Shown here: positions 1 to 64,000 of the stretch, in pieces
Position numbering within the stretch: the first letter of the stretch is position 1
How the letters are laid out: every line of letters starts with the position of its first letter
DNA from: an uncultured delta proteobacterium
GTDB lineage: Bacteria > Myxococcota_A > Polyangia > Polyangiales > Polyangiaceae
Length of the DNA: 64,000 nt
Direction: 5' to 3'
Assembly (NCBI GenBank): GCA_963827955.1
Contig: CAWHDJ010000018.1
Location: 1,309,297 to 1,373,296 of the forward strand
Notes under the pieces: generated by a model
Databases searched by the model: none
Told to the model about the DNA's origin: nothing
What the model saw: only the letters and a program-made list of their open reading frames with translations
Program-made: the position numbers and the translations under genes

Positions 1-30
1 GCAGGAGCCCCAGGCGCCGCCGCGGAGGGT

Positions 31-681
31 CTATCGGTGGCACGTCGTGCAATTGGTGAGGCTGCGGATCCCGAGCTCTCTCACGAGCTCACGGCCGAGC
101 TCGAGCTGCTGGTCTCCGGCCGACCAGCTCATGTTCGTGATCTGGTCGAGAGGTCTGATGTATTGCTCGGGGTTCCGGTGGCAATCGAGGCACCACCCCA
201 TCGTCAGCGTGGGGACCTGGTGGACCGCCGCCATCCGGTCCACGCGCCCGTGGCAGGTGGCGCAGCCGAACCCGTGCGAGACGTGGATCGAGTGGTTGAA
301 ATACACGAACCCGGGGACCTGGTAGACGCGGTTCCACGGGATCGGCGCGCCGGAGAAGTAGCTCCTCCGGACGACCTCGAGCATGGGACTTTGATTCCAG
401 ATCTGGGAGTGGCAGCCCATGCACTTCTCCGTGGACGGGATGCCAGCCGTGGCCGCCCGATCGACGGTGTTGTGGCAGTACCGGCAGTCGATGCCGTCGT
501 CACGCGCGTGGTGCCGATGGTCGAACTCGACCGGCTGATCCACGACGTTCCACTGGTCGCGGGCCCACTTGGTTCGCACCCAGATCATCGGGGAGGCGAT
601 GACGCCGAACCCGCCGATGACCGCGGCCGCGATCGCGACCCGGAACGCGGTATTGCTCCACGGAGGGAAGACGGCGGCCAT
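31..681 (-). CDS. membrane-anchored pentaheme c-type cytochrome (alternative complex III ActA-like)
   Basis: ORF 31..876(-). Five CxxCH haem motifs (CRYCH, CMGCH, CATCH, CLDCH, CTTCH) follow an N-terminal TM helix (AAAVIGGFGVIASPMIW). Start placed at the ATG of MAAVFPPW (681). The operon partner would lie off the left edge. Confidence 0.7.
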   Translation of the reverse strand: MAAVFPPWSNTAFRVAIAAAVIGGFGVIASPMIWVRTKWARDQWNVVDQPVEFDHRHHARDDGIDCRYCHNTVDRAATAGIPSTEKCMGCHSQIWNQSPMLEVVRRSYFSGAPIPWNRVYQVPGFVYFNHSIHVSHGFGCATCHGRVDRMAAVHQVPTLTMGWCLDCHRNPEQYIRPLDQITNMSWSAGDQQLELGRELVRELGIRSLTNCTTCHR

Positions 682-1004
682 GGTCCCCGAGCCGCGCGGC
701 TGACAAGCACGCTGCGGCGGGGGGCACGTAGCGCTAGGGGGGGAGAGGAGGGAGGGAGGGAGGGCCGCAATGCGGTTCGGGTTGGACGTGGGGGGTGTAC
801 GGTGGGCGTAGGCGCGAGCGAGGGCGATGCGTCGCGGACGATGTGGTGAGAGCTTCCACCGGAGAGCGGCGCGCACGCCGTCGGCGGCCTGCTTGGTCGT
901 TCAATGTCACTGGAACCGGCGGGGCATCATGCTCAGACGGCGTCGGCTCGGGAGGCGACCTGGAAGCGCACGTGGGGTAGGCGCCTCGGGGAGCGGCGCG
1001 AGCC

Positions 1005-2960
1005 TCAGCGGGGAGGCGCGGCGGACGGTGTGGACACGGGGGATCGCGGCCCCCTCGCCTCGTCCGGGAGCAGGTTCGCGAGCCGGAAGGTCTGGAGGAA
1101 GGCACGCTGCTCGGCGCGCTGGAGTGTGTCCTGGAGGCGCGCCATGAGCACGCCGGGCACGATCACCAGGAAGACGCTGGAGACCAGGAGCCCGATCAGC
1201 GTCGGGAGCGGAGAGAGGGTCACGGCGCGGGGGAGGATGATCATGGCGCCGTCGTGGAAGGCGTACGAGGGCGGGACGAGCCCGGCGATCTCCGCACCGA
1301 ACGAGGCGAGCACCGCGACGGCGCCGGTGACGGCGACGGCGACGCGGAACGAGCTATTGTACGTCATGCAGTAGCCGAGGGTGAACGCCGTGAGGAGCGC
1401 GGGCATGAAAAGGAGCGGGCCGAAGCCGCTCCCGATGCAGACGATCGAGAGGACGTTGCCCAGGTACGCGGCGAAGGCGGCGCGGAACATGGACCGTGGC
1501 GCGGCGCAGCGGGAGGCCACGACCTTCATGCCGGCGGCGGCGAGCGAGAGGGCGACGGCAGCGACGAGGACCGCCGGCGTGCGCAAGCCCATCCAGAGGG
1601 CGATGGGCGTCATCAGGGTGATGCCGGCGAGGTCGGCGCCGATGGCCTGGCGGAGCTGGAGGCGGTTGCGCGCCGCCGCGTGCGCTTCGGTCTCGGCGGC
1701 GACAGCGGCGGGGATCTCGCGGGGGGCGGCGCTCAGCACCCCCGCGACGACGCGCAGCGCGGCGGTGTTGGTCGGCTCGAGGGCCAGCGCGCGCCCTGCC
1801 TCCGCGAGCGCGACGCGCACCGCGTCCTCTGCCGGGGAGCGCCCGGCCGCCTCCTCGGCGGCGCGCGCGTGCGCGGCGGCCGCCTGCCGGCGCAGCTCCA
1901 GATCGCGATCGCCCTCGAGGAAGCGCTCGACGGCGTCGTGCAGCTCCCGCGCGCTCTGGTGGCGCTCTGCCGGATCGACGCAGGTGGCCTTGATGCAGAC
2001 GGCGTCGAGCTCCGGGGGCACGTCACGGTCGGGAGCGCGCTCGGAGGCCTTCGCGTTCACGCCGTCGACGGTGGCCATGAGCATGGCGGCCCAGGTGTCC
2101 TTCTCGTGCAGGGGCGTGAGCGTCAGGATCTCGAAGAGCACGGCGCCGAGGGCGTACACGTCGCTGCGGGAGTCGATGTCGGCGAGGGCGCCGCGGGCCT
2201 GCTCCGGCGGCATGTACCCGCAGGTGCCCATGATCGTGCCGACCTCGGTTCCCACGCCATCGCGCTCGCCGTCGAGGATGGTGTCCCCCGGCGCGTTCAG
2301 GAGCTTGGCGATGCCCCAGTCGAGGACGTACACCTCCCCGTACTCGCCCAGCATCAGGTTGTCCGGCTTGATGTCCCGGTGGATCACCCCTCGGGAGTGG
2401 GCGTAGTCGACCGCGAGGCAGACGGCGGCGAACGCGCCGAGGAGGCGCCGCCGGGGGAAACGCTCCGCGCCCGGGTCGCCGCGCCGCTGCGCCCGGAGGA
2501 TCTCGGAGAGGGTCTTGCCGCGCAGGCACTTCATCGTGAAGAACGCGGTGCCCTCGTCGTCCGCGTCGAGGTCGTGGACGGGGACCACGGCCGGGTGCTC
2601 GAGCTGCCCCTGCACCCTCGCCTCCCGCAGGAAGCGGGCGATGGCGCCTTCGTCCCGCCGCGCCTTCGCGGTCATCCGCTTCAGGGCCACGTCGCGGCCG
2701 ACGTGCACGTCGCGGCACAGGACGACCTCGCCCTGCGCGCCCCTGCCGAGGGTGCGCGTCGGCGCGTACCGCCGTACGCCTGCGGCGAGGCGTGCGCCCG
2801 CGCCGAGGGGCGCGCCGGTGCCCGGGCCCACCGGCGGCGGGGCCGAGGGCTCGAACGCGCCGGGCGGCCGCTCCTGGACGGTTCGGGGCAGGGCAGCGTC
2901 GTCCGAGGGCTCCGGGCTGGGCATGGGGAGATCCTTGCCCATCCGGGAAGCGTGCGGCAA
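1005..2960 (-). CDS. Ser/Thr protein kinase with C-terminal polytopic membrane domain
   Basis: ORF 1005..2960(-). Hanks kinase motifs are present: VALKRM (Lys), HRDIKPDNLML (catalytic loop), DWGIAK (DFG-equivalent) and GTCGYMPPE (APE). About 4-5 TM helices follow after residue ~430. The start is ambiguous (2960, or MGKDLPM near 2939). It is co-directional with and immediately downstream of the RiPP genes. Confidence 0.85.
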   Translation of the reverse strand: MPHASRMGKDLPMPSPEPSDDAALPRTVQERPPGAFEPSAPPPVGPGTGAPLGAGARLAAGVRRYAPTRTLGRGAQGEVVLCRDVHVGRDVALKRMTAKARRDEGAIARFLREARVQGQLEHPAVVPVHDLDADDEGTAFFTMKCLRGKTLSEILRAQRRGDPGAERFPRRRLLGAFAAVCLAVDYAHSRGVIHRDIKPDNLMLGEYGEVYVLDWGIAKLLNAPGDTILDGERDGVGTEVGTIMGTCGYMPPEQARGALADIDSRSDVYALGAVLFEILTLTPLHEKDTWAAMLMATVDGVNAKASERAPDRDVPPELDAVCIKATCVDPAERHQSARELHDAVERFLEGDRDLELRRQAAAAHARAAEEAAGRSPAEDAVRVALAEAGRALALEPTNTAALRVVAGVLSAAPREIPAAVAAETEAHAAARNRLQLRQAIGADLAGITLMTPIALWMGLRTPAVLVAAVALSLAAAGMKVVASRCAAPRSMFRAAFAAYLGNVLSIVCIGSGFGPLLFMPALLTAFTLGYCMTYNSSFRVAVAVTGAVAVLASFGAEIAGLVPPSYAFHDGAMIILPRAVTLSPLPTLIGLLVSSVFLVIVPGVLMARLQDTLQRAEQRAFLQTFRLANLLPDEARGPRSPVSTPSAAPPR

Positions 2961-3098
2961 GTCGGTGCATCCTCGAGGCGCGGCGTACGACGTCAGTCGC
3001 AGCCCGCGGTCTTCCTCATGGAGGCGCTGGCGCTGTACGAGCCGCAGATCGGCTTGGTGCTCCTGGCCGGCGTCGAAGAAAGGGGTCGGTGCGCGGCC

Positions 3099-3995
3099 CT
3101 ACGCCCCCGCGGCCCCCCCGCAGACGCGGCACCACGGCAGCCGGACCAGCGTGCACAGCTTGGTCTCGAAGGTGACGAGGTCCTCGATCAGGATGCGCCC
3201 CCCGAGCATCGACCGCGTGTAGCCGGAGACGATCTTGACGACCTCCGTCGCGACCAGGTGACCGAGGAGCCGCGCCATGATCGCGGTCCGCGCGCCGTGC
3301 GCCGTGCGCTCGCCGAGCGGCGGGTTGAGCGCCTCGGCCGACGCGCAGATCCGGCAGGCCGTCCTGCCCGGCACCGTGAGCGGCCCGATCACGGCGCGGG
3401 CCCCGTCGAGGTGCGACCAGAGCGTGCGGACGCCCGCGCGGTGCGCGATGCTCGCGACGCGGCCCGCCTCGGCCACGTCCTCCGGGGCCAGCGCGGGGAT
3501 GAGGAGGCTCGTCCCGGCGTCGATCTTCCCCTCCGCGAGCCGGTCGATCGCGCCGATGCCCGCCGCGCGGAGCTCCGCGACCGCGACGTCGCCCCAGGGC
3601 TCGTACCCGGCCAGGAGCAGGCGCGCGGAGGCGAGCCGCTCCAGGGCCGCCGAGGGAGCGACCGACCAGCGCTGGAGGAACTCCAGTTGCCCGCGGCGGC
3701 TCTCGTCACGATCGTGGTCCGTCACCTCCTCGACGAGCCCGCGCTCCACGAGCCGATCGAGGAAGCGCGATACGCTCTCGGGCGCGTAGCCGGAGAGCGC
3801 CGCGATCACGGCGCCGCGATCGCGCGACCCGTCGAGGAGCGGCACGATCCGCGCCAGGAACGCCTGGGCGTCGGCGCCCGCGACCTGGAAGGTGCCGAGG
3901 TCGGACCGGACGATGACACCGGCCGACGTGGTGGTGACGCTCGCGGAGCTCCGGAGGAGGATGGGTGTCACGGGCGCGCCTCCTCGTCTGCGGGC
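3099..3995 (-). CDS. E1-like (ThiF/MoeB-fold, Ocin-ThiF-like) RiPP partner protein with N-terminal RRE-like extension
   Basis: C-terminal ~300 aa of ORF 3099..4736(-). Rossmann motif LLLAGYEPWGDVAVAELRAAGIGAI, a CRIC...CRVCGG Cys pair at the C-terminus, and a ~140-aa N-terminal domain (MRRTARRR...). It is a paralogue of the E1 domain at 6150-6838. The N-terminus appears in-frame with sagB only because the sagB C-terminus is frameshifted; the true start is probably near 3995. Confidence 0.6.
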   Translation of the reverse strand, partial: ARRRGGAPVTPILLRSSASVTTTSAGVIVRSDLGTFQVAGADAQAFLARIVPLLDGSRDRGAVIAALSGYAPESVSRFLDRLVERGLVEEVTDHDRDESRRGQLEFLQRWSVAPSAALERLASARLLLAGYEPWGDVAVAELRAAGIGAIDRLAEGKIDAGTSLLIPALAPEDVAEAGRVASIAHRAGVRTLWSHLDGARAVIGPLTVPGRTACRICASAEALNPPLGERTAHGARTAIMARLLGHLVATEVVKIVSGYTRSMLGGRILIEDLVTFETKLCTLVRLPWCRVCGGAAGA

Positions 3996-4736
3996 TGTCC
4001 GACGCATACGACGTAGAACGGCTCCTCGTCCTCCGGCAGTTGCAGGAGGGCGCCGAGCTTCCCGATCGTAGAATCCGCCGATCGCGGTCGGTCCGAGCCC
4101 GATCGCCGTGGAGACGAGGTAGATGTTCTGGCCGACGTGCCCGGCGTCGAGGAAGAGGTGCCGATAGCCACGCTGGCCGTACTTCCACATCGTCCGCTCC
4201 CGGATCGCCGTGATCACGACCACCACGTTCGCGTGGCGGGCGACCTCCTGATCCACCAGGAGATCGACCAGGATCGGCTGCGCGAGCCCAGGGACGACGT
4301 GCTCCAGCGCGTGGTCGCGCGCGTCGTAGTGGTAGATGCCGTCGGCGAGCCCCTCCACGGCCTGCGTCGCGACGTAGAGCTCGAGCGGATAACGCCCGCC
4401 GGCCGAGGGCGCCGGCCGGCGGAACCCCTCCTCGCCCGGCCCGCCCCGCGTGACGCGGACGCCGTACGACGCGTACAGGAGGCGCCCGAGCGTCGGGAGG
4501 GGCATGGGCCGGAGCGTGTAGTTGCGGACCGAGCGCCTCCGCTCGAGCGCGGCGCCGAGCGGCATGTCAATCGCGAAGTCCCTCCCGGGCAAGGCCGTGC
4601 GCGCGGCGCCGGGGTAGGTGCGGAGCTGCGCGGGCTGCCGGTCGAGGTCCATGATCGGCGCGATGATGCGCGCGCGCTCGTGAGAGGAGTGTGTGTGGAA
4701 GAGCCGGGCGACGTCCGCCTCGGTACGCGTTGCCAT
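3966..4736 (-). CDS. SagB-type (McbC-like) FMN-dependent azoline dehydrogenase; apparent frameshift near 4050
   Basis: The N-terminal 230 aa of ORF 3099..4736 carry nitroreductase/SagB motifs (RRSVRNYT, GGRYPLELYV, YHYDARDHAL, YRHLFLDAGHVGQNIYL). The conserved C-terminus IGKLGALLQLPEDEEPFYVVCVGQPADEEARP* is in another frame (ORF 3968..4171(-)). The frame switch falls at the GGFYD|IGKL junction. Confidence 0.75.
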
Positions 4737-4745
4737 CGCTTTGCC

Positions 4746-6838
4746 TCAGGCCATGGGGTGGGGATCGGGGTTGATGCCGCGGGAGGCCATCGCCGAGAGG
4801 CGCGGGTTGCCGAGCCGCTCGAGGCCATGGCCGAAGTGGATCTGCTGGAAGCGCGCGCCGAGGGCGCGGGCCACCCGGATCGGCGTGCCGGCGGAGATCC
4901 GGCGATGTCACGTCGACGATGGCGACGCGGAGCCCCGCGGCGGCGAGGCGCCTGCACAGCACGTCGGACGTGACGGCCTCGGGCTCGGGCAGATCGGCGG
5001 CCGCGACCTCGCCGCCTGCGCCCAGGAAGGCGAGCGCCCCCACGCGGTGCTTCGGCACGTAGTAGAGGGCATGGTCTTCGAGCGTCTGCACGTCCTCGGG
5101 ACGCTGCGGGATGGTCCGCTTTCCCTCCGCGACGAGCCGGCACATCCAGGGCCCGAGGTGGCCCTGCTCGAGCAGCGCCCGCGCGATGGCGGTGCGCGGC
5201 CGGAGGTGCGCGGCCATGGACACCGTGGCGCCGGGCCACCCCTCGCCGTCGCCGTACCCGACGCAGATCACGACGGGGATCCCCGCCCCCACCTCGAGCA
5301 GGTACAGCTCGACCCGCGTCCCGCGCTCCTCAATCTGGCGCGCCGCCTCGCGGGCCGCGGCGTCGACCGTCCGGTCGAGGAGCACGCGCCGCCCCGGGCG
5401 CCGCGTCAGCCACGCGATCATGAAGGCGTCGCGCTCGCAGAGCTCCAGCGCGGCCGAGAGCGCGGCGCGGTCGAGCGTCGGCCCGGCGGCCAGGCCGTTC
5501 GAGGTCACGTCGCAGAAGCGCGCTTCCGGGGTGACGGGGAAGCTCATGTAGGTGGGCAGCGCGGGGACCATCACGGGAGCGCGCGAGTCGAGCCAGAAGC
5601 CGCGCACCCAGTCGATCGTCGTGTACGGAGAGAGGCGCGCGAACGGGAAGCCCGGCTGGGCATACTGGCGGTCGCTGTAGAGGCCGAGATCCTGCGGAGA
5701 GAGGAAGTCGCCCTCCATCTCGGCCACGGCGGCGCGGAGCAACGAAGGGTGGTGGAAGCGGCTCGCCGAGTAACGCTCGACCGCCTCGCCCACGGCGCTC
5801 ACCAGGGCGCGCAGCGCGGTGGTGCCCTTGCCGGAGCCCAGCTCGGGGCCGGCGCAGCACGCCGGCACATCGCCCTCTGCCACGCGCGAGAGGACCGCGG
5901 AGGCCGCGATCGGTACGTCCGGCTCCAGCGGGGACGCCGCCGCGCGGACGACGAGGCCCCGGACGATGCCGGTGCGTCGATCCACGACGCCGGCCAGCAT
6001 GCGCCGCAGCTCCTCCGGATCGCGCGCTCGGTCCATGTCCTCGCCGTTGCCCTCGGGCGCGGCGGCGCCGAAGTGGTACGCCCCGCCGCAGACCGAGCAG
6101 TGCGGCATGCGCAGCACGGCGTGGAAGCTCCGCCTCCATCGTGACCAGGTTCTGGACGCAGAGCCGGCCGAGGAGGGGATGGGATCCGGGGCGCGCGAGC
6201 AGGTCGAGCACCGAGAGCGCGAGGGCATGTCCGAGCAGGGCGGGCATGGACGCGAGGTAGGTGCGGGCACGGGCGCGCGGCCGATCGGAGAGCCACGCGG
6301 CGTGGAGGGCGTGTTCGAGATCGAAGCTCGCGCTGGCGGCGAGGCGCCGGAGGCGACAGCACTCCCAGCACGCCGTCTTTCCCGGCACGACCGCCGGCCC
6401 GACGACCGCGTCGAGGCCGTCGAGGTGGGCGCCGATCGAGGCGAGAGAGGCCCGCTCGGCGAAGCGTGCGACGCTTTGCAGCGCGTGCAGATCGTCGCCC
6501 GGCAGCGCGGCGACGATCAGGTCCCAGCGCGCGTCGGGAAGGGCGAGGGAGCGATCCTGGTCGATCGCCAGCGGCCCCGCGGTGACGACACAGCGTGGCG
6601 CGGCCTCTGCCAGCGACGCGCGGAGCGCCTCCGCGCGCCCTCGCCCGAGGTCCTCTTCGCCGAAGAGGCGGGCATACGCCCGATCGTCGGCGGTGACCTC
6701 CCGGTCGTCGAGGATGTGGAGCGCGCCGAGCCCCGCCGCGGCGAGGTCGGTGGCTGCGACGGCTCCCCATGGCTCGACGCCGCAGAGGAGGACACGCGCG
6801 TGAGAGAACCTTGATTCGATGGACGATGACGTGGACAC
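4746..6838 (-). CDS. E1-like-YcaO fused azoline cyclodehydratase (PatD/TruD-like architecture); two apparent frameshifts
   Basis: The E1-like Rossmann domain lies in ORF 5330..6838(-): ARVLLCGVEPWGAVAATDLAAAGLGALHILD and GKTACWECC, running to ...LVTMEAEL. The sequence continues in the ORF 4567..6270 frame as HAVLRMPHCSVCGG... followed by the YcaO domain (GSGKGTTALRALVSAVGEAVERYSA, ...DRAALSAALELCERDAFMIAW). The YcaO C-terminal consensus GTPIRVARALGARFQQIHFGHGLERLGNPRL...NPDPHPMA* lies in a third frame. Frame switches are near 6140 and 4885. GTG start at 6838. Confidence 0.75.
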
Positions 6839-6849
6839 ACCCGCTCCGG

Positions 6850-6885
6850 AGACGATGGGCGCGCCGCGCGAGATCTCTCGCGCCG
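6850..6885 (-). promoter_or_regulatory. GC-rich near-perfect inverted repeat between precursor gene and modification genes
   Basis: gcgcgccgcgcgaga-tc-tctcgcgccgcgcgc: 15-bp arms with one mismatch, centred on agatct. It lies ~55 nt after the precursor stop (6941) and ~12 nt before the E1-YcaO start (6838). Confidence 0.4.
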
Positions 6886-6940
6886 CGCGCCCGGATCGAA
6901 GATCGCGATCAGCGCACCGGCCTCGCGGCGCTCGCCGCCG

Positions 6941-7168
6941 TCAATGGCAGCCCTCGCAGCGGAAGCAGCGGAAGCAGCCCTCGCAGCGGAAGCAGCCCTC
7001 GCAGCGATGGCAGCCCTCGCAGTGATGGCAGCCCTCGCAGCGGAAGAAATGGGCCGTGGGCAGGTCTTCCGACTCCCCCCCGGCGATGGCCCGGATCGCG
7101 TCGCGGACTTCGTTCAATGACAGATGGAGATCGTCGACCTCCACGGTGGATCTGGTCGTATCGTTCAT
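6941..7168 (-). CDS. RiPP precursor peptide: 42-aa leader + Cys-rich repeat core (RCEGC[H/F])n
   Basis: The ATG at 7168 is preceded by the SD-like tgggggg. The 75-aa product is MNDTTRSTVEVDDLHLSLNEVRDAIRAIAGGESEDLPTAHFF-RCEGCHHCEGCHRCEGCFRCEGCFRCFRCEGCH*. It has 11 Cys in 33 residues. It sits directly upstream of the YcaO/E1/SagB genes on the same strand. The core is encoded by an 18-bp DNA tandem repeat. Confidence 0.8.
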   Translation of the reverse strand: MNDTTRSTVEVDDLHLSLNEVRDAIRAIAGGESEDLPTAHFFRCEGCHHCEGCHRCEGCFRCEGCFRCFRCEGCH

Positions 7169-7405
7169 GGTGCCCCCCACGCGGACACATGGGGCCCGCT
7201 GCCTGGCCCGCAAGCCGTCGCGGGCGCCGCTTCGAGTGTCCGGGGGGCCGGGGACCGCCCTCGTCTCCGCCGCGTACCCGCGTGCGCCGGCTTACCGATC
7301 CACCGCTTTCCTGCGCCGCGGCGTGAGCCGGAGCTCACGCTCGACGTTGATTGGGCGAGGCCCGCCCGATACGCCGTACCGACCTCTTTTCTCGCAAAGG
7401 ATGTC

Positions 7406-8787
7406 ATGTCGGTCACGTCGGCTTCGCGCTTGTCCATCCTCCTCGGCTTCCTCGCCCTCGGCTGCGCGGAGCGCCCCCTCTCCGCCGAAGAGACGATGTC
7501 GTCGAGCGGCCCCGCCATCCACTTCGTGACCGGCGCCGGGGAGGTCACGCGCACCTTCCTTCCCGAGCAGGTCGACGTGAAGCTCACCGGCCTCCCGCCG
7601 GCGAGCCGCGTGACCCTGCGCGCGTCGATGCCCGGCTTCGCGTCGCACGCGACCTTCGTCGCCGACGCGGCGGGCGCGGTCGACGTCGCCGCGCAGGCGC
7701 CCGAGGAGGGCACCTACGAGGGCGCCGACGCGGAGGGGCTGTTCTGGTCGATGCTCTCGACGGGCGCGGCTTCGGCCGGCGAGCCGGAGCACATCGACGT
7801 CGACGTGCGCGCCGAGCTCGAAGGAAAGGTGGTCGCGACCGCCACGCTGGCGCGGGACGACACCGCTCCCGGCGTCGTCGAGACGCCCGTCCATGACGAC
7901 GGCCTCGTCGCCGTCCTCGTCACGCCGGCGGCGCCGGGCCCGCACCCCGCGCTGCTCACGTTCGGCGGATCGGAGGGCGGCATCGACTGGGGCCGGAAGG
8001 CGGCGCGGCTCTACGCCTCCCTCGGCTACACCTGCCTCGGCCTTGCGTACTTCGGCGCGCCGGGGCTGCCGCAGCACCTCGAGGATCTCCCGCTGGAGTA
8101 CTTCGGCAAGGCGCTCGCATGGCTGAAGCAGCGCCCCGAGGTGAAGGCCGACGCCATCGGCGTCATGGGCGTCTCTCGCGGCGGCGAGCTGGCGCTCCTC
8201 CTCGGCGCCCACTTCCCGGACGTGAAGGCGGTCGTCGCCCAGGTGCCGAGCGGCGTGGTCTGGCCGGGCTGGGATCCGGACCAGGCGGAGAACAACACGG
8301 GATCGTGGACGCTGGGCGGAAAGGAGCTCTCCTACGTGAAGCCGAGCGACACACCGCCGAAGTTCACCCGCGACGGCAAGGGACATGAGATTCGAGCACG
8401 ACACCCCCATGTTCACGGGCGCGCTCGCCGCCGCCTCGACGGCGGATCTCGACGCCGCGACCACGCCCATCGAGCTCGTGAAGGGCCCCGTGCTCCTGCT
8501 CGCTTCGGCCGACGATCAGATTCTGGCCCTCGTGCCGGCTCGCCGGCATCGCGATGGACCGCCTCCAGAAGACCGGGCACGCGGACGCCTTCGCCGACGA
8601 CTTCGTCTGCTACCCGGAGGCAGGGCACATCACGGGCACGCCCGGCCTGCCGACCACGGGGCTGCCCCTCCTCGAGAGCCACGCGCACTCCTTCATCGCG
8701 ATCGGTGGCACACCCGCGGGCATCGCCCGCGCGGCGCGCGACGAATTCGAGAAGAAGCGCGCTTTCCTCGCGGCCGCGCTCCAGTGA
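7406..8787 (+). CDS. secreted BAAT/acyl-CoA thioester hydrolase family protein (two apparent frameshifts)
   Basis: Signal peptide MSVTSASRLSILLGFLALGCA. BAAT_C motifs LTFGGSEGG and GVMGVSRGGELALLLG (Ser nucleophile). The continuation is in ORF 8385..8870 (GPVLLLASADDQIL) and ORF 8554..8787 (CYPEAGHITGTPGLP...KRAFLAAALQ*). Confidence 0.7.
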
Positions 8788-8802
8788 GGGGCGGGCCCCG
8801 CA

Positions 8803-10158
8803 TCAGCGCCCGTCGACGAAGGTCTCGTACTTGCCGTTCGCCTGCCGCGGGATCGGGGCAGGCCCGGTGAACCTCAGCCGGAAGGGGTGGCCGAGCGCCT
8901 CCTGGATCCGCGCGCCGCTCGCCTGCTCCTCCTCGGGGCCCAGATCGCGCTCGCGCGTGAACCGCACCTCCATCGCGTCCGGCCCCTGCTGGATGACCTG
9001 AATCCACTCCACGTCGGGGATCGCGGCCCACAGCGCGCCCACGTCCGGCCACGCCCGGCGCCCGTCCGGCAGCGTGACCAAGTTTCGCCGCCGGCCGAGG
9101 AGCCGCTCGATCACCGGCAGCCCGCGCCCGCACGGGCAAGGCGCGCCCACCTCCGCGTAGTCTCCGATGGCGTACCGGATGAGCGGCATGGCGAAGTTGT
9201 GCAGGCTCGTCAGCACCACACGCCCGATCTCGCCGGGCCGCGCGGGTAGCCCCTCCTCGTCGAGGATCTCGACGAGGACCGATTCGGACTGCACGTGGTA
9301 GTGCTCGTGCCGCGGGCACTGGAGCGCGACGAAGCCCAGCTCCTCGCAGGAGTACACGTCGCGCACCGGCACGCCCCACGCCTCGCGGCAGGCCTCGCGT
9401 ACGTCCGGAGTCAGAGGCTCTCCGTACGTGTGTACGGCCCGGAGGCCGGGCAGGCGGATCTTCTCTCGCTGCGCGTACCGGGCGAGGGCGCGGGTGTTGC
9501 TGGGATACGAAAGGAGGTAGTGCGGGCGCCGGGCCTCGATCACCTCCATTTGCCGAGGGATCGGCATGAGATGATAGAGCACCGTCACCGGGCCCGTCTT
9601 GCAGACCACCGGCGACATGAGCCCCCAGCTCGGTAGATCCTGGACGGCGAGCGGGTCCGGCGCGTAGCGCCCGGAGCGGATGGCGACGAGCCGCCCGTCG
9701 AGATCTCGCTCGTGCCAGAGGTCGTCGCGGAGCGCGAGGGTCCGCCAGAACAGGCCGGTCACCTCCGTGCACACCACCTCGAGGGGCTCGCCCGTGGATC
9801 CCGAGGTCTTGTTCCGGTACGTCCTGCCGTGCGCGAGCGGGACGGCCCGGCTCTGGATCTCGTCGTGGTGCTCCCGGATGTCCTGCTTCGTGAGCAGGGG
9901 AATCCGCCGCCACGCATCCTTCGTCACGGGCCCATGTCCGTCGCAGCCGGCGGCCGCGAGCCGGCCCCCGTACCACGGCACGGTCGACGAAGCGTGCTCG
10001 AGGAGCTTCGCGAGCTGCCGAAGCTGGCGAGCCTCGATCTGCTCGGCAGGCAACCACTGGCTGCGTTCGAGCTGGAACTCCATGGAGAGGAGCGTCGAGT
10101 CCTCTCCCGTCACGATGGCAGGCCAGACGACCTCGGGGATACACGACCAGAGATTCAT
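8803..10158 (-). CDS. phenylacetate-CoA ligase (PaaK)/F390-synthetase family adenylate-forming enzyme
   Basis: C-terminal 451 aa of ORF 8803..11340(-), starting at ATG 10158 (MNLWSCIPEV). AMP-binding motif TSGSTGEP. It is in-frame with the upstream TetR region only because there is no stop codon between them. Confidence 0.8.
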   Translation of the reverse strand: MNLWSCIPEVVWPAIVTGEDSTLLSMEFQLERSQWLPAEQIEARQLRQLAKLLEHASSTVPWYGGRLAAAGCDGHGPVTKDAWRRIPLLTKQDIREHHDEIQSRAVPLAHGRTYRNKTSGSTGEPLEVVCTEVTGLFWRTLALRDDLWHERDLDGRLVAIRSGRYAPDPLAVQDLPSWGLMSPVVCKTGPVTVLYHLMPIPRQMEVIEARRPHYLLSYPSNTRALARYAQREKIRLPGLRAVHTYGEPLTPDVREACREAWGVPVRDVYSCEELGFVALQCPRHEHYHVQSESVLVEILDEEGLPARPGEIGRVVLTSLHNFAMPLIRYAIGDYAEVGAPCPCGRGLPVIERLLGRRRNLVTLPDGRRAWPDVGALWAAIPDVEWIQVIQQGPDAMEVRFTRERDLGPEEEQASGARIQEALGHPFRLRFTGPAPIPRQANGKYETFVDGR

Positions 10159-10283
10159 GTCACGATCACGCCTTCGCGAGCCCACGCGCAACATGGGCCG
10201 AGCCCGCCGCAGCGTCGATTGGGGGCCGCCCGCGCGAGGCGGGCGAACGTGGATTCGGGACGAAGGCAGAAAAGGGCGAGCGC

Positions 10284-11091
10284 TCAGCCCGAACGGCGCC
10301 GAGAGGTCGTGGGGCCCGCTCCGCGGGCCCGGGGTCCAGGGCTCGCTTGCGAGCCCGCCTGGCGAGGCGGGCCGCTTGCGGCCCCATCGTGACCGGTGCG
10401 CTCGGCGATGGGCTGCGCCGCGACGCCCGTGGCTCGGGTGACCGCGTCGTAGAGCACGAGCTTCAAGAGCTCCACCAGCTCCGCCTTCCCCACGTCGCGC
10501 CGTGCCACCCAGTCGATCGACGTCGCCTCCACGAACCCGATCCACCCGCGCAGCGCGATCCGCACGAGCGGCCCCGGGAAGCTCGGTGGGCATCCCCTCG
10601 AAGATGCGCTCCGCGAACGTGCTGCGCGTCTCCTCCAGGATGGCGGCGACCTCGGGATCCGAGCCGATGCCCCCGCGCATCAGCGCCACGTACGCCTTGC
10701 CGTGCCGCTCCACGAAGGCGAGGTACGTCCCGAGCCCGCGCCGCAGCCGCTCGTCCGGCGTCCCCGGGAGGACCATCGTCGTGTCCTCGAGGAGCCGCTT
10801 CGCCGCGTGCTCGAGCGCGGCCACGTAGAGGTCCCGCTTCGTCGGGAAGTAGTGGTAGAGCAGGCCCTTGGAGACGCCGGCCGCGCGCGCCAGGTCGTCA
10901 ATCGACACCTCGTCGTACGATCGCTCGCTGAACATGGCGAGCCCGAGCGAGAGGAGCTGGGCGCGGCGCTCGTCCACGTCGAGCCGCGCCCGCGGACCGC
11001 CTCCGCTCCTCTCCGGCGGGCGCTGCGAGGCGGGCTTCGCCGCCTCCCGCGTTCGCGGGCGGGGCGGCGGCGAGGACGCGCGTCGGGCCAT
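10284..11091 (-). CDS. TetR/AcrR family transcriptional regulator (apparent frameshift near 10560)
   Basis: The HTH VSIDDLARAAGVSKGLLYHYFPTKRDLY lies in ORF 8803..11340 from the M at 11091. The ligand-domain tail LRGWIGFVEATSIDWVARRDVGKAELVELLKLVLYDAVT lies in ORF 10284..10565(-). Confidence 0.7.
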
Positions 11092-11165
11092 GACCGCCGA
11101 GGATAAGCGGGTGGCAACGTTCAGGAAAGAACGGCGCACCGCGCAACGGGCGGGAGCTTTCCCTA

Positions 11166-11211
11166 TTGACCCCGGTTCAATAGCTCCTATCCTCTGTTGA
11201 ACCGGAGTCAA
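11166..11211. promoter_or_regulatory. palindromic candidate operator in the divergent TetR/hydrolase intergenic region
   Basis: TTGACCCCGGTTCAA-(16)-TTGAACCGGAGTCAA: 15-bp arms with one mismatch, ending 5 nt before the hydrolase ATG (11216). Confidence 0.45.
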
Positions 11212-11215
11212 CGAC

Positions 11216-12040
11216 ATGCTCGACCACACCGCTCCGCACGAACGCCGCATCCCGAAGCCCCGCACGCCCGGCGTCGACCTCGACACGCCCGTGCCGCGCC
11301 ACTGGTTCGCCGGCAACGCCGTGCTCACGCACGTCGCCAACGGCGTGAACCTCCTCTTCCCGGCGGGCGAGCGCTTCTTCGTCCGCTCGGTGAACCATTA
11401 CCTCGATCGGGTCACGGACCCCGTCCTCCGCGATCAGATCAAGGGCTTCTTCGGCCAGGAGGGGCGCCACGCCAAGGAGCACGAGCGCTTCTTCCGCCAG
11501 ATGGAGGCGCAGGGCTACGAGATCGACCGCTTCCTCCGCGTCTACGAGCGCATCGCCTACGGCTTCCTCGAGCGCGTCACCCCTCCGCCGGTGCGCCTCG
11601 CGGCCACGGCCGCGCTCGAGCACTTCACCGCCATCCTCGCGGAGAACGCGCTCTCGCACGGCCTCCTCGACCACGCGCACCCGACCATGCGCGCCCTGCT
11701 CCTCTGGCACGCCGCGGAGGAGATCGAGCACCGCGCCGTCGCCTTCGACGTCCTCCAGGTGGTGGCGCCGAGCTACGGCGTGCGCGTCGCCGGCCTCGCC
11801 ATCGGCGCCGCGTGCCTCGGCGGCTTCTGGGTCGCCGCCGCCGCGATGCTCCTCTGGCAGGAGCGGGGCCTCGACCCCGACCGCCTCGCCGCCGGCGCGC
11901 GCATCGTCGCCGATCACAACCGCCGTCACCCCGTCTTCCTGAAGGGGATCCGCGAGTACCTCGCGCCCAGCTTCCACCCTTCGCAGAAGGACACGGATCG
12001 CCTCGCCGCCGCGTACCTCGCCGGCGTGGGCCTCGCCTGA
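11216..12040 (+). CDS. predicted metal-dependent hydrolase (PF10118-like)
   Basis: Intact 274-aa ORF. His/Glu-rich motifs GQEGRHAKEHERFF and HAAEEIEHRAVAFD. Divergent from the TetR gene. Confidence 0.6.
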   Translation: MLDHTAPHERRIPKPRTPGVDLDTPVPRHWFAGNAVLTHVANGVNLLFPAGERFFVRSVNHYLDRVTDPVLRDQIKGFFGQEGRHAKEHERFFRQMEAQGYEIDRFLRVYERIAYGFLERVTPPPVRLAATAALEHFTAILAENALSHGLLDHAHPTMRALLLWHAAEEIEHRAVAFDVLQVVAPSYGVRVAGLAIGAACLGGFWVAAAAMLLWQERGLDPDRLAAGARIVADHNRRHPVFLKGIREYLAPSFHPSQKDTDRLAAAYLAGVGLA

Positions 12041-12052
12041 GAGGGCCTCTCC

Positions 12053-12620
12053 ATGCAGCGCCATCACGTCGCCATCATCGGCGCAGGCTTCGGCGGCATC
12101 GGCATGGCCATCCGCCTGAAGCAGGCGGGCTTTCACGACTTCACGCTGATCGAGAAGGACGACGGCGTGGGTGGCACCTGGCGGGCGAACCGCTATCCCG
12201 GCGCCGCGTGCGACATCGAGTCGCACCTGTACTCGTTCTCGTTCGAGCCCAACCCCCGCTGGTCGCGCACCTACGCGCCGCAGCGCGAGATCCTCGCGTA
12301 CCTGGAGCACTGCGCCGACGCGTACGGCATCCGCCCGCACCTCCGCGAGAAGACGTGCGTCACGTCCGCCACCTTCGACGAGCGCCGCGGCCTCTGGACG
12401 CTCGAGACGACCGGCGGCCCCGTGCAGGCGCGCGTCGTCGTCTTCGCCACCGGCGGCCTCAGCCGCCCGTCGGTCCCCGACATGCCCGGCCTCGAGACCT
12501 TCGCCGGCAAGACGTTCCACTCCGCGCGCTGGGACCACGACTTCCCGCTCGCGGGCAAGACCGTCGCCGTCATCGGCACGGGCGCGAGCGCCATCCAGTA
12601 CCGGACGGCGAGCGGCAAGA
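12053..12620 (+). pseudogene. flavin-containing/Baeyer-Villiger monooxygenase, N-terminal fragment only
   Basis: FAD motif IIGAGFGGIG and NADPH motif VIGTGASAIQ. The homology ends after ~190 codons and no continuation appears in any frame. The expected ~350 C-terminal residues are absent before the convergent esterase gene. Confidence 0.5.
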
Positions 12621-12755
12621 ACACCACGCTCTGGCCGGGCTTCACCTTCGAGTTCCGCCTGCGCACGCGCCGGTTCGACGCGGAGCGCTACGATCTGGTG
12701 CCCGATCGCGGGGAGGCCGATCGCGACGTGGGGCGGAGTCGCGTCGAGGCGGGGA

Positions 12756-14054
12756 CTAGGAGTGTGGATTCGCCCGCATGAACCCGAGCATCTCCGGCTC
12801 GTGGTCCACCCCGCCCTTGTCGTCGAGCCCGTCCGGCCAGCGCAGGTGGTTCGTCGTCCCGGTGACGAGCCCGCACGTCGACGCGCAGCTCGTCACCGGC
12901 ATCCCGTTGTCGTCGATGATGACATCCTGCACCGTCGAATCGCCGACGCCCGTCGCGCTCGTCAGCGTCGCCCTCCAGTCCTCCACGTCGTTCCCGGGCG
13001 GAAGCGAGCCGAGCTGAGCCGCGTCGCAGGGGACCAGCGCGTCGCACGATCGGTGGATGAGGAAGATCGGCGCCTCGGACTTCGGGTAAGGCATGAGCTG
13101 GCAGGGCAGGCTCGCCTCCGGCGTGTTGAACGGGTCCGCGCCCGCATACACCGCCGCGGCCGCGACGCGCGCGCCGCCCGGCGTCGCGGTCGTGAGGCGC
13201 GCCATCGCGTACATCTGGGCGAAGAAGGCGCCGTTGGACCAGCCCGTCACGTAGATCTGCGTGGGATCCACGTCCCCTTTGGCGACCAGCGTGTCGATCA
13301 GGTGATCGAGGCTGCGGACGTCGGGGTTCTCGCTCGGGCTCGCGAGGTCGCGGTAGAAGTAGTCGTGGTGCGGCCCGCCGGGGTTCGGCCCGAGCCAGTG
13401 AAGGTTGCGCCCCTGCACCGCCGCCACGATGAAGCCCGTGCGCGACGCGTCGGTGGAGAGCTGGAAGGTGTCCGACTTGGCGCGGAGCAGGGTGTAGTCG
13501 TAGAGGTCCTGCGCGCCGCCGTGGCTCCCGTGGAGGAAGACGACGAGGGGCAGCTTCGCGGCGCTGCTCGCGCCGCTCGGCGTGTGAACGCACGCGTAGC
13601 GCTGGTCACCGTTGGTGTCGTTCCAGGTGAGCGGCGCCCCATCGTCGAACATCGGATGGTCCGAAATCTTGGAGGTCGCGCACGTCGGCGGGTCGATCTC
13701 CGTGGTGACTTGCTTGGAGGCGGAGGTGAGGCCGGGGCACGCGTTCTCTGTGGTGCAGACGAGGAGCGGCCCGCACGCGCCCGTCTGCGGGTTGCACGTG
13801 GGCGCGCACGCAACGGGCCCAGTCGCCGAGCCCCCGCTCCCCGTGCTCGCGCTCGTACTCGTACTCGTGCCCGCGCTCGCGCTCGCGCTCGTAGTCGTGC
13901 TCGCGCTCGTAGTCGTGCTCGCGCTCGTACTCGTGCCCGTGCTCAATCCGCCGGGCCCGGACGAAGTGGTCGTGCCCGTGCCACCCCCGCAGCACACGAG
14001 CGCGAGCGCAGCAGCGCTCTCCACAAACACAAGAAGACGAGACGCGGTATGCAT
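12756..14054 (-). CDS. secreted esterase, PHB-depolymerase-like (Esterase_PHB) lipoprotein with Ser/Thr-rich linker
   Basis: ATG at 14054 (MHTASRLLVFVESAAALALVCCGG lipobox). S/T-rich linker. GWSNGA nucleophile elbow and LVVFLHGSHGG. Confidence 0.7.
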   Translation of the reverse strand: MHTASRLLVFVESAAALALVCCGGGTGTTTSSGPGGLSTGTSTSASTTTSASTTTSASASAGTSTSTSASTGSGGSATGPVACAPTCNPQTGACGPLLVCTTENACPGLTSASKQVTTEIDPPTCATSKISDHPMFDDGAPLTWNDTNGDQRYACVHTPSGASSAAKLPLVVFLHGSHGGAQDLYDYTLLRAKSDTFQLSTDASRTGFIVAAVQGRNLHWLGPNPGGPHHDYFYRDLASPSENPDVRSLDHLIDTLVAKGDVDPTQIYVTGWSNGAFFAQMYAMARLTTATPGGARVAAAAVYAGADPFNTPEASLPCQLMPYPKSEAPIFLIHRSCDALVPCDAAQLGSLPPGNDVEDWRATLTSATGVGDSTVQDVIIDDNGMPVTSCASTCGLVTGTTNHLRWPDGLDDKGGVDHEPEMLGFMRANPHS

Positions 14055-14135
14055 GGACGATCTCCGTGGTGCGCCGCCTCTCACGCGGGCGGCGTCTCCT
14101 GGTACGCGCCTTCGACCGCGGACCTGCCGCGCGCC

Positions 14136-14546
14136 CTACGGGCTCTCCTGTCGAATTTCCTTCTTCGACGCGGAGACCTTCGCGTCGACCTCGGCGGCGA
14201 GGCAATCCAGCTCCTTCTGCTGAGCGGGCGTGAGCAGGGCGCGCATCTCCGCGCGCTCCGCGGTGCGCGCGCGGCCGAGCTCCGGCTCCACCCGCCCCAT
14301 GAGCGCGAAGCGCTCGATCGAGTGCCGCTCCAGGATCGCCCGCGCCTCCACGCGCTGCTCCGCCGAGAGGCCGAGCGCTCGGTCGTAGATGAGGAGCCGG
14401 ACGCGCGCGTCGAACGTCGACGCCGGCCCGTCGATCACCTCGTGCACCGTGCGCGCCACGCGCAGCGCGACCAGGCTCCCGCCCGCCGCCCCGCCCAGCG
14501 CGAAGGTGCCGGCGAGCATCAGCGCCGCCCGCAGGCGAGGCCTCAT
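14136..14546 (-). CDS. periplasmic Spy/CpxP-like (LTxxQ motif) stress protein
   Basis: Signal peptide MRPRLRAALMLAGTFALGGAAG; LTPAQQKEL motif. It is the last gene of the ECF sigma operon. Confidence 0.6.
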   Translation of the reverse strand: MRPRLRAALMLAGTFALGGAAGGSLVALRVARTVHEVIDGPASTFDARVRLLIYDRALGLSAEQRVEARAILERHSIERFALMGRVEPELGRARTAERAEMRALLTPAQQKELDCLAAEVDAKVSASKKEIRQESP

Positions 14547-14812
14547 GGCATGCCCCCCGCGCGGTCGAGGAAGAGGAGCCGCCCCGTCACGTCGCGCGCC
14601 TCGCGCACGGCCAGCACCCCCGTGACCAGCGCCGCCGCGAGCCCGCCCGCGAGCGCCACCCGCCCCAGCGCGCCGAGCGCGTCGGCCAGCGACCCGGCGC
14701 CCCCCATGACCCGCTCCGCAACCTCGTCGGCGAAGCCCGCCCGCGGCACGACCCGCTCGGTCGCCCGGCGCCAGCGCGCGAGGTCCTCGTCGATGTCCTC
14801 AGGCTCCCTCAT
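14543..14812 (-). CDS. anti-sigma factor (single-TM)
   Basis: 89-aa ORF with a 4-bp overlap with both neighbours. C-terminal TM segment VALAGGLAAALVTGVLAV. Positioned between the ECF sigma gene and the periplasmic protein gene. Confidence 0.55.
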   Translation of the reverse strand: MREPEDIDEDLARWRRATERVVPRAGFADEVAERVMGGAGSLADALGALGRVALAGGLAAALVTGVLAVREARDVTGRLLFLDRAGGMP

Positions 14813-15314
14813 CCTGGTCTCCTCGCCGGAGCGCGGCGCGCGCGCGGATCAGGCGCTGCTCCACCGCGCCCTCCGAGCAGCCGAGCATCGCCGCCGCCTC
14901 CGCGTTCGACAACCCCTCGATCTGCGTGAGCACGAGCGCGGCCCGCTGCTCTGCCGGCAGCCGCTCGAGCCGCTCGCCCATCTCGCGCAGCGCGACCCGC
15001 GCCTCCGCGTCCACCGGCGCCGCCGGCGCGTCGGGCGCCGCCTCGTCGAGCGGCGTCCGGAGCCAGCGCCACCAGCGCTGCCGCGACTTGAGCCGGTTCA
15101 GCGAGGCGTTCACCACGATCCGGTACAGGTACGTGCCGGCCTGCGCCTCGCCCCGGAACGCCCCCGAAGAGAACGCCCCGTGGGCCTTTGCAAAGCTCTC
15201 CTGCAACACGTCCTCCGCGTCCGCTCCGTTGGCGAGCAGGCGCAGCGCGGTCCGGTACAAACGCGGCGCGTTCGCGTGTACCAGCGCCCGAAAATCGTCG
15301 CCGTCTCGTCCCAA
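14799..15314 (-). CDS. ECF-type RNA polymerase sigma-70 factor
   Basis: Sigma70 regions 2 and 4: YRTALRLLANGADAEDVLQESFAKA and LTQIEGLSNAEAAAMLGCSEGAVEQRLIRAR. Confidence 0.85.
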   Translation of the reverse strand: MGRDGDDFRALVHANAPRLYRTALRLLANGADAEDVLQESFAKAHGAFSSGAFRGEAQAGTYLYRIVVNASLNRLKSRQRWWRWLRTPLDEAAPDAPAAPVDAEARVALREMGERLERLPAEQRAALVLTQIEGLSNAEAAAMLGCSEGAVEQRLIRARAALRRGDQDEGA

Positions 15315-15484
15315 CCCGCGCTCCTGCCGACCTTCTCCCGGCCACCGTACCCGCTTCGACAGGGCAACCCGACCGCTCCCTACGGGGGCCGCTCAGTTTT
15401 TGCGCGAAGGCCGCTGAAGTGCCCCACGGTACGACTTGACGCCCGCGCGCGCTCGCTCTTCCGTTCGCCGGCAGAGGTCACCCG

Positions 15485-16024
15485 ATGCTCCCTGCACGAA
15501 CCAAGCTCCCCGCCCTCCTGGCCGTCCTCCTCGCCACCCTCCTCGCCGCCACCTTTGCCTTCGGCGACGACTGGACGCTGACCGGCTCGGGCATCCGGGT
15601 GAAGACGATCGCCTTCGTCGACATCAACGTCTACGCCATCTCGCACTACATGAAGCAGCTCCCGCCCTCGAAGTCGAAGCAGGCGGTCATCGAGATGGAC
15701 ACGGGCAAGAAGTTCGTGTGGACGATGAAGCGCGACGTGGATCAGGACAAGATCCAGAACGCGCTCAAGGACGCCTTCGCCATGAACGGCTACTCCGACG
15801 CCGGGAAGATCGGGCAGTTCACCGGGGCCTTCAAGGGGGACCTCAAGGAGAAGGCGACGGTGACGATCGTCTACGACTCCGACAAGAAGGAGACGAGCGT
15901 CTCGACGCCGAGCGGCTCTGCCACCGTGGGCGGGGTCGACTTCATGAAGGCCGTGTGGAGCGTGTGGTTCGGGAAGATCGACCAGCCCAGCCTCGGGGAC
16001 CAGCTCATCGGCAAGATCCCCTGA
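15485..16024 (+). CDS. secreted chalcone-isomerase-like domain protein
   Basis: Intact 179-aa ORF with signal peptide MLPARTKLPALLAVLLATLLAATFA. Chalcone_3-like pattern (IRVKTIAFVDINVYAISHYM ... FMKAVWSVWFG). Confidence 0.55.
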   Translation: MLPARTKLPALLAVLLATLLAATFAFGDDWTLTGSGIRVKTIAFVDINVYAISHYMKQLPPSKSKQAVIEMDTGKKFVWTMKRDVDQDKIQNALKDAFAMNGYSDAGKIGQFTGAFKGDLKEKATVTIVYDSDKKETSVSTPSGSATVGGVDFMKAVWSVWFGKIDQPSLGDQLIGKIP

Positions 16025-16027
16025 TCG

Positions 16028-16816
16028 TCACTCGGCGGACGCGTCCGCGATGGACGCGTCGTCGGTAGCCGCGTCGCCCGTGCCCGCGTCGTTGGTGGCC
16101 GCGCCGCCGGTGCCCGCGCCGCTGGTGGCCGCACCGCCGGTGCCCGCGCCGCTGGTGGTCGCGCCGCTGGTGGCCGCACCGCCGGTGCCCGCGCCGCTGG
16201 TGGTCGCACCGCCGGTGCCCGCGCCGCTGGTGGTCGCCCCCCCCGTGCCTGCGCCGCCGGTGCCCGTGGCGTCGGTGCCCGCGTCCGCGCTCGTGCAGAG
16301 CGGCGGCAGCGGCTCGCACATGCACGTGGGGCTGCACACGATGTCGCCGGGGCTCACGGCGAGGTTGGGGCACGTGAGGCACTTGAAGGGGTGGAAACCG
16401 GCGCAGAAGCCCATCGCCCCCTGGGCGTCAATCTGCGCCTGCGTGACGCAAGGGCCGAAGCCGCCGACGCCGCCGCTGCTGCTGCTACTGCTCGCCGAGC
16501 TCGCGCCGCCCGTCGCCCCGACCCCGCTCCCTCCGAACCCGGAGGTCCCACCGAACCCGGAGCTCCGCCGGACCCGCTGGTCGACCCGACCCCGGCGGCC
16601 CCGCCCACGCCCGGCCCGGTGGTGCTGCTGGCGACCGTGCTCGTGACGGACCCGCTCGCGATCCCCGTGCTGCTGGTCACGGCGGGGCCGGAGCCGCCTC
16701 CGCCGCCCACGCCGCCGAGGTCGTTGCCCTGCGCGCAGCTCCACACCGTGTAGAGCAGGAAGGGCCACAACACTGCGGCGATCCTGGTGCGTGTGCGCGT
16801 GCCTGTCTGGGACCAC
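16028..16816 (-). CDS. secreted Gly/Ser-rich protein with Cys-rich domain and (GAGTGGA[AT]TS)n C-terminal repeats (apparent frameshift)
   Basis: The GTG-start signal peptide VKWSQTGTRTRTRIAAVLWPFLLYTVWSCAQG is in the ORF 16354..17103 frame. The Cys-rich domain (GPCVTQAQIDAQGAMGFCAGFHPFKCLTCPNLAVSPGDIVCSPTCMCEP) and the repeats are in the ORF 16028..17209 frame. Confidence 0.5.
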   Translation of the reverse strand: MVPDRHAHTHQDRRSVVALPALHGVELRAGQRPRRRGRRRRLRPRRDQQHGDRERVRHEHGRQQHHRAGRGRGRRGRVDQRVRRSSGFGGTSGFGGSGVGATGGASSASSSSSSGGVGGFGPCVTQAQIDAQGAMGFCAGFHPFKCLTCPNLAVSPGDIVCSPTCMCEPLPPLCTSADAGTDATGTGGAGTGGATTSGAGTGGATTSGAGTGGAATSGATTSGAGTGGAATSGAGTGGAATNDAGTGDAATDDASIADASAE

Positions 16817-16904
16817 TTCACGGAATCGACCTCCGAACGAGCGGCGGAGGGTACCACGGGGGTGTGACATTTTGCGCTCCGTCTTCGCAATCGATCTGCT
16901 GGGA

Positions 16905-17110
16905 TTGTAAAGGCCCACGCCGTTACGAGGGGCGCGGTCGTCGCTGCGGGAGGTGGGCTCCTCGCACCGATGGGTGCGGTCGTCGTTGCGGGAGGTGGGC
17001 TCCTCGCACCGATGGGCGCGGTCCTCGTTGCGGGAGGTGGGCTCCTCGCACCGATGGGCGCGGTCGTCGTTGCGGGAGGTGAGCTCCTCGCACCGATGGG
17101 CACGGTCCTC
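16905..17110. repeat. 42-bp tandem repeat x ~5 (intergenic)
   Basis: Unit ggtcgtcgttgcgggaggtgggctcctcgcaccgatgggcgc, repeated with few substitutions. All six frames are open across it. It lies between the methyltransferase gene end (17256) and the secreted-protein gene start (~16816). Confidence 0.8.
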
Positions 17111-17255
17111 GCGACGCGGGGCGCGATCCTCGTGAAAGGAGGTGCGCTCCCCGTCCCGATGCGCGCAGGCCCCGCCGAACGATTGGGTAGTGTCGAAAAG
17201 GCCCCTCACCCCAGATAAGGAGTATGGAGGACGGCGAGGTGCTACGGCGTCTCCT

Positions 17256-17957
17256 TCACGCCGCGGTCACCGCCGAGGCCCTGGCGGGCGGCGTGTGCGC
17301 GACGTCGTGCCCCTCCGCAACCTTGTCGAGGACGAAGTACCCGGTGTTGCCGTACTGGCTGTAGAACACGCCGGGCGCGTGTCGGCGGGCGTAGCCGTGC
17401 CGGCGGAACGTCTCCGTCCACCAGCTCTCGGGCTGCACGTTCACGTGGGTCGGGTCGTTGTACGCGCTCTGGCCGCGCTCGCTGACGGCGATGATGTGCA
17501 CCATCCGCCCCTTCCCGACACGATCCCACTCGTCGATGCAGCGGTCGATGGTGGATCCGTCGATGTGCTCGAGGACCTCGCGCGAGACCACGAGATCGAA
17601 CCAGTCGTCCGGGTACGGGAGCTTGCCGGAGTCCTCGACCAGCGTGCAGTGGGACGGAGCCAGGTTGTTGCGGATCGCGGCCTCGTTGACGTCGATGCCA
17701 ACGACGTCGTAGCCCAGCGCGGCCATCTCGCCGGCGAGGAGGCCGACCCCGCAGCCGATGTCGAGGACCCTCCAGCCGCGGGGCTTGACCGTCTCGCCGA
17801 TCATGCACGTCTTGGCGACGTAGCGGTAGTAGCGCCGCTGCAAGAAGCCGAACGGGGAACGTAGGAGCCTCAGGTGGTTCTTCTGGAAGTACTCGTCACC
17901 GCACTCCTTGATCCGGCGCGTGTACAAGCTCTCGAGCCAATTGAGGAAACGGAGCAT
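17256..17957 (-). CDS. class I SAM-dependent methyltransferase
   Basis: Intact 233-aa ORF. Motif I VLDIGCGVGLL; acidic post-I residue (DVVGIDVNE). Confidence 0.8.
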   Translation of the reverse strand: MLRFLNWLESLYTRRIKECGDEYFQKNHLRLLRSPFGFLQRRYYRYVAKTCMIGETVKPRGWRVLDIGCGVGLLAGEMAALGYDVVGIDVNEAAIRNNLAPSHCTLVEDSGKLPYPDDWFDLVVSREVLEHIDGSTIDRCIDEWDRVGKGRMVHIIAVSERGQSAYNDPTHVNVQPESWWTETFRRHGYARRHAPGVFYSQYGNTGYFVLDKVAEGHDVAHTPPARASAVTAA

Positions 17958-18150
17958 GGCGACGTCCTTTCACCCCCCGAGCCGAAACAACCGGAGCGTT
18001 CGGGGCGTATCAAACGACGCGTCGCAGGGCAATGAGGGCGGTGCGGCGACGGCTGCGGCGCGCGCACGACGTGTTGCGCAAATACCCTTCGAAATCGCGC
18101 TCGGGACGCGCAGTGACGAGGCACTGCGCGGCAGGCGATTTGCCCCAACG

Positions 18151-18918
18151 TCAGGTCCGCGCCTGGTAGGCGCCCACACGGTACGCGACGGTCAACCGCA
18201 GCCCCGCGCGCTGCGTCGTCGAGGGCGCGGCGCCGAGGCTCTCTGAGAGCGCGCCTCCGCCCAATCTGGCCTTGGACGGGGGCGCCGCCATCACCGGCGC
18301 GAGCGGCACCGTGTAGCTCGTCTGCGGGAGGGTGTGCTCCTCGTGGACCGCGTGTACGCCGACGATGCGCACCCCGAGCGCCTCGGCGAGGCGCGTGGCC
18401 CGTGCGCTGGCGCGCGCGGCGCAGAGCTCGGCCCAGTCTCCGGCGGAGGTCGCCGGGACGTCGTACCGCCAGCCGATGGGTCCGAGCTCGGCGCCGGACG
18501 AGAGCGCCTCGTCGATCGCCACGCCTGCGCGCGCCGTGTCCGCGCAGCGCACCTTCAGCGTCGCCGTGACGCTCCCCAGCTTTGCGGCGCGGAGGACGAG
18601 GTAGAGGAGGACGAAGGCGCCGGCCGCGGCGAGCGCGGGCAGGATCGCCTCCGTCCGGATCCATGTCGGGATGGGCGCGACGAAGGCGAAGGGGATCGCG
18701 ATCCACGCCCACGGGGTGTGGTCGATGTCCTCGAGCATGACCTCGCCCTCGGCGAAGCCGCGCGCGACGAGGCGGGCGCGCAGGGCGGCGACCCGCTGGG
18801 ACGAGCGCGCGCCGAGGCTGCGCTCCGAGACCTTGATCCGCACGTCGGCGCCGGTGCTGCGGAGGTCGTCGTAGAAGTGCTCGGTGACGGTGAGGGTGTC
18901 GGGGGCGGCGTCGGACAT
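18151..18918 (-). CDS. hypothetical membrane protein (2 TM)
   Basis: ATG at 18918 (MSDAAPDTLTV) is preceded by a perfect SD: cGAAGGAGccctccgccATG. Hydrophobic core WAWIAIPFAFVAPIPTWIRTEAILPALAAAGAFVLLYLVL. Confidence 0.5.
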   Translation of the reverse strand: MSDAAPDTLTVTEHFYDDLRSTGADVRIKVSERSLGARSSQRVAALRARLVARGFAEGEVMLEDIDHTPWAWIAIPFAFVAPIPTWIRTEAILPALAAAGAFVLLYLVLRAAKLGSVTATLKVRCADTARAGVAIDEALSSGAELGPIGWRYDVPATSAGDWAELCAARASARATRLAEALGVRIVGVHAVHEEHTLPQTSYTVPLAPVMAAPPSKARLGGGALSESLGAAPSTTQRAGLRLTVAYRVGAYQART

Positions 18919-19080
18919 GGCGGAGGGCTCCTTCGCCCGGTCCAACGGAGGGGGAGGGGGGGTCGTGACAGAGAAAAGCGCTGGAGCATTGGGGGGTTGG
19001 AGAGGCCCGTTGCCTGACGGAATTTCAACAGTTGACGCCCAACTGTGGCCCAACACACAGTCGGGCGTGGACAGCTCCAA

Positions 19081-19173
19081 AGGGCAGGAAGCACCGAAGC
19101 AAGAAGTACCGAAGGAGGAACCACCGAAGGAGGAACCACCGAAGGAGGAACCACCGAAGGAGGAACCACCGAA
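19081..19173. repeat. 15-bp tandem repeat x4 perfect (+2 degenerate) of GAAGGAGGAACCACC
   Basis: gaaggaggaaccacc x4 at 19111-19170, preceded by degenerate copies. Each unit is an SD consensus on the + strand and an anti-SD mimic (CCTCCTTC) on the - strand. The repeat lies in the divergent intergenic region between the genes starting at 18918 (-) and 19299/19344 (+). Confidence 0.85.
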
Positions 19174-19343
19174 ACGCCGCTTGGATTCGGCGTGGATACC
19201 GGCGGTGCTTGGTGTTGCTGCCGCGGCCATTGTTATGCGAGCAGGCGCCACGTTCGAGCCGCCCGACAAGTACATGTTCCTAGTGGGCGCGCTTCTCCTT
19301 GGGGTCTCGGTGCGTCTGGCCATGGCCCGGCGGGACGCTTGAC

Positions 19344-20087
19344 ATGGGCAAGGATTGGATCTCGGCGAGCGGCTGGCTCAGGCTCCAGGGCATCATCGCG
19401 TTGTTCGCGGGGGTCCGGATCCTGTTCTCGAAGCACCGGGATACATGGCACTGGTGGGTCATAAGCGCAGTGCTCGTGGTGCTCGGCATCGTGGCGGTGG
19501 GGGGGACGCGGCCCGCGAGCGGGGACGAGAAACCCGTGGGCGGGGATGAGAAAGAGGATCAGCCCGGTGGGGAGGAGCAGCAGGAGAACGCAAGCGAACA
19601 GAAGGCCATCGCGGCCGCGTACGCCAGGTTCCGCGATGAACTCGCCCACGAGAGCGTTCTGATCAACCAACGGATGACCTGGCTGCTCACCTCCCAAGGT
19701 GCGCTGCTTAGCGGCAATGCGCTGCTGCTCTACGTCAAGGCCACCGCAACGACGGCGGCCGACACGGCAACGACGGCTGCCGACACGGCGACGCACGGCG
19801 TCCATGCGGCTGCCCAGGGCACCGATCCGTTCTCAGCCGCGCTCAATACGTTCACAGCGACGCTCCCGATTGTCGGGATCGGAACCGCCGCGCTCATCCT
19901 CTTGGGCGTCCTCGGCGCCCTTTGGGCGCAGCACAACTTCCACCGGGGCATCGACGAACTCGCCGGCTGCGACAAGGCGCACTTCCCGCAGCGGGATCGC
20001 CTCGTCGACGGACCGATGTTCCTTGGGGACCTGACGGCGGTGCTCACGCCGGTGGTCTTCATCGCCATCTGGCTGGCGCTGAGCTGA
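19344..20087 (+). CDS. membrane protein of unknown function (paralogue A; contains TATTAAD x3 repeat)
   Basis: ORF 19299..20087; the preferred start is MGKDWIS (19344). Two N-terminal TM helices, a conserved block ARFRDELAHESVLINQRMTWLLTSQG, and C-terminal TM helices with AHFP. Confidence 0.5.
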   Translation: MGKDWISASGWLRLQGIIALFAGVRILFSKHRDTWHWWVISAVLVVLGIVAVGGTRPASGDEKPVGGDEKEDQPGGEEQQENASEQKAIAAAYARFRDELAHESVLINQRMTWLLTSQGALLSGNALLLYVKATATTAADTATTAADTATHGVHAAAQGTDPFSAALNTFTATLPIVGIGTAALILLGVLGALWAQHNFHRGIDELAGCDKAHFPQRDRLVDGPMFLGDLTAVLTPVVFIAIWLALS

Positions 20088-20096
20088 GGGGCTTCC

Positions 20097-20999
20097 GTGT
20101 CACCCTACAGGATCCAACTCGCTCTCGCGATCCTCGAGATCGGGGCCGGAGCCGCGTTCTTGGGGCGGCCCGGCGCCGGAGCCGCACAAATGACGGTCGG
20201 AGCCGTCGTGCTGGGAATCGGGTTTGGAACATTTCCTGCTCGCGCGCGTGGGGGAGGATCCGCCCCGAGCGGCGGCTCACCTCAAACGCTTTCTGCAACG
20301 GCAACATCCGGAAGCCGGCCGGCGCTCGAAGGGTCCGCGCCTGCTGTAGGAACGGCGGCCGCGACGACCACTGTGCTCGACGACAAAGCCCGCTGGGAGA
20401 TTGCGCGCGGCATCATTCAGCACGAGGACACGCTCACGAACCATCGCCTCACCTGGTTGGTCACCATCGAGGGGTTTGTGTTCGCCGCGGTCGGCTTCTG
20501 CCTGAAGGCGCTGATCGAATCGGAGAGAAGCGCGAGCAAGCCCGCGCTCTGGTTAATCGTCCTGGTCCTTGCTGTGCTCGGGGCCGTCTTCCCGGCGCTC
20601 ATGCACATCCCGATCGAGCGCGCGGCACGGCAAGTGTTCGAAGTGAAGGACTGGTGGGACGAGAAGCGTGCCAACTTCCCCGCGATCGTCGGCAGCCGGG
20701 ACGGTGCGGGCCTCTTCTTCGGGGTGAAGGACTGGTCGCTCCAGACCCTGACACTGCCCCGGCTCTTCGTCGCCCTCTGGACGATCTTCGGCATTGTCGC
20801 CGCGGCCGAACTGGTAGTCAGCCTCAAGGCCGCGAGAGTCGGTGGCCGGGTGGACTCCGCCGTCACTGTGCCTGCTGGATCCACGGATGCTGGAGTCGAT
20901 GCCGTCACGCCGCTGTCTGAAGCAAGGGCCCACCCCACGGCGAGTAGCGATCGACGCGGTGTTCCATCCGGGCTCCCGCCCCCTACTCCTTCGCCTTGA
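20097..20999 (+). CDS. membrane protein of unknown function (paralogue B of 19344..20087)
   Basis: Same architecture and shared blocks as paralogue A: KARWEIARGIIQHEDTLTNHRLTWLVTIEG, and ANFP preceding C-terminal TM helices. Tandem with paralogue A, 9 bp apart. Confidence 0.5.
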   Translation: MSPYRIQLALAILEIGAGAAFLGRPGAGAAQMTVGAVVLGIGFGTFPARARGGGSAPSGGSPQTLSATATSGSRPALEGSAPAVGTAAATTTVLDDKARWEIARGIIQHEDTLTNHRLTWLVTIEGFVFAAVGFCLKALIESERSASKPALWLIVLVLAVLGAVFPALMHIPIERAARQVFEVKDWWDEKRANFPAIVGSRDGAGLFFGVKDWSLQTLTLPRLFVALWTIFGIVAAAELVVSLKAARVGGRVDSAVTVPAGSTDAGVDAVTPLSEARAHPTASSDRRGVPSGLPPPTPSP

Positions 21000-21978
21000 A
21001 CACCCGGTAGAGAACGTGGAGCGACGGGAAGAGCACCACCGACCCGACGCCCAGCGCCACGAGCACCAGGTGCTGCGTGCGCGGGTTGGAGGCGGCGTCC
21101 GCCAGCGTGAGGTCCGGCACCAGCAGGTAGGGGTACTGCGAGGCGGCCCACCCGACGACGATCAGCCCGACCTGCGCCGCCGCCGCGAAGCGCGCGATGG
21201 CGAACCTCCGGCGGTAGAGGGTCCAGAACGCGGTGAGGGCGGCCGTGGCGGTGGCGGCGTGGAAGGGCCATGTCCAGGGGTGCCCGGTGAGGCCGGCGCG
21301 GATGACGGGGGCGCCCTCGAAGGAGGCCGCGAAGGTGATGATGGCGAGGAGGCCGACGACGCCGCCGGCGCCGAGGGCACGGACGCGGAAGTCCTCGGCC
21401 AGGTCGGGCGAGGGGGCCTCCCAGGCGAGGTAGGTGGCGGCGAGGAAGGCGAAGAGGGCGAGGGCGAAGACGCCGACGAGGATCGGGAAGGGGGCGAGCC
21501 AGGGGGCGAAGAAGCCGCTCGTCACGACGCCGTTCGAGACACGGACACGGCCCGAGGCGATGGCGCCGACGAGGGTTCCGAGGACGATCGGCGTGGCCAC
21601 GCTCGCCAGCGAGAAGACGAGGCCCCAGCGGCGCTGGGCGCGGTCGCCGCGGAGGTCGTACGCGCGGAAGGTGAACGCCGACCCGCGGAAGACGACGCCG
21701 AGCAGGAAGAGCAGGAGAGGGACGTGGAGCGCGACCGAGATCGCGGCGAACGCGGGAGGGAACGCGGCGAAGAGGAGGACCACGACGAGGATGAGCCAGA
21801 CGTGGTTCGCCTCCCAGATCGGGCCGATGGCCTTCTCGATCAGCGCGCGCTGCTCGGCGCGCCGCGGACCGCGGGCGAGCAGGTCCCAGACCCCGCCGCC
21901 GAAGTCGGCGCCGGCGAGCACGGAGTAGAGGACGAGCGCGGCGAGCATCACGCCGCCGAGGAGGATCTCAGTGGGCAT
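20983..21978 (-). CDS. cydB: cytochrome bd ubiquinol oxidase subunit II
   Basis: Intact 331-aa polytopic ORF with typical CydB sequence (WDLL...GPIWEANHVWLI). It overlaps the cydA end by 11 nt. Confidence 0.85.
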   Translation of the reverse strand: MPTEILLGGVMLAALVLYSVLAGADFGGGVWDLLARGPRRAEQRALIEKAIGPIWEANHVWLILVVVLLFAAFPPAFAAISVALHVPLLLFLLGVVFRGSAFTFRAYDLRGDRAQRRWGLVFSLASVATPIVLGTLVGAIASGRVRVSNGVVTSGFFAPWLAPFPILVGVFALALFAFLAATYLAWEAPSPDLAEDFRVRALGAGGVVGLLAIITFAASFEGAPVIRAGLTGHPWTWPFHAATATAALTAFWTLYRRRFAIARFAAAAQVGLIVVGWAASQYPYLLVPDLTLADAASNPRTQHLVLVALGVGSVVLFPSLHVLYRVFKAKE

Positions 21979-23284
21979 CGCCCGCCCCTCCTTCCGGTGC
22001 GGCGCGGAGCTGGCGGTAGAGAAGGAAGACGACCGAGACGCCGAGGAAGAGGTAGACGAGGGTGAACGTCCAGAAGGGCGCGGTGAGGTGCGGGAACGGG
22101 GTCACCGCGTCGCGCGTGCGCAGGGCGCCGTGGACGATCCAGGGCTGGCGGCCGAGCTCGGTGACGCACCAGCCGGCCTCGAGCGCGACGAGGCCGAGCG
22201 GGCCCGACGCCACGACGGCGCGCAGGAACCAGCGCTGGTCCGGGAGCCCGCGCTTGCGCCACGCGAGCAGGGCAGCGACGGCGGCGAGCAGCGCCATGGC
22301 CGACCCGGCGCCGACCATCACGTCGAACGCGAGGTGCACCTTGCCGACGGGGGGCCAGTCCTCGCGAGGGAAGGCGTCGAGGCCCTTCACCTCGCCGTCG
22401 AGGCTGCGCGTCGCGAGCAGGGAGAGCGCGTCCGGGATGCGGATCGCGCCATGGACCTCGCCGCGGTCCTCGTCGGGGACGCCGCCGATCAGGATGGGCG
22501 CCCCCCGCTGCGTGTGGAAGTCCGCCTCCGCGGCGGCGAGCTTGGCCGGCTGCATCGTGGCGAGGCTCTCGGCCGAGTCGTGCCCCGAGAGGGGCTGGAG
22601 CAGGGCCGTGACGCACGCGACGGCGAGGGAGATGGCGAGCGCCTTGCGGAAGAGGGCCGACGCGGGCCGGCGGAGGAGCACGGCCGCGTGGATGCCGGCG
22701 AGGGCGAAGGCCGTCGCCTGGAAGCAGGCGAGCAGGGCGTGGAGCGTCTGGTGCGGCCACGGCGGGCTCCACATCGCCGCCACCGGGTCGATGTTCGTCG
22801 GGCGGCCGTCCACCATCGTGAAGCCGGCGGGCACGTTCATGCACGCGTTCACGAGCGTGACGAAGAAGGCGCTGAGCGCGCCGGAGAGCGCGACCATCAC
22901 GCCGGCGGCGAGGTGCAGCCTGGGCGGCATGCGGTCGCGCCCGTAGAGGTAGATGCCCAGGAAGATGGCCTCCGTGAAGAAGGCGAAGCCCTCGAGCGCG
23001 AAGGGCAGGCCCACGATCTCGCCGAACGTGCCCATGAAGCGCGGCCAGAGCAGGCCGAGCTCGAACGAGAGCGCCGTGCCCGAGACGGCGCCGACCGCGA
23101 AGAGGATGCTGGTCCCCTTGGCCATCCGCCGGGCGATGTCGCGATAGTCCGGGTCGTTCGTGCGCAGGTGCAGCGCGTCGGCGATCACCATGAACAGCGG
23201 CAGCGCGACGCCGGCAGCCGCGAAAGCCATGTGGAACGCCAGGGAGATCCCCATCTGGGCTCGGGCGTAGGTCAGGTGGTCCAT
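21968..23284 (-). CDS. cydA: cytochrome bd ubiquinol oxidase subunit I
   Basis: Intact 438-aa ORF; Q-loop and haem-ligand regions (GISLAFHMAF..., GWCVTELGRQPW). Confidence 0.9.
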   Translation of the reverse strand: MDHLTYARAQMGISLAFHMAFAAAGVALPLFMVIADALHLRTNDPDYRDIARRMAKGTSILFAVGAVSGTALSFELGLLWPRFMGTFGEIVGLPFALEGFAFFTEAIFLGIYLYGRDRMPPRLHLAAGVMVALSGALSAFFVTLVNACMNVPAGFTMVDGRPTNIDPVAAMWSPPWPHQTLHALLACFQATAFALAGIHAAVLLRRPASALFRKALAISLAVACVTALLQPLSGHDSAESLATMQPAKLAAAEADFHTQRGAPILIGGVPDEDRGEVHGAIRIPDALSLLATRSLDGEVKGLDAFPREDWPPVGKVHLAFDVMVGAGSAMALLAAVAALLAWRKRGLPDQRWFLRAVVASGPLGLVALEAGWCVTELGRQPWIVHGALRTRDAVTPFPHLTAPFWTFTLVYLFLGVSVVFLLYRQLRAAPEGGAGDAH

Positions 23285-23394
23285 CTTCGAGCCCGATGGT
23301 AGGGTCAGGATGGTATTAGGGAAGCGCGGACTTTGTCCTACGACGGATCGTCGTGGGCGCGAGGGCCGGACGAGACGAGGTCAAAGGGGGCGAC

Positions 23395-24042
23395 ATGGAC
23401 GGTACAGTGGTTCTCGACAGCGTTCGACGAGCACGCTCGGCGCCTGGTGACGCCGAGGGCCCGGTGGGCGTGAGCCCCCGCTGTGGGAGCTGCGGCCTCC
23501 GGCCCCCAGCCTGCCTTTGCAGCGCGATCGTCGCGCGCCCGGTGCGTACGCGCGTCGTGCTGCTCACGCACTGCGTGGAGCGCCGCAAGAGCACCAACAC
23601 CGGCCGCCTCGTGACGCTCGCGGTCCAGGGCGCGGAGGTCCGCCTGCGCGGCGATCGCGAGGCGCCCCCGCGCACGCCGCTCCCGCAGGGCCGGCGCCTC
23701 TTGCTCTTTCCGCACCGGGAGGCGCGCGTCCTTTCGCCCGAGGATGGGCGCGGCGATCCGGTGGTCCTCCTCGTCCCCGACGGGAACTGGAACCAGGCGC
23801 GCCGCATGTGGAGGCGCGATCCCGACGCGCGGGGCGCCGAGCTCGTCACCCTGCCGGCCGGCGTCCCGAGCCGCTACGCGCTCCGGCACTCGCCGAGGGA
23901 GGGCGCCCTGTCCACGCTGGAGGCAGTCGCCCGCGCGCTCGGGCTCCTGGACGGGCCGGAGATCGAGCACGCGCTCCTGGCGATCCACGACGCGTTCGTC
24001 CAGCGCACGCGGCTCGCGGCCGGCCGGCCGCGCGGCGTGTAG
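23395..24042 (+). CDS. DTW-domain protein (tRNA-uridine aminocarboxypropyltransferase family)
   Basis: CxxC...C N-terminal cluster (CGSCGLRPPACLCS) and the DTW-like motif VLLVPDGNWNQA. Confidence 0.65.
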   Translation: MDGTVVLDSVRRARSAPGDAEGPVGVSPRCGSCGLRPPACLCSAIVARPVRTRVVLLTHCVERRKSTNTGRLVTLAVQGAEVRLRGDREAPPRTPLPQGRRLLLFPHREARVLSPEDGRGDPVVLLVPDGNWNQARRMWRRDPDARGAELVTLPAGVPSRYALRHSPREGALSTLEAVARALGLLDGPEIEHALLAIHDAFVQRTRLAAGRPRGV

Positions 24043-24059
24043 GGCGATCCACGCGCCCG

Positions 24060-25904
24060 CTATGGCCCCCTCCGGAGCTTCGTCCGGAGCCCTGCCATCG
24101 CCTCCTGCAGCGCCTTGTTGTTCCTCCTGAAGCAGGCCACCCCCTGCGTTTGCAGGACCACGAGCGTCCGGCTGTCGCCCTCCGCGACCGCGCGGTCGAG
24201 GAGGCCGAGCTTGTCGATGCACGGCGCCTCGCGCAGGACGAAGGCGATGCGCAGCTCCGGCGTCGCGCGCGCGATGACCTCGGGCTTGCGCAGCACCTCC
24301 GCGGCGCGGAGCGCGGCGGCGACCTTGCCACGCGTCGCCACGAGGTCGTAGAGCAAGTCGAGCCCTTCGGTGCCGAGGCGGTCGGTGAGCGCCTCGAAGA
24401 GGCGGTCACCGCGACGGTCGCGCTCCAGGGCGACGGCGAGGTCGCGCGTGGCGAGGGAGATGTCGGGGGCGCGGAGGGCGCCGGGGTCGTGCGCGGCGAG
24501 GTCGAGGAAGGCGGTCTCGCCGCCCGCCCAGTCGTGGACGCGGAGGGCGCGCAGGAGCAAGGCGCGCGTGTCCCCGAAGGACTCGGGGGCGACGGGGGCG
24601 TCCGTCGCCGCGGCCGCGACGGGGGAGGCCGTGGGGGCGGGCGGCGGGGGCGCCGCGTGGGTGGAGGGCTCGGCGGTGGGGATCGCGGGGGGTGGGGTGG
24701 GCGTGGGCGCCGGCGCGGCCAGGTGCGCGGACGCGGCGGAGCGCCGGGCAGGGGAGGGGTCGTGGAGGACGAGCGCCGCGCCGATGCCGACAGCGATGGA
24801 TACCGCGGCGACCAGCATCGGGAGGTGGTGGCGCGCACGCTCCACGAGCCACGCGGCGGGGCCGAGCGCGGCGTGCGCCGCGACCTCGCCGGGCTTGCCG
24901 ATGGCCGCGTCGAGGGCCTCCACGACGGCGGCGCCCGTCGGGTAGCGGTGAGCCGGGTCCTTCTCGAGCAGCTTCATCACCACGGCCTCGAGCGCCGGCG
25001 GGACGACGATCCCGGGCACGCGCTCCGCGAACGGCGGCGGCGGGGTGAAGCGGTGGGCCGTGAAGATGGCGGCGTCGGTCTCGGCGTCCCAGGGGTAGCG
25101 GCCCGCGAGCATCTGGTAGAGCACGAGGCCCAGCGCGTAGAGGTCGGCCCGCGCGTCCACGTGGTCCATCCCGAGCGCCGCCTCGGGCGCGAGGTACGCC
25201 ACCGTGCCCACAATCGTGCCCACCTCGGTGAGGCGGCCCCTGTCGTCGAGCACCGAGTCGAGGCGGGGGCGCCGCGGGGCCTTGAGGGCGGCGGCGGCGA
25301 TCTCGGGGAGCGTGGCGGCGGGCGGGCGCACCGACTGATGGGCGAGGACGCGATCGACCGGGACCTTGGCCAGGCCGAAGTCGATGAGCTTGGCGAGGTC
25401 GCCCTTGCCCTCGACCAGCATGACGTTCCGCGGCTTGAGATCGCGGTGGACGATGCCCATCGCGTGCGCCGCCTGGAGGGCCGCCGCGATCTGCCGCGCG
25501 ATGTGCGCCGCCCGCGCGGGCGGGAGCGGGCCCTCCTTCATCACCTCGTGGAGCGTCTTGCCGGAGACGTACTCCAGCACGAGGAAGTGCGAGCCGTCCT
25601 CGAGCTGACCGAAGTCGGTGGCCGGCGCCACGTTGGGGTGGACGACGTGCGCGCCGGCGATGGCCTCGCGCTCGAAGCGGGCGAGCATCTCCGGCAGGTT
25701 GTCGGTCTCCGGGAGCAGGACCTTGATGGCGACGCGCTTCCTCAGGTGCCGGTGGTGGCCCCGGTACACCGCCCCCATGCCGCCGAGGGCGAGCAGCTCG
25801 TCGATGCGGTACCGCTGCGAGACGACCTTGCCGACCAGCTCGGCCGCGCGCGCCTCCGCTGCGCGGCTTGGCTTTTCGGGCTCCGAGGGGCTCGGTTCGT
25901 CCAC
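24060..25904 (-). CDS. Ser/Thr protein kinase with TM segment and C-terminal extracytoplasmic domain
   Basis: GGMGAVYRG, VAIKVL, HRDLKPRNVML, DFGLAK and GTVAYLAPE motifs. A TM helix (VAAVSIAVGIGAALVL) precedes a Pro/Ala-rich linker and a ~250-aa domain. Confidence 0.85.
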   Translation of the reverse strand: MDEPSPSEPEKPSRAAEARAAELVGKVVSQRYRIDELLALGGMGAVYRGHHRHLRKRVAIKVLLPETDNLPEMLARFEREAIAGAHVVHPNVAPATDFGQLEDGSHFLVLEYVSGKTLHEVMKEGPLPPARAAHIARQIAAALQAAHAMGIVHRDLKPRNVMLVEGKGDLAKLIDFGLAKVPVDRVLAHQSVRPPAATLPEIAAAALKAPRRPRLDSVLDDRGRLTEVGTIVGTVAYLAPEAALGMDHVDARADLYALGLVLYQMLAGRYPWDAETDAAIFTAHRFTPPPPFAERVPGIVVPPALEAVVMKLLEKDPAHRYPTGAAVVEALDAAIGKPGEVAAHAALGPAAWLVERARHHLPMLVAAVSIAVGIGAALVLHDPSPARRSAASAHLAAPAPTPTPPPAIPTAEPSTHAAPPPPAPTASPVAAAATDAPVAPESFGDTRALLLRALRVHDWAGGETAFLDLAAHDPGALRAPDISLATRDLAVALERDRRGDRLFEALTDRLGTEGLDLLYDLVATRGKVAAALRAAEVLRKPEVIARATPELRIAFVLREAPCIDKLGLLDRAVAEGDSRTLVVLQTQGVACFRRNNKALQEAMAGLRTKLRRGP

Positions 25905-26020
25905 GGTCGTGCCTTCACGATAGCCGCCGCCGTGGGTCCTTGGCGAGCCGCGGGCTCGGGAGGCCCACCGTGGCGGTACTCGCCCGCCGCCTTCGCCGCC
26001 AGAACTGCTAGAAACGAGCC

Positions 26021-26336
26021 ATGACCAAGCGCAAGCGCACCCTCGCGCGCGCCGAGGACCGCGCCCGCGTCAGAGATCGCCAGGGACCTCGAAAAGCTCG
26101 CGCTCCTCGGGCCCGGGGGCGGTCCCGAGCGTGCAATCCCCATCACCTCGCCGGCCGAGGTCGAGGTCCTCGCCCGCGCCACGCCCTGCCCCGTCTGCCA
26201 GGGCGAGGTGCGGTTCGAGGAGCACACGGCCGAGACGCACGGGGGCGTGCGGGTGCGCGTGGCCCGGGTGGCCTGCAAGGTGTGCAGGCGGCCCTGGGCG
26301 ATCTACTTCCGGCTGAGCGGGGACGCGCTCAACTAG
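26021..26336 (+). CDS. small zinc-ribbon protein (apparent frameshift near 26070)
   Basis: ATG at 26021 (MTKRKRTLARAEDRARV). The remaining ~85 aa are in the +1 frame: EIARDLEKLALLG...TPCPVCQGEVRFEEH...VACKVCRRPWAIYFRLSGDALN*, with two CxxC pairs. That frame has no start codon after its upstream stop. Confidence 0.45.
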
Positions 26337-26337
26337 A

Positions 26338-26535
26338 GCGGCGTGCGTTTGCATTGGGTACGCACCTACCGAACCGCGAGCGCGAGCGAGCGGGTGCCAG
26401 AAGGCGCGACGCTTTCGTGCCCTCGCATGCGTAGCGCTACAGGCAGCGCGACGCGGGCAAGGGCGTGGCGCGTAGGCGCCCTCTGGCACCCGCTCCCTGG
26501 CGGTCGCGGTTCGGTATGTACTCATCCCGAACGCA
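26338..26535. repeat. ~200-bp imperfect palindrome (large stem-loop)
   Basis: Outer arms ggcgtgcgtt..taccgaaccgcgagcg / cggtcgcggttcggta..aacgcacgcc. Inner arms gtgccagaaggcgc / gcgccctctggcac. Confidence 0.6.
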
Positions 26536-26542
26536 CGCCGCT

Positions 26543-26760
26543 CTAAATCAACGAGCGCGATCCTCGTTCAAGGAGCCGCTGAGCAACGTATGGAACCCCG
26601 GGCGTGAGCCCGCGGACCGGAGCCGCATGCGTCAGCACGCGGAGGCCGCGGTACAGCCCCCTGACGTCATGGTCCCCGCGCTCACGCGCGAGGCTCCGGT
26701 CCGCGGGCTCACGCCCGTGGGTTCCATCGTGGTGTCGGATCGCGCTCGGCCATTTCAGGG
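26543..26760. repeat. REP/MITE-like palindromic element pair (family shared with 32800..32961)
   Basis: Copy 26543-26620 (ctaaatcaacgagcgcgatcc...tatggaaccccgggcgtgagcccgcgg) and an inverted partial copy 26695-26760 (ccgcgggctcacgccc..ggttccatcg..gatcgcgctcggccatttcagg). Near-identical in sequence to the hairpin element at 32.8 kb. Confidence 0.7.
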
Positions 26761-26773
26761 GCCGGGCCCTCGC

Positions 26774-29192
26774 TCACTGGACGTTGCAGACGAGATCGGT
26801 GCCAGGCGTCGAGCCGCACACGGTGGTGACGACGGTCGACTTGGTGATCGCGATCTGCGTCTCCGTGTCGCCCGACGCGTTCGGGATCTGGATCGCGGGC
26901 ATCGTGAAGGTCGCGGTCTTGTAGTTCGTCGAGCTGAACGTGGCGGTCCCGAGCATCTGGTTCCACGTCTGGAACGAGTCTCCCAGCTCTGCGGCCGGAA
27001 CCTGACCACAGATGAGGCCGCTGCCGGTGCACGCGATGTTGCCCCACTGGTTGAATCCCGTCGCACATCCGACGCCCATCGCGGCTCGACCGTTGGTGTA
27101 GCTCCAGCTCGTCATTCCGTTCGGCACCGGCGTACAAGCGCCCCAGGTGAGCGTCGTCCCCGCCAGCGTTCCGCTCGCGTTGTCCACGCACGGTCGGGAG
27201 ATGGTCGGCTTGACGTTCGTGCACGCGGTGCCGCCGGCCCCGCAGTTGGCGGTGCCGGCGGCGAGCATGCCGAGGCTCGCGTCGACGCCGACGACGAGCG
27301 TCCCCGTCTGGCCGAGCACGGTGACCGCTTGCGAGAAGTAGATCGGGAGGTACTGCTCGACGAGGTAGACGGGGCCTGCCGTCGGGGTCCCCGTCGCGTC
27401 GTTCGTGAAGCGGAGGCGCAGCATGCCCTGGGTGAAGGTCGCGGTGGTGAACGGCGAAGTGTCGCCTGCTCCCGTGAACTTCGGAGTGTTCGGGTGCGTG
27501 GCGCCGACGTTCTCCGTGACGTTGGCCGCCGCGATGGGGGCTTGCGAATCGCGAACGTGCCCGAGATGTGGTACACGACGTCGGTGTACGTCCCGCACGA
27601 GGACGACGTACACGTCGGCGCCGCGCTCCACGTCCCCGAGGCCCCGCAGGTCGGATCGCCGCCCTTCTTGGTGTAGCCCGTGTTGCACGTGTACGCCGCG
27701 GTCGCGCCGAAGGTGTCCGTGCTCCCGCCGCCGTCGCCCCCGCTCACCGTCGGCGCGCCTGCGTTGGTCACGGTCGGCGGAGCGCCGCAGTTGATCGGCG
27801 CGCAGGTCGGCGCCTGCCCCCACGTGCCGTTGGCGCCGCACGTCGGGTCGGCGCCGTTCAGGGTGTAGCCGGTGTTGCACGTGTACGCCGCGGTCGCGCC
27901 GAAGGTGTCCGTGCTCCCGCCGCCGTCGCCGCCGCTCACCGTGGGCGCGCCCGCGTTGGTCACCGCCGGCGGAGCGCCGCAGCTCACCGGCGCGCACGTG
28001 GGCGCGGGCCCGGTGAACATCCCGTCGGCCTGGCAGGTCGCCATCGCGGTCCCCATCAGCGTGTAGCCGCTGTTGCAGCTATACGTCACCGTGTTGCCGA
28101 ACGTGGCCGTCGGCGCCGAGACGGAGCCGTTGGCCGGCGCCGTCGCTCCCGAGCACGTCACGGGGGTGCTGCAGTTGGTGCCGGTCCAGCCCGGGTCGCA
28201 CGTGCCGCACGTGTAGCCGGTGCCGCCGACCGGCATGCAGCCCGTCATGCTGTGTACGCACGGGTCCGGCGTGCAGCCGGTCATGATCTGGGTGCAGGTC
28301 GGCGCCGTGCCGCTCCACGTCCCGTCCGCCTGGCAGGTCTGCGTCGCGTTGCCGGTGAGCGCATAGCCGCCGTTGCAACTATAGGTCGCGACGGTCCCGG
28401 TGGTGCCCATCGTCGGCGTGACGCTGCCGTTGGCCGGCGGAACGAGGTTGGGCGTGCAGGGGCTGGGCGCGCAGGTCGGCGCGGGGGTGGCGAACGTCCC
28501 GTCCGACTGGCAGTCCGAAACGGCGGTGCCATTGAGCGTGTAGCCCATGTCGCAGGCGTAGGTCACCGAGTTGCCGAACGTGGCGCTCGACGAGGAGACC
28601 GTGCCGTTGGCCGGCGCGACGGCGCCGGTGCACGAGACCGGCACGTCGCAGTTGGTGCCCATCCAGCCCGGGTCGCACGTGCCGCACGTGTACCCGGTCG
28701 CGCCCATCGTCATGCATCCGGTCATGCTGTTCACGCACGGATCGGGGGTGCACGCCGTGTTCGTCGTCCCGCTGGAGCTCGAGCTGGCGCTCGTGGTGGA
28801 GCTGGCGCTCGTGGTGGAGCTCGCGCTCGCGCCGCCGGCCCCGCTCGAGCTGCTGGCCGCGCCGCCCGCCCCGCCGCCACCGCTGCTCGACGAGGTGGCG
28901 CTGCCCCCGGTCCCGCCGGCGCCGCTGCTCGACGAGGTGGTGCTGCCCCCGGCTCCGCTGGAGCTGGTCGACGAGGTGGCCGCGCCCCGGCTCCGCTGGA
29001 GCTGCTCGACGAGGTGGCCTTTCCGGTGCCGCTGGAGCTGGTCGACGAGGTGGCCGTGCCGCCGGTGCCGCCCGCGCCCCCGCTGCCGGTGGCCGTGGTG
29101 ATGGTCGAGGAACCACAGCCTGCGGCCACGAGGCCCAGCGCGACGATGGGGAGCGCCGCGGAGCGGTGCGGAGACGAAGAGCGCATGTTCAT
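26774..29192 (-). CDS. large lipoprotein with EGF-like and Sushi/CCP domain repeats (two apparent frameshifts)
   Basis: Lipoprotein signal MNMRSSSPHRSAALPIVALGLVAAGC (ATG ~29192; ORF 28731..29282) plus an S/T/G linker. About 5 Sushi-like units (C..P....NG.V......G..V.Y.C..GY.L.G...C...G.W.G..P.C) interleave with EGF-like CDPGW(M/T)GTNC (ORF 27112..28734). The C-terminal domain is in ORF 26774..27997. Confidence 0.65.
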
Positions 29193-29544
29193 TTCACTCC
29201 TGCGCGTGGGAGGCGTACGCGCCGCCGAGGATCGAATACCCGCGCCGCGCGTCTGGCCCCGAAGAATGACCGGCGTCAGCAAGAAGACGAGGGGGGCGGC
29301 CGGTGGTCAAGCTCTTTCGATTCGCGTTGCCGCAATCGAACGCCGGCGCAGCGCGTCGAGCCCTCCGTGAGGCAAACCCGCGTGGCTCAGGGCGCGAACC
29401 GGCTGACGACGATGTTCCCGTTGCCGCACCCGTCGGTCACCCCGAGGATGGGCGTCGCGCCGCCGGACGGGGAGCTGGTCGACGACGAAGCGCTGCTCGA
29501 CGAGGAGCTGCTCCCCCTCACCCTCGGGCTACGGCACAGGAATT

Positions 29545-29949
29545 TCAGTTGGTGCTGTTGCAGGCCCAGACGACCACGTTGCAGGCGCCGCCGCCCTTCG
29601 ACGCGCACTCGGACTTGGCAGCGCCTTCGGCGGCGGCCTGGTTGCTCCCGAGCCCCGTGGTCATCAGGTTCTTCTTGGTGGTCGACTGCGCGAGCGCGCC
29701 GCACCCCTGATTCCAGGTCACGCGCACCGTGCACGAGCCACACTTGGCCGTCGCCGCGGACTTGGCCAGATCCTCGGTGAGCTGATCGTGGCTGTATCCC
29801 CAGCCACCCGTCTTCTCGTCGAAGGCGATGGCGGCGTGCTTCTGGGTCTTCGCCGCCATCTTGAGGAGCTTGCAGCCCGATGCGCCGATGCCCAGCGCGA
29901 TCATGGCCGTGGAGAAGGCTACAACGTACACCGCGCGTCCGAGTTTCAC
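29545..29949 (-). CDS. secreted DUF4189-family protein
   Basis: GTG at 29949 is preceded by GGAGGA. Signal/lipobox VKLGRAVYVVAFSTAMIALGIGASGC. DUF4189 hallmarks AIAFDEKTGGWGYS, CGSC, GCGALA and CNVVVWACN. Confidence 0.6.
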   Translation of the reverse strand: MKLGRAVYVVAFSTAMIALGIGASGCKLLKMAAKTQKHAAIAFDEKTGGWGYSHDQLTEDLAKSAATAKCGSCTVRVTWNQGCGALAQSTTKKNLMTTGLGSNQAAAEGAAKSECASKGGGACNVVVWACNSTN

Positions 29950-30047
29950 CTGGTTTCCTCCTCGAGTTCTTGCCTGTGGCGAATCGAGGTTACGCGTGAC
30001 GGCCTGGAAGGCAACAACCTCATCGAGCCGTAGCGTATCCTGCCGCG

Positions 30048-31117
30048 GTGAAGCCCCTCTGCGAGATGCCGCACCCAGCGCGCCTCCACCACGCGTTGTT
30101 CCTCGCCGTCGCCTTCGTCCTCTGCGCCTGCGGCGTGACGCTGCCGCACAACCTGGTGATGCGCGACGTCGGCTTCCCGCTCGGGGACCTCCGCTTTCCC
30201 TCGGGTTTGCGCGTGATCGTCGACGAGGACCATCGCGCGCCGGTGGTGGGGGTCTTCCTCCTCGTGGGCGCAGGCTCGACCAGCGACCCGAAAGGGAAGG
30301 AGGGGCTCGCCCACTACGTCGAGCACCTCGCGTTCCAGGCGCGGCCCGATGGAAGACGTCCATCTCGAGCCTCCTCGAGCGCGCGGGGGCGGCTTCGTTC
30401 AACGCCTCCACGGGCCTCGACTACACGATCTACTGGGAGCTGGGGCCGAAAGAGGCGCTCGCCCCGCTGGTGACGCTCGAAGGCGTGCGCTTGACGTCGG
30501 CCGTCGCCAACGTCACGCCCGAGGTCGCGGCCGTCGAGCGGGAGGTGGTGCGCAACGAGCTCAGGGAGCAGAATGAGACGGGGATCTACGGTTCGATCTT
30601 CAGCTACCTGCAGGCGGCCGTCTTCCCCGCAGGCCACCCGTACGCGCGGCCCGTCATCGGCAACCACGAGAGCCTCTCCTCCCTGACGCTCCAGGACGCG
30701 CAGCGCTTCGTCGCGGCAAGCTACCGGCCGGAGAACGTGACCCTCGTGATCGTCGGCGACGTCGATCTGCAGGCGGTGCAGCCGGTCGTGGAGCGGAGCT
30801 GGCCGCCCGAGCTGCTCGCCGGCGCGGCGGCGCACCCAGCAGCGCCGCGGATCAGCGACGTACCGCCGGAGCCGCCGGAGCCGCCCCCGGCGATCCTGGC
30901 GCGCGACCAGGAGGCCGTCGCCGCGCCCGAGCTGTGGATCGGCTGGTCGCTGCCGCGCAGCTTCCGCGGCGAGGGGTCCCTCGCTCCTTTCCTGGCGGCG
31001 GTGACGCAGAACGCGCTCTCGAACGGGCTCTGGCACGACGACGACATCGGGGCGATCCAAGTCCGCCTCGTCGAAGGCGCGGAGGCGTCGATGCTCCTCT
31101 GCCGCGTCGAGCCCTGA
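30048..31117 (+). CDS. M16-family (pitrilysin/insulinase-like) zinc peptidase, unit 1 (apparent frameshift near 30360)
   Basis: Signal peptide and inverted zinc motif HYVEHLAF (HxxEH) in ORF 30048..30473. The rest of the M16/M16_C domains are in ORF 29828..31117 (NETGIYGS..., RFVAASYRPENVTLVIVGDVD). Confidence 0.65.
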
Positions 31118-31150
31118 ACGCGGCGCGGCCCGAGCGGTCCCTCGATCCGC

Positions 31151-32790
<1,640 letters not shown>

Positions 32791-32799
32791 GCGCCGCCG

Positions 32800-32961
32800 G
32801 GCTCTGCCATTTCAGGCGTTATCCCGACGAGGGCCCGCGCCCGATGGTCGGCTAAATCACCGAGCGCGATCCTGACACAACGATGGAACCCGCGGGCTCA
32901 CGCCCGGGGTTCCATACGTTGCTCCCGGCTCCTTGAACGAGGATCGTGCTCGGTGATTTAG
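32800..32961. repeat. REP/MITE-like hairpin element (same family as 26543..26760)
   Basis: gctctgccatttcagg...ctaaatcaccgagcgcgatcctgacacaacgatggaacccgcgggctcacgcccggggttccatacgttgctcccggctccttgaacgaggatcgtgctcggtgatttag. Two arms in inverted orientation. Confidence 0.7.
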
Positions 32962-33289
32962 ATTCGCTCGACCTCGCACCCGAGCTTGTACGCGCTGAGG
33001 CCGCCCGCTTCGTTCACGTCGTCGATCTGGGTCCACATCGCGTTGCCCTCCGCGGCGACTCTACCGTATGGCCGAACCGGCCTCCACCGCCCGACGGACG
33101 GCCCCCTGATCCGCCAAGGATCTCGCCCCGTGAGGCGGCAGCTCAATCTGGCGGTGGGTGGCGGCGCGGCGCGTACAGTAGAGCGGTAACCGCTGAGCCC
33201 AGCGGGACACGCTCGCCGGTTGGTCTCCCCAATCCCCCACGGTCACGTCGCCGCGTGATCACCTGCACGGGGCGGCCAGGGCCGGGGGA

Positions 33290-34150
33290 TCGCGGCCCTG
33301 TGGAGCAAAGCGGGAGCGATGACCAGCGGAGCTGGAGCGATGCGGAGCGAAGCGGGTGCGATGCGGAGCGAAGTGGCTGCGATGCGGAGCGGAGCGGGGG
33401 CGATGCGGAGCGGAGCAGGGCCGCTGGGGAGCGAAGCAGGATTGCTGGAGGAAGGGAGATGGAATCGATGAGGAGGGAAGCAGGATCGCTGGGGAGCGAA
33501 GCGGGTGTGATGCGGAGCGAAGCTGGATCACTGGGGAGTGAAGCGGGGGTGCTGCGGAGCGGAGCGGGATCGCTGCGGAGCGGAGCGGGATCGCTGCGGA
33601 GCGGAGCGGGATCGCTGCGGAGCGGAGCGGGATTTCTGGGGGAGCGAAGCTGGTTTGCTGGGGAGCGAAGCAGGTGCGCTGCGGAGCGGAGCGGGGGTGC
33701 TGCGGAGCGAAGCGGGGGTGCTGGGGAGCGGAGCGGGGGCGATGGGGAGCGAAGCGGGTTTGCTGGGGAGCGAAGCGGGTTTGCTGGGGAGCGAAGCAGG
33801 TTTTCTGGGGGAGCGGAGCGGGTTTGCTGGGGAGCGAAGCCGGATTGCTGGGGAGCGGAGCGGGTGCGATGCGGAGCGGAGCGGGTGCGATGCGGAGCGA
33901 AGTGGGTGCGATGCGGAGCGAAGTGGGTGCGATGGGGAGCGGAGCGGGGGCGATGGGGAGTGAAGTGGGTGCGCTGGGGAGCGAAGTGGGTGCGTGGGGG
34001 AGCGGAGGGGGTGCGATGCGGAGCGGAACGGGTGCGATGCGGAGCGGAACGGGTGCGGTGCGAAGGGGAGCGGGAGCGATGGGGAGCGGGGCGGGCGCGA
34101 TGCGGAGCGGAGCGGGGGCGAAGCGGAGCGAGAGCGGAAGGGACGACCCC
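33290..34150. repeat. 21-bp minisatellite, ~40 tandem units (gcggagcgaagcgggtgcgat family)
   Basis: Head-to-tail units with sub-variants (gatgcggagcg / gctggggagcgaagcgggtttgct / gctgcggagcggagcgggatc). There are no intervening unique spacers. All six frames are open. Confidence 0.85.
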
Positions 34151-34380
34151 GACCGGGCCGCCGTGTCGAGGCACCGGGGCGACGACCGCCGTGCGGCCCC
34201 TTGCATACGCTGTGCGCCCGGTCTCCTGGCGGGCTCGAGATGGCTGAAATTCCTGGCGGTTCACCACGGCTCGACGAGCCCCCACGGGCTTGACCCGAGC
34301 AGGGTTTCTAGCACGGGGAGGGGTGAAGCCTGCGCGACGCTCGCGGTTGATTTACAATGTGCTCGCACATCGTCGAGCCC

Positions 34381-37300
34381 ATGACCACGGAGTCCACCAC
34401 CGCCCAGCACCTCGACATCGGCATCGTCGTCGCTCTCCCGGAGGAGCTCCGCACCTTCCTCGACCTCTGCGAGCGCTACGTCCCTCACCCCGACGATGAT
34501 CTGGACGCTTACGTCTTCACGCGCGGCCCCTACCGCTGTGCCGTCATCCTCGTCGGCGAGATGGGCCAGACGCACGCGGGCGTGTTCACCGAGCGGCTGA
34601 TCTCGGCGCTCGACCCGACCATCCTCGTCTCCATCGGCATCGCGGGCAGCGTGCACGACGATCTACACGTCGGCGACGTCCACGTCCCGTCGCAGGCCGT
34701 CCAGTACCTCCAGGACGCGAAAGCCGGGCCCGCGCAGAGCGGCGGCTTCGCCGTCGTGCCGGGCGCGCCCGCGTACCGTGCCGACTACGCGCTCCTCTCG
34801 GCCGTCCGCACCTTCGAGTTCGACCACCGTGCCGAGCACACGAAGTGGGTGGCCGACGCCGCAGCGGACCTCGCGGCCCTGCTCGCCGACGACGCCCAGC
34901 GCCAGGGCCTTGTCGCGGGCAAGCTGGTGCGCAGCGCCGCCAGACTCCTCGCAGACGGCCACGTCGCGACCGGCCCGGTCGTGGGCGCCGTCCCCGCGTT
35001 CGGCGCCTGGATCCACACGCACGACCGCAACGTGAAGTCGATCGAGATGGAATCCGCCGCCGTCCTCTCCGCCGCGCAGACCCGGAGCCAGCCGAAGCGG
35101 GCGCTCGCCATCCGCGCGATCTCCGACAAGGGCGACGCCGACAAGAAGAAGCTGGACGACATCGAGGACGGGGTGCTGCGCAGGTATGCGATGCGCAACG
35201 CCGTACGGCTCCTCTGGGCGCTGCTCGACGCGGAGGCGTTGCCGTTCGACGCCCGGCCGTCGACGAGCCCGGCCGACGTTCACATCGCCCGCCTGCCGGC
35301 CACGGGCCGGGAACTGTTCGGTCGGGAGGCGAGAGCTCGCGTGGCTCACCGCGTGCTGGGACGAAGGCGTCCGCGTGGCATCAATCGTCGCCCCCGGCGG
35401 CATGGGGAAGAGCTCGCTGGTGAACGAGTGGCTGAGGCGCATGGACGACGCCGGGTGGCGCGGGGCGACGCGGGTCTATGGATGGTCGTTCTACAACCAG
35501 GGGACCGACGGGCTGGCGTCGTCGGATGAGTTCTTCAGCCATGCGCTGCGGCGGTTCGGGGACACGGAGGCGGCGCCTATCTCCCCCTGGGAGAAGGGAG
35601 AGCGGCTCGCGGCGCTGGTAAGGAAGGAGCGGGCGCTCCTCGTCCTCGACGGCGTGGAGCCGCTGCAATGGGGGCGGGGAGAGCAGGAAGGCAAGCTCAA
35701 GGACCCTGCCTTGCTGGCGCTGCTGAAGGAGCTGGGTGGGCAGAATGTCGGGCTCTGCATCGTCACGAGTCGGATCGCGCTCACGGAGCTGGACGGGGTC
35801 GGCGGGGACAAGGTGCGGGCGAAAGCGCTAGACAAGCTCTCGGCAGCGGCCGGCGCAAAGCTGCTCAGAGCGCGCGGAGCGAAGGGGACTGACGAGGAGT
35901 TGAAGGAAGCCGCAGCGGAATATAAAGGGCACGGGTTGGCGCTCACCCTGCTCGGATCTTATGTGGCGGATGTCGCAGAGGGAGACATTCGAAGAAGGAG
36001 GGAGATTGGCCCGCTGCAAGCGGAAGAGCGGCTCGGTGGGCATGCGCGACGGGTGATGACGGCTTACGAGAAGTGGCTCGGGAAGCCCGAGGTCGCGATC
36101 CTTCGTATGCTCGGACTTTTCGACCGGCCTGCGGAAGAGGACGAGATCGCGGCGCTGCGTGCGGAGCCGGTGGTCCCGGGGCTGACGGACGCGCTGGTGG
36201 GCGTCGATGGACGGGCCTGGAAGAAAGCCGTCGCGAAGCTCGGGCGTGTAGGGCTCCTGGAGGAGCAGGAGCAGGACAAAGGGCTCGATGCTCACCCGCT
36301 GGTGCGCGAGCACTTCGGGGAGCAGCTCAAGGAGGAGCAGCCGGAGGCGTGGCGAGAGGGGCACCGGCGGCTGTATGAGCACTTGAAGAATAAGGCGAGG
36401 CCGTTGCCCGACACCATCGAGGAGATGGCGCCGCTTTATGCGGCGGTGGTGCATGGGTGCAGGGCGGGAGAGAACCAAGCCGTATTCGACGAGATCTACA
36501 ATGCACGTATCGAGCGTGGACAGGAGCGCTTCAACGAGGAAAGGCTCGGAGCTTTCAGTAGCGAGTTGGCCTTTCTCTCGGCTTTCTTCGAATCCACCTT
36601 GGGAGAAGGTGGCACCAGGACTCGGCGAGCCGGAACAGGCCCGGATCCTCAATAACGCAGGCTTCGGGCTCCGAGTGCTGGGTCGGCTGTCGGAGGCCAC
36701 GGGACCGATGCGGATGGGGTTGGAGCGCAACATCAAGCTGGGTGATTGGAAGAGCGCTGCCAGCGCTGCCGCCAACCTGGGCGGGCTCCTTCAAGCCCGC
36801 GGCAAGCTGAAAGAAGCTTTGGCGTCTGCCAGGAACGCCGTTGACTTCGCGGACAAGAGCGGTGATCCCTTCTCTCGTATCGACACCAGGGTGGGGGTAG
36901 CCGAGTTCCTCTTCGCAACGGGGCGCAGACCGGAGGCAGCTGCGCAATTCGAGGAAGCCGAGCAGATGCAGAAAGAGACCCGTCCACACCTCGGCTCGCT
37001 CCAGGGTTTCATGTATTGCGACTTCCTGCTTGACCAGGACCGGGACGCCGAGGTGCGGGAACGCGCATCGCAAACGCTGGAAGGGGCGAGGGAGCAGGGG
37101 GTGCTTCGCGACATCGCCCTCGACCATCTCTCCCTCGGCCGCGCTCACTTTCTCGCCCTCCAGCGCGGCGCTGGCGATGTCGCCCAAGCCGCCTTCCACC
37201 TACGGCAAGCCGTCGATGGCCTCCGCCATGCCGGTTACCAAGAGCACCTTCCTCGCGGCCTCTTTGCCCGCGCCGCCCTCCACACCCACACCCGCGCCTT

Positions 37301-38081
37301 CGACCTCGCCCGGCGCGACCTCGACGAAGCCCTAACCCTCGCCACCCGAAATGGCTTCCCCCTCTTCGAAGCCGACGCCCACCTCGGCCTCGCCCGCCTT
37401 TACCTCGCCGAGGGCAATCCCGCCGCCGCCCGCGAGCACCTCGACCGCGCGCGAACGATCGTCGACGCCATCGGCTACCACCGCCGCGACCGCGAGCTGG
37501 CCGAGCTGGACGCCGCCTGCCCGGCGCCTCTCCAGGCGGTCGACCTCTTCGTGATCCTCAAGCTCGCCGCCCTGAGAGACCCATCGGCGCCGGCGTCCAT
37601 CGTGGCGGAGCAGACCGGGCTCTCGAACGACGCGGTCGCGCTGTCCCTGCACAGGCTCGGGGCGATGGGGCTCTTGAAGGAGGAGGGGGAGCACCGGCGG
37701 ATCAACAAGCTCGCGCTTCGCAAATGTCTCGAGGACGCCGTCCGCTGGATCGCGCCGGCGGAGCTGGGGGGGCTGGAGGTCGGCCTCCCCACGGCGCACT
37801 CGGCGCCCCCGCTGGCGGCGAAGCTGATCGGCGACGACGACCCCATGGTGATCCCGCTCCCGCAAGGTCCGGCGCGAGGGCGCGCGGTCACGCCCTTGCA
37901 CCCCCTCGCACCCGGGGCCGCAGCGCGCGATCCCAAGCTCTACGCGTTGCTCGCCCTCGTGGACGCCCTCCGCATCGGCGGGGCGAGGGAGCGCGAAGTT
38001 GCGGCGAAGGAGCTCGGGCACATCTATGAGGGGCGCGGAGCACATCCGGGCGATCCGCGCGGTGGTCGCGGCGTTCGGTGA
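34381..38081 (+). CDS. STAND NTPase: N-terminal nucleoside-phosphorylase (PNP_UDP_1)-like domain + NB-ARC P-loop ATPase + TPR array (apparent frameshifts near 35300 and 36620)
   Basis: PNP-like domain (IGIVVALPEE...IGIAGS...IEMESAAV) in ORF 34357..35529. NB-ARC motifs GGMGKSSL (Walker A), LLVLDGVE (Walker B) and GLALTLLGSY (GLPL) in ORF 35186..36655. TPR-like helical repeats in ORF 36438..38081. The C-terminal ~170 aa may be a separate wHTH gene. Confidence 0.7.
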
Positions 38082-38721
38082 GCGGGCCGAGCACTTCGTG
38101 TTCGTCGGTGGCTGCGTGCTCGGGTTTTATGCGCGTGCGGAGGGGCCGCCGCTGCGGATGACGGAGGACGTCGATTGCATCTCCTCGCTCTCTCCGTGGT
38201 CCGCGCAGGCCAAGATCCTCGCCGAGCTGTGCGAGGCCGGCGTGATCGAACCCGACGAGTCTCTCTCGTGCCGGTACAGGATCGTCGGCGCGCCCGTGGT
38301 CGTCGACGTGCTCTCGCCCGAGGGCTTCAACGTCGGCGGCGTCAACCCGTGGTTCGCGCGCGCTGCCGAGCGCGCAGCTCGCTACGAGATTGGAGATGGG
38401 GATACCGTGCGAGCCGTCACCCCGCCGTACTTCCTCGTCACGAAGCTCGTCGCGTTCGTCGATCGTGGCCCCGACGCGCAGTCTAGCAAGGACGCCGAGG
38501 ACATCGTGGCGCTGGCCGTCGAGGTGCCTTCGCTCGTGGATGAGGTACAGGCAGAGGGGCTGCGCAAGGACGTCGCCGCTCTGTGGGAGCGCGTGTTCGA
38601 AAAGTACGGGTTCGCGCGCTCGGACCTGGCGGACTTCGTCGACTGGCACCTCGACCGAGGGGATCGGCCAGACCGGGATCGCGCCATTGGTATGCTGTCC
38701 GAGCTGGCCGAGGTAGGTTGA
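38026..38721 (+). CDS. nucleotidyltransferase-fold protein (AbiEii/DUF1814-like)
   Basis: ORF 37999..38721; the preferred start is MRGAEH. NTase signature FVGGCVLGFYARAEGPPLRMTEDVDCI (hGG x17 DhD). Confidence 0.5.
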   Translation: MRGAEHIRAIRAVVAAFGERAEHFVFVGGCVLGFYARAEGPPLRMTEDVDCISSLSPWSAQAKILAELCEAGVIEPDESLSCRYRIVGAPVVVDVLSPEGFNVGGVNPWFARAAERAARYEIGDGDTVRAVTPPYFLVTKLVAFVDRGPDAQSSKDAEDIVALAVEVPSLVDEVQAEGLRKDVAALWERVFEKYGFARSDLADFVDWHLDRGDRPDRDRAIGMLSELAEVG

Positions 38722-38990
38722 GCATCGAGCCCCGGCTTGCCGAGAACCAGGCGGGCAGGCGTCGGAGCGGTGGCCCCCTCTCGGACGGCGATGATCTTCC
38801 ATGCGCGCAGCTCCTTCCCAGCCGGGGCTTGGGGCGTCAATCGCTTCGGGCACGGGTCGACGTTGGGGCAGAACTCGATGCAGAGCCCGTACGCCGCATT
38901 GGCCGCTGCCCAGCACACTCTCCTGAGCGAGGAGCTCGAGAGCGACCTACACTCCTCGTTCCTCGCCTCCCAGTTACGTTCGCCGCGGCG

Positions 38991-39356
38991 CTACGTCACC
39001 TCTGCTCCCGCGCCTTCCGGTAGAGGAAGTCCACGACGATGAACCACACGGTCAGGAACGCCATGCCGAAGCCCCGCGCGACGTCGGAGCTGCCCGACCC
39101 TCTCGACGATCGTCCGGAGGACCAGCATCATCGCGATGCCGGCGAGGGCGAGCCTGCCGTACTTCACCCGAAGCGGGTCCGGCGGGTGCTTCCGGTTGCG
39201 GACGATCTGAAAGACCATCCAGCCAACGAAGCCCACCAGGAAGATGGCCACAGGGATGTCGGAGCGCTCACCGAGGCGCTCGACGACCCACGCCGCCACG
39301 CCCACGCCGGCGATGAGGGCAGCCCTCTGGATGTCGGTGCTGGTCACCTTGTTCAT
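38991..39356 (-). CDS. small membrane protein (2 TM)
   Basis: ATG at 39356 (MNKVTSTDIQRAALIAGVGVAAWVV...IFLVGFVGWMVFQIV). Lies 10 nt downstream of the preceding lipoprotein gene. Confidence 0.4.
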   Translation of the reverse strand: MNKVTSTDIQRAALIAGVGVAAWVVERLGERSDIPVAIFLVGFVGWMVFQIVRNRKHPPDPLRVKYGRLALAGIAMMLVLRTIVERVGQLRRRAGLRHGVPDRVVHRRGLPLPEGAGAEVT

Positions 39357-39365
39357 CTCGTCCCC

Positions 39366-40583
39366 TCAGTGAACGCAGATTCGCTCGATGACGGCCTTCG
39401 CGTACGCCCTCGAGCACTTGCCGAGCCCGGGACCCCCGGCCGCAAAGCCCGCGGCCACCGAGAACATCCCGCCGGACACCACCGCTGCGTAGCAGGCAGG
39501 AAAGGCCGCGCAAACCCCGAAGAACGCGAGACCTTCACTCGCGCAGAACGTCTCCCCCCATTCGTATGCCGCCTCGCTGCACTCGGGGTTCTTCCCGTCG
39601 TGCCAGACGTTGTGGTGGATGTACTCCCTCATCGAATCCCAGGCCGCGCCAGTACTCTTTCCGATCCAGTTGCTGGTCTTGGCAATCCACTTGATGCCCG
39701 GGGTCGCCGACTGGAAGTCGATGCAGTTGGCCTTGTAGGCGAAGTAGACGCTGCCCTCGCAGCGGATGAGCTCCTTCTCTTCCCCAGGGTCCGGCGTATA
39801 GCTCGCATCCTCTGGGCGCCCCGGCGGGAAGGACCCGTGCGACAAGTCGTCGGGGTAGACGCCGTTCTGCGCGAGGTGCTCGCACCCCGGTGGGGCCGGC
39901 GGAAGCGGCGGGGGCGACGTGTAATCGGGCTCGGGCGGGGGAGGGTGGGGAGGGGTTGGTTCCGTACCGCCACCCGTCGGGTGTCCGCCACCGCTCGGTG
40001 CCGGTCCCTGATGGTCATCGCCCGGGAGCGGCGGGGGAGGAGGGATCGTGGGCCCGCCGCCACCGTCCTCGAAGGTGGTGAGGCGGCGATACGCGGAGAG
40101 TGAGCGCGGCAGCAGCACCGGGTGCTCTTCCAGGTCCACGATCGCCATCTGGATCCCGACCCAATCGAGCGGGGTGAGCTTCATTTCGCTGCTCAGCCGC
40201 TCGAAGAACCGGTCCCCGTACAGCCATGCCTGGCGATAGAAGAGCGGGAAGCGGGTGTCCGGCAGGCCGTGCTCTCCCTGGCGGACGAGCACGATGTACG
40301 CGTGCTCGTCCACGAGGTCCGGGCGCGCCGAGGCGGCCCCATAGCGCGCGTGGTGGCCTTTGGGGGCAGCGATGTACGCCTTCCACGTGGGAACCCCAGG
40401 GATGTCCAGCGTCGGTTCCGTCGGCTCCGGTTCGAACGGCGGGATGGTGCCCGGGGCCACCACGGTCGTCGGGACCGTTGCGACCACCGCCTCCGGCGAT
40501 GCGCCGACCTCTTCGGGCGCGCTCACCTCCGCGGCGCAGGAGGTGAGCGCCAGCATCACCACGGTGCTCGCGAGCCGCTTCAT
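39366..40583 (-). CDS. lipoprotein with Pro-rich linker and C-terminal Cys-rich domain
   Basis: ATG at 40583 (MKRLASTVVMLALTSCAAEV lipobox). A PPPPLP/PPHPPPPEP linker precedes a 10-Cys C-terminal domain. Confidence 0.55.
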   Translation of the reverse strand: MKRLASTVVMLALTSCAAEVSAPEEVGASPEAVVATVPTTVVAPGTIPPFEPEPTEPTLDIPGVPTWKAYIAAPKGHHARYGAASARPDLVDEHAYIVLVRQGEHGLPDTRFPLFYRQAWLYGDRFFERLSSEMKLTPLDWVGIQMAIVDLEEHPVLLPRSLSAYRRLTTFEDGGGGPTIPPPPPLPGDDHQGPAPSGGGHPTGGGTEPTPPHPPPPEPDYTSPPPLPPAPPGCEHLAQNGVYPDDLSHGSFPPGRPEDASYTPDPGEEKELIRCEGSVYFAYKANCIDFQSATPGIKWIAKTSNWIGKSTGAAWDSMREYIHHNVWHDGKNPECSEAAYEWGETFCASEGLAFFGVCAAFPACYAAVVSGGMFSVAAGFAAGGPGLGKCSRAYAKAVIERICVH

Positions 40584-40895
40584 CCCGGCGCGTGCTAGAC
40601 GCGAAGCGCGAGGCGTCAAGGCTGGGTAGGTGGCTCGCGTGAGGCACGCGCAGTCCTGACCGCGTGCGCCAGGGATTACGCTTCATCCAGCGTCGCGTGG
40701 AACCGGGGCGAGCTGTCCAACCTCGGTGGGGTTGCTGCGCCGTTTCTCGGAACCGTCGCGCGCGAGCCCGCCATCTGCGGTCATCGACCGGAGGATGTGG
40801 CCCGGGCCGCGGCTCCAGCACCTCGCGTTGACGCGCAAGGCGCGCTCCTCTAGCCCTTGTAACCCTGGGGGTCTGCCCCGGAGGAGCGGCCGCGC

Positions 40896-43819
40896 ATGGA
40901 GACGAATCGACCGTACGACGACTTCGAAGAGTTTGCGGGCCTCCAGACCGTGCTCGAGCTCGAATCGCATCCGCTGGGAGGAGGTCCCTCCGTGGATCAA
41001 GGATCCGGGCTTGCTCGACCCGGAGGTGGCCTTCAAGGACGGCTTCGTCGAGCCGCTCGCGTACGAGTACCACCCCGCGCTCCTCTCGCCCGTGAAGGAC
41101 TGGGAGAAAGAGACGCTGAAGCTCCAGACCGGCGCAAGCGTGGTCGAGTTCGCGCCCGACGGGGCCTTCACGCCGAATCGAGCCGCCGCCCGGGATCTAC
41201 TGCGTCGTGAACGGGACCTTCAAGCTCGTGGTCACCCACGCGGGGCGCCGGCGGGTGGTGTCCGCGTGCGGCAGAGGGTGCCTGCTCGGGCTGCCGCGCC
41301 TCCTGCGCATGTACCACGCCAGGCTCGGGGTCGACGCGCCCTGGCCCAGGGACACGCGGGTGGAGGCCGTGGCGCTCGGAGGGACGCCCCCGAGCTCCGC
41401 TTCATGCCGCTGGAGAGCGCGTTCTACTTGATGAAGACGCGGCGCGATTTCCGCCGCTTCGTCGCCAACAACGTGGCGGTCCGCTTCGTCCACCACCGCC
41501 GCATCATGGAGGTCGTCCGCAGGAACTACGTCCTCCGCTACCTCCCTCCCGAGAGCCTCGAGTACGTGCTCCAGTTCGGCGCGCTCCGTCGCTTCGACGT
41601 CCTCTCGGAGTCGGACGGCGAGGCGCTCTCGCAGAACGTGCGCTACCTCGCGGCCGGCAGGCGCGCGAACCGGGGAGCCTCTGATCCTGGCGGGCCAGGC
41701 GAGCACGCACTTCCCGCGCCCCGAGCCGGAGAAGGACGGCTTGCGCGCCGATGCTCCGGGCCCGTTCGTCGGCGCGGGGTTGCCCGGCCAGCTCGTTGGC
41801 TACGAGAACATCATCACCGACACGGAGCCCACGCGCCGCACCGACATCTACATCACGCAGGGCACGGAGTTCCTCGAGTTCTGCTGGTACGTCATGAAGG
41901 TGGTGGAGAACGGATCGCTGCTCGCGTTCAACCGGGGCTTCCAGGTCATGGCCGGAGAGACGGAGGCCGAGCCCATCGCGCCGGTGGTCAGCTTCCAGGC
42001 CGCGCACCCCGGCCTCAACGTCGTCACGCTGGCCTACGGCGCCGCGGCGTCGCTGGCGCACGACGCGGGGGGCAGCGTCGTCGTCATCGACCTCCAGGGG
42101 ACGGAGAGCTTCATGCGGGCGATCGAGGCCCCCGAGCCCATCAAGGACATCGAGATGCCCGAGCCCGCCGACCCCAACCCTGTCTCCGAGCTCCTCGCGC
42201 GCTGGAACACGACGCTGATGCCGGTCCCCATCGACCAGCGCACGGGGGGCGTCCCCCAGCTCGTGGTCCGCTGGCCCAAGGCGGGGGAGGGCGCGCGCCT
42301 GACGGTCGAGGACGTCCTGCAGACGATCGAGCTGGAGCGCATGGGAAATGGCCCGCGCAGGATCGTGGTCGTCCACGACCCCGCGCCCGGGGACGACCCG
42401 ACGTTCGCCCACGATCTGGCCGAGCGCCTCAACCTCCAGAGCGAGGCCGTCTTCTACGTGGGCGACGACTCCGACGCCAAGTACCACCTCAGCGAGGAGG
42501 AGCCGGACACGCTGACCTGGGTGTTCCGGATGAACCGCGCCTACGTCGAGCGGGAGCGCAAGCACACGGAGAAGCTCGAGGGGGACACGGTCGACAGGCA
42601 CTACACGACGCGCCGGGTCGTCCGCATCCCGGAGGCGCGCAACGATCTCCTCGACGTGCGCACGGAGGAGATCCGCGCGGAGGTCGACGGCATCGACCCC
42701 AGGAACGTGGATCCCTCCCGCATGGCGCGGGCGTTCCAGCCCGAGGTGATCAAGCGGTCACCGCTCGCCCGCGCGTTCCACCGCCTCGCCCGCGTCGTGG
42801 AGCGGCGCACGGTGGGCGTGGCCCTGAGCGGCGGGGGGGCCTGGGGGTTCTGCCACATCCCGCTGCTCATGAAGCTCGAGGCCGAGGGGGTCCCCGTCGA
42901 CTTCGTGACCGGCACGTCGTTCGGCTCCGTGATCGGCGCGATCTACACCGCCGGCGGCACGGCCGCCCTCAAGGCGTTCATCGAGGAGAACTGCATGAAG
43001 CCGGGGGAGTGGCAAGCGGCCCGCCTCACGGGCTCCATCCGCGGCGTGCTCGACAGCGAGCTCACGACGACCATCCTGGGCCTCACCCCAATCGACTCCA
43101 GGTTCCTCGAGCGCTTCATCAACCGAGAGGCGCAGCGCTACGGCACCGGCGGCCCGCCGCTCCTCATGACCACCGAGATCCCCTTCTACCCGGTCGGCAC
43201 CGACCTCGACGGGCTGCACGAGTTCTTCGACGTCCGGAAGAGCCTGGGATGGGGCGTGCGCATGTCGGGCGCCATGCCCCCCATCTATCCCCCGGTGGAG
43301 GTCTCCGTGACGGGGAAGGGCAAGTCGCCTCCCCCTCCGCTGACCGACCCCAGGTACGAGTTCACCTTCCGCGCGAACCCGCCGCGGGCGCGGGACGAGC
43401 ACCACGTCGTCGACGGCGCGTTCATCGCCAACGTCCCTTCCCGCGTCGCGCGCAGCGTCGGCGCAGACTTCGTGATCGCCGCCAACGTCATCCCGCCCAC
43501 CCCGGAGGAGGCGCCGCGCATGGGCGGTATCCTGGGCATGTTCCAGGCGATGTTCGAGACCTTCACGCCGACGGGGCTGCTCCGCCGCGCCGACAATCTG
43601 AACCGCGGCACCTTCCTCCAGACCTGGAAGGGCGGTGACGACCAGGGCCGCATCTGGGCGGAGTACCGGGTGACCCTCCAGCCCCAGGGCTTCCAGTTCT
43701 ACGAGATGTGGCGCGGGCAGGACATCTGCGAGCAGATGGGACACCGAATCGACGTCTACGGCATCCGCGACCTGCGCGAGCGGTGGGAGGCCCTCTCTCC
43801 GGCCCGCCGGGGAGGTTGA
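40896..43819 (+). CDS. cNMP-binding-domain / patatin-like phospholipase (NTE-like; several apparent frameshifts in N-terminal third)
   Basis: The N-terminus (METNRPYDDFEEFAGLQTVLE...) and a cNMP-binding-like segment (FAPDGAFTPNRAA..NGTFKLVVTHAGRRRVVSACGRGCLLG...) are spread over three frames. The patatin domain is intact in ORF 41741..43819: GVALSGGGAWGFCHIPLL, GTSFGSVIGAIY (GxSxG) and VVDGAFIANVP (catalytic Asp). Confidence 0.6.
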
Positions 43820-43844
43820 GCGCGCCCGGAGGCGGCGCCTCGCG

Positions 43845-44937
43845 GTGGTCTCCTCCGTGGTGGCGGAACGCGCCGCCGCCCGGAGCATCGAAGACAGGGC
43901 GATCCCCCGGCGGATCGACGTCGTGGAACAGCGAACCGTCCTCATCTCCGGCGCGAGCATCGCCGGCCCGGCGCTCGCCTTCTGGCTGAAGCGCCACGGC
44001 TTTCGCCCCGTCGTCGTCGAACGCGCCGACGCGCTCCGTCGTGGCGGGCAGAACATCGATGTCCGCGGCGCCGCACGGACGGTCGCGCGGCGCATGGGGA
44101 TCGAGGACGAAATCCGCGCCGCCACGACGGGAGAGAAGGGAGTCCGCTTCGTCGACGGCCGCGGCCTGACGAAGGTCGAGCTCCCCGCGGGGACGTCGGA
44201 CTCGGGCGGCCTGACCGCCGAGGCTCGAGATCCTCCGGGGTGACCTCGCCGGCATCCTCTACAATCGCACCCGGGGCGACGTCGAGTACGTCTTCGGCGA
44301 CTCGATCACCGGCCTCCGCGACGGCGAGGACCGGATCACCGTCTCCTTCGAGCACGGCGCCGAGCGCGATTTCGACCTCGTGATCGCGGCCGACGGCATC
44401 CGGTCACGAACCCGTTCCCTCATCGTGGGCGACGAGCCCGAGATCCGTCATCTCGGCCTCTACATGGCCTACTTCACCATCCCCCGCGGCGCGTCCGACG
44501 GCGACTGGGCCCGCTGGTACAACGCGCCGGGAGGGCGCGCGATCCTCCTGCGCCCCGACAACGTGGGCACCACCCGGGCGGTCCTGTCGTTCCGGTCGCC
44601 GCCGCGAGGTCACGAGAGCGCGAGCACGGACGAGCAGAAGGCGCTCCTCCGCCGTACCTTCGCGGACGCCGGATGGGAGGCACCGCGGGTGCTCGCCGGC
44701 CTTTCGGGCTCGACGGACATGTACTTCGAGTCGATCGGCCAGGTCCGCGGCCCGCGGTGGTCGCACGGCCGCGGCGCGCTCGTCGGCGACGCGGGCTACT
44801 GTGCGTCGCCGATCAGCGGGATGAGCACGAGCCTCGCGCTCGTCGGCGCCTACGTGCTCGCCGGCGACCTGGGAGCGGCTCGCCTTCGGGGGCCCTCCCC
44901 GGAGCGGGTGTGGTACCGTCAGGGCACTTATGAAGAC
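43845..44937 (+). CDS. FAD-dependent aromatic-ring monooxygenase (apparent frameshifts ~44230 and ~44900)
   Basis: FAD-binding VLISGASIAGPALAFWL (ORF 43845..44243); middle LVIAADGIRSRTR; GDAGYCASPISGMSTSLAL (ORF 44380..). The likely stop overlaps the next gene's ATG (ATGA). Confidence 0.6.
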
Positions 44938-45457
44938 ACGCTTGAGAGGCCGGCTCATCGTCCCGGCAACGCTGGCAGTGACGGTGATCGCCTGCTCGTC
45001 GACGCCCACGCACGACAACAACGGCGGAAGCAACAGCGGGACGGGCGCAGGCTCCACGAGCAGCCACGGCACGGGCGCCGGTTCCACCACCAGCGCCGGC
45101 ACGGGCGCCGGTTCCACCAGCGGCACGGGCGCCGGTTCCACCAGCGGCATGGGCGGAGGTTCCACCGGCGGCACGGGCGCAGGGGCCACCGGCGGCTTCG
45201 GCGGAGGTTTCACCAGCGGTCCCGGCGTGACCGTGGGCCCGACCAGCACCGGAGCCGGAGTCGGTGGAGGGGAGCCCTGCCAGCCGGTGCCCATCGCGGA
45301 CGCGGGGGTCCTCACCTACGAGTGCGCGGACGGGCGCATGTGCGGCCCGCCCGACCCCAGCATGATCGACGGCGGCGTCTACCAGGTCTGCCCGGGTTAC
45401 ATGGAATGCGCGACCCTCGTCAGCTACGACGGCGGCGCGATGCTGGGCTACTGTTGA
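44930..45457 (+). CDS. small lipoprotein, Gly/Ser/Thr-rich with C-terminal 6-Cys domain
   Basis: MKTRLRGRLIVPATLAVTVIACSS lipobox; (GTGAGSTS)n linker; a C-terminal domain with 6 Cys. Confidence 0.55.
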   Translation: MKTRLRGRLIVPATLAVTVIACSSTPTHDNNGGSNSGTGAGSTSSHGTGAGSTTSAGTGAGSTSGTGAGSTSGMGGGSTGGTGAGATGGFGGGFTSGPGVTVGPTSTGAGVGGGEPCQPVPIADAGVLTYECADGRMCGPPDPSMIDGGVYQVCPGYMECATLVSYDGGAMLGYC

Positions 45458-45498
45458 TGATCGCGATGTAGCCCCGGGCGGGCTACGAGATGGCGAGC

Positions 45499-46272
45499 TC
45501 ACCCCCCTCGCGCGATGGCCTCCACGTTCGCCACCACGCTCTCCACCTCCGCATCCGACGTATCCACCGTATGGTGCGCCTGCCGGTACAGCCCCTCGCG
45601 CTCCCGGAGGAGCTGCCGCAGCCGCTTCATCGCGAGCGGGTCGTTCTCCATCGGCCGGTGGTCGCCCTGGGCCACCACGCGCTCCCAGTGAACCTCGGGC
45701 CGCGCCTTCAGCCAAACGGTCGTCGCGTTCCGGCGTAGCAGGTCCCACGTAGCGGCCTCGGCCACGATGCCGCCGCCCGTGGCGATCACGACGCGCGGCG
45801 TGCCATCGAGGATCTTGGCGAGCGCCTCGCGCTCGAGGCGCCGGTAGTACGTCTCGCCGTGCAGCTCCCAGATCTCGGCGAGCGAGAGGCCGGCCGCCTC
45901 CTCGATCCGGGCGTCGAGCTCGACGAACGTGCGGCCGAGGCGCTCGGCGACCGCGCGGCCGACCGTGCTCTTGCCCGCGCCGCGCAGCCCGAGCAGCGCG
46001 AGGACCTCGTTCGGCGGCGCGAGGAGCGCGACGGGCGTTGTCTCGAGCGCGCCCGCGATCTCGAACAGGCTCCGCAGCGAGGGGTTGCCCTGCCCGCTCT
46101 CGACGTGCGTGAGGAACCGCTCCGAGAGCCCCGCGCGCTCCGCGAGCTCCCGCCGGCTCCAGCCGAGCTCGTGCCGGCGTGCCCGGACGCGGCTCCCGAC
46201 CCGCGCGAGGAGCTCGTCGGCTCGTCCGGAGAGGCTCGGGGTGGACGTCACGGAAGGCACTATAGTGCGCAT
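45499..46272 (-). CDS. BzdR/BoxR-type regulator: XRE-family HTH fused to shikimate-kinase-like domain
   Basis: ATG at 46272. HTH RVRARRHELGWSRRELAERAGLSERFLTHVESGQ; P-loop LGLRGAGKSTVGRAVAERLG and an AroK-like fold. Divergent from boxC, 40 bp away. Confidence 0.7.
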   Translation of the reverse strand: MRTIVPSVTSTPSLSGRADELLARVGSRVRARRHELGWSRRELAERAGLSERFLTHVESGQGNPSLRSLFEIAGALETTPVALLAPPNEVLALLGLRGAGKSTVGRAVAERLGRTFVELDARIEEAAGLSLAEIWELHGETYYRRLEREALAKILDGTPRVVIATGGGIVAEAATWDLLRRNATTVWLKARPEVHWERVVAQGDHRPMENDPLAMKRLRQLLREREGLYRQAHHTVDTSDAEVESVVANVEAIARGG

Positions 46273-46311
46273 CTCGCCGCCGAGGCAACCCGACGATAGG
46301 AACTTTAGTGC

Positions 46312-48011
46312 TTGACGCAGGAGCCCTCGGTCGCCAGGATGCCGGCCATGACGGACTTCGAGACGTCTCCCGACCGCTACGTGCACTGGAAGCTCTCCAC
46401 GGACGGCGCCGTCGCGCGCCTCGCGCTCGCGGTGCAGGAGGAGCGTCCCCACGTGCCGACTCACGATGGGGGCTCCGCCCCCAAACCCCCGGGCTACCGC
46501 CTCAAGCTCAACTCGTACGACCTCGGCGTCGACATCGAGCTGGCGGACGTGGTGCAGCGCCTTCGCTTCGAGCACCCGGAGGTGAAGGCGGTCGTCGTGA
46601 CGTCGGCGCTGCCGAACGTGTTCTGCGCCGGCGCGAACATCATGATGCTCTCGGCCTCGACGCACCCGTTCAAGGTCAACTTCTGCAAGTACACGAACGA
46701 CACCCGCTGCTCGATCGAGGACGCGAGCGCGCACTCGGGCCAGCGCTGGATCTGCGCGGCGAACGGCACGGCCTCGGGCGGCGGCTACGAGCTCGCGCTC
46801 GCGTGCGACGAGATCGTCCTGGTGGACGACGGCAACTCCGCGGTGTCGCTGCCCGAGGTGCCGCTCCTCGGCGTGCTGCCGGGCACGGGGGGGCTGACGC
46901 GCCTCGTCGACAAGCGCAAGGTCCGGCGCGATCTCGCGGACGTGTTCTCGACGCTGGCCGAGGGCTGCAAGGCGAAGAAGGCCCTGGAGTGGAAGCTCGT
47001 GGACGCGGTGTTCTCGCGCTCGAAGTTCGAGGCTGGCGTGAACGAGCGCGCCGCGAAGGCGGCGGCGAGGCCGTCGAAGAAGGAGGGGGCGAAGGGCATC
47101 CGGCTGCTCCCGCTCGCGCCGGCCGTCTCGGACTCGAAGATCGAGTACCGGCACGTCACGCTGGAGCTCGACAGGCCCCACCGCCTCGCGACGCTCACGA
47201 TCCGCGGTCCCGAGGGCGCGCCGCCCTCCTCGGCGTCGGCCGTCCACGAGCTGGGGAGCGACTTCTGGTCGCTCCGCGCGATGCGCGAGCTGGACGACGC
47301 GCTCTGCCACCTCCGCTTCGACTGCCCCGAGATCGGCCTCGTGCTGATCAAGACGGTCGGCGACACCGGCAACATGCTGGCGTGGAGCGATTTTCCGGCG
47401 GCGCACCGCGACGACTGGCTGGTGAACGAGATCGTGCTCCACACGGCGCGCACGCTCCGTCGCCTCGACGGGATGGCGAAGAGCCTCTTCGCCGTCGTCG
47501 AGCCGGGGAGCTGCTTCGCGGGCGAGCCTTCGAGGTCGCGCTCGCGTGCGACCGCATCTACATGCTGAACGACGCGAGCCGCCCGGTCACGGTCGCCATC
47601 GGCAAGCTCGGCGCGGGCACGCTCCCGATGCAGAACGGCCTCTCGCGCCTCGCGTCGCGGTTCCTGGGCGACCCCGGGCGCGCGGCGCGGCTCATGGACG
47701 AGCGGGGCACGTTCGACGCCGAGGCCGCGGTGGAGGCAGGGCTCGTGACGGTCGCCCCCGACGAGATCGACTGGGAGGACGACCTGCGGCTCGCCATCGA
47801 GGAGCGCGTCTCCCTCTCCCCCGACGCGCTCACGGGCATGGAGGCGTCGCTGCGCTTCGGGGGGCCGGAGACGACGGACAGCAAGATCTACGGGCGGCTC
47901 ACCGCCTGGCAGAACTGGATTTTCACGCGCCCCAACGCCACCGGCGAGAGCGGCGCGCTCAAGCTCTTCGGGCAGCCGGAGCGCCCCAAGTTCGACTGGA
48001 GGAGGACCTGA
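46312..48011 (+). CDS. boxC: benzoyl-CoA-dihydrodiol lyase (2,3-epoxybenzoyl-CoA dihydrolase), crotonase superfamily (apparent frameshift near 47520)
   Basis: The N-terminal 400 aa are in ORF 46312..47568 (FETSPDRYVHWKL...). The C-terminus is in ORF 46308..48011 (...IYGRLTAWQNWIFTRPNATGESGALKLFGQPERPKFDWRRT*). Confidence 0.75.
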
Positions 48012-48013
48012 CC

Positions 48014-49426
48014 ATGGCCATCGACCTTCAAGCCAAGATCCCGAACAACGTCGACCTGGCGAACGATCCCAAGCTCCAGCGCGCGCTCGAGCACTGGCAG
48101 CCCAAGTACATCGACTGGTGGATGGACATGGGCCCGAGCGACTTCGCGGGCAACGACATCTACCTCCGGACGGCGATCGGCGTCGGCAAGGGCGGCTGGG
48201 CGAACTTCGGGTACGTGAAGATGCCGGAGTACCGCTGGGGCATCTTCCTCGCGGAGCCGGAGCCGGAGCGGAAGATCCATTTCGGCGATCCCGTCGGGAC
48301 GCCGGCCTGGAACGTGGTCCCCGGCGAGCTGCGCCGCCTGCTCCGCCGCCTCGTCGTCACGCAGGCGGACACCGAGCCCGCGAGCGTCGAGCAGCAGCGC
48401 CTGCTCGGGCACACGGCGCCCTCGCTGATCGACCTCCGCAACCTCTTCCAGGTGAACGTGGAGGAGGGCCGGCACCTCTGGGCCATGGTGTACCTGCTCC
48501 ACAAGTACTTCGGCGCCGACGGCCGCGACGAGGCGGAGGACCTGCTCCGTCGCCGCTCCGGCAACCCCGACAACCCGCGCATCCTGCAGGCCTTCAACAA
48601 GCCCGTCGAGGACTGGCTCACGTTCTTCTGCTTCACCGCCTTCACCGACCGTGACGGCAAGTACCAGCTCGCGGCGCTCGCCGAGAGCGGCTTCGACCCG
48701 CTCGCGCGCTCCACGCAGTTCATGCTCACGGAGGAGGCGCACCACCTCTCGGTCGGCGAGAACGGCGTGGGCCGCGTCGTCGAGCGCACCGCCCAGCTCA
48801 TGAAGGAGGGGACCGACCCGCGCAAGGTCGGCGCCATCCCGCTCGACATCATCCAGAAGTACGTCAACGACTGGTCGTCCTCCAGCAACGACCTCTTCGG
48901 CGGCGAGGACTCGACCAACGCGGCCGAGGCCTTCTCCCTCGGCGTGAAGGGCCGCTACCGCGAGGGCGACGGCCTCTACAAGGACCCGAAGGCGCTCGAC
49001 CAGGTGTACACGACCCAGGTCGAGCGGGACGGCAAGCTCGGTACCGTGGAGATCCCGCTCCGCCGCGCCATGAACGCGCTCCTCCTCGACTCGTACCACG
49101 CCGACTGCGCGCGCATCGTCGACCGCTGGAACCGCACGCTCGCCAAGTACGGCGTCGACACCAAGATCACGCTGCCCAGCCTGCGCTTCAACCGCCAGCA
49201 GGGCATCCACGCGGGCAAGAGCTACAACCCCGAAGGCCAGCCCATCTCGGCCGAGGAGTTCGCGAGGCGGAAGGCCGAGTGGTTCTCGACCGACGAGGAC
49301 CGCGCCTACGTGAAGAGCTGCATGGTGAAGGTGCACGAGCGCGGCAAGTTCGCGAACTGGATCGCGCCCCCGCACGCCGGCATCAACGAGCAGCCGGTCG
49401 ACTACGAGTACGTTCAGTTCCACTAG
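48014..49426 (+). CDS. boxB: benzoyl-CoA 2,3-epoxidase (oxygenase) component B, diiron
   Basis: Intact 470-aa ORF. The N-terminus MAIDLQAKIPNNVDLANDPKLQRALEHWQPKYIDWWMDMGP is nearly identical to characterised BoxB N-termini. Confidence 0.85.
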   Translation: MAIDLQAKIPNNVDLANDPKLQRALEHWQPKYIDWWMDMGPSDFAGNDIYLRTAIGVGKGGWANFGYVKMPEYRWGIFLAEPEPERKIHFGDPVGTPAWNVVPGELRRLLRRLVVTQADTEPASVEQQRLLGHTAPSLIDLRNLFQVNVEEGRHLWAMVYLLHKYFGADGRDEAEDLLRRRSGNPDNPRILQAFNKPVEDWLTFFCFTAFTDRDGKYQLAALAESGFDPLARSTQFMLTEEAHHLSVGENGVGRVVERTAQLMKEGTDPRKVGAIPLDIIQKYVNDWSSSSNDLFGGEDSTNAAEAFSLGVKGRYREGDGLYKDPKALDQVYTTQVERDGKLGTVEIPLRRAMNALLLDSYHADCARIVDRWNRTLAKYGVDTKITLPSLRFNRQQGIHAGKSYNPEGQPISAEEFARRKAEWFSTDEDRAYVKSCMVKVHERGKFANWIAPPHAGINEQPVDYEYVQFH

Positions 49427-49482
49427 TTGACGATGGGGGGGCTCCGCCCCCCCCAAACCCCCCGAGAGGGGTTGGAGGTTCG

Positions 49483-49821
49483 ATGCAGAGCGGTAAGCGG
49501 CTCGTGTACGTCTGCGAGGGCGGCGATTGCAGCGAGAAGGGGTCCATCGACCTCCACGCCGAGCTCGGGGACATGCTCCACGAGCGTGACAAGGACGGGA
49601 CGAACCGGCTGCGGAAGTACCCGTGCTTCGGCGGCTGCGAGCACGGTATCAACGTGGTGCTCTTCCCGGACCGCGTCTTCTACAGCAAGGTCCAGAGCTC
49701 CGATCTGCCCGAGATCGTCGAGCACCTGACCGGCGACGGCGAGCCCGTGAAGCGGCTCACGGGCTGCGTGGCGAAGGACGTCGAGCAGATCGTGTGGGAT
49801 CTGCTCGACACCGGGTTCTAG
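49483..49821 (+). CDS. thioredoxin-like [2Fe-2S] ferredoxin (NuoE-like)
   Basis: ATG at 49483 preceded by ggagg. Cys ligands CEGGDC...CFGGCEHG. Confidence 0.7.
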   Translation: MQSGKRLVYVCEGGDCSEKGSIDLHAELGDMLHERDKDGTNRLRKYPCFGGCEHGINVVLFPDRVFYSKVQSSDLPEIVEHLTGDGEPVKRLTGCVAKDVEQIVWDLLDTGF

Positions 49822-49849
49822 TCCGCAACCGGATTGAGAGCCGGAATTT

Positions 49850-49950
49850 CAACGCAGAGACGCAGAGACGCAGAGACGCAAAAAGGCAAAGGAGAGAGAG
49901 CTTTGATTTTTCCGCTTTTTTGCGTCCCTGCGTCTCTGCGTCTCTGCGTT
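49850..49950. terminator. AT-rich giant hairpin (35-bp stem, one mismatch) between the NuoE-like and NuoF-like genes
   Basis: caacgcagagacgcagagacgcagagacgcaaaaa-[31-nt loop]-tttttgcgtccctgcgtctctgcgtctctgcgttg. It contains a (cagagacg)x3 internal repeat. Local GC is far below the ~70% background. Confidence 0.4.
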
Positions 49951-49994
49951 GAAAATTCTTCGTCTCCAAACCGCTCGGTGCTCCAGGGATCGTC

Positions 49995-51202
49995 ATGGCG
50001 CTCCTCCTGACCCGCCCCCCCGACGCCGAGCCCGAGTGGTTCGACGACTACCTGAGTTTCGGCGGCTACGCCGCGCTCTCCCAGGCGCGCGCAGGCTCGC
50101 CCGACGCGGTGCTCGAGGCCGTGCGCGCGTCCGGCTTGCGCGGGCGCGGGGGGGCGGGGTTCCCCGCGTGGCAGAAGTGGGAGCTGGCGCAGGCGTCGTC
50201 CTCACCCGCCCACCCGACGAAGCACGTGGTCGTGAACGGCGGAGAGCACGAGCCGGGCAGCCGCAAGGACCGCTTCCTCGTGGCGCGCTACCCGCACCGC
50301 GTGCTCGAGGGGGCCGCCCTGTGCGCGTTCGCGACCGGCGCGTCGTCCATCGTGCTCTACCTGATCGAGGACATGGCCGACGCCATCGGGGCGGCCCGCC
50401 GCGCGATTGACGAGGCCACGGCGGCGGGGCACCTCGCGGGGCTCGACGTGAAGGTCGCGCTCGCGCCCACCACGTACGTCGCGGGAGAGGAGACGGCTGC
50501 GCTCGAGGTCATCGAGGGCAGGAAGGCCTGGCCTCGCAAGAAGCCGCCGTTCCCCGGCAAGGTGGGCCTCTTCGGCCAGCCGACCACGGTGCAGAACGTC
50601 GAGACCATGGCGTGGGTGGCCGGCATCGTGCGCCACGGGCCGGCGTGGTTCTCGCCCGGCGCCATGCTCTGCACGCTCGACGACAGCTTCGCGCGGCCGG
50701 GTCTCGTCGAGGTGCCGCTCGGCACCACCCTGCGCGCGCTGGTCGAGGACCACGGCGGAGGTACGCGCGGTGGCCGCCCGGTCAAGGCGATCCTCCCGCG
50801 CTGTCGAGCGCCTTCCTGCCGGCCTCCGCGCTCGACACGCCCATGACCCACGAGGCGATGCGCGCCGCCGGCTCGAACCTGGGCTGCGGCGGCGTCTCGG
50901 TCGTGGAGGAGGGCACGTGCATCGTGGAGCGCGCCCTCGGGATCGCGAACTTCTTCAAGGCCGAGCAGTGCGGGCAGTGCCCGCCGTGCCGGATGGAGAC
51001 CGCGACGATCGCCGCCGTCTTCCAGAAGGTGGCCGCGGGGGAGCCGGGAGACTACGCGGCGCAGGTCGAGAAGATCACGGCGTTCGCGCGCGGCAAGGGG
51101 AACTGCAGCCTGATCGAGATGGCGGCGGCGCCCGCGCTCTCGGCGCTCCGCCTCTTCCCCGGCGACTTCTCGGCGCACGCCGCCACCGGGCGCTGCCCTT
51201 AG
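49995..51202 (+). CDS. NuoF-like NAD(P)H-binding FMN/[4Fe-4S] flavoprotein (apparent frameshift near 50760)
   Basis: RGRGGAGFPAWQKW and SLBB region in ORF 49995..50846. 4Fe-4S motif CGQCPPCR and the C-terminus in ORF 50612..51202. Confidence 0.7.
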
Positions 51203-51235
51203 CGAGCCCCTCGGGCGGCGGGCGTGCGCCTCGCT

Positions 51236-52237
51236 TCAACCCGCTCTTCGCTGAGCCTGGGGCGGCAGCAGAGAGAACGACGCCGGATAGCGCGACCCCG
51301 CCGCTGCGCCCGGCGGCGCGATGCGGTCGAGCCGCGCCAGGTCGTCCTTGGTCACCCGGACCTCGAGCGCGCGCAGGTTCTCGTCGAGATATGCGCGCTT
51401 CTTGGTGCCGAAGATGGGCACGATGTCGTCGCCGCGCGCAAGCACCCAGGCGAGCGCGAGCTGCGACGGCGAGCACCCCTTGTCGCGCGCCATCTTCTGG
51501 ATCTCGCCCACGAGCTGCAGGTTCTTGGTGAAGTTCTCGCCCTGGAAGCGCGGCGACTGGCGCCGGTAATCGTCGGCCGGGAAGTCGTCGGGCGTCTTGA
51601 ACCGCCCGGTCAAAAAGCCGCGCCCGAGCGGGCGTAGGCGACGAAGCCGATGCCCAGCTCGCGACAGGTCGCGAGCACGCCATCGTCCTCGGGCTCGCGG
51701 CTCCACAGCGAGTACTCTCTCTGCAGCGCGGTGATCGGATGGACCTTGCAGGCGCGCCGCAGCGTCTCCGGCCCCGCCTCGGACAGCCCGAGGAGGCGCA
51801 CCTTGCCCGCCCGCACCAGCTCGGCCATGGCGCCGACGGTGTCCTCGATCGGCGTCTTCGGATCGACGCGGTGCTGGTAATAGAGGTCGATCGCGTCGAC
51901 GCCCAGCCGCTCGAGGCTGGCGTCGCAGGCCTGCTTGACGTACTCGGGCCGCCCGTCGAACGCCGTGCCGCTGTCGCGGCCACGACTGCCGAACTTGGTC
52001 GCCAGCACCACCCAATCGCGCCGGTCCTCGATCGCGCGACCGACCAGCCTCTCGTTCGTCGTACGGCCCGTAGATGTCGGCGGTGTCCAGCAAGCTGACG
52101 CCGAGATCCAGGAAACGATGGATGGTGGCGATCGACTCCGCTTCGTCGCCCTTGCCGTAGAACTCGCTCATCCCCATGCAGCCGAGGCCGAGCGCGGACA
52201 CCTGGACGCCGTTGCGTCCCAGCTTGCGCGTCTGCAT
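51236..52237 (-). CDS. aldo/keto reductase (two apparent frameshifts)
   Basis: N-terminus [24 protein letters not shown]...LDTADIYG (ORF 51236..52294). Middle in ORF 51610..52011 ([19 protein letters not shown]...). C-terminus again in ORF 51236..52294 (...[17 protein letters not shown]). Confidence 0.7.
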
Positions 52238-52345
52238 GTGCGCCTCCCCCACGAAGGACGCACGTAAGACTGCGCGCCGGCGCGCGCCAGTCACGCGCGC
52301 TCATTTCCAGGGCGGTGAGCCCGGCTACCCGCCACGCCGCAAGGC

Positions 52346-54334
52346 TCACATCCCGCTGAAGTCGCAGCTCCCGTTCGTACACCCGGCGGGCACCGTGATC
52401 TTCGGCGCCCCCGCCCACACACTCGTCACGAACGCCTGGATCTGCGACCGCGCCGCGTCGCCCGCGGGGGTGCTCTGCGCGGCGAACCCGTGGATGTCGA
52501 ACGGGTCGCTGGAGGTCACCTTGTACTGCGTGATGCCGCTCGCGCCGTCGACCTCGGTCGCGTGCGGGATCCCCGACGCGATGGGCACGAGCACGGCGCC
52601 GACCTGCGTCGCGTCCGTGACCGTCGCGACCATCTCGCTGCCGGGGTTGGGCACGACGGGGTCGCCGATGCTCTCCTGGATCAGGAAGGCCGCGTCGCGC
52701 TTCGCGAGGTTGCTCGACCAGGGCGCGCCGTCGATCTCGTCCCAGTCGCCCTGGCTCATCGCGATCGCGGCCAGCGCGTTGAGGTTGCCCTGGTAGGGGT
52801 TGCGGAGCAGGCCCGCGATCATGCTGAAGAGGAGCGACTTGGGGACGTAGTGCGTCCACGCCGCGCCGGGGACGTTGAGCACGCCGTAGTGCATGGTCTG
52901 GTCCGCGCACACGGCGACGAGGCTGATGATGCCGCCGAGCGAGCCGCCCGCCCACAGCGAGGTGGTCGGGTCGGGGCGGCGGCCGGCGGCCGGGTTCGGC
53001 GCGCCCATCAGCATGGGCGCCGAGATCGCGTCGCCGATGACCCCGGGCAGCGCGGACTGGATCGCCGTGGCGTCGGCGAGGGCCTGCATCAGCATCGCGG
53101 CCGCGTGGTGCGAGCCCTCGAACACCGACGTGATGCCGACGAACGTGTCCAGCACGTCGCTCTGCGTCCAGCCGTCCCACTGGATGCCCACCTTGGCGGC
53201 GCCGGCGGCGGCGATCTCGGCGTCGAGGGTGTTGTCCTCGTACGTCCCGCCCGTGCCGTGGCCGTACATCACGAAGCGGTAGTCCCCGGTCCCCGTCGGT
53301 ACGACGATCCGGAACGGCGCCGTCCGCGTCCCCATGGACTTGGGCAGCCCGTTCGCGTCGAGCGAGAGCGCGCTGCCGGGCATCGGGTCGATGTAGTCCG
53401 GCAGCCCGCCGAGCGTGCCCTCGATGATCGCCGCGATGGGCGCCCCCATGCTCGTGTCGACGCTGGTGATGGTCACCGGCGCCTGGTTCGCGCTCACCGC
53501 CGCGAGCGCGCCCTCGCGCATCGAGGTCAGGCGCTTCTGGCTGTCGTCCTCGGTGCGGGTCGTGAAGTCCCAGACCATGAGCACGTGGTGCGGGTCGATG
53601 CCCGCCTTGGCGAGCACCGCGCGCGTGGGCGCATGGTACGCCGCGAGCTCGGCCTCCTGCTTCGTCGCCGGCTGGACGAGGGCGAGCGCGACCTCGGCGG
53701 ATCGCGTCGCCTTCAGCTTGTCGCCGCCCTTCGCGGGGAGGTCGTCCATGACCACGCCGACGTAGTCGGCGTTGGCCTCGAGGGGCCGGAGCGGGTACCC
53801 GAAGACGAAGGACTGCGGGGGCTGGCCGGTGACCTGCTGGCTCTCGACGTCGAAGCGCAGGGTCACGGTTTGCCCGAGGTCGGGCGCGTCGTGCTGCGCC
53901 ACGATGAGGCGCACGGGCCCGTTCGCGCCCGTCGGGATCGTGCCGACGTTGGTGTCGAAGGCCGTCACGAGCGGCGTCACGCGGGAGAAGCCGTTCGCGA
54001 GGTTGATCGACCACGGGTCGTCGGGGGCGATGAGCGACGACTTGGCGATCTGGACGCGGACGCCGGTCTCGGTGCTCTTGTCGGCGACCATGAAGGTGCT
54101 GGACGGCCAGGGCAGGAGGCAGGACACCGTGTCCATGTCCCCGCACGCCGCCGTGAGCGGCGCGCGCACGCCGGGCTGGCGGTCGGGGACGTGGAAACCG
54201 CCCGAGGACGAAGACGACGCGGACGAGGACGACGACGAAGACGTCGTGCTCGACGACGTGGTGGTCGGTGCGCTGGAGCAACCGTAGGAGGCGACGAGGG
54301 CGAGGAGCGGAAGGAGGGCGAAGCGGCGGATCAT
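52346..54334 (-). CDS. secreted lipoprotein, putative serine hydrolase (alpha/beta-hydrolase-like)
   Basis: Intact 662-aa ORF. Lipobox LLALVASYGC with S/T linker; HGTGG and GGSLGG (GxSxG) motifs. Confidence 0.45.
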   Translation of the reverse strand: MIRRFALLPLLALVASYGCSSAPTTTSSSTTSSSSSSSASSSSSGGFHVPDRQPGVRAPLTAACGDMDTVSCLLPWPSSTFMVADKSTETGVRVQIAKSSLIAPDDPWSINLANGFSRVTPLVTAFDTNVGTIPTGANGPVRLIVAQHDAPDLGQTVTLRFDVESQQVTGQPPQSFVFGYPLRPLEANADYVGVVMDDLPAKGGDKLKATRSAEVALALVQPATKQEAELAAYHAPTRAVLAKAGIDPHHVLMVWDFTTRTEDDSQKRLTSMREGALAAVSANQAPVTITSVDTSMGAPIAAIIEGTLGGLPDYIDPMPGSALSLDANGLPKSMGTRTAPFRIVVPTGTGDYRFVMYGHGTGGTYEDNTLDAEIAAAGAAKVGIQWDGWTQSDVLDTFVGITSVFEGSHHAAAMLMQALADATAIQSALPGVIGDAISAPMLMGAPNPAAGRRPDPTTSLWAGGSLGGIISLVAVCADQTMHYGVLNVPGAAWTHYVPKSLLFSMIAGLLRNPYQGNLNALAAIAMSQGDWDEIDGAPWSSNLAKRDAAFLIQESIGDPVVPNPGSEMVATVTDATQVGAVLVPIASGIPHATEVDGASGITQYKVTSSDPFDIHGFAAQSTPAGDAARSQIQAFVTSVWAGAPKITVPAGCTNGSCDFSGM

Positions 54335-54348
54335 GGTCGGCGAGCACG

Positions 54349-55845
54349 CTACGGCGGCGCCCGTTCGGCGGCAATCACCGGCGTGCGGCGCAGCACCAGG
54401 TAGCGAAGGTGGGGCACGTGGCTCTGCGCCACGGGCGCGAACGCCTCACCGACGCCCGGGAAGGCGGCGACGCGCAGCTCCACGCCCCTGGCGAAGAAGC
54501 TATTGATCCACGGCGCCTCGATCGGCTCGCCTTCCTTCAACAACAGCACCATCGCGTCCACCCGCCGCGCATCCAGGAGGCCCTCCGGCACGGCCTTCGT
54601 CGTGTGCCCCCCGGGCAGCGCGGCGATCTCCAGGTCCGTGAGCCCGGCCAGGTCCACGATCGTCGCGTCCGTGGCCGCGCCGACCCAGCCGACGTCGAGC
54701 GCGGCCACGACCTTCGCGCCCGCGAGCGCGGGGCGCACCTCCTCGATGAGCGCCCGCCGGTCCGCGCCGACCCCCGCGGCCGCGGGCCCCTGCCGGACGA
54801 AGGCGAAGATCTGGCCGGCGATGGCGAGCGCGAGGCGCGCGCCGGTGGCGAGGGGGGCGGCCTCGAGGGCGATGTACGCGGCGGCGAGGACGGCGGTGGG
54901 GAGCGCCGGAACGGCGAGGCGGGAGAGGGGCATCCAGTCGCCGCCGGCCACGGCGATGGCGGCGAAGTGGGCGGCGACGGCGGCGACGAGTCCGAGGGGC
55001 CAGCCGCGGAGCCGGCGCCAGGTGGTGATGGGGGCGACGAGGGCGACCGGGCCGGCGAGGAGGAAGCAGGCGAGGGCGTACATGGCGCCGAGGCCGACGG
55101 TCGAGGGCTTGGCGTAGACGGAGAGGGGGACGGGGCGGCCGAAGACGGCGAGGCGGACGGCGACGACGACGAGGAACGGGAGGATGGCGAGCGTGACCCG
55201 GGCAGCGCGGGCGGCGCCGGGGCGCGCGAGGGGAGCAGGGGAGGGGGGAGGGGGCGAAGCCGCGACGACGATCGCCCAGGGGAGGGCCTCGGGCCGGAGG
55301 GCGGCCACGAGGCCGGCCGCGGCGGCGCCGATGCGCGGGAGGCCGAGCTCCGGGAGCGCGACGGCGAGCGCGCCGAGCGCGGCCGCGAGGCCGGTCTCCA
55401 GGCCGGCGGCGCTCCAGGCGGCGAGGGGGCCGGAGAAGGCGACGAGGAGCAAGGCCGCGAAGCGGATGCGCGGGGGTGGGCGGGCGCCGGGGGCGTCGCG
55501 TGGGCCGGGCTCGCGGCGGCCCGCGCGGTCGACGGCGACGGCGAGGGCAGCGGCGGCGAGGGTCCAGGCGGCGACGCCGAGGGCCTTGGCGGCGGCGAGG
55601 GCGGCGAGGGGGCCCTCGCGGGCGAAGGGGGCGAGTAGGTAGGGGAAGCCGAGCGGGGTCACGCCGTCGGTCACGGGACCCAGGGCGTTGAAGCGGTAGC
55701 CGAGGCCGCGGGCGATGTGCGCGGCGTAGCGCGCAGGGATGAGCGCGTCGTCGACGGTGAACCCGTGAACGAGGCGCGCAGGGACGAGGGCGAGGAGCGC
55801 GCCCGCGGCGGCGACGATCGCGGTCTCGCGGCGCAGGCGGCCCAT
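54349..55845 (-). CDS. polytopic membrane protein (possible glycosyltransferase-type, >10 TM)
   Basis: ORF 54349..55881; start preferred at MGRLRRE. Hydrophobic throughout, with the N-terminal loop motif GFTVDDALIPARYAAHIARGLGYRFN. Confidence 0.45.
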   Translation of the reverse strand: MGRLRRETAIVAAAGALLALVPARLVHGFTVDDALIPARYAAHIARGLGYRFNALGPVTDGVTPLGFPYLLAPFAREGPLAALAAAKALGVAAWTLAAAALAVAVDRAGRREPGPRDAPGARPPPRIRFAALLLVAFSGPLAAWSAAGLETGLAAALGALAVALPELGLPRIGAAAAGLVAALRPEALPWAIVVAASPPPPSPAPLARPGAARAARVTLAILPFLVVVAVRLAVFGRPVPLSVYAKPSTVGLGAMYALACFLLAGPVALVAPITTWRRLRGWPLGLVAAVAAHFAAIAVAGGDWMPLSRLAVPALPTAVLAAAYIALEAAPLATGARLALAIAGQIFAFVRQGPAAAGVGADRRALIEEVRPALAGAKVVAALDVGWVGAATDATIVDLAGLTDLEIAALPGGHTTKAVPEGLLDARRVDAMVLLLKEGEPIEAPWINSFFARGVELRVAAFPGVGEAFAPVAQSHVPHLRYLVLRRTPVIAAERAPP

Positions 55846-55985
55846 GCGCGGGGCGTACCGAGCCGGCGGGCGGGTGTCCACTGCGGGAAGAGGGGGGCGG
55901 TGCGGTGCCGGATTGGTAGCCGGATTGCGCGGAAGGCCTGGCGCACGGGCGTGCCTGTTGCGCCGCGCAGGTGGTAGGGTTCGTC

Positions 55986-56900
55986 ATGGCCAAGCCGAGC
56001 CACGACGCTCCCCTCGCACTCCCCGTGATCGCCCCCACGGAGGAGGAGTGGCGAGCCCTGGCGCCGGCCGATCGCGAGGCGTGGCTCGTCCGGGTACTCG
56101 ACGCGCTCTCCGACCCGCGCGCCGCGATGACCGAGGGGCGCCGACACAAGAAGGCCAAGACGCGGGTCCTCGACGCCCTTGGTCTGCATTTCGGCGCGAT
56201 CGGGCGCACCATCTACCTCGCCGAGGAGATGGCCGTCGTGTACCCCGGGGAGGCCGTCTTCTCGCCCGACATCCTGGCTGTCGTCGGCGTCGCCGAGCCG
56301 GAGGACGATCCACGGATGGCGTGGGTTGTCGTCGACGAGGGCAAGGGGCTCGACCTGGTGATCGAGGTCCTGCACATGGGCGACCGGAACAAGGATCTCG
56401 TCGAGAACGTGGAGCGCTACGCGCGCCTCGGCATCCCCGAGTATTTCGTCTACGACCGACGGCACCAGCAGATCCACGGCTACCGGTTGCCGGACGAGAA
56501 CGCCCGCCGCTACCGGCGGATCGTGCCGCAGTTCGGGCGGCATGCGTCGGCGGTGCTGGGGCTCGACCTGGCCGTCCAGGAGGGCAGGGTGCGCTTCTTT
56601 TACGGCACGGCGGAGCTGTTCGGGACCACCGACCTGATCGGGCGGCTCAACCGCATGGTGGCGGATCTCGGGGCGCGTGCCGAGGATGCGCAGGCGCAGC
56701 TCGATACGGCGCAGGCGACGAAAGAACAGGCGCTCACGGGGCTCCGGGAGAGCCTCGTCGCTCTCCTAGGAGCGCGCGGCATCCCCTGCTCCGAGGAGGC
56801 TCGCGCCCGGCTCACGGCCTGCGACGACGTGGCGACGCTCCGGCGCTGGCTCGTGCGCGCGGCGACCGCCGGCACGGAAGAAGAGGTCTTCTCGGGCTGA
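55986..56900 (+). CDS. Uma2-family (DUF820) PD-(D/E)xK endonuclease-like protein
   Basis: ORF 55971..56900; start MAKPSHD. Uma2 core AVFSPDILAVVGVAEPEDD...DLVIEVL...KDLVENVERYARLGIPEYFVYDRR. Confidence 0.6.
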   Translation: MAKPSHDAPLALPVIAPTEEEWRALAPADREAWLVRVLDALSDPRAAMTEGRRHKKAKTRVLDALGLHFGAIGRTIYLAEEMAVVYPGEAVFSPDILAVVGVAEPEDDPRMAWVVVDEGKGLDLVIEVLHMGDRNKDLVENVERYARLGIPEYFVYDRRHQQIHGYRLPDENARRYRRIVPQFGRHASAVLGLDLAVQEGRVRFFYGTAELFGTTDLIGRLNRMVADLGARAEDAQAQLDTAQATKEQALTGLRESLVALLGARGIPCSEEARARLTACDDVATLRRWLVRAATAGTEEEVFSG

Positions 56901-57028
56901 GCCGCCCATCGTGGGCAGGGAAGCTCACCGAGGCGAGCCCAGCGCCCCGGGGCAAACGCCCTCCGGAGCAAGATCCCGTCGCCTTTCGTCGTTGCTCCCG
57001 CGCCGCGGCGTGCCCACCCTGTCCATCC

Positions 57029-57337
57029 ATGAAGACGACGCAACGTACCCTCGCCGCCCTCGTCGCTATCGGCTTTGCCTTCCTCATGGTCCCCATCTCC
57101 CCCGCGATGGGGGACGGCTCCTGCTCCGGCAAGTGCAAGGACGCGCAGCAGTCCTGCGACCAGAACTGCGACGTGCAGAAGGTCACGTGCATCGCCCGGT
57201 GCGGCGGCCCCGCCCCGCTGGGCAACCAGGCGTGCAATGACAAGTGCGCGAGCGCCCGCACCGACTGCGGCAACACGTGCCAGGCCAACGAGCTCATCTG
57301 CGAAGGCAAGTGCGTGATCCCGCTCCCCATCAAGTAG
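57029..57337 (+). CDS. small secreted Cys-rich protein (12 Cys in ~75-aa mature region)
   Basis: ATG at ~57029. Signal MKTTQRTLAALVAIGFAFLMVPISPAMG; mature region CSGKCKDAQQSCDQNCDVQKVTCIARCGG...CEGKCV. Confidence 0.5.
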   Translation: MKTTQRTLAALVAIGFAFLMVPISPAMGDGSCSGKCKDAQQSCDQNCDVQKVTCIARCGGPAPLGNQACNDKCASARTDCGNTCQANELICEGKCVIPLPIK

Positions 57338-57407
57338 GCGCGCCCCTCTCGCTCGCGGCGGCGCCGGCCTCGTGGCGACGGCAGCCCCCCATGCTAGCGT
57401 CCGCCCG

Positions 57408-58868
57408 ATGAGCGCAGAGACCCGCGGGTACGCGACCGAGGTCAGCTACCTGCGGAGCTTCTGCGGGAGCCTCGCGCCGCCGCTCCTCCGCGCCGTCGCC
57501 GCCCTGAACGGCGTCGAGCCGCCGCCCGCGGAGGGCTTCGACTACTGCGAGCTCGGCTCGGGCAACGGTGACACCACCGCGACGCTCGCCGCCGCGAACT
57601 CCCGCGCGCGCTTCGTGGGGGTCGACATCAGCCCCGATCACGCCGCCGTCGCGCGCGACCTCGCGCGCCGCGGGGGCCTCGGCAACGTCCGCTTCGTCGA
57701 GGGCGACTTCGAGGCCCTCGACCTCGCGGCGCTCCCCGCGTTCGACTACATCACCGCCCACGGCCTCCTGAGCTGGATCAGCCCCGCGAAGCGGCGCGCG
57801 CTCGTGGCCTTCGCCGAGGCCAAGCTGAAGCCGGGCGGGCTCCTCTTCGTCAGCTACAACGCGCTGCCCGGCTGGGCCGCGGTCGAGCCGCTCCGCCGGC
57901 TGATGTTCGAGGGCTCGGCCGGCGTGCCCGACACCCTCGAGCGCGCGCGCCGCGGCGTCGCCCTCGCCCGCATGCTCGCCGACGCGAAGGCCGGCTACTT
58001 CACCCAGAACCCCGTCACCCGCGAGATGCTCGAGGCCATCGCCAAGGGGGGCATGTCCTACGCGGTCCACGAGTACTTCCAGCCGTACTGGCACGCGATG
58101 TACGTCGCCGACGTCGCCCGCGAGATGGCCGCCGCGGACCTCGGCTTCGTCGGCCAGCTCCCGCTCTACCTGAACTACGGCGACCTCTCCGTGCCGTCCG
58201 AGGCGATGCGCCTCATCGCCGACGTGGAGGATCGCATCGTCTTCGAGAGCCTCAAGGACTACGCGCTCAACGAGTTCTTCCGGCGCGACGTCTACGTCAA
58301 GGGCTCGGGGAGCCGCGTCGAGGGCGCGACCGCGGCGTACCTCGACACCACCCCCTTTGGGACGCTGGTCCCCCTGGGCCGCCTCGCGCGCACCGTGCAC
58401 CTCCCCCACTACACGGTGGACCTCGGCGGCCCCGTCTTCGACGCCCTCCTCGCCGCCATCGCGGAGGCGCCCGCCTCCGCGCTCGAGCTCGCCCGCCGGC
58501 CGGACCTCGCCGCCTTCGGCCTCGATCGCGTGCGCGAGACCCTCTCGTGCGCCCTGCTCGGCGACGACGTAGCCCCCATGCGCCCGGACACCCCCGCCCT
58601 CGCGCCGCCTCCCCGCGGTCGTGTCCACGTGCCCTCCGCCTACAACCGGATGATCCTGGCGCAGGACCTCGGCCCCGAGAGCGTCGTCGTCCTCGCCGCG
58701 CCCGCCGCGGGGACGGGGATCGTCACCTCCGGGTCCGACCTCCTCGCGCTGCGCGCGGCGGCCGGCCTCGCGCCGGCCGGGCACGAGGAGGCCGGCGCGG
58801 ACGACGTGGAGCGCTTCCGCGTCGAGCGGGCGCCGAAGCTGGCGCAGCTCGGCGTGATCGCGAGCTGA
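57408..58868 (+). CDS. class I SAM-dependent methyltransferase with C-terminal regulatory domain
   Basis: ORF 57372..58868; start MSAETRGY. Motif I YCELGSGNGDT; VGVDISPDH. Confidence 0.65.
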   Translation: MSAETRGYATEVSYLRSFCGSLAPPLLRAVAALNGVEPPPAEGFDYCELGSGNGDTTATLAAANSRARFVGVDISPDHAAVARDLARRGGLGNVRFVEGDFEALDLAALPAFDYITAHGLLSWISPAKRRALVAFAEAKLKPGGLLFVSYNALPGWAAVEPLRRLMFEGSAGVPDTLERARRGVALARMLADAKAGYFTQNPVTREMLEAIAKGGMSYAVHEYFQPYWHAMYVADVAREMAAADLGFVGQLPLYLNYGDLSVPSEAMRLIADVEDRIVFESLKDYALNEFFRRDVYVKGSGSRVEGATAAYLDTTPFGTLVPLGRLARTVHLPHYTVDLGGPVFDALLAAIAEAPASALELARRPDLAAFGLDRVRETLSCALLGDDVAPMRPDTPALAPPPRGRVHVPSAYNRMILAQDLGPESVVVLAAPAAGTGIVTSGSDLLALRAAAGLAPAGHEEAGADDVERFRVERAPKLAQLGVIAS

Positions 58869-58880
58869 CGGCGTGGTCCT

Positions 58881-60296
58881 TCACGCCTGGGCGTGCGCCT
58901 TCGGCATCTCGAACCAGAAGCAGCTCCCGGCGCCGGGCTCGGCCACCACGCCGACCCGCCCCCCGTAGGCCTCGACGATCCTCCTCACGGTCGCCAGCCC
59001 GAGCCCGGTGCCCGCCTGCTTCGTCCGGCCCAGCCGCACGAAGGGCTCGAACACCGTCTGCTCCGCGCCCGGCGGCAGCCCGGGGCCGTTGTCCTTCACC
59101 TCGACGCGCACGTTCTCGGGCTGATCGGCGACGTGGAGGCGGATCTCCCGCACGGGCGCTCGCCCGTCGACGATGTACTTGATCGCGTTGCCCACCAGGT
59201 TGTGCAGCACGCTGCTCAGCGCGCCGGGCGTGCAGGCGAGCTGCTCGGGAGGGAACGGGTCGACGTGGAGCTCCACGTGCGCGGTCGCCGCAGCGGGCGC
59301 GAGATCCTCGACCACCTGCGCCATGACGTCGCCGAGCTCGGCCCGCGCGTCGGTGGACGGCTGCCCGCCCGCGCGCGCGAACTCGAGCAGCGAGCGGATC
59401 ACCTCGTCCATCCGCGCGACCTGCACGGACGCCTTGTCGAGCGCGCCCCCGAGCTTCCGGGTGTCGTCGTCCATGTGCGAGCGCATGATCCCGAGCCGCA
59501 TCGACAGCACGGCGAGCGGATCCTTCAGATCGTGGGCGACGCGCCCCGCGAACGCCTCCAGCTCGTCGGCCCGGTCCTGGAGGAAGCGCTCGTGGATCGC
59601 CGCCTCGCGGTCCGTCTGGCGGAGGAGGCGCAGCGTCAGCGCGGCGGCGACCGTCGCGACGAGCAGCGTGCCGGCGAACATGACGAGCGTGATCTGCTCG
59701 GCGCGCCTCTGGATGCCCAGGATGGTGCGCGCCTCGACCTCCCCCTGGTCGAGGTTGAGCCGGGTCAACCGCGCGAGGACGCTGTCGACGCGCGTGTCGG
59801 CCGCGAGCCAGTCCCGGAACCGCGCGACGCGGACCTCGAGGGGCGCGGCGCGCGCGGCGAGCAGGTCGGCGGTCCGGGTGTCGAACTCCGCCAGGGCCTC
59901 CAGCATCTCGTCGTGCAGCGCCTGCTCTCCCGGGAACTGCGGCGTCGCCAGCTCGCCGGCCACCGCCGCCCCGAGCCTGCTTCGCGCCGCCGCGACGTCC
60001 TTGGCGACGTGGGCGCCCATGCCCTCGGGGAGGAGCGCCGATCGGATCGCGTCCTCGAGGTCCGTCATGGCGGAGCGCGCGGCGGACAGGTGCTTCGCGC
60101 TCGGGAGGGCGTTCACCACCACGGCGGTGGCCCGCTGCTCGGTGGGCGCGAGGGCCCAGTAGCCGTACACCAGCGTGATCGCGAAGCCCCCGAGCACGAG
60201 GTACGTCGTCACGAGGAGGCTCCTCGCGAGCGACGCCGTGCGCTGCAACCCCTTCCGCCCGCGCGTCATGCGAGGCCCCACGGGGAAGGCGGCCAC
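58881..60296 (-). CDS. sensor histidine kinase (2 TM, HisKA + HATPase_c)
   Basis: Two TM helices flank a periplasmic loop. H-box AHDLKDPLAVLSM; N/G boxes VADQPENVRVEVKDNGPGLPPG and GTGLGLATVRRIVEAYGG. Confidence 0.85.
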   Translation of the reverse strand: MAAFPVGPRMTRGRKGLQRTASLARSLLVTTYLVLGGFAITLVYGYWALAPTEQRATAVVVNALPSAKHLSAARSAMTDLEDAIRSALLPEGMGAHVAKDVAAARSRLGAAVAGELATPQFPGEQALHDEMLEALAEFDTRTADLLAARAAPLEVRVARFRDWLAADTRVDSVLARLTRLNLDQGEVEARTILGIQRRAEQITLVMFAGTLLVATVAAALTLRLLRQTDREAAIHERFLQDRADELEAFAGRVAHDLKDPLAVLSMRLGIMRSHMDDDTRKLGGALDKASVQVARMDEVIRSLLEFARAGGQPSTDARAELGDVMAQVVEDLAPAAATAHVELHVDPFPPEQLACTPGALSSVLHNLVGNAIKYIVDGRAPVREIRLHVADQPENVRVEVKDNGPGLPPGAEQTVFEPFVRLGRTKQAGTGLGLATVRRIVEAYGGRVGVVAEPGAGSCFWFEMPKAHAQA

Positions 60297-60501
60297 CGGC
60301 GCGGCGAGGTTTCGTCGACCTTCGTGAGGGGACCTCGTGCGAGCGGCGGGGGCAGCATCGGCGCCTCGGAGATTGGCGCACGAATCCGGCTCCGGCGGTC
60401 GGGACGAGACGGAAACGCGATCAGGGAAGCCCCCGACGGGCGGCGCGCGGCCGAGCCCGGCAGCCTGCGCGGCGGCGCCCGCCGAACGAGCTCTGCGTGG
60501 G

Positions 60502-61650
60502 TCAGCGGCAGTTGAGCAGCGCGAGGTGCGCGGGGCCGTCTCTCAGGGTGTAGACGATGCCGAGCGTGTCGTCCGCCGCCGCGATCCTCGCGAAGCGCGC
60601 CGCGTTGTCGGAGACGCGCAGCTCGTCGCCCGCCTGCTTCATGTCGGGCCCGAAGATCGAGAGGTAGACCTTCGGCGGCCCGTCACGGAACTGGTAGTAC
60701 ACGACGGCCGCGTACCCCCGGACGGTGGCGACGTCGGGGAAGTTGGCGCTGCCGGCGCTCGGCGGCACGGTGACCTCGCCCTTCTCCTTGCCGTCCGCGT
60801 CCACGAGGGTCAGCGCCACGGTCTCCTTGTCCTGGCCGGCGCGGTCGTCCTCCCACGTGACGTAGTAGCCGTCGCCCGCGACGCTCGCGCGCGGACCGCG
60901 GCCCAGCAGCCCCTCGCTGCCGATCATCACGGGCGAGAGCTCCCCCATCGGGCTCGGGAGCCGGGCGAAGCCGACCTTGCCGTCCGTCGCATAGACGAGG
61001 GCGCGCAGCGTCGTCGAGCCGGCGAGCGCGGGCTCGCGGGCGCCTGGCACCTTGGCCGTGTTGCCGGTCTGCATGCCCGTGAGGTCGGCGACCGTCACGC
61101 CCGACGTGTCGGCCCACGCGACGGCGTTGGCGCCCAGCGTGGCGCGCACGTCCCCGCCCTGCGTCTCTGCCATCGTCGACACGTCGCCCACCGCCCGCCC
61201 CTGCGCTCCGATGTGCACGCCGCGCACCGTGCCGGACTCCGGCCAGGCCACGACGAACCCGCCGTCCTGCGCCGCCGCGATCGTGGGATTGCCCGCGCCC
61301 GTGTCGGTGAGGACCGTGACGCCGAGCTGCTTCCCGTCCTTGTCGAAGAGGACGACGTGCATCCCCGAGCCCTGCTCGGTCCAGGCCGCCGCGAGCGTGC
61401 CGCCGCTGGAGGCGATCGCCGGCTCGCCCGCCTGCGCGGTGCCGAGCTCCGTGTCGCTCGTCACGGTGCACGTGGGGGCGGCGGCCGCCTCGCCCGGCGG
61501 CTTGGGCTTGGCGCCCGGTCCCCCGTCCTGCCCCGGCGGTGTCGCGCCGCCGCCCCCGCCGCCGCACGCCGCGACGAGCGCCGCAAGTCCGACCGCGAGC
61601 CCAAAACAGCGGGCGCACGCGGCCCCCGCACCGAGTCGCATCCGATGCAT
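60502..61650 (-). CDS. lipoprotein, beta-rich repeat (propeller-like) protein
   Basis: Lipobox LAALVAACGGGG; repeated GxxV/AW motifs. Confidence 0.45.
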   Translation of the reverse strand: MHRMRLGAGAACARCFGLAVGLAALVAACGGGGGGATPPGQDGGPGAKPKPPGEAAAAPTCTVTSDTELGTAQAGEPAIASSGGTLAAAWTEQGSGMHVVLFDKDGKQLGVTVLTDTGAGNPTIAAAQDGGFVVAWPESGTVRGVHIGAQGRAVGDVSTMAETQGGDVRATLGANAVAWADTSGVTVADLTGMQTGNTAKVPGAREPALAGSTTLRALVYATDGKVGFARLPSPMGELSPVMIGSEGLLGRGPRASVAGDGYYVTWEDDRAGQDKETVALTLVDADGKEKGEVTVPPSAGSANFPDVATVRGYAAVVYYQFRDGPPKVYLSIFGPDMKQAGDELRVSDNAARFARIAAADDTLGIVYTLRDGPAHLALLNCR

Positions 61651-61809
61651 CGTCTACCCCTCCCCTCGGGGACACCCCGAAACCTCGCGGCCCCGATTCG
61701 TGCCGGCTTCATGGATCCGAGGGGGCGGGTCGCACAGTGGGGGTGCACCGGGAGGGGCGTACGAAACGACGGCCCGCGTCCGCCCCGTACGGGGTACATT
61801 CCGTCGGGC

Positions 61810-62490
61810 ATGTCGATTCCTCGCTGGGGCTGGGCCGCTCTCGTCCTTCTTGCCATCGTCGCTCCGTCGGGGGCATCGGGGTGCGAAGAGACCCGCCCGC
61901 CCGAGGCGCCCGCCCCGCCGCCGGACGAGGAGCATCCCTACGACCCCGTCGTCCCGGGCGTCCCGGCCGCGCTGGCCAACGGCATGGAAGCCGCGGACCC
62001 TGCCGTGCCGACGCCCGAGGCGGTGCCCATCGCGGGCTCGCCGTTCGTCCGCGCCCGCGCCACCGTCACGGTGAGGGCGCCGCTCCAGCGCGTGCACGAC
62101 ACGCTCGTCGACCTCGCCCACTATGCCGGGCTCGTCCGTCGGTTCAAGACCTCGACCCTCGTCGACACGAGGGCCTCCGGCAGCCGCGACGGCTACGTGG
62201 AGGTCGAGTCCACGGAGGGCGTGATGCGGATGCAGGTCGAGATGGCCAGGCCCGCCGTCGCCGCCGACGGCAGCGAGACGGTCGAGATCCGCTCGTACAA
62301 GGGCAACGTGCGGACGTTCGAGATGTTCTGGCGCATCCGCAAGGGCAACCGTGGCGCCCTCCAGCTCTCGGTCGACACCTTCCTCGACCCCGGCATCGGC
62401 GTGCCGGCGGAGGTGCTCAACAAGGAGAACCTCGCCCGCGCGGTCGAGGCCGTGATGGCCGTCCGCGACCGCGTGGACCGGCGGAGGTAG
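61810..62490 (+). CDS. lipoprotein of unknown function
   Basis: ATG ~61810. MSIPRWGWAALVLLAIVAPSGASGC lipobox, a Pro-rich linker, then a ~170-aa domain. Confidence 0.45.
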   Translation: MSIPRWGWAALVLLAIVAPSGASGCEETRPPEAPAPPPDEEHPYDPVVPGVPAALANGMEAADPAVPTPEAVPIAGSPFVRARATVTVRAPLQRVHDTLVDLAHYAGLVRRFKTSTLVDTRASGSRDGYVEVESTEGVMRMQVEMARPAVAADGSETVEIRSYKGNVRTFEMFWRIRKGNRGALQLSVDTFLDPGIGVPAEVLNKENLARAVEAVMAVRDRVDRRR

Positions 62491-62492
62491 GC

Positions 62493-63194
62493 GCGCTCCC
62501 TCAGTTGCTCGAGCAGTTGGAGAGCCTCCGTCTGGCACAACTGCGACATGCAGCTGAGGCAGCTCATGCTGAAGGCACTTTCGGTGCAGAAGTTCGTGCC
62601 GCAGTCATTCGAGCAACCTCCCCCGATGGTGCACCCCGCGCACCCCTGGAGAGCTTGGTACTCGGTCAAACCGGCGGAGCAGGGGGGCCCGCTTCCTCCC
62701 TGGAGGGCCTGAGAGCACGAGCTTGCGCACGTCGAGCCGCCGCCGACGCCCGACCCGCCGAAGCCCGAGCCGCCGATGCCCGAGCCGCCGACGCCGCCGA
62801 AACCGCCGACGCCCGCCGACGACACGGCGAACGACGTGGAGACCTCGCCCATGAAGCTCCCGCCGACGCCGAAGCCGGCGCTGGCCTGGCTCCCCCCGGC
62901 GCCCTGGCCGCAGTTCGGCTGGATGTCCTCCTCCGTGACCGGGTAGCAGCACAGCTCGCCGTCGAACGACCCGTCGCCGTTCACGGCCGTGACGGGCCCC
63001 GGGCACGATGGATCCGTGAAGTTGGGCAGCGCGTCCATCTGCGCCGGGCACGCGTTGCCGTTCTTGATGTATGCCTGCTCCGAGAAGGCGAAGCACGCCG
63101 TCCTCCCGCAGCCGCTGCCGGCGGCGAAGGGCATCGCGGCGACGAGCGTGACGAAGAAGAAAGGGGCGAGCGAGCGGGGTAGGAAGAGCCGCAT
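62493..63194 (-). CDS. secreted Cys- and Gly-rich protein (end uncertain)
   Basis: MRLFLPRSLAPFFFVTLVAAMPFAAGSGC signal/lipobox, followed by Cys-rich blocks and a (GGFGG) stretch. The frame stays open across the convergent gene, so the stop near 62495 is inferred. Confidence 0.4.
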
Positions 63195-63409
63195 GCCGGG
63201 CCGATGGTAGCGCGGGGGCGGGGGCGCTTGCGAGGAGAGCCGGCCGAGGGGATAGATTGGGGATGGGGCAAGCGGCGACTGCCACGCCCATCTCCGGCGG
63301 GCCGCCGAGCCGGGAGGCGGACGACGGGGGCGCTGGTTACACCTCCTCGTCGGCTACCGATGCCGTCGAGCGCGAGCACTTCGAGCCTCCCGCCCGCCGG
63401 GAGCGCCGT

Positions 63410-63790
63410 CCCGTCCCCAGGCGCGCCGTCCCGTCGCCGGGAGCGCCTTCCCGTCGCCAGGCGCGCCTTCCCGCCGGCAGGCGCGCCTTCTCGCCGGCAG
63501 GCGCGCCTTCTCGCCGCCAGGCGCGCTTTCCCGTCGCCAGGCGCGCCTTCCCGCCGGCAGGCGCGCCGTCCCACCGGCAGGCGCGCCTTCCCGTCGCCAG
63601 GCGCGCCTTCTCGCCGCCAGGCGCGCCGTCCCGCCGCCGGGCGCGCCTTCTCGCCGCCAGGCGCGCCTTCCCGCCAGCAGGCGCGCCTTCCCGCCAGCAG
63701 GCGCTCCTTCGGCCTGGCAGGCGCTCCTTCGGCCTGGCAGGCGCTCCTTCGGCCTGGCAGGCGCTCCTTCCGCCGGGAGGGCGCGCCTGT
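63410..63790. repeat. 21-bp minisatellite, ~18 units (caggcgcgccttcccgccggc family)
   Basis: Tandem units with point variants (…cgccgtcccgccgc… / …gctccttcggcctggcag…). A different unit from the 33.3-kb array, but the same 21-bp period. Confidence 0.85.
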
Positions 63791-64000
63791 CGGCGGGCGC
63801 GCGTTCCTTCCACCTGGAAGGCGGGATACGCCCGCCTTTGGTTGCGTCGTCGCCGCAAGGTGCGGCGGCTTCGGCGTCTCAGCGAGACGTCGTGGGAAGG
63901 AACAGCCGGACCAGGGGCTTTCAACGTGGAGTTCGGGCTGCGTAGCACCGCGTGAGCGGGTGCTGAGCACCGATCGTCTGTTTTTTCCGAGAAATAAGCT

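Follow-up and report, generated by a model that had tools for sequence, protein, structure and literature searches.

The question raised by this locus is what kind of protein is encoded by three plus-strand ORFs that lie in frames 1, 2, and 3 (34357-35529, 35186-36655, and 36438-38081) of the 64,000-nt stretch of DNA that we analyzed, hereafter the window. It is likely that they derive from a gene for an NLR-like (Avs-like) PNP-NTPase-TPR protein of ~1046 aa, cut by insertions that are probable artefacts and fused in frame at its 3′ end to an AbiE-like gene. By analogy, the gene is predicted to be an abortive-infection sensor.

Domain architecture of the repaired protein

The three-part order of effector, NTPase, and TPR is real in the locus: an MTAN-type PNP_UDP_1 nucleosidase (PNP) domain is followed by a STAND NTPase and then by ~300 aa of TPR (Table 1). 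All motifs quoted in a preliminary description of this DNA were present in the translations of the three ORFs. Once repaired, the STAND protein is about 1046 aa long, a length confirmed by an intact 1043-aa homolog (P0285) that aligns with it end to end (52% identity over residues 8-1046). The preliminary description had proposed a single frameshift-split unit of ~1,230 aa; the frame changes are confirmed, but the STAND part makes up only about 1046 aa of it and ends at ~37508.

Table 1 Coordinates of features within the window.
Feature	Position	Strand	Basis or remark
PNP_UDP_1 / MTAN-type nucleosidase domain and linker	34381-35328	+	Pfam, phmmer, AF2/Foldseek; structured ~34417-35229
IGIVVALPEE	34417-34446	+	PNP motif
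Predicted catalytic residue E22	34444-46	+	
GIAGS	34636-34650	+	PNP motif
IEMESAAV	35041-35064	+	PNP motif
Predicted catalytic residue E224	35050-52	+	
Predicted catalytic residue D249	35125-27	+	
Linker end, conserved IARLPATGRELFGRE	35284-35328	+	STAND N-terminal motif
Frameshift 1	35329-35332	+	4 nt gcga versus one codon in homologs; one extra base; frame 1 to 2
STAND NTPase module NBD-HD1-WHD-HD2	35333-36592	+	AF2, Foldseek, motifs
Walker A GGMGKSS	35396-35416	+	
GGMGKSSL	35396-35419	+	Walker A motif as first quoted
Walker B LLVLD	35636-35650	+	
LLVLDGVE	35636-35659	+	Walker B motif as first quoted
Sensor-1 TSR	35765-35773	+	
GLPL-like GHGLALTLLG	35927-35956	+	
GHGLALTLLGSY	35927-35962	+	GLPL-like motif stretch
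MHD-like AHPLVRE	36290-36310	+	
Frameshift 2	36591-36593	+	GAAT versus GAT in homolog L001; one extra base; frame 2 to 3
TPR sensor region, ~305 aa	36594-37508	+	Pfam, PDB profile; ends ...GYHRRDRELAEL
PDC-M21A-like wHTH gene, AbiEi-like position	37506-38081	+	PADLOC PDC-M21A E=2.4e-30
PDC-M21B / AbiEii-like nucleotidyltransferase gene	38026-38721	+	Pfam AbiEii E=1.2e-8; PADLOC PDC-M21B E=4.9e-27

The N-terminal domain matched Pfam PNP_UDP_1 (PF01048) over profile positions 1-231 of 233 with E=1.3e-24 and 87.3 bits, far above the cut-off of 25.1, which bears out the fold first proposed for it. Its start agrees with homologs and with NCBI call P0121. By phmmer, the best PDB matches were MTA/SAH nucleosidases, with the AMEEE, EMEAA, and RAISD segments aligned, and in the alignments to MTANs E22, E224, and D249 fall on E12, E174, and D197 of E. 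coli MtnN. The family alignment shows no variation at E224 and D249 and almost none at E22. Foldseek placed the AF2 model (pLDDT 85) with MTAN and futalosine hydrolase at E=1e-16 and a target-normalized TM of 0.81-0.84. While MtnN and futalosine hydrolase are the closest solved folds and keep the catalytic Glu/Glu/Asp at about 20% identity, the locus PNP differs from them by an extra, well-predicted helical insert of ~45 aa (residues 136-179) and is never free of a STAND neighbor. The PADLOC models matched by the domain were PDC-M60C and a 506-position "Effector, PN-superfamily" model (E=1.2e-11, 42 bits). Its NCBIfam MtnN and DeoD scores were all far below their cut-offs; that for MtnN, at 68 bits, exceeded the 42 bits of the PADLOC effector model and lay far under its own 169-bit cut-off. 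Neither a sequence-profile search nor a fold search turned up a solved structure of an immune PNP.

For the NTPase, the AF2 model (pLDDT 90.1) had closed Apaf-1 as its best PDB match in Foldseek (3sfz and 1z6t, E 8e-11 to ~1e-10, query-normalized TM 0.61-0.63), with PH0952 (6mfv), MalT (8bob), plant NLRs, and CED-4 among the further matches. The NBD-HD1-WHD-HD2 fold is shared with Apaf-1, CED-4, plant NB-ARC proteins, archaeal PH0952, and MalT (E 1e-10 to 1e-9, TM ~0.6), as are P-loop, TTR-like, GLPL-like, and MHD-like motifs, whereas identity to these proteins is 13-17%, the locus MHD reads AHP, and its GLPL lacks the Pro. The Walker A and B, TSR, GLPL-like, and MHD-like motifs sit on invariant columns, the GLPL and MHD in variant form. 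Since Pfam, NCBIfam, and PADLOC gave no NB-ARC, NACHT, or Avs assignment, the classification rests on the AF2 model. Pfam NB-ARC (PF00931) did not match even at E<=10, AAA_16 (32.2 bits, just under its cut-off of 32.6) was the sole Pfam near-match reported, and nSTAND1 (E=0.014) and NACHT (PF05729; E=0.12, 12.6 bits against a cut-off of 26.7) gave no assignment. At E<=1 the repaired protein, entered as a 1051-aa sequence, matched only PNP and TPR models in PADLOC, with none for Avs or bNACHT, and a sequence profile reached TPR proteins only in the PDB. By predicted structure and motifs, the NTPase is nevertheless NB-ARC-like; of its earlier description as an NB-ARC ATPase, the Apaf-1/plant-NLR-like fold and motifs stand but a match to the PF00931 HMM does not. 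Some PNP-STAND relatives do pass Pfam NB-ARC (for instance, P0274 at 29.1 bits). The NTPase has 2867 homologs at E<=1e-5, with Polyangium, Byssovorax, and Minicystis as the best-matching genera.

A C-terminal TPR array, also proposed earlier, was recovered by Pfam in the third ORF, which matches TPR_12 (6e-12), TPR_2, and TPR_MalT; a PDB profile search matched the TPRs of Pins/LGN, AfsR, MalT, and PH0952. Homologous STANDs terminate 3 to 15 residues past the TPR end GYHRRDRELAEL.

Frame breaks and the fused PDC-M21 module

When homologs were compared by tblastn, frameshift 1 fell between LFGRE and ELAWL, inside the conserved LFGRxxELxWL, and frameshift 2 fell between LSAFFE and PPWEKV, inside the conserved LSAFF(D/E)PPWE. 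The segments that both interrupt are contiguous in 48 homologs. A third indel lies in the G-run at 38016-18, which reads GGG here versus GGGG in a relative (L007). The genes for an M16 peptidase and an FAD mono-oxygenase in the window are likewise frame-broken, which makes assembly error the likelier cause, and for the two 1-nt insertions we consider an error in sequencing or assembly more probable than decay. Programmed frameshifting was considered and rejected, the sites not being slippery and the homologs being either intact or broken elsewhere.

The alternative that both insertions are real mutations, and that the gene is a decaying NLR-like remnant kept only because its fused M21A/M21B module or its neighbors matter, is possible although rather unlikely. 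Homologous loci are often broken at differing places: in one relative (L001) the frameshift lies 12 codons downstream, in another (P0149) it falls within the NTPase, and a third (L027) retains only PNP residues 1-234, which suggests that genuine decay of such genes is common. The same fragments also appear in the NCBI/ENA gene calls for this genome (P0001, P0121), and neither insertion lies within a long homopolymer. Weighing against decay, the 64-kb window has no fewer than three further breaks of the indel type, ordinary genes included, and the frames are otherwise fully open, 52-75% identical to intact homologs, and retain every invariant residue. Moreover, real frameshifts would presumably strip the toxin-like M21B of its partner if M21A needs translation from the STAND gene. 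The assembly contains many single-base indels, and its annotation calls for caution.

Sequence homologous to the STAND family stops at ~37508, and 37509-38081, some 570 nt at the end of the unit, is homologous to free-standing 174-aa PDC-M21A proteins. The C-terminal ~190 aa, which had been counted as part of the single reading unit, thus belong to a different module, and the reading unit holds two gene modules that annotation should keep apart. A CTG at 37506-08 stands where the M21A ATG is expected, so that the two are joined in frame exactly at the start codon, and M21A is read in the STAND frame because no stop intervenes. DNA homology to M21A begins at TGGAC; the free 174-aa homologs start with MDKPxPAPLQ and end with KELGARL*. 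In the window the M21A tail is altered by the missing G in the 38016-18 run, the expected stop being the TGA at 38027-29. In L007 the M21B ATG overlaps the M21A stop (ATGA). Here M21B passes Pfam AbiEii (35.7 bits against a cut-off of 22.5), and no match of M21A to Pfam AbiEi was obtained. Side by side, the wHTH gene (A) and the AbiEii nucleotidyltransferase gene (B) form a PDC-M21 two-gene pair. PDC systems are candidate defense systems (10.1101/2024.01.29.577857). This downstream pair also resembles the AbiE (AbiEi/AbiEii) type IV toxin-antitoxin system, but unlike AbiE and PDC-M21, its M21A has no ATG of its own, and its reading frame simply continues that of the STAND gene.

The STAND/M21A junction is also present in an independent metagenome contig (L007, 84.9% nt identity), and the fusion was inherited from an ancestor shared with this independently assembled relative. 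The M21A wHTH has no counterpart in any other STAND-family member and is free-standing elsewhere as an M21A/B cassette; its in-frame fusion is the only unusual feature of the locus. A functional junction, in which the sensor would be physically linked to an antitoxin-like protein whose partner is an AbiEii-type nucleotidyltransferase, appears decidedly unlikely. Were it functional, ligand-driven oligomerization would not only activate the PNP but also tie up or free M21A, so that M21B would be let loose as another effector arm. Functional linkage of STAND and M21AB as a general rule was rejected, as M21AB cassettes in two loci (L008 and L009) are not beside STAND genes.

Relatives and comparison with known systems

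Members of the NTPase family carry interchangeable N-terminal domains (TIR, DUF4062, Mrr_cat, PNP, or EAD) on a shared NTPase-TPR body. For the PNP domain, 1705 cluster representatives were found at E<=1e-3, and 60 were sampled from the closest of them, chosen for length (>=700 aa or ~375-560 aa). In this sample we found TPR (12), NACHT (7), AAA_16 (7), NB-ARC (6), TIR (5), WD40 (4), and SAVED (3) domains. Together with the PADLOC PDC-M60C and PN-superfamily matches, these immune-type partners and the effector swapping agree with the earlier reading of the locus as part of a conflict system. One fused PNP-NTPase homolog (P0028) is 61-64% identical. Many relatives encode the PNP as a separate 290-aa gene or carry it joined to the upstream STAND. 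In Polyangia it moves between two STAND genes in tandem, occurring fused to the upstream one, fused to the downstream one, or free; this could reflect paired-NLR-like operation of sensor and helper. A search of genomes for related loci with the single PNP sequence as query found none, and an alignment-based search returned 16 loci, only that of Polyangium sp. 6x1 being close.

Cap17-clade PNP domains are ATP nucleosidases found N-terminally on bacterial Avs and fungal NLRs (10.1101/2023.01.24.525353). The locus shares with such Avs/NLR-like proteins the tripartite layout of PNP effector, STAND, and repeat sensor, as well as the predicted sequence of sensing, oligomerization, and nucleotide destruction (Rousset et al. 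2023). Those PNP-Avs proteins were only catalogued, and the locus NTPase fits no PADLOC Avs model; unlike them, the gene examined here has a broken frame and ends in an in-frame M21A fusion. N-terminal PNP domains on fungal NLRs were also published in 2023, and the domain order of these proteins (PNP_UDP, NB-ARC/NACHT, TPR) is identical, although they are eukaryotic (PMC10197012). In one of them, NLRN of Hyaloscypha variabilis, the PNP domain is an ATP nucleosidase in vitro (10.1101/2023.01.24.525353). Reports from 2023 of PNP-headed Avs/NLR-like proteins and fungal NLRs make this kind of locus a known one, so that the earlier suggestion of a likely uncharacterized combination went too far. 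With its tripartite architecture and a family of swappable N-terminal effectors, the protein is by its layout a candidate Avs in the broad sense. The narrower label of Avs/bNACHT-type is half right: the effector-STAND-TPR architecture is there, but no Avs or bNACHT model of PADLOC matches and NACHT scores below cut-off. Cap17 (CBASS) and DtcC (Detocs) share a PNP-superfamily effector and its conserved catalytic Asp at low identity; they are triggered by cyclic oligonucleotides or phosphotransfer, whereas the locus PNP is fused to a STAND.

Proposed mechanism and alternative functions

The substrate, trigger, oligomerization, and defense phenotype of the protein are inferred here by analogy with characterized Avs and Apaf-1-type STANDs and with Cap17 and DtcC. 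At rest, the protein would be kept closed by the TPR region and ADP. Once the TPR region bound a ligand from an invader, nucleotide exchange and oligomerization would become possible, and the oligomer would gather and thereby activate the PNP domains. [quoted passage not shown] The resulting nucleotide loss would starve both the cell and the replicating phage, in abortive infection or growth arrest. That the effector probably cleaves (d)ATP follows the precedent of the only immune PNPs tested, Cap17, DtcC, fungal NLRN, and sponge DDAN, each of which is toxic by itself as an ATP/dATP nucleosidase (10.1101/2023.01.24.525353).

Rather than deplete ATP, the PNP might release a base or a phosphoribosyl compound as a signal, which in turn would switch on a separate effector. 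Kaur, Burroughs, Iyer, and Aravind predicted PNPase-superfamily domains to be makers of second messengers in NTP-dependent conflict systems (PMC7159879), and a diffusible product would fit the occurrence of the PNP as a free protein or on either of two tandem STANDs. We consider signaling unlikely, given the direct toxicity of all four tested immune PNPs and since no candidate receptor (SLATT, SAVED, or CARF-like) is adjacent.

The fused C-terminal wHTH gives the reading unit an NTPase-TPR-HTH layout, as would suit a regulator, a STAND transcription factor like MalT or AfsR, in place of an immune protein; the best structural matches include MalT (8bob) and PH0952, the family profile matches the AfsR and MalT TPRs, and the in-frame wHTH is kept in two assemblies. 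Such a regulator is highly improbable, however, because the wHTH comes from the mobile M21A/B cassette described above, and because enzymatic, death-type N-terminal effectors (TIR, DUF4062, Mrr, PNP) are typical of the family. A housekeeping nucleosidase gene lying merely beside an unrelated STAND gene is barely credible: the closest PNP homologs are mostly free 290-aa proteins and the best solved matches are MtnN enzymes, but the linker runs in frame from the PNP into the STAND with no stop in the window before the conserved motif IARLPATGRELFGRE, free PNP genes in the loci of relatives always directly adjoin STAND genes, and MtnN and DeoD scores are far under their cut-offs.

Returning to the PNP-effector sensor, we found no experimentally tested bacterial PNP-STAND protein in the literature searched. 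The repaired myxobacterial gene and its intact 1043-aa homolog offer a concrete construct for asking whether NLR-type oligomerization activates an ATP nucleosidase, in an architecture that is abundant in fungal NLRs. A large defense island was considered and rejected, the neighbors being mostly ordinary metabolism: cytochrome bd oxidase, DTW, a Ser/Thr kinase, an M16 peptidase, a lipoprotein, a patatin, an FAD mono-oxygenase, and an enoyl-CoA hydratase. The locus also shows how quickly such genes rearrange: effectors split off or fuse, truncated remnants are left, and a toxin-antitoxin-like cassette has been captured.

Domain architecture of the candidate

Three open reading frames, each overlapping its neighbor, cover the candidate defense gene (Table). 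Upon comparison of homologues with the window by tblastn, we found that one protein spans all three frames. The preliminary description had proposed such a unit split by frameshifts, with an N-terminal phosphorylase/nucleosidase fold and a C-terminal TPR array, and its observation was partly confirmed: the architecture and frameshifts are real, and the quoted peptide motifs were all found in the window at the expected positions. The Pfam search on ORF 1 returned PNP_UDP_1 over nearly the full profile (E=1.3e-24, 87 bits vs a cut-off of 25), and the TPR models matched ORF 3. In the composition profile, the NTPase-TPR part has 64-67% G+C vs 70-73% in the flanks. Over 35333-37505, the value is 66-67.5% vs 71.6% in the whole window and 71-73% in the PNP and M21A parts, consistent with mosaicism or horizontal acquisition.

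Features of the PNP-STAND locus, its flanks, and related loci (positions for L-numbered loci are their own)
Feature	Position	Strand	Description
ORF 1	34357-35529	+	Frame 1; PNP_UDP_1
ORF 2	35186-36655	+	Frame 2; AAA_16 the sole Pfam match, below threshold
ORF 3	36438-38081	+	Frame 3; TPR_12, TPR_2, TPR_MalT (Pfam)
Walker A			GGMGKSS; invariant alignment columns
Walker B			LLVLD; invariant alignment columns
Sensor-1			TSR; invariant alignment columns
GLPL-like			GHGLALTLLG; invariant alignment columns
MHD-like			AHPLVRE; invariant alignment columns
PDC-M21B/AbiEii-like ORF	38026 (ATG)-38721		PADLOC PDC-M21B; above the Pfam AbiEii cut-off
21-bp tandem repeat AGCGGAGCGGGTGCGCTGCGG	33325-34137		~38.5 copies, 81% matches, strong G skew (+0.33)
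M16 peptidase, frame-split	29828-32790		One frame holds half of M16_C (profile 1-87); a nearly complete second M16_C (profile 9-178) follows downstream in a different frame
FAD_binding_3 mono-oxygenase, frame-split	43674-45468		Profile 3-76 and 113-324 in adjacent frames
Locus L002	8001-13306		Free PNP directly upstream of NTPase-TPR gene
Locus L005	6319-9414		Free PNP directly upstream of NTPase-TPR gene
Locus L006	4108-10295		PNP between tandem STANDs
Locus L010	3643-9215		PNP between tandem STANDs
Locus L026	801-6266		Effector-less 760-aa STAND, then intact PNP-STAND P0285
Polyangium aurulentum (complete genome CP079217), Polyangium sp. 6x1			NTPase-TPR-Pro-rich linker-PNP, 1283 and 1082 aa

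The PDB sequences closest to the PNP domain by phmmer were MTA/SAH nucleosidases (best E=6e-9), and all three catalytic positions of E. coli MtnN were matched (AMEEE/ALPEE at E22, EMEAA/EMESA at E224, and RAISD/RAISD at D249), giving a catalytically complete nucleosidase site. Across the family, E224 and D249 never vary, and E22 hardly does. Structures of MTAN and futalosine hydrolase align with the AlphaFold model of the domain (pLDDT 85; Foldseek E=1e-16, target-normalized TM 0.81-0.84), in which residues 136-179 form an additional helical insert predicted with confidence. NCBIfam nucleosidase/phosphorylase models all scored far under their cut-offs, and two PADLOC models matched: PDC-M60C, a protein of a candidate system, and one of 506 positions labelled "Effector, PN-superfamily". 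An exhaustive search recovered 1705 cluster representatives at E<=1e-3; for 60 of the closest, picked by length (>=700 aa or ~375-560 aa), the Pfam partners were TPR (12), NACHT (7), AAA_16 (7), NB-ARC (6), TIR (5), WD40 (4), and SAVED (3). By these scores, effector matches, and immune-type partners, the domain is not a housekeeping enzyme. It is likely a member of the "immune ATP nucleosidase" clade of Cap17 and DtcC.

For the NTPase, Pfam NB-ARC remained without a match up to E=10, nSTAND1 (E=0.014) and NACHT (E=0.12) did not rise above noise, none of the PADLOC Avs/NLR models matched the repaired protein, and the family profile reached only TPR proteins among PDB sequences. The top structural matches of the AlphaFold model of 35333-36592 (pLDDT 90.1) were closed, ADP-bound Apaf-1 (3sfz and 1z6t; E ~1e-10, query-normalized TM 0.61-0.63), followed by the archaeal STAND-TPR protein PH0952, MalT, plant NLRs, and CED-4. 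The P-loop switch is complete, and its motif set fits an AP-ATPase-like module. Given the Apaf-1-like model and motifs, the earlier assignment as an NB-ARC ATPase was right structurally, whereas HMM membership failed. The family is large (2867 of the scored candidates at E<=1e-5), and its shared NTPase-TPR body follows a TIR, DUF4062, Mrr_cat, PNP, or effector-associated domain or has nothing in front. Such swapping of immune-type N-terminal effectors on one body is the hallmark of conflict-system STANDs.

Gene order and in-frame junctions

Most of the closest PNP homologues are free proteins of 290 aa with a conserved end, ...ALPxNPR*, which upstream-fused forms share, and free PNP genes always lie beside STAND genes. 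In Polyangia relatives, PNP lies in the middle of a tandem STAND pair, fused with the upstream gene, the downstream gene, or neither. For instance, in P. aurulentum and Polyangium sp. 6x1, the PNP fusion is followed after 42 nt by an NTPase-TPR that lacks an effector (764 or 760 aa). The window holds the downstream-fused form only; directly upstream of its start, where relatives have the upstream STAND, lies the 21-bp repeat array, which gives rise to spurious long ORFs on either strand. Such fission and fusion is an argument for PNP acting together with the STAND, and it refutes the reading of PNP as an unrelated housekeeping neighbor. The 42-nt spacer between PNP stop and next STAND start (L006 7960-8000; L010 6892-6932) contains a conserved inverted repeat, GCCGGTCGCC...GGCGACCGGC. 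Since the window linker FDARPSTSPADVH (35245-35283) shares DNA homology with this spacer, the PNP-STAND fusion arose through stop loss. The closest PNP relative, at 83.6% nt identity to 34300-35083, is a remnant (L027 402-1186; ENA ERZ27314309 k141_1929335), in which homology ends after EMESAAVL, the catalytic Asp and entire STAND are missing, and the genomic context differs.

The 3' end differs from that of homologous STANDs, which terminate 3-15 residues past ...GYHRRDxELxxL. This point corresponds to 37508 in the window, yet frame 3 stays open up to 38081. PADLOC PDC-M21A matches these ~190 additional aa (E=2.4e-30), so the end at 38081 given in the preliminary description for one STAND unit takes in a second gene module. 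Homologues of this part are free-standing wHTH proteins of 170-174 aa starting MDKPxPAPLQAVDL. In DNA alignments, homology to the free cassettes starts at TGGAC of ATG-GAC, for which the window reads CTG-GAC, CTG being the final Leu codon of the STAND; the in-frame join therefore falls exactly at the M21A start codon. An identical junction, RELAELDAACPAPLQAVDL, occurs in the independent metagenome contig L007 (84.9% DNA identity over TPR-M21A-M21B, ORF open up to the contig end), which rules out an assembly artefact and implies that the fusion is inherited and real. M21AB cassettes at other loci are not beside STAND genes, which makes this a lineage-specific association. As "guilt-by-embedding" candidates, PDC systems are themselves putative. 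The M21B of L007 looks frameshifted close to its C-terminus.

Origin of the frameshifts

The first frameshift lies between ...LFGRE (end 35328) and ELAWL (start 35333), where the window has gcga, 4 nt, vs one codon in homologues; P0028, a homologue with the identical in-frame PNP-NTPase fusion (61-64% identity), reads GRKEELAWL. The second lies between LSAFFE (end 36592) and PPWEKV (start 36594), where the window reads TTCGAATCCACC vs TTCGATCCACCC in the homologous locus L001. Both sites interrupt contiguous, nearly invariant segments of a 49-sequence family alignment and are thus disruptions, ruling out natural gene boundaries. The intact counterpart P0285 (1043 aa) is 52% identical over residues 8-1046 of the repaired protein and ends three residues past the aligned ...ELDEAV. 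A third indel affects the G-run at 38016-38018 (GGG vs GGGG in L007) and replaces the usual KELGA(R/H)L* end of M21A by a tail 17 aa longer; restoring the G yields KELGAHL* and an ATGA overlap with the M21B start codon at 38026 (window 38016-38029; L007 ~1120-1146).

The source genome's public gene calls, P0001 (333 aa) and P0121 (382 aa) on a 1.78-Mb contig, are the same fragments; therefore, the indels belong to the deposited assembly. The frame-split M16 peptidase and FAD mono-oxygenase point to frequent single-base indels in this assembly, and since these are dense and strike ordinary genes as well, assembly error is the more likely cause of the breaks. Real decay of this copy into a pseudogene is the less likely reading, kept in view of the damage that related loci often carry elsewhere: the L001 frameshift lies 12 codons further downstream, the homologue P0149 changes frame inside the NTPase, and L027 keeps PNP residues 1-234 only.

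Proposed action and surroundings

The earlier interpretation was partly supported, and the gene is probably best explained as an Avs-like PNP-STAND-TPR abortive-infection sensor. By analogy with characterized systems, ligand binding by the TPRs would release autoinhibition, followed by ADP-to-ATP exchange and oligomerization as in Avs proteins (SeAvs7 is an example cited for such activation; PMC13581612) and Apaf-1, and clustering would activate the PNP domains. It is possible but less likely that the domain instead makes a base-release signal, as Kaur et al. proposed for PNPase domains (PMC7159879), since PNP domains so far tested proved toxic by themselves and no gene for a receptor lies next to this one.

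PNP_UDP is a frequent N-domain of fungal NLRs according to reviews (PMC10197012), and many of the 589 STAND clades catalogued in a 2026 survey have sensors of TPR-like type (PMC13581612). Because PNP-NLR/STAND architectures were already reported, among others by Rousset et al., the gene belongs to a known kind; our literature search found no paper testing a bacterial PNP-STAND. The in-frame capture of the PDC-M21A/B cassette, the mobile position of PNP between tandem STANDs, and the broken copy are unusual but secondary.

The surroundings are not a defense island: the neighbors are a cytochrome bd oxidase, a DTW protein, a Ser/Thr kinase, an M16 peptidase, a lipoprotein, a patatin-like protein, an FAD mono-oxygenase, and an enoyl-CoA hydratase. 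A large ORF at 41435-43816, which PADLOC did not match, combines a ~460-aa N-terminal part without assignment and a patatin-like phospholipase domain at the C-terminus (Pfam E=5e-14). Lastly, a Ser/Thr protein kinase (24060-25904, minus strand) gave very strong PADLOC PD-T4-6 matches (E=8e-81), which probably reflect generic kinase similarity in a kinase-rich myxobacterium and not a defense gene.

Follow-up and report, generated by a model that had tools for sequence, protein, structure and literature searches.

The segment at positions 40896-43819 of the forward strand raises two questions: whether it holds one gene or the remains of one, and whether the patatin-like lipase that it encodes serves phage defence or lipid metabolism. 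The window, that is, the whole stretch of DNA that was analysed, is 64 kb long. An earlier note, made from the letters of the DNA, had described a cNMP-binding domain fused to a patatin-like phospholipase, with an N-terminus spread over three frames, as part of a defence island. Judged by its sequence, the segment is a single gene with a product of about 973 aa, and it aligns as a member of a small uncharacterised family rather than of a known phage-defence effector family. We give a probability of about 0.62 to the joint reading in which the frame breaks are indel artefacts and the product is a ligand-gated lipid esterase with a role outside defence.

A single gene with four frame breaks

The list of open reading frames contains one long open frame, 41741-43819 (692 aa), and the product recorded in the public database (P0001) corresponds to this frame only. 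However, homologues of 920-1020 aa cover 94-99% of the 692-aa frame and reach about 250 aa further in the N-terminal direction, and their N-termini were mapped by tblastn to 40987-41742 in alternating frames. The roughly 780 nt upstream of the long frame code for protein across three frames, and the successive N-terminal parts of two full-length homologues, P0002 and P0003, were matched in different frames. The frame switches were located independently by a GC3-based Viterbi segmentation. After repair of four frameshifts, the conceptual product is 973 aa and can be aligned with the family over its whole length. The coordinates of the earlier note proved to be right: an ATG lies at 40896, with a GGAGGAG element in front of it, and the stop codon lies at 43817-43819.

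40880..40886, + strand: Shine-Dalgarno-like GGAGGAG, 9 nt 5' of the ATG (read directly in the sequence)
40896..43819, + strand: whole gene (ORF list, tblastn of full-length homologues, repaired translation, family alignment)
40974..40974, + strand: frameshift 1, from coordinate-mod-3 frame 0 into 1, one base too many or two too few (three-frame translation)
41176..41176, + strand: frameshift 2, from frame 1 into 2, one base too many or two too few, inside the first cNMP-binding fold (CNB-A)
41387..41391, + strand: frameshift 3, frame 2 to 1, C5 run short by one base, inside CNB-A
41672..41675, + strand: frameshift 4, from frame 1 into 2, G4 run with one base too many or two too few, where the second cNMP-binding fold (CNB-B) begins

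Frameshift 1 was placed by reading only, from the similarity of the N-terminal METNRPYDDFEEF to the N-termini of the homologues, and is the least certain of the four. At frameshift 2, the alignments of both P0002 and P0003 run on past the break in another frame, and the segmentation switches at 41177/41178. Frameshifts 3 and 4 lie near the switches at 41378/41379 and 41670/41671, respectively, and these two of the four sites fall in homopolymer runs. We take the positions of the four frame breaks as established, as we do the domain folds, the motifs and the family membership described below.

The spread over three frames that the earlier note had seen is confirmed as coding sequence by both tblastn and the segmentation, but it is most likely an artefact of the assembly rather than biology. 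The four breaks are most likely indel errors of an error-prone assembly, and the organism would make the full-length protein. The window contains at least six further genes with the same kind of breakage. Four of them, for BoxC, a FAD monooxygenase, a NuoF-like protein and an aldo-keto reductase, match Pfam or NCBIfam profiles that carry on from one frame into another; in the last of these, profile positions 48-189 and 192-289 fall in separate frames. Direct reading showed such breaks in an M16 peptidase gene and the STAND gene as well. About 14 further candidate frameshift sites were noted in the 64 kb. The alternative is that the frameshifts are real and have inactivated the N-terminal sensor region, leaving a pseudogene or a truncated protein of about 692 aa from an internal start; the latter would comprise part of CNB-B, the ParA-like domain and the patatin domain, and would be a deregulated or dead lipase. 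The crowding of the breaks speaks for it, with four in the first 0.8 kb (780 nt) and none in the next 2.1 kb, a density above the window average and the densest cluster in the window. By our own Poisson estimate, made without a tool and assuming a window rate of roughly 0.3-0.8 breaks per kb, such a cluster has P about 1e-4 to 4e-3, which leaves room for a real and very recent inactivation of the N-terminus. Furthermore, the gene lies outside the conserved neighbourhood of its family, the adjoining FAD monooxygenase lacks its C-terminal ~70 profile positions, as in a decaying region, and homopolymer runs account for just half of the sites. However, the breakage of many unrelated genes, including the catabolic BoxC and aldo-keto reductase, points to the assembly, and each local frame retains the GC3 signal of coding sequence. 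Over the N-terminal region, the repaired protein and P0002 share 47.8% identity, compared with 44.4% for P0002 and P0003, both of them intact, which argues against decay. In addition, the first in-frame start of the long frame, a TTG at 41741, lies within the beta-roll of CNB-B and not at a domain boundary. We consider real frameshifts unlikely, and the annotated 692-aa product that starts within CNB-B is most likely an artefact.

Programmed frameshifting was rejected, as there are four sites with differing contexts and shifts in both directions. The motifs TCGAG/GAGCT occur at 8 of 18 frameshift sites, with approximate site positions, against a background of 20%; this coincidence is only suggestive of a methylation-linked basecalling error and was not used, because the site positions are approximate. 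A scan of metagenome contigs found no relative of the repaired N-terminal 637 aa. In practice, the gene product is best taken to be about 973 aa long, the 692-aa protein on record having been cut short by the frame breaks, and in an assembly this rich in indels, any gene in the window that appears split, truncated or multi-frame should be distrusted.

Domain structure of the repaired protein

The repaired protein contains two cNMP-binding-like domains, a ParA/MinD-fold domain and a patatin domain with a C-terminal extension.

41110..41560, + strand: CNB-A, first cNMP-binding fold (Pfam partial match, family alignment, P0002 model, Foldseek)
41599..41932, + strand: CNB-B, second cNMP-binding fold (P0002 invariant columns, alignment, hhalign register, Foldseek)
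41966..42650, + strand: ParA/MinD-fold (SIMIBI) domain with a degenerate P-loop
42806..43477, + strand: patatin domain (Pfam PF01734, PDB profile search, Foldseek, invariant columns)
43478..43816, + strand: C-terminal extension of the patatin domain, conserved and mostly helical (family alignment, model)

The fusion of cNMP-binding-type domains to the N-terminal side of an intact patatin domain, as claimed earlier, was borne out. The beta-roll segment quoted in the earlier note is real and sits in CNB-A, while the second domain had been missed. The Pfam cNMP_binding profile (PF00027) matches aa 95-137 of the repaired protein at 14.6 bits (E 0.03), below the cut-off of 27.5, so that this check fails for the window protein; elsewhere in the family, P0002 reaches 26.3 bits, and P0007, P0011, and P0014 pass at 29-32 bits. 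The fold itself was recognised by Foldseek, which matched the model of P0002 (pLDDT ~80-90 in the N-terminal region) to the tandem CNB domains of PKA-R and PKG at E 4e-9 to 1e-7 and probability 1.0; this fold evidence comes from a 47%-identical homologue and not from the window's own N-terminus. An hhalign comparison of the family with E. coli CRP was weak (E 0.03, probability 1.6%) and served for register only.

The phosphate-binding cassette of CNB-A is degenerate, with G-L-P (within 41270-41305) in place of the canonical G-E-L, and no Arg is conserved there in the family. The cassette of CNB-B, GQLVGYENIITDTEPTRRTDIYI at 41786-41854, has kept the family-invariant residues G297, G301, E303, P311, and R313, which match the invariant columns G278, G282, E284, P297, and R299 in P0002. 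It follows the pattern G-x-E ... P-x-R-x-T, with one extra residue between Gly and Glu compared with the canonical G-E, and the spacing between Glu and Arg in the window protein is canonical by our own count. Most family members have an insertion of 8-20 residues within this cassette.

A domain of ~230 aa with the SIMIBI fold of the ParA/MinD ATPases, not noticed earlier, sits between the CNB domains and the patatin domain. It has kept a switch-I-like VVVIDLQG and a Walker-B-like IVVVHDPAPG. The P-loop region reads AHPGLNVVT at 41984-42028 (family consensus ARPGLGTT) and does not match the deviant Walker A motif, KGGxGK[ST]. Unlike in the ParA/MinD ATPases, the Walker A lysine and the GK[ST] are absent, and the domain is embedded in a lipase. 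Since the Walker A lysine is lost, the domain probably serves for scaffolding or dimerisation and not as an ATPase, and ATP hydrolysis is unlikely.

The patatin domain is intact, with PF01734 scores of 52.9-53.6 bits (Pfam cut-off 27.7). It contains the oxyanion loop SGGGAWG (42827-42847), the nucleophile Ser674 in GTSFG (42911-42925) and Asp839 in VDGAF (43409-43423); these motif columns are invariant in the family, and the Ser-Asp dyad is present. The canonical patatin oxyanion/phosphate loop is GGGx[RK]G, in line with the role of R21 in CapV (PMC12480259). Here the glycines are kept, but a Trp takes the place of the basic residue: GGGAWG is found in 27 of the 28 family members, and GGGARG in just one of about 130 relatives. 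Because Trp has replaced the canonical phosphate-contacting Arg/Lys across the family, the enzyme may act on something other than an ordinary phospholipid. The C-terminal extension is shared with CNB-patatin relatives of ~770 aa.

A profile search against the PDB matched the domain to PlpD (E 3e-27, 98 bits), compared with 21 bits for a cUMP-AMP-activated CBASS phospholipase, and Foldseek matched the patatin domain of the P0002 model to PlpD at E 9e-9. With the CNB fold recognised and the enzyme not an RssA equivalog, neither of the two outcomes that the earlier note had named as refuting it, a failure of fold recognition or a grouping with housekeeping RssA/YchK lipases, was observed: the NCBIfam RssA profile (NF007623, cut-off 272 bits) gives 50.8 bits for P0002 and 63.5 bits for P0004, and the match spans only ~60 residues around the oxyanion loop and the nucleophile.

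Comparison with known patatin and CNB proteins

In NTE, a transmembrane anchor is located at the N-terminus, followed by three CNB domains and a C-terminal patatin (NEST) domain (PMC9025805), and the CNB sites have been proposed to help regulate catalysis (PMC9025805; PMC12710771). The "NTE-type architecture" of the earlier note is loosely apt, in that the window protein, like NTE/PNPLA6/Drosophila Swiss-cheese and PNPLA7, carries CNB folds N-terminal to a patatin-type Ser-Asp esterase on one polypeptide. Compared by layout, however, it has two rather than three CNB domains, a ParA/MinD-like fold that NTE lacks, and by eye no hydrophobic or transmembrane segment at the N-terminus. The oxyanion loop of NTE has the canonical Arg, in contrast to GGGAWG in the window family. 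Because neither a signal peptide nor a membrane segment is seen by eye at the N-terminus, the protein is probably cytoplasmic.

The patatin domain of PlpD is the passenger of an outer-membrane autotransporter. By both profile and fold, this type Vd protein from Pseudomonas aeruginosa (PDB 5fya/5fqu) provides the closest solved patatin domain, but it lacks CNB and ParA-like domains, and the N-terminus of the window protein has no secretion signal by eye. The Pycsar receptor-effectors resemble the window protein in that a CNB sensor is fused to a toxic or enzymatic effector (PMC11224242). However, their known effectors are TM or TIR rather than patatin, and they are encoded in a two-gene operon with a pyrimidine cyclase; no such cyclase operon was found in the 64-kb window, and no patatin variant in the literature searched.

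CapV and the other CBASS patatin effectors also place a patatin-fold lipase under a nucleotide second messenger, comparable to the gating proposed below. The earlier analogy with CapV nevertheless has to be abandoned: CapV consists of one domain only, is described as "lacking a sensor domain", binds 3'3'-cGAMP on the patatin dimer itself and forms filaments (PMC12480259). Moreover, CapV is encoded beside a CD-NTase, whereas no cyclase or CD-NTase was found among the scanned neighbours of the window gene, and the PADLOC model for CBASS phospholipases (PDLC00755) gave 13.3 bits (E 0.008) with no stretch passing.

The family and its gene neighbourhoods

About 310 cluster representatives were identified at E<=1e-30, but only ~25-30 of these span the full architecture. 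Many genomes have annotated bacterial patatin enzymes with a cNMP domain, but no characterisation of them was found in the literature searched. A related group of shorter CNB-patatin proteins (~630-830 aa; P0031, P0032, and the second patatin gene of loci L001, L002, and L005) shares the patatin domain, the C-terminal extension and a GGGA[WLF]G loop with the window protein. Their CNB domain clearly passes Pfam (72 bits in P0032) and, unlike the window protein, they have no match to the ParA/MinD-like profile region.

In five of eight homologue loci, the gene abuts genes for FabH-like, acyltransferase, SDR, CMD, and UbiE-like methyltransferase proteins, and the same five carry a gene for a class III cyclase of ~1085 aa with the architecture DZR-Guanylate_cyc-AAA_16. 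The other three loci (L001, L002, and L005) contain a second CNB-patatin gene, which in two of them is directly beside a Ser/Thr-kinase-AAA_16-GAF-HK gene; in L005, the kinase is located about 4 kb away, past a FabH-like/acyltransferase/SDR/methyltransferase set. The lipid-synthesis neighbourhood is stable across lineages that are 30-40% identical. In the 64-kb window, tblastn with the partner proteins found no counterpart of any conserved partner, and no cyclase domain turned up in the six-frame ORFs with an HMM based on those of four homologue loci (best E 0.45), a result that tblastn repeated. When a collection of genome contigs was scanned with the family alignment, generic patatin motifs were chosen, and the scan retrieved only distant patatins of 30% identity or less and no synteny of use. 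The STAND gene was rejected as the usual AAA_16 partner, since it has a PNP_UDP_1 effector domain and not a cyclase or kinase, and the partner tblastn was empty there. The neighbourhood argument is borrowed from relatives that are 30-47% identical to the window protein.

Defence effector, scaffold or gated enzyme

The defence island proposed for 34-44 kb holds in part. The STAND gene encodes a PNP-NB-ARC-TPR protein that matches the PADLOC candidate defence model PDC-M60C (E 9e-14), and an AbiEi/AbiEii-like pair, the NTase genes of the earlier note, matches PDC-M21A/B (E 2e-30 and 5e-27). These genes are located 2-6 kb upstream of the patatin gene, and the GC content dips to 0.68 at 36-40 kb. 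The gene might accordingly be read as part of one island with them, encoding a cyclic-nucleotide-activated abortive-infection effector of Pycsar or CBASS type, in which a distant cyclase would signal on infection, the CNB domain would sense the nucleotide and the patatin domain would destroy the membrane. Patatin is the commonest CBASS effector (PMC12480259), CNB domains are Pycsar receptors (PMC11224242), and the cyclase near the relatives is fused to a STAND-type AAA_16 module. However, two genes on the opposite strand intervene between the patatin gene and the STAND and AbiE-like genes, and the homologues occur in lipid and signalling neighbourhoods whose stability is unlike that of mobile, variable defence islands. 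The negligible CBASS score and the preference of the profile search for PlpD also count against an effector, as does the lack of a cyclase domain in any frame of the window; no CD-NTase or cyclase model matched the neighbours between 34.3 and 40.6 kb or the other ORFs in a scan that was non-exhaustive for CD-NTases. No CNB-patatin defence effector is described in the literature searched. We regard this reading as very unlikely, and nearness to STAND and Abi genes is not sufficient for calling the patatin gene a defence effector.

A different objection concerns the ligand. In CooA, NtcA, CprK, and the trypanosome PKA-R, the CNB fold binds another small molecule or none. It is possible, if doubtful, that the CNB folds of the window protein are likewise no cyclic-nucleotide receptors, and that they bind another ligand or none and act, with the ParA-like pseudo-ATPase, only as a scaffold for autoinhibition or dimerisation. 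This would fit the loss of the Glu and Arg from the CNB-A cassette, the G-x-E pattern and the frequent insertion in that of CNB-B, the marginal Pfam scores (14.6-32 bits) and the absence of a nearby cyclase in three of the eight homologue loci. The Foldseek matches also include the cAMP-independent, nucleoside-binding PKA-R of Trypanosoma (6hyq, 6flo). On the other hand, five cassette residues of CNB-B (G, G, E, P, and R) do not vary within the family, the Glu-Arg spacing of the window protein is canonical by our count, and five loci have a class III cyclase gene in their conserved surroundings.

Proposed function

By analogy with the NTE/SWS-type enzymes, the most likely function is that of a ligand-gated lipid esterase, and the gating ligand is probably a cyclic nucleotide. 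Binding of a small ligand, most probably a 3',5'-cyclic nucleotide, to CNB-B would free the patatin domain from autoinhibition, as proposed for those enzymes, and the released domain would then cleave a lipid ester. The role would be signal-controlled lipid remodelling rather than abortive-infection defence, because the gene in the relatives is linked to a conserved cluster for lipid synthesis and to large signalling proteins with AAA_16, a class III cyclase among them.

A bolder version, which we hold to be rather improbable, makes the family the output arm of an undescribed axis, in which a STAND-type (AAA_16-TPR) class III cyclase produces a cyclic nucleotide that acts on the CNB-B enzyme, with the window copy as a stand-alone paralogue responding to the same messenger. 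The lipid that this enzyme would cleave or remodel would be a specialised one other than a phospholipid, the product of the neighbouring FabH-like, acyltransferase, SDR, and methyltransferase genes; alternatively, the enzyme could set off membrane self-destruction.

For the ligand-gated lipid esterase that we prefer, the sub-family adds a ParA/MinD-like pseudo-ATPase and a Trp that replaces the phosphate-binding Arg. The lipid cluster and the class III cyclase of the relatives suggest a testable link between cyclic nucleotides and lipid metabolism in Myxococcota- and Binatia-type bacteria.

Open reading frame and homologs

The G+C content of the window is approximately 71%, and the sole long plus-strand frame with a coding-type GC3 between 40.6 and 43.9 kb is located at 41741-43819 and encodes 692 amino acids. 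The product is found in public protein collections (P0001, on a 1.78-Mb contig) and contains a patatin domain (Pfam, 53.6 bits, cut-off 27.7). The patatin motifs quoted in the earlier note are present in the gene, and the family alignments show no variation at their columns:

42827-42847, plus strand: SGGGAWG
42911-42925, plus strand: GTSFG
43409-43423, plus strand: VDGAF

The homologs retrieved with this protein are 920-1020 amino acids long and cover it nearly completely, with an N-terminus that is about 250 residues longer. The nearest are P0002 (47% identity, 947 amino acids) and P0003 (42%, 977 amino acids). A profile search against 1.84 billion representatives identified 310 proteins at E≤1e-30. 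The full architecture is covered by only some 25-30 of these; the remainder, many of roughly 770 amino acids, have the patatin domain and the C-terminal part in common with the family.

A tblastn search against 40.0-44.2 kb showed that the N-termini of P0002 and P0003 match upstream of the 692-residue frame, in alternating frames. The junctions were located by three-frame translation:

40896, plus strand: ATG, start of frame 0, with GGAGGAG 5' of it at 40880-40886
40974, plus strand: break 1, extra base or two missing, to frame 1
41176, plus strand: break 2, extra base or two missing, to frame 2
41387-41391, plus strand: break 3, C5 run, base missing, back to frame 1
41672-41675, plus strand: break 4, G4 run, extra base or two missing, to frame 2 until the stop at 43817-43819

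The last three switches were recovered to within a few bases by a Viterbi segmentation that used only codon-position G+C and stop codons, and break 1 was placed solely by reading and by the likeness of METNRPYDDFEEF to the homolog N-termini. The five joined pieces form a protein of 973 amino acids that aligns over its full length with the family.

Origin of the frame breaks

The same segmentation revealed about 14 more same-strand frame changes away from gene boundaries; sites across the window include 30349, 32018, 35325, 36600, 44222, 47527, 50796, 51630 and 52055. In an aldo-keto reductase, one frame carries the match to Pfam profile positions 48-189 and another frame that to 192-289; a NuoF-like gene switches frame within its SLBB domain, BoxC matches positions 2-380 of 548 of the NCBIfam profile in one frame, with the match resuming in a second, and an FAD monooxygenase switches frame at about 44222. 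In these four genes, the frame change is confirmed by a profile match that carries on in a different frame. An M16 peptidase gene has breaks at about 30349 and 32018, and a STAND gene at about 35325, where its FGRE..ELAWL motif spans the break, and 36600. Because unrelated genes, catabolic ones among them, are also frame-broken, the assembly is taken to be rich in indels, and we consider the four breaks in the patatin gene to be assembly artefacts with a probability of about 0.7.

The repaired N-terminal 259 residues are 47.8% identical to P0002, compared to 44.4% for the intact P0002-P0003 pair over the same columns. The repaired N-terminus is thus as similar as that of an intact pair and gives no sign of relaxed selection, which, together with the broken frames in unrelated genes, makes a genuine, very recent inactivation of the gene rather unlikely, although the breaks (four within 0.8 kb, then none over the next 2.1 kb) are more densely clustered than elsewhere in the window, and no reads or independent assembly of the locus were found. 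Under artefact and inactivation alike, the 692-residue product starts mid-domain and is not a natural unit. The assembly being indel-rich, every split or truncated gene of this window is suspect.

TCGAG/CTCGA or GAGCT/AGCTC is located within 12 nt of 8 of the 18 candidate frameshift sites, compared to a background of 20%, which, the positions being approximate, only weakly suggests that errors occur systematically at a modified motif. Two homolog loci from ENA assemblies with contig_N names, L087 and L088, contain fragmented partner genes (FabH of 228 amino acids, cyclase of 269, P0013 of only 843), which suggests that these long-contig metagenome assemblies carry the same kind of indel errors. 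P0001 has the same source pair, NCBI and ENA, as these two loci.

Domain structure

The structure of P0002 was predicted with AlphaFold from a 21-sequence family alignment (pTM 0.76, N-terminal pLDDT about 80-90). The top Foldseek matches in the PDB were the tandem cNMP-binding domains of PKA/PKG regulatory subunits (probability 1.0, E 4e-9 to 1e-7); PlpD, a patatin, was also among them (E 9e-9). From these matches, the N-terminus of the family is predicted to be a tandem cNMP-binding (CNB) fold. At the sequence level, the Pfam cNMP_binding signal is faint: the repaired protein scores 14.6 bits and P0002 26.3, and certain other members reach 29-32. In the family alignment, the first domain, CNB-A, has G-L-P in place of the canonical G-E-L and contains no conserved Arg; it is degenerate. 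In the second, CNB-B, five residues are invariant (G278, G282, E284, P297 and R299 in P0002), and the window reads GQLVGYENIITDTEPTRRTD here. In a weak hhalign match, these residues line up with the G-E...R-S-A cassette of E. coli CRP, except that Gly and Glu are separated by one additional residue.

A ParA-like fold is also present, and its P-loop lysine is absent. The Ser-Asp dyad of the patatin domain is intact, and the closest solved structure is PlpD (E 3e-27), whereas VipD, the CBASS cUMP-AMP-activated phospholipase and ExoU score only 15-22 bits. Of 28 family members, 27 have GGGAWG as their oxyanion loop, and among about 130 relatives the canonical basic residue occurs only once. For the Arg at the corresponding position of CapV, a role in holding the phosphate of the lipid has been proposed (PMC12480259). 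Given this role and the replacement of the basic residue, a non-phospholipid substrate is plausible.

Genomic context

Eight homolog loci were inspected. In five of them, the homolog adjoins a set of FabH-like, acyltransferase, SDR, CMD and UbiE-like methyltransferase genes that are transcribed divergently from it; next comes the gene for a DZR-Guanylate_cyc-AAA_16 protein of about 1085 amino acids that is related to the TOMM kinase/cyclase fusion in NCBIfam. The set, including the cyclase, is located at:

L003, 705-7981
L004, 630-7905
L086, 2620-9877
L087, 2220-9877
L088, 4720-9282

No NCBIfam equivalog naming this lipid-synthesis cluster was found. In L001 and L002, a second CNB-patatin gene (630-633 amino acids) and a gene for a Ser/Thr-kinase-AAA_16-GAF-histidine-kinase of about 1785 amino acids are located directly downstream, and in L005 a 660-residue CNB-patatin gene is followed by a FabH-like/acyltransferase/SDR/methyltransferase set, with the kinase gene beyond. 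Coq4 is additionally present in L002, and L004 has a faint tocopherol-cyclase match.

These partner genes are not in the window, where tblastn with their products matched only unrelated kinases and one histidine kinase, and a cyclase-domain HMM gave no match in any frame (best E 0.45). Two opposite-strand genes lie upstream of the patatin gene, and an FAD monooxygenase, a lipoprotein gene and the benzoyl-CoA oxidation (box) cluster (45499-51193) lie downstream:

38991-39356, opposite strand: small membrane-protein gene
39366-40619, opposite strand: lipoprotein-like gene
43845-~44900, plus strand: FAD-dependent monooxygenase, tetracycline-destructase/PRK07588 type, directly 3' of the patatin gene, frameshift at ~44222
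45499-46350, minus strand: BoxR-like HTH and shikimate-kinase regulator
46312-48011: BoxC
47999-49423: BoxB-like di-iron protein
49989-51193: NuoF-like flavoprotein

The last ~70 profile positions of the monooxygenase were not found in any frame.

Elsewhere, the window contains a minus-strand TOMM-like set at 1047-6748 (YcaO cyclodehydratase, 4900-6123; ThiF-like pieces, 6128-6748 and 3102-3962; Ser/Thr kinase, 1047-2993). A minus-strand frame at 27538-28557 encodes four Sushi/SCR repeats (Pfam, E 8e-38), a domain that is uncommon in bacteria.

Relation to defence systems and RssA

The earlier note likened the protein to CapV-type effectors and saw in 34-44 kb what looked like a defence or conflict island. 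The PADLOC model of CBASS phospholipase effectors gives the repaired protein no more than 13.3 bits (E 0.008). CapV itself consists of one domain, is described as "lacking a sensor domain" and has its cGAMP-binding site on the patatin body (PMC12480259). The likeness is therefore limited to both being nucleotide-controlled patatins, and we reject identity as a CapV-type effector. Two features of the proposed island are defence-like:

34357-~37500, plus strand: STAND gene, N-terminal PNP_UDP_1 (nucleoside phosphorylase/nucleosidase-like), NB-ARC/AAA_16 and TPR repeats, two frameshifts
~37550-38721, plus strand: AbiEi-like and AbiEii nucleotidyltransferase pair, PADLOC candidate PDC-M21A/B (E 2e-30 and 5e-27), Pfam AbiEii (E 1e-8)

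The PNP domain of the STAND gene matches PADLOC PDC-M60C (E 9e-14) as well as the "PN-superfamily" effector model of CBASS. It is thus credible that 34.3-38.7 kb forms a small defence islet, while the patatin gene is tied to it by proximity only. Just 5' of the STAND gene, a stretch of about 1.5 kb that lacks a coding signal contains a 21-bp tandem repeat (33325-34137, 38.5 copies, consensus AGCGGAGCGGGTGCGCTGCGG, 81% matches).

Grouping with the housekeeping lipase RssA, also raised earlier, was rejected, as the NCBIfam equivalog scores 51-64 bits over about 60 residues against a cut-off of 272.

Proposed function

The fusion described in the earlier note is confirmed, and its interpretation is supported in part, as a cNMP-domain, NTE-like patatin but without the CapV part. 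Binding of a cyclic nucleotide to CNB-B would free the patatin domain from autoinhibition, a mechanism that has been proposed for NTE/SWS (PMC9025805, PMC12710771); the patatin domain would then hydrolyze a lipid ester, possibly of a neutral or specialised lipid, and the protein may oligomerize via the ParA-like module. No study of bacterial CNB-patatin enzymes was found in the literature. The gene, garbled as it is in this assembly, belongs to an uncharacterised variant of the NTE-like cNMP-domain patatin enzymes. Linkage to a class III cyclase and lipid-synthesis genes is conserved in its relatives, and the most useful lead is this tie, seen in other genomes, of the family to a cyclase and a lipid cluster.

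Follow-up and report, generated by a model that had tools for sequence, protein, structure and literature searches.

The window (the whole 64-kb stretch of DNA analysed here) contains a long, nearly perfect hairpin between two electron-transfer genes of one operon. Is this structure part of the operon, shaped for its regulation, or is it a piece of foreign DNA, and if so, of what kind?

An insertion in a conserved operon

The hairpin lies between a gene for a small 2Fe-2S protein and a NuoF-like gene. The features of this region, numbered along the window, are:

49483–49821, + strand: upstream gene, a 112-residue thioredoxin-like [2Fe-2S] ferredoxin; stop codon TAG at 49819–49821
49822–49994, no strand: intergenic stretch with the insertion, 173 nt (1–11 nt in orthologous loci)
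49825–49981, no strand: widest span the element may have, with GCAACCGG... and ...CGGTGC as the two ends of an imperfect inverted repeat; boundaries uncertain
49835–49852, + strand: left outer segment TGAGAGCCGGAATTTCAA, common to the sister copies, where the alignment gives TGAAGAGC(AGG)CCGGAATTTCAA
49853–49884, + strand: core of the P (purine) arm, three CGCAGAGA units and a degenerate fourth, CGCAAAAA
49885–49916, no strand: loop region, partly self-paired; the minimum-free-energy (MFE) fold leaves about 9 nt as the terminal loop
49917–49948, + strand: core of the Y (pyrimidine) arm, units TTTTTGCG, TCCCTGCG, TCTCTGCG and TCTCTGCG; C49927 lies opposite A49874
49949–49958, + strand: right AT-rich flank TTGAAAATTC, which pairs with GGAATTTCAA (49843–49852) save for one bulged A
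49985–49989, + strand: possible ribosome-binding site AGGGA, 5 nt upstream of the NuoF-like ATG
49995–51202, + strand: downstream NuoF-like gene (Complex1_51K; FMN, SLBB and 4Fe-4S domains); ATG at 49995

A repeat search places the hairpin arms at 49847–49887 and 49914–49954. Each arm is 41 nt long; the two are 95% complementary and separated by 26 nt, and the flanks GGAATTT and AAAATTC extend the stem to about 43 bp. The original prediction, a long stem with a single mismatch, was therefore correct and slightly understated. The mismatch is A49874–C49927, which corresponds to the G/A difference read between the arms; in addition, one A is bulged in the AT-rich flanks. Each arm is built of three to four tandem CGCAGAGA octamers, for which TRF reports a period of 8, 3.6 copies and matches of 100% and 95%. 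Folding energy, proposed as a check, agrees: the RNA of 49822–49994 folds with −96.1 kcal/mol on the + strand and −93.6 kcal/mol on the − strand. Dinucleotide shuffles of the + strand average −53.7 kcal/mol (z = −10.1), and none of 200 is as stable. The outer inverted-repeat pairing (49825–49981) is present in the MFE fold. The predicted island of lower GC content in a background of about 70% is also seen; with 0.53–0.55 in the island and 0.63–0.80 in its surroundings, it is AT-rich merely in relative terms.

The stem had been judged longer than a terminator needs, and this holds. An intrinsic terminator requires a short GC-rich stem-loop and an immediate U-tract. Here, on the + strand, UUCGUCUCC follows the stem and, on the − strand, GGCUCUCAA does, neither a proper U-tract, and a scan of 49300–50300 returned 0 terminator-like sites. 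Like intrinsic (bidirectional) terminators, the element has a GC-rich stem between A-rich and T-rich runs, often just past stop codons. Unlike them, it has a stem of three to five times the required length, with a sequence that phyla have in common; the T-run does not adjoin the stem, and the window copy lies upstream of a gene that needs read-through. No sigma-70-like promoter was called around the hairpin. Rfam gave 0 matches at the gathering threshold over the whole window, and a scan by E-value returned solely generic long-hairpin models of miRNA precursors (for example, 51 bits against a threshold of 184, and 50.6 against 100).

Relatives of the operon were found with the repaired NuoF-like protein (76–86% identity). 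Six orthologous loci have the same gene order: an enoyl-CoA hydratase (ECH), a PaaA/C-like protein of 470 residues, a 2Fe-2S protein of 111–112 residues and the NuoF-like protein. The window's 2Fe-2S protein matches Pfam PF01257 at 5.7e-05, just under the curated cut-off. In all six loci the spacer between the last two genes is 1–11 nt long; in the window it is 173 nt, close to the 170 bp first estimated for the gap between the NuoE-like and NuoF-like genes. Because the six orthologous sites have 1–11 nt, the hairpin is an insertion of foreign origin, as its composition had suggested.

The exact ends of the insertion are less defined. The right-most bases before the start codon, AGGGATCGTC-ATG, are similar to the short spacers of the relatives, such as gccccgatcATG in L234. 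By comparison with that spacer, the AGGGA at 49985–49989 probably belongs to the ancestral short spacer. The trinucleotide TCC flanks the element at 49822–49824 and 49982–49984, a weak candidate for a 3-bp target duplication that depends on where the boundaries are drawn. On weak evidence, an ancestral spacer of 13 nt could have received an element of 157 bp and gained a 3-bp duplication. Two properties of a MITE are present: terminal inverted repeats enclose a short non-coding core, and the six empty orthologous sites constitute a presence/absence polymorphism.

The NuoF-like gene is frameshifted. Compared with three orthologues, one nucleotide is deleted near 50798 (50795–50800), changing CCGGCG to CCGCG; the orthologues read ATCCTCCCGGCGCT and the window, missing a G, ATCCTCCCGCGCT. 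The truncated product of 283 residues is in the database as P0046. This may be a real pseudogene or an assembly error; if real, the operon may be decaying. The set of four genes at 46308–51202, kept in the six related loci (probably Polyangia/Myxococcota), lies outside any complex I operon. It may encode an oxygenase with its own electron-transfer pair, including a stand-alone NuoF-like flavoprotein.

Sister copies at unrelated sites

A search for further copies, suggested with the prediction, found none in the 64-kb window, where the hairpin is single, and succeeded in a metagenome. Using the arm plus its lineage-specific flank as the query (GGAATTTCAACGCAGAGACGC), the scan of metagenomes returned 13 loci, eight of them from one soil sample (Ga0210388), on contigs of 66–73% GC. 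These eight sister copies have in common an element of about 150 nt, outside which the sequences are unrelated, indicating that the copies occupy unrelated sites. The element consists of a left end (C)TGAAGAGCAGGCCGGAATTTCAAC, arms made of octamer arrays, a loop GCAAAGAGAAAAAGAACAAAGAATTTCTGGGTCT and a right end ...GTTGATCTCTCCTCTCTTCTTTTTTCCGGACAGC.... The left end in the window, TGAGAGCCGGAATTTCAAC (from 49835), matches the sister copies, and the window loop is most similar to that of copy L159. A blastn search with the hairpin against PLSDB plasmids and INPHARED phages gave no match, possibly owing to the low-complexity filter.

The arms of the sister copies contain one to four octamer units, often in unequal numbers within one copy, and their folding energies range from −39 to −73 kcal/mol. 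It follows that the arrays slip and that perfect pairing is not kept. In six of six sister copies a long open frame upstream runs in frame into the terminal TGA, which acts as its stop codon; several copies occupy the gap between convergent genes. TGA is found again at the right boundary in four of the six, which is suggestive of a target duplication, though short and boundary-dependent.

Other repeats in the window

The window also has two copies of another, unrelated inverted-repeat element, at 26545–26720 and 32852–32961, with the ends CTAAATCA(C/A)CGAGCGCGATCCT. It has a 22-nt inverted repeat (95% complementary, 32852/32940) and an inner palindrome GGAACCC(G/C)GGGC(G)TGAGCCCGCGG. Adjoining it at 26334–26545 are nested long inverted repeats, with arms of 44 nt (89% complementary) and 33 nt (79%), which could represent a composite repeat or encode a structured RNA. 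About 20 tandem copies of a 20-nt unit, TCCCGCCGCCAGGCGCGCCT, lie at 63388–63788 (87% matches; the period is no multiple of three), in an array that is self-complementary as well. Another array, at 33325–34137, holds 38.5 copies of the 21-nt unit AGCGGAGCGGGTGCGCTGCGG and is probably a coding repeat of the heptad type.

A family of octamer arms across phyla

The core of the arms is conserved across phyla. The exact 20-mer CGCAGAGACGCAGAGACGCA occurs at at least 120 loci in one-genome-per-species contigs from at least 15 phyla. Its hosts are found in Acidobacteriota, Planctomycetota, Verrucomicrobiota/Kiritimatiellia, Lentisphaerota, Bacteroidota, Cyanobacteria, Chloroflexota, Gemmatimonadota, Nitrospirota, Spirochaetota, Desantisbacteria, Desulfobacterota, Myxococcota-like 'Deltaproteobacteria', and Alpha-, Beta- and Gammaproteobacteria. 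Most matches are metagenome-assembled genomes; long-read chromosomes are also among them, as are the cultured isolates Sphingomonas phyllosphaerae, Thiohalocapsa marina, Nostoc and Dolichospermum, and plasmids of Gemmatirosa and Bacteroides. In IMG/VR, the 20-mer is present in 25 viral contigs and the unit variants CGCAGAGG and CGCAAAGA in 40 and 29, compared with 0 and 3 for two permuted octamer arrays of identical composition.

Across 215 arms the consensus reads A-rich run, TTT, A, A/C, (CGCAGAGA)x3, and 180 of these arms have exactly three units beside an A-rich/T-rich flank. We define the P module as two lineage-specific bases followed by (CGCAGAGA)x3, or NN(CRCARAGR)x3 in degenerate form, and the Y module as its reverse complement. 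The window arms fit inverted NN(CRCARAGR)x3 modules with the purine arm 5'. Inverted pairs with the purine arm first number 75 (loops of 5–190 nt); apparent singlets and tandem arrays occur too, and about one locus in eight has a second element within 8 kb.

The two or three bases just outside the array differ by lineage: sphingomonads have CG, one planctomycete has GC, and the others show AC or AA. Between paired arms they match by Watson-Crick rules in 93%, 86% and 66% of cases at positions −2, −1 and −3, compared with 45%, 35% and 31% after shuffling. This covariation at −1 to −3 is best read as lineage-specific subfamilies on a common core, not as selection on the RNA. Inside the octamer arrays no compensatory covariation was found. 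As a sign of strand-specific selection on the RNA, mismatches of the G-U and A-C types (98 vs 83) tell little: they are mixed within single hairpins, and their counts are biased because the search demanded one perfect arm.

All-against-all clustering of 3678 ORFs identified no transposase family recurring within about 4 kb in 120 loci; the recurrent neighbours are ubiquitous families only (response regulators, ABC transporters, SDR, epimerases). The 3-kb P...Y pair in L059 encloses a CHAT-TPR gene and no transposase. These statistics depend on crude ORF calls. By the same calls, arms often lie 0–20 nt past stop codons; since the AT-rich flanks terminate any open frame, we do not rely on this proximity.

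Several known signals were considered for the arms. An outward promoter in the AT-rich flank, an idea prompted by phage contigs with Y arms 15–21 nt before an ATG, does not hold family-wide: no fixed offset has a TAnnnT hexamer in more than 6% of arms, and a gene start lies within 80 nt ahead of just 27% of them. In the window hairpin, TTTCAAC ... GTTGAAA agrees at six of seven positions each with the integron attC ends (RYYYAAC ... GTTRRRY, with extrahelical bases). Because positions −1 and −2 vary (AC, AA, CG, GC ...), the AAC/GTT is not conserved in the family, and attC membership is rejected. Sites of the parS half-site, Haemophilus USS (TGCGGT plus AT flank), ops and boxA types were ruled out, as the flanks vary among lineages.

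Some copies depart from the common arrangement. In six phage contigs (L165, L180, L183, L190, L197 and L204; GC 0.59), modules of the form CTCTGCGCCTCTGCGCCTCTGCGCGA(T/G)AA lie 15–21 nt before many ATGs, and the start codons downstream have no Shine-Dalgarno sequence. These modules look like extended −10 promoters of near-leaderless mRNAs in that phage group; the pattern is not general to the family. One of four hairpins within 8 kb in L108 (4967–5204) has a different, GC-rich palindromic element in its loop, so loops tolerate secondary insertions. Single modules are apparently in frame within coding sequence in L033 (~6440–6520, in a predicted signal peptide, ...FLFSASLRLCGLVLLFAVAAAAQA) and in L015 (~4958–4982, in a charged linker), recalling the Rickettsia RPE insertions. 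In a Draconibacterium genome (L074, 1290–1730), a tandem array with a period of 47 nt repeats a Y-type module plus an AT-rich spacer; the spacers are identical, so the array is not CRISPR-like.

A literature search with 13- to 18-mers of the octamer core returned nothing relevant, and no paper or Rfam family describing the family was found. To judge from these searches, the cross-phylum family of octamer-repeat arm pairs, tied to the GxxExxY genes described below, appears to be undescribed.

Small genes between P and Y arms

When the P and Y arms are far apart, a small gene can lie between them. Its product is a GxxExxY protein (TIGR04256, 1e-41; PF13366 PDDEXK_3, 4e-40). Among the seeded loci, the gene is found in L018 (Kiritimatiellia), in L066 (a sphingomonad) and, beside a hairpin, in L112 (Acidobacteriota). 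L049 has a pseudogene broken into three pieces. The 127-nt loop of the L083 hairpin is a C-terminal remnant of the gene (E = 7e-10), which makes L083 an intermediate between a filled and an empty cassette. Gene decay and deletion take place between the arms. The gene is present in just 5 of some 130 seeded elements. The association also holds in reverse: six gene loci retrieved by the protein alone show modules, four of them in cultured isolates.

Plasmid-borne GxxExxY genes of isolates have a P-type module before the gene in four of four cases and a Y-type module after it in three of four. In Gemmatirosa kalamazoonensis, full hairpins lie on both sides of the gene, which is frameshifted; the modules are CACAGAGA ... 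TCTCTGTG in Bernardetia sp. and CACAGAGGACGCAGAGGACACGGAGG ... CTCTGTGACCTCTGTGTCCTCTGTGGTG in Bacteroides finegoldii. The only homologue found on a viral contig (L236) is embedded in arrays of the related module CGCAGATAA. In L247, a sphingomonad-type gene lies between fabD and fabG in the order TAG, GGTTCG(CGCAGAGR)x3, 6 nt, GTG...stop, P-loop-Y (...CTCTGCGCGAACC), fabG. The gene of Sphingomonas parapaucimobilis, also between fabD and fabG, has a degenerate P module only. The same fabD–fabG site thus holds GxxExxY genes in two different sphingomonads (L247 and L251), through either an old insertion or a site preference.

At a Kiritimatiellae locus with the order Wzy_C, GxxExxY and UDP-glucose dehydrogenase, ten assemblies (L237–L246, ~780–1200 and 1580–1830) have two to nine tandem P modules upstream of the gene and one to three Y modules downstream. 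Module copy number varies rapidly at this locus, and two assemblies have runs of N exactly there.

Other small genes are enclosed in the same way. On the viral contig L224 (64% GC), P...Y pairs precisely frame them in the order P, Shine-Dalgarno, ATG...stop, Y, suggesting that the modules may serve the expression or recombination of cassettes generally and not one nuclease. At 2415–2692, 3906–4614, 8883–9130 and 10240–10500 of this contig, the purine-arm module itself supplies the Shine-Dalgarno-like sequence, and the complementary arm follows a few bases past each stop codon. The P/Y modules are associated with GxxExxY genes, and inverted modules delimit small gene cassettes, most consistently those of GxxExxY genes.

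GxxExxY/PF13366 homologues number more than 8000 among the matches listed. A census of PD-(D/E)XK proteins describes PF13366 as 'function unknown; multiple transfers'. Our search for literature linking GxxExxY or PF13366 to repeats found none, and tblastn with GxxExxY against phages gave no match.

An HMM search of the window copy, its loop (49885–49916) included, and of the eight sister copies found neither a GxxExxY gene nor a remnant of one. The window copy is therefore the gene-less form, and its derivation from a cassette is by family resemblance.

Origin of the window hairpin

Based on these observations, we favour the interpretation that the window hairpin is a gene-less, non-autonomous (MITE-like) copy of a palindromic P/Y insertion element that encloses a GxxExxY gene elsewhere. 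That it was inserted into the conserved operon is plain from the orthologous sites; its relationship to the cassettes is, in our judgement, probable. The element entered the tiny spacer of two formerly tightly coupled genes, in a conserved operon of ECH, PaaA/C-like, 2Fe-2S and NuoF-like genes. Its full-length relatives would be the P and Y modules around a small GxxExxY gene (PF13366, PD-(D/E)XK fold), so that the window copy would stand to the cassettes as a MITE stands to its parent element. The hairpin may be a gene-less derivative of such a cassette or its empty site. A trans-acting factor could recognise the octamer arrays and mobilise or convert P...Y units, and the conservation of the arrays would reflect this recognition. 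The obvious choice for this factor is the GxxExxY protein with its PD-(D/E)XK fold, which would act as a nuclease in mobilisation or homing; recombination with the arms as homology would be another route. We know of no endonuclease activity or homing of GxxExxY proteins. The cassettes resemble free-standing homing-endonuclease genes and phage 'morons' in that small genes, of nuclease fold or other, lie between conserved host genes (fabD/fabG, wzy/ugd, radA/...), with their own short flanking signals and frequent decay into pseudogenes. To our knowledge, inverted octamer arrays around the gene have no counterpart in described homing systems.

In the host, the element would be transcribed within the operon mRNA as an RNA duplex of more than 40 bp. 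Such a duplex is a generic substrate of RNase III in bacteria and a barrier to exonucleases; long stems that serve as RNase III substrates are known from Correia and ERIC elements and from T7 mRNAs. The RNA stem is probably an element of double-stranded RNA processing or stability, or a weak barrier to transcription. Because it separates genes that are 1–11 nt apart in the orthologues, any translational coupling between them is lost. The host probably tolerates the insertion, without selection for any function. For the family, the data agree equally well with a role at the RNA level, in which P/Y pairing would place the cassette mRNA inside a long-range stem.

The likeliest alternative is that the hairpin belongs to the classical MITEs, derived from a DDE transposon such as an IS5/IS1031-like element with a TNA target; its outer imperfect inverted repeats would be the transposase sites and the octamers internal passengers. 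The sister copies do have common outer ends, TGAAGAGCAGGCCGG ... CCGGACAGC(TCTTCA), with TGA at the left end in six of six and at the right boundary in four of six; the window has TGA at 49835 and the possible TCC/TCC duplication. Recognition by a transposase, however, predicts the opposite of the pattern in the family, where lineages differ in the outer ends and phyla share the inner octamer core. Many arms are singlets or stand in tandem arrays, and no transposase family recurs within about 4 kb in the 120 loci. We therefore consider this origin unlikely. There is a broader likeness to the RNA-hairpin MITEs (Neisseria Correia, enterobacterial ERIC, Rickettsia RPE): these too are palindromic intergenic insertions of 100–170 bp, occasionally in frame in genes, co-transcribed and in many copies, with non-autonomous copies beside gene-carrying relatives. 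In contrast to them, the conserved part here is the internal array of three octamers and not the termini, and the core is common to phyla and not to one genus. No DDE transposase or clear target duplication was found here, the candidate partner being a PD-(D/E)XK protein of 125 residues.

Could the hairpin instead have evolved for this operon, to serve as an RNase III site between the cistrons, to stabilise the mRNA or, as an attenuator, to set the 2Fe-2S:NuoF ratio? Its place inside the operon, on the transcribed strand, and its extreme stability would suit such a role, as would the established cutting of long stems by RNase III. Yet the hairpin is absent from all six orthologous operons, the same element is found at unrelated sites, often between convergent genes, and it is without a U-tract. 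The unequal unit numbers in the arms of sister copies speak against selection for a precise structure. Taken together, the empty orthologous sites and the dispersed sister copies rule out a local regulatory hairpin as the origin, and we regard a host regulatory structure as quite improbable; the inserted hairpin may have been co-opted for a host function later.

REP elements were named in the original prediction beside a MITE, and the part of this that stands is a repeated family of MITE- or REP-like kind, with eight sister copies and hundreds of arms elsewhere. Membership in REP/BIME does not stand: there is no GTAG or CGTC tag, a single arm has no palindrome, and no RAYT gene is near. REP units with such tags, and a super-family motif in several phyla, have been described (Di Nocera et al., 2013, PMC3733652), as have REP/REPIN doublets (Bertels and Rainey, 2011, PMC3116915). 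The architecture of a REPIN is similar, with modules of 25–30 nt as inverted, head-to-head doublets, singlets and clusters, mostly extragenic, and the CGTC-type REP super-family is likewise without a dedicated transposase; the GTAG/CGTC super-families are the nearest described concept to the P/Y modules. REP units, however, are small imperfect palindromes with a 4-nt tag (5' GTAG, or a terminal CGTC with an 8–9-bp stem, a 4–5-nt loop and a CCA tail). The position matrix of 215 arms consists of direct octamers; it has no GTAG and no small stem-loop within a single module, and CGTC is merely part of the octamer, so that a tag with a stem of 8–13 bp and a loop of 4–5 nt is lacking. Furthermore, REP sequences are species-specific and the octamer core is present in at least 15 phyla, and the 120 loci yielded no Y1 transposase inside about 4 kb. 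We therefore regard mobilisation of a REP/REPIN doublet by a RAYT (Y1) transposase as very improbable. Finally, that the cross-phylum signal is an artefact of assembly chimeras or contamination, or a chance low-complexity repeat, is scarcely credible: the matches are mostly metagenome-assembled genomes, but cultured isolates and long-read chromosomes are among them, every match sits in host-typical flanks with lineage-specific variants, and the permuted controls gave 0 and 3 viral contigs against 25–40.

Implications

Beyond the window copy, which we take to be a gene-less P/Y element, we offer a wider proposal tentatively, as one that could well be wrong. The inverted (CRCARAGR)x3 P/Y modules may constitute an undescribed super-family of short interspersed elements, whose core would be the recognition or homology site of GxxExxY proteins. 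The latter would be the mobilising or homing nucleases of mini-cassettes of about 0.5 kb, and the hairpins gene-less derivatives or empty targets. If this is true, one 24-nt core is repeated in the intergenic DNA of groups ranging from Acidobacteria to Cyanobacteria, Bacteroidota, Planctomycetota and Myxococcota, and of their phages; the REP and MITE families described to date are, in contrast, species-specific. The proposal would also provide a first functional handle on a very large protein family, GxxExxY/PF13366. P/Y elements split operons (fabD–fabG, 2Fe-2S–NuoF), create very stable RNA stems and differ in copy number between strains; for these reasons, they matter for the prediction of operon expression and for the assembly of metagenomes.
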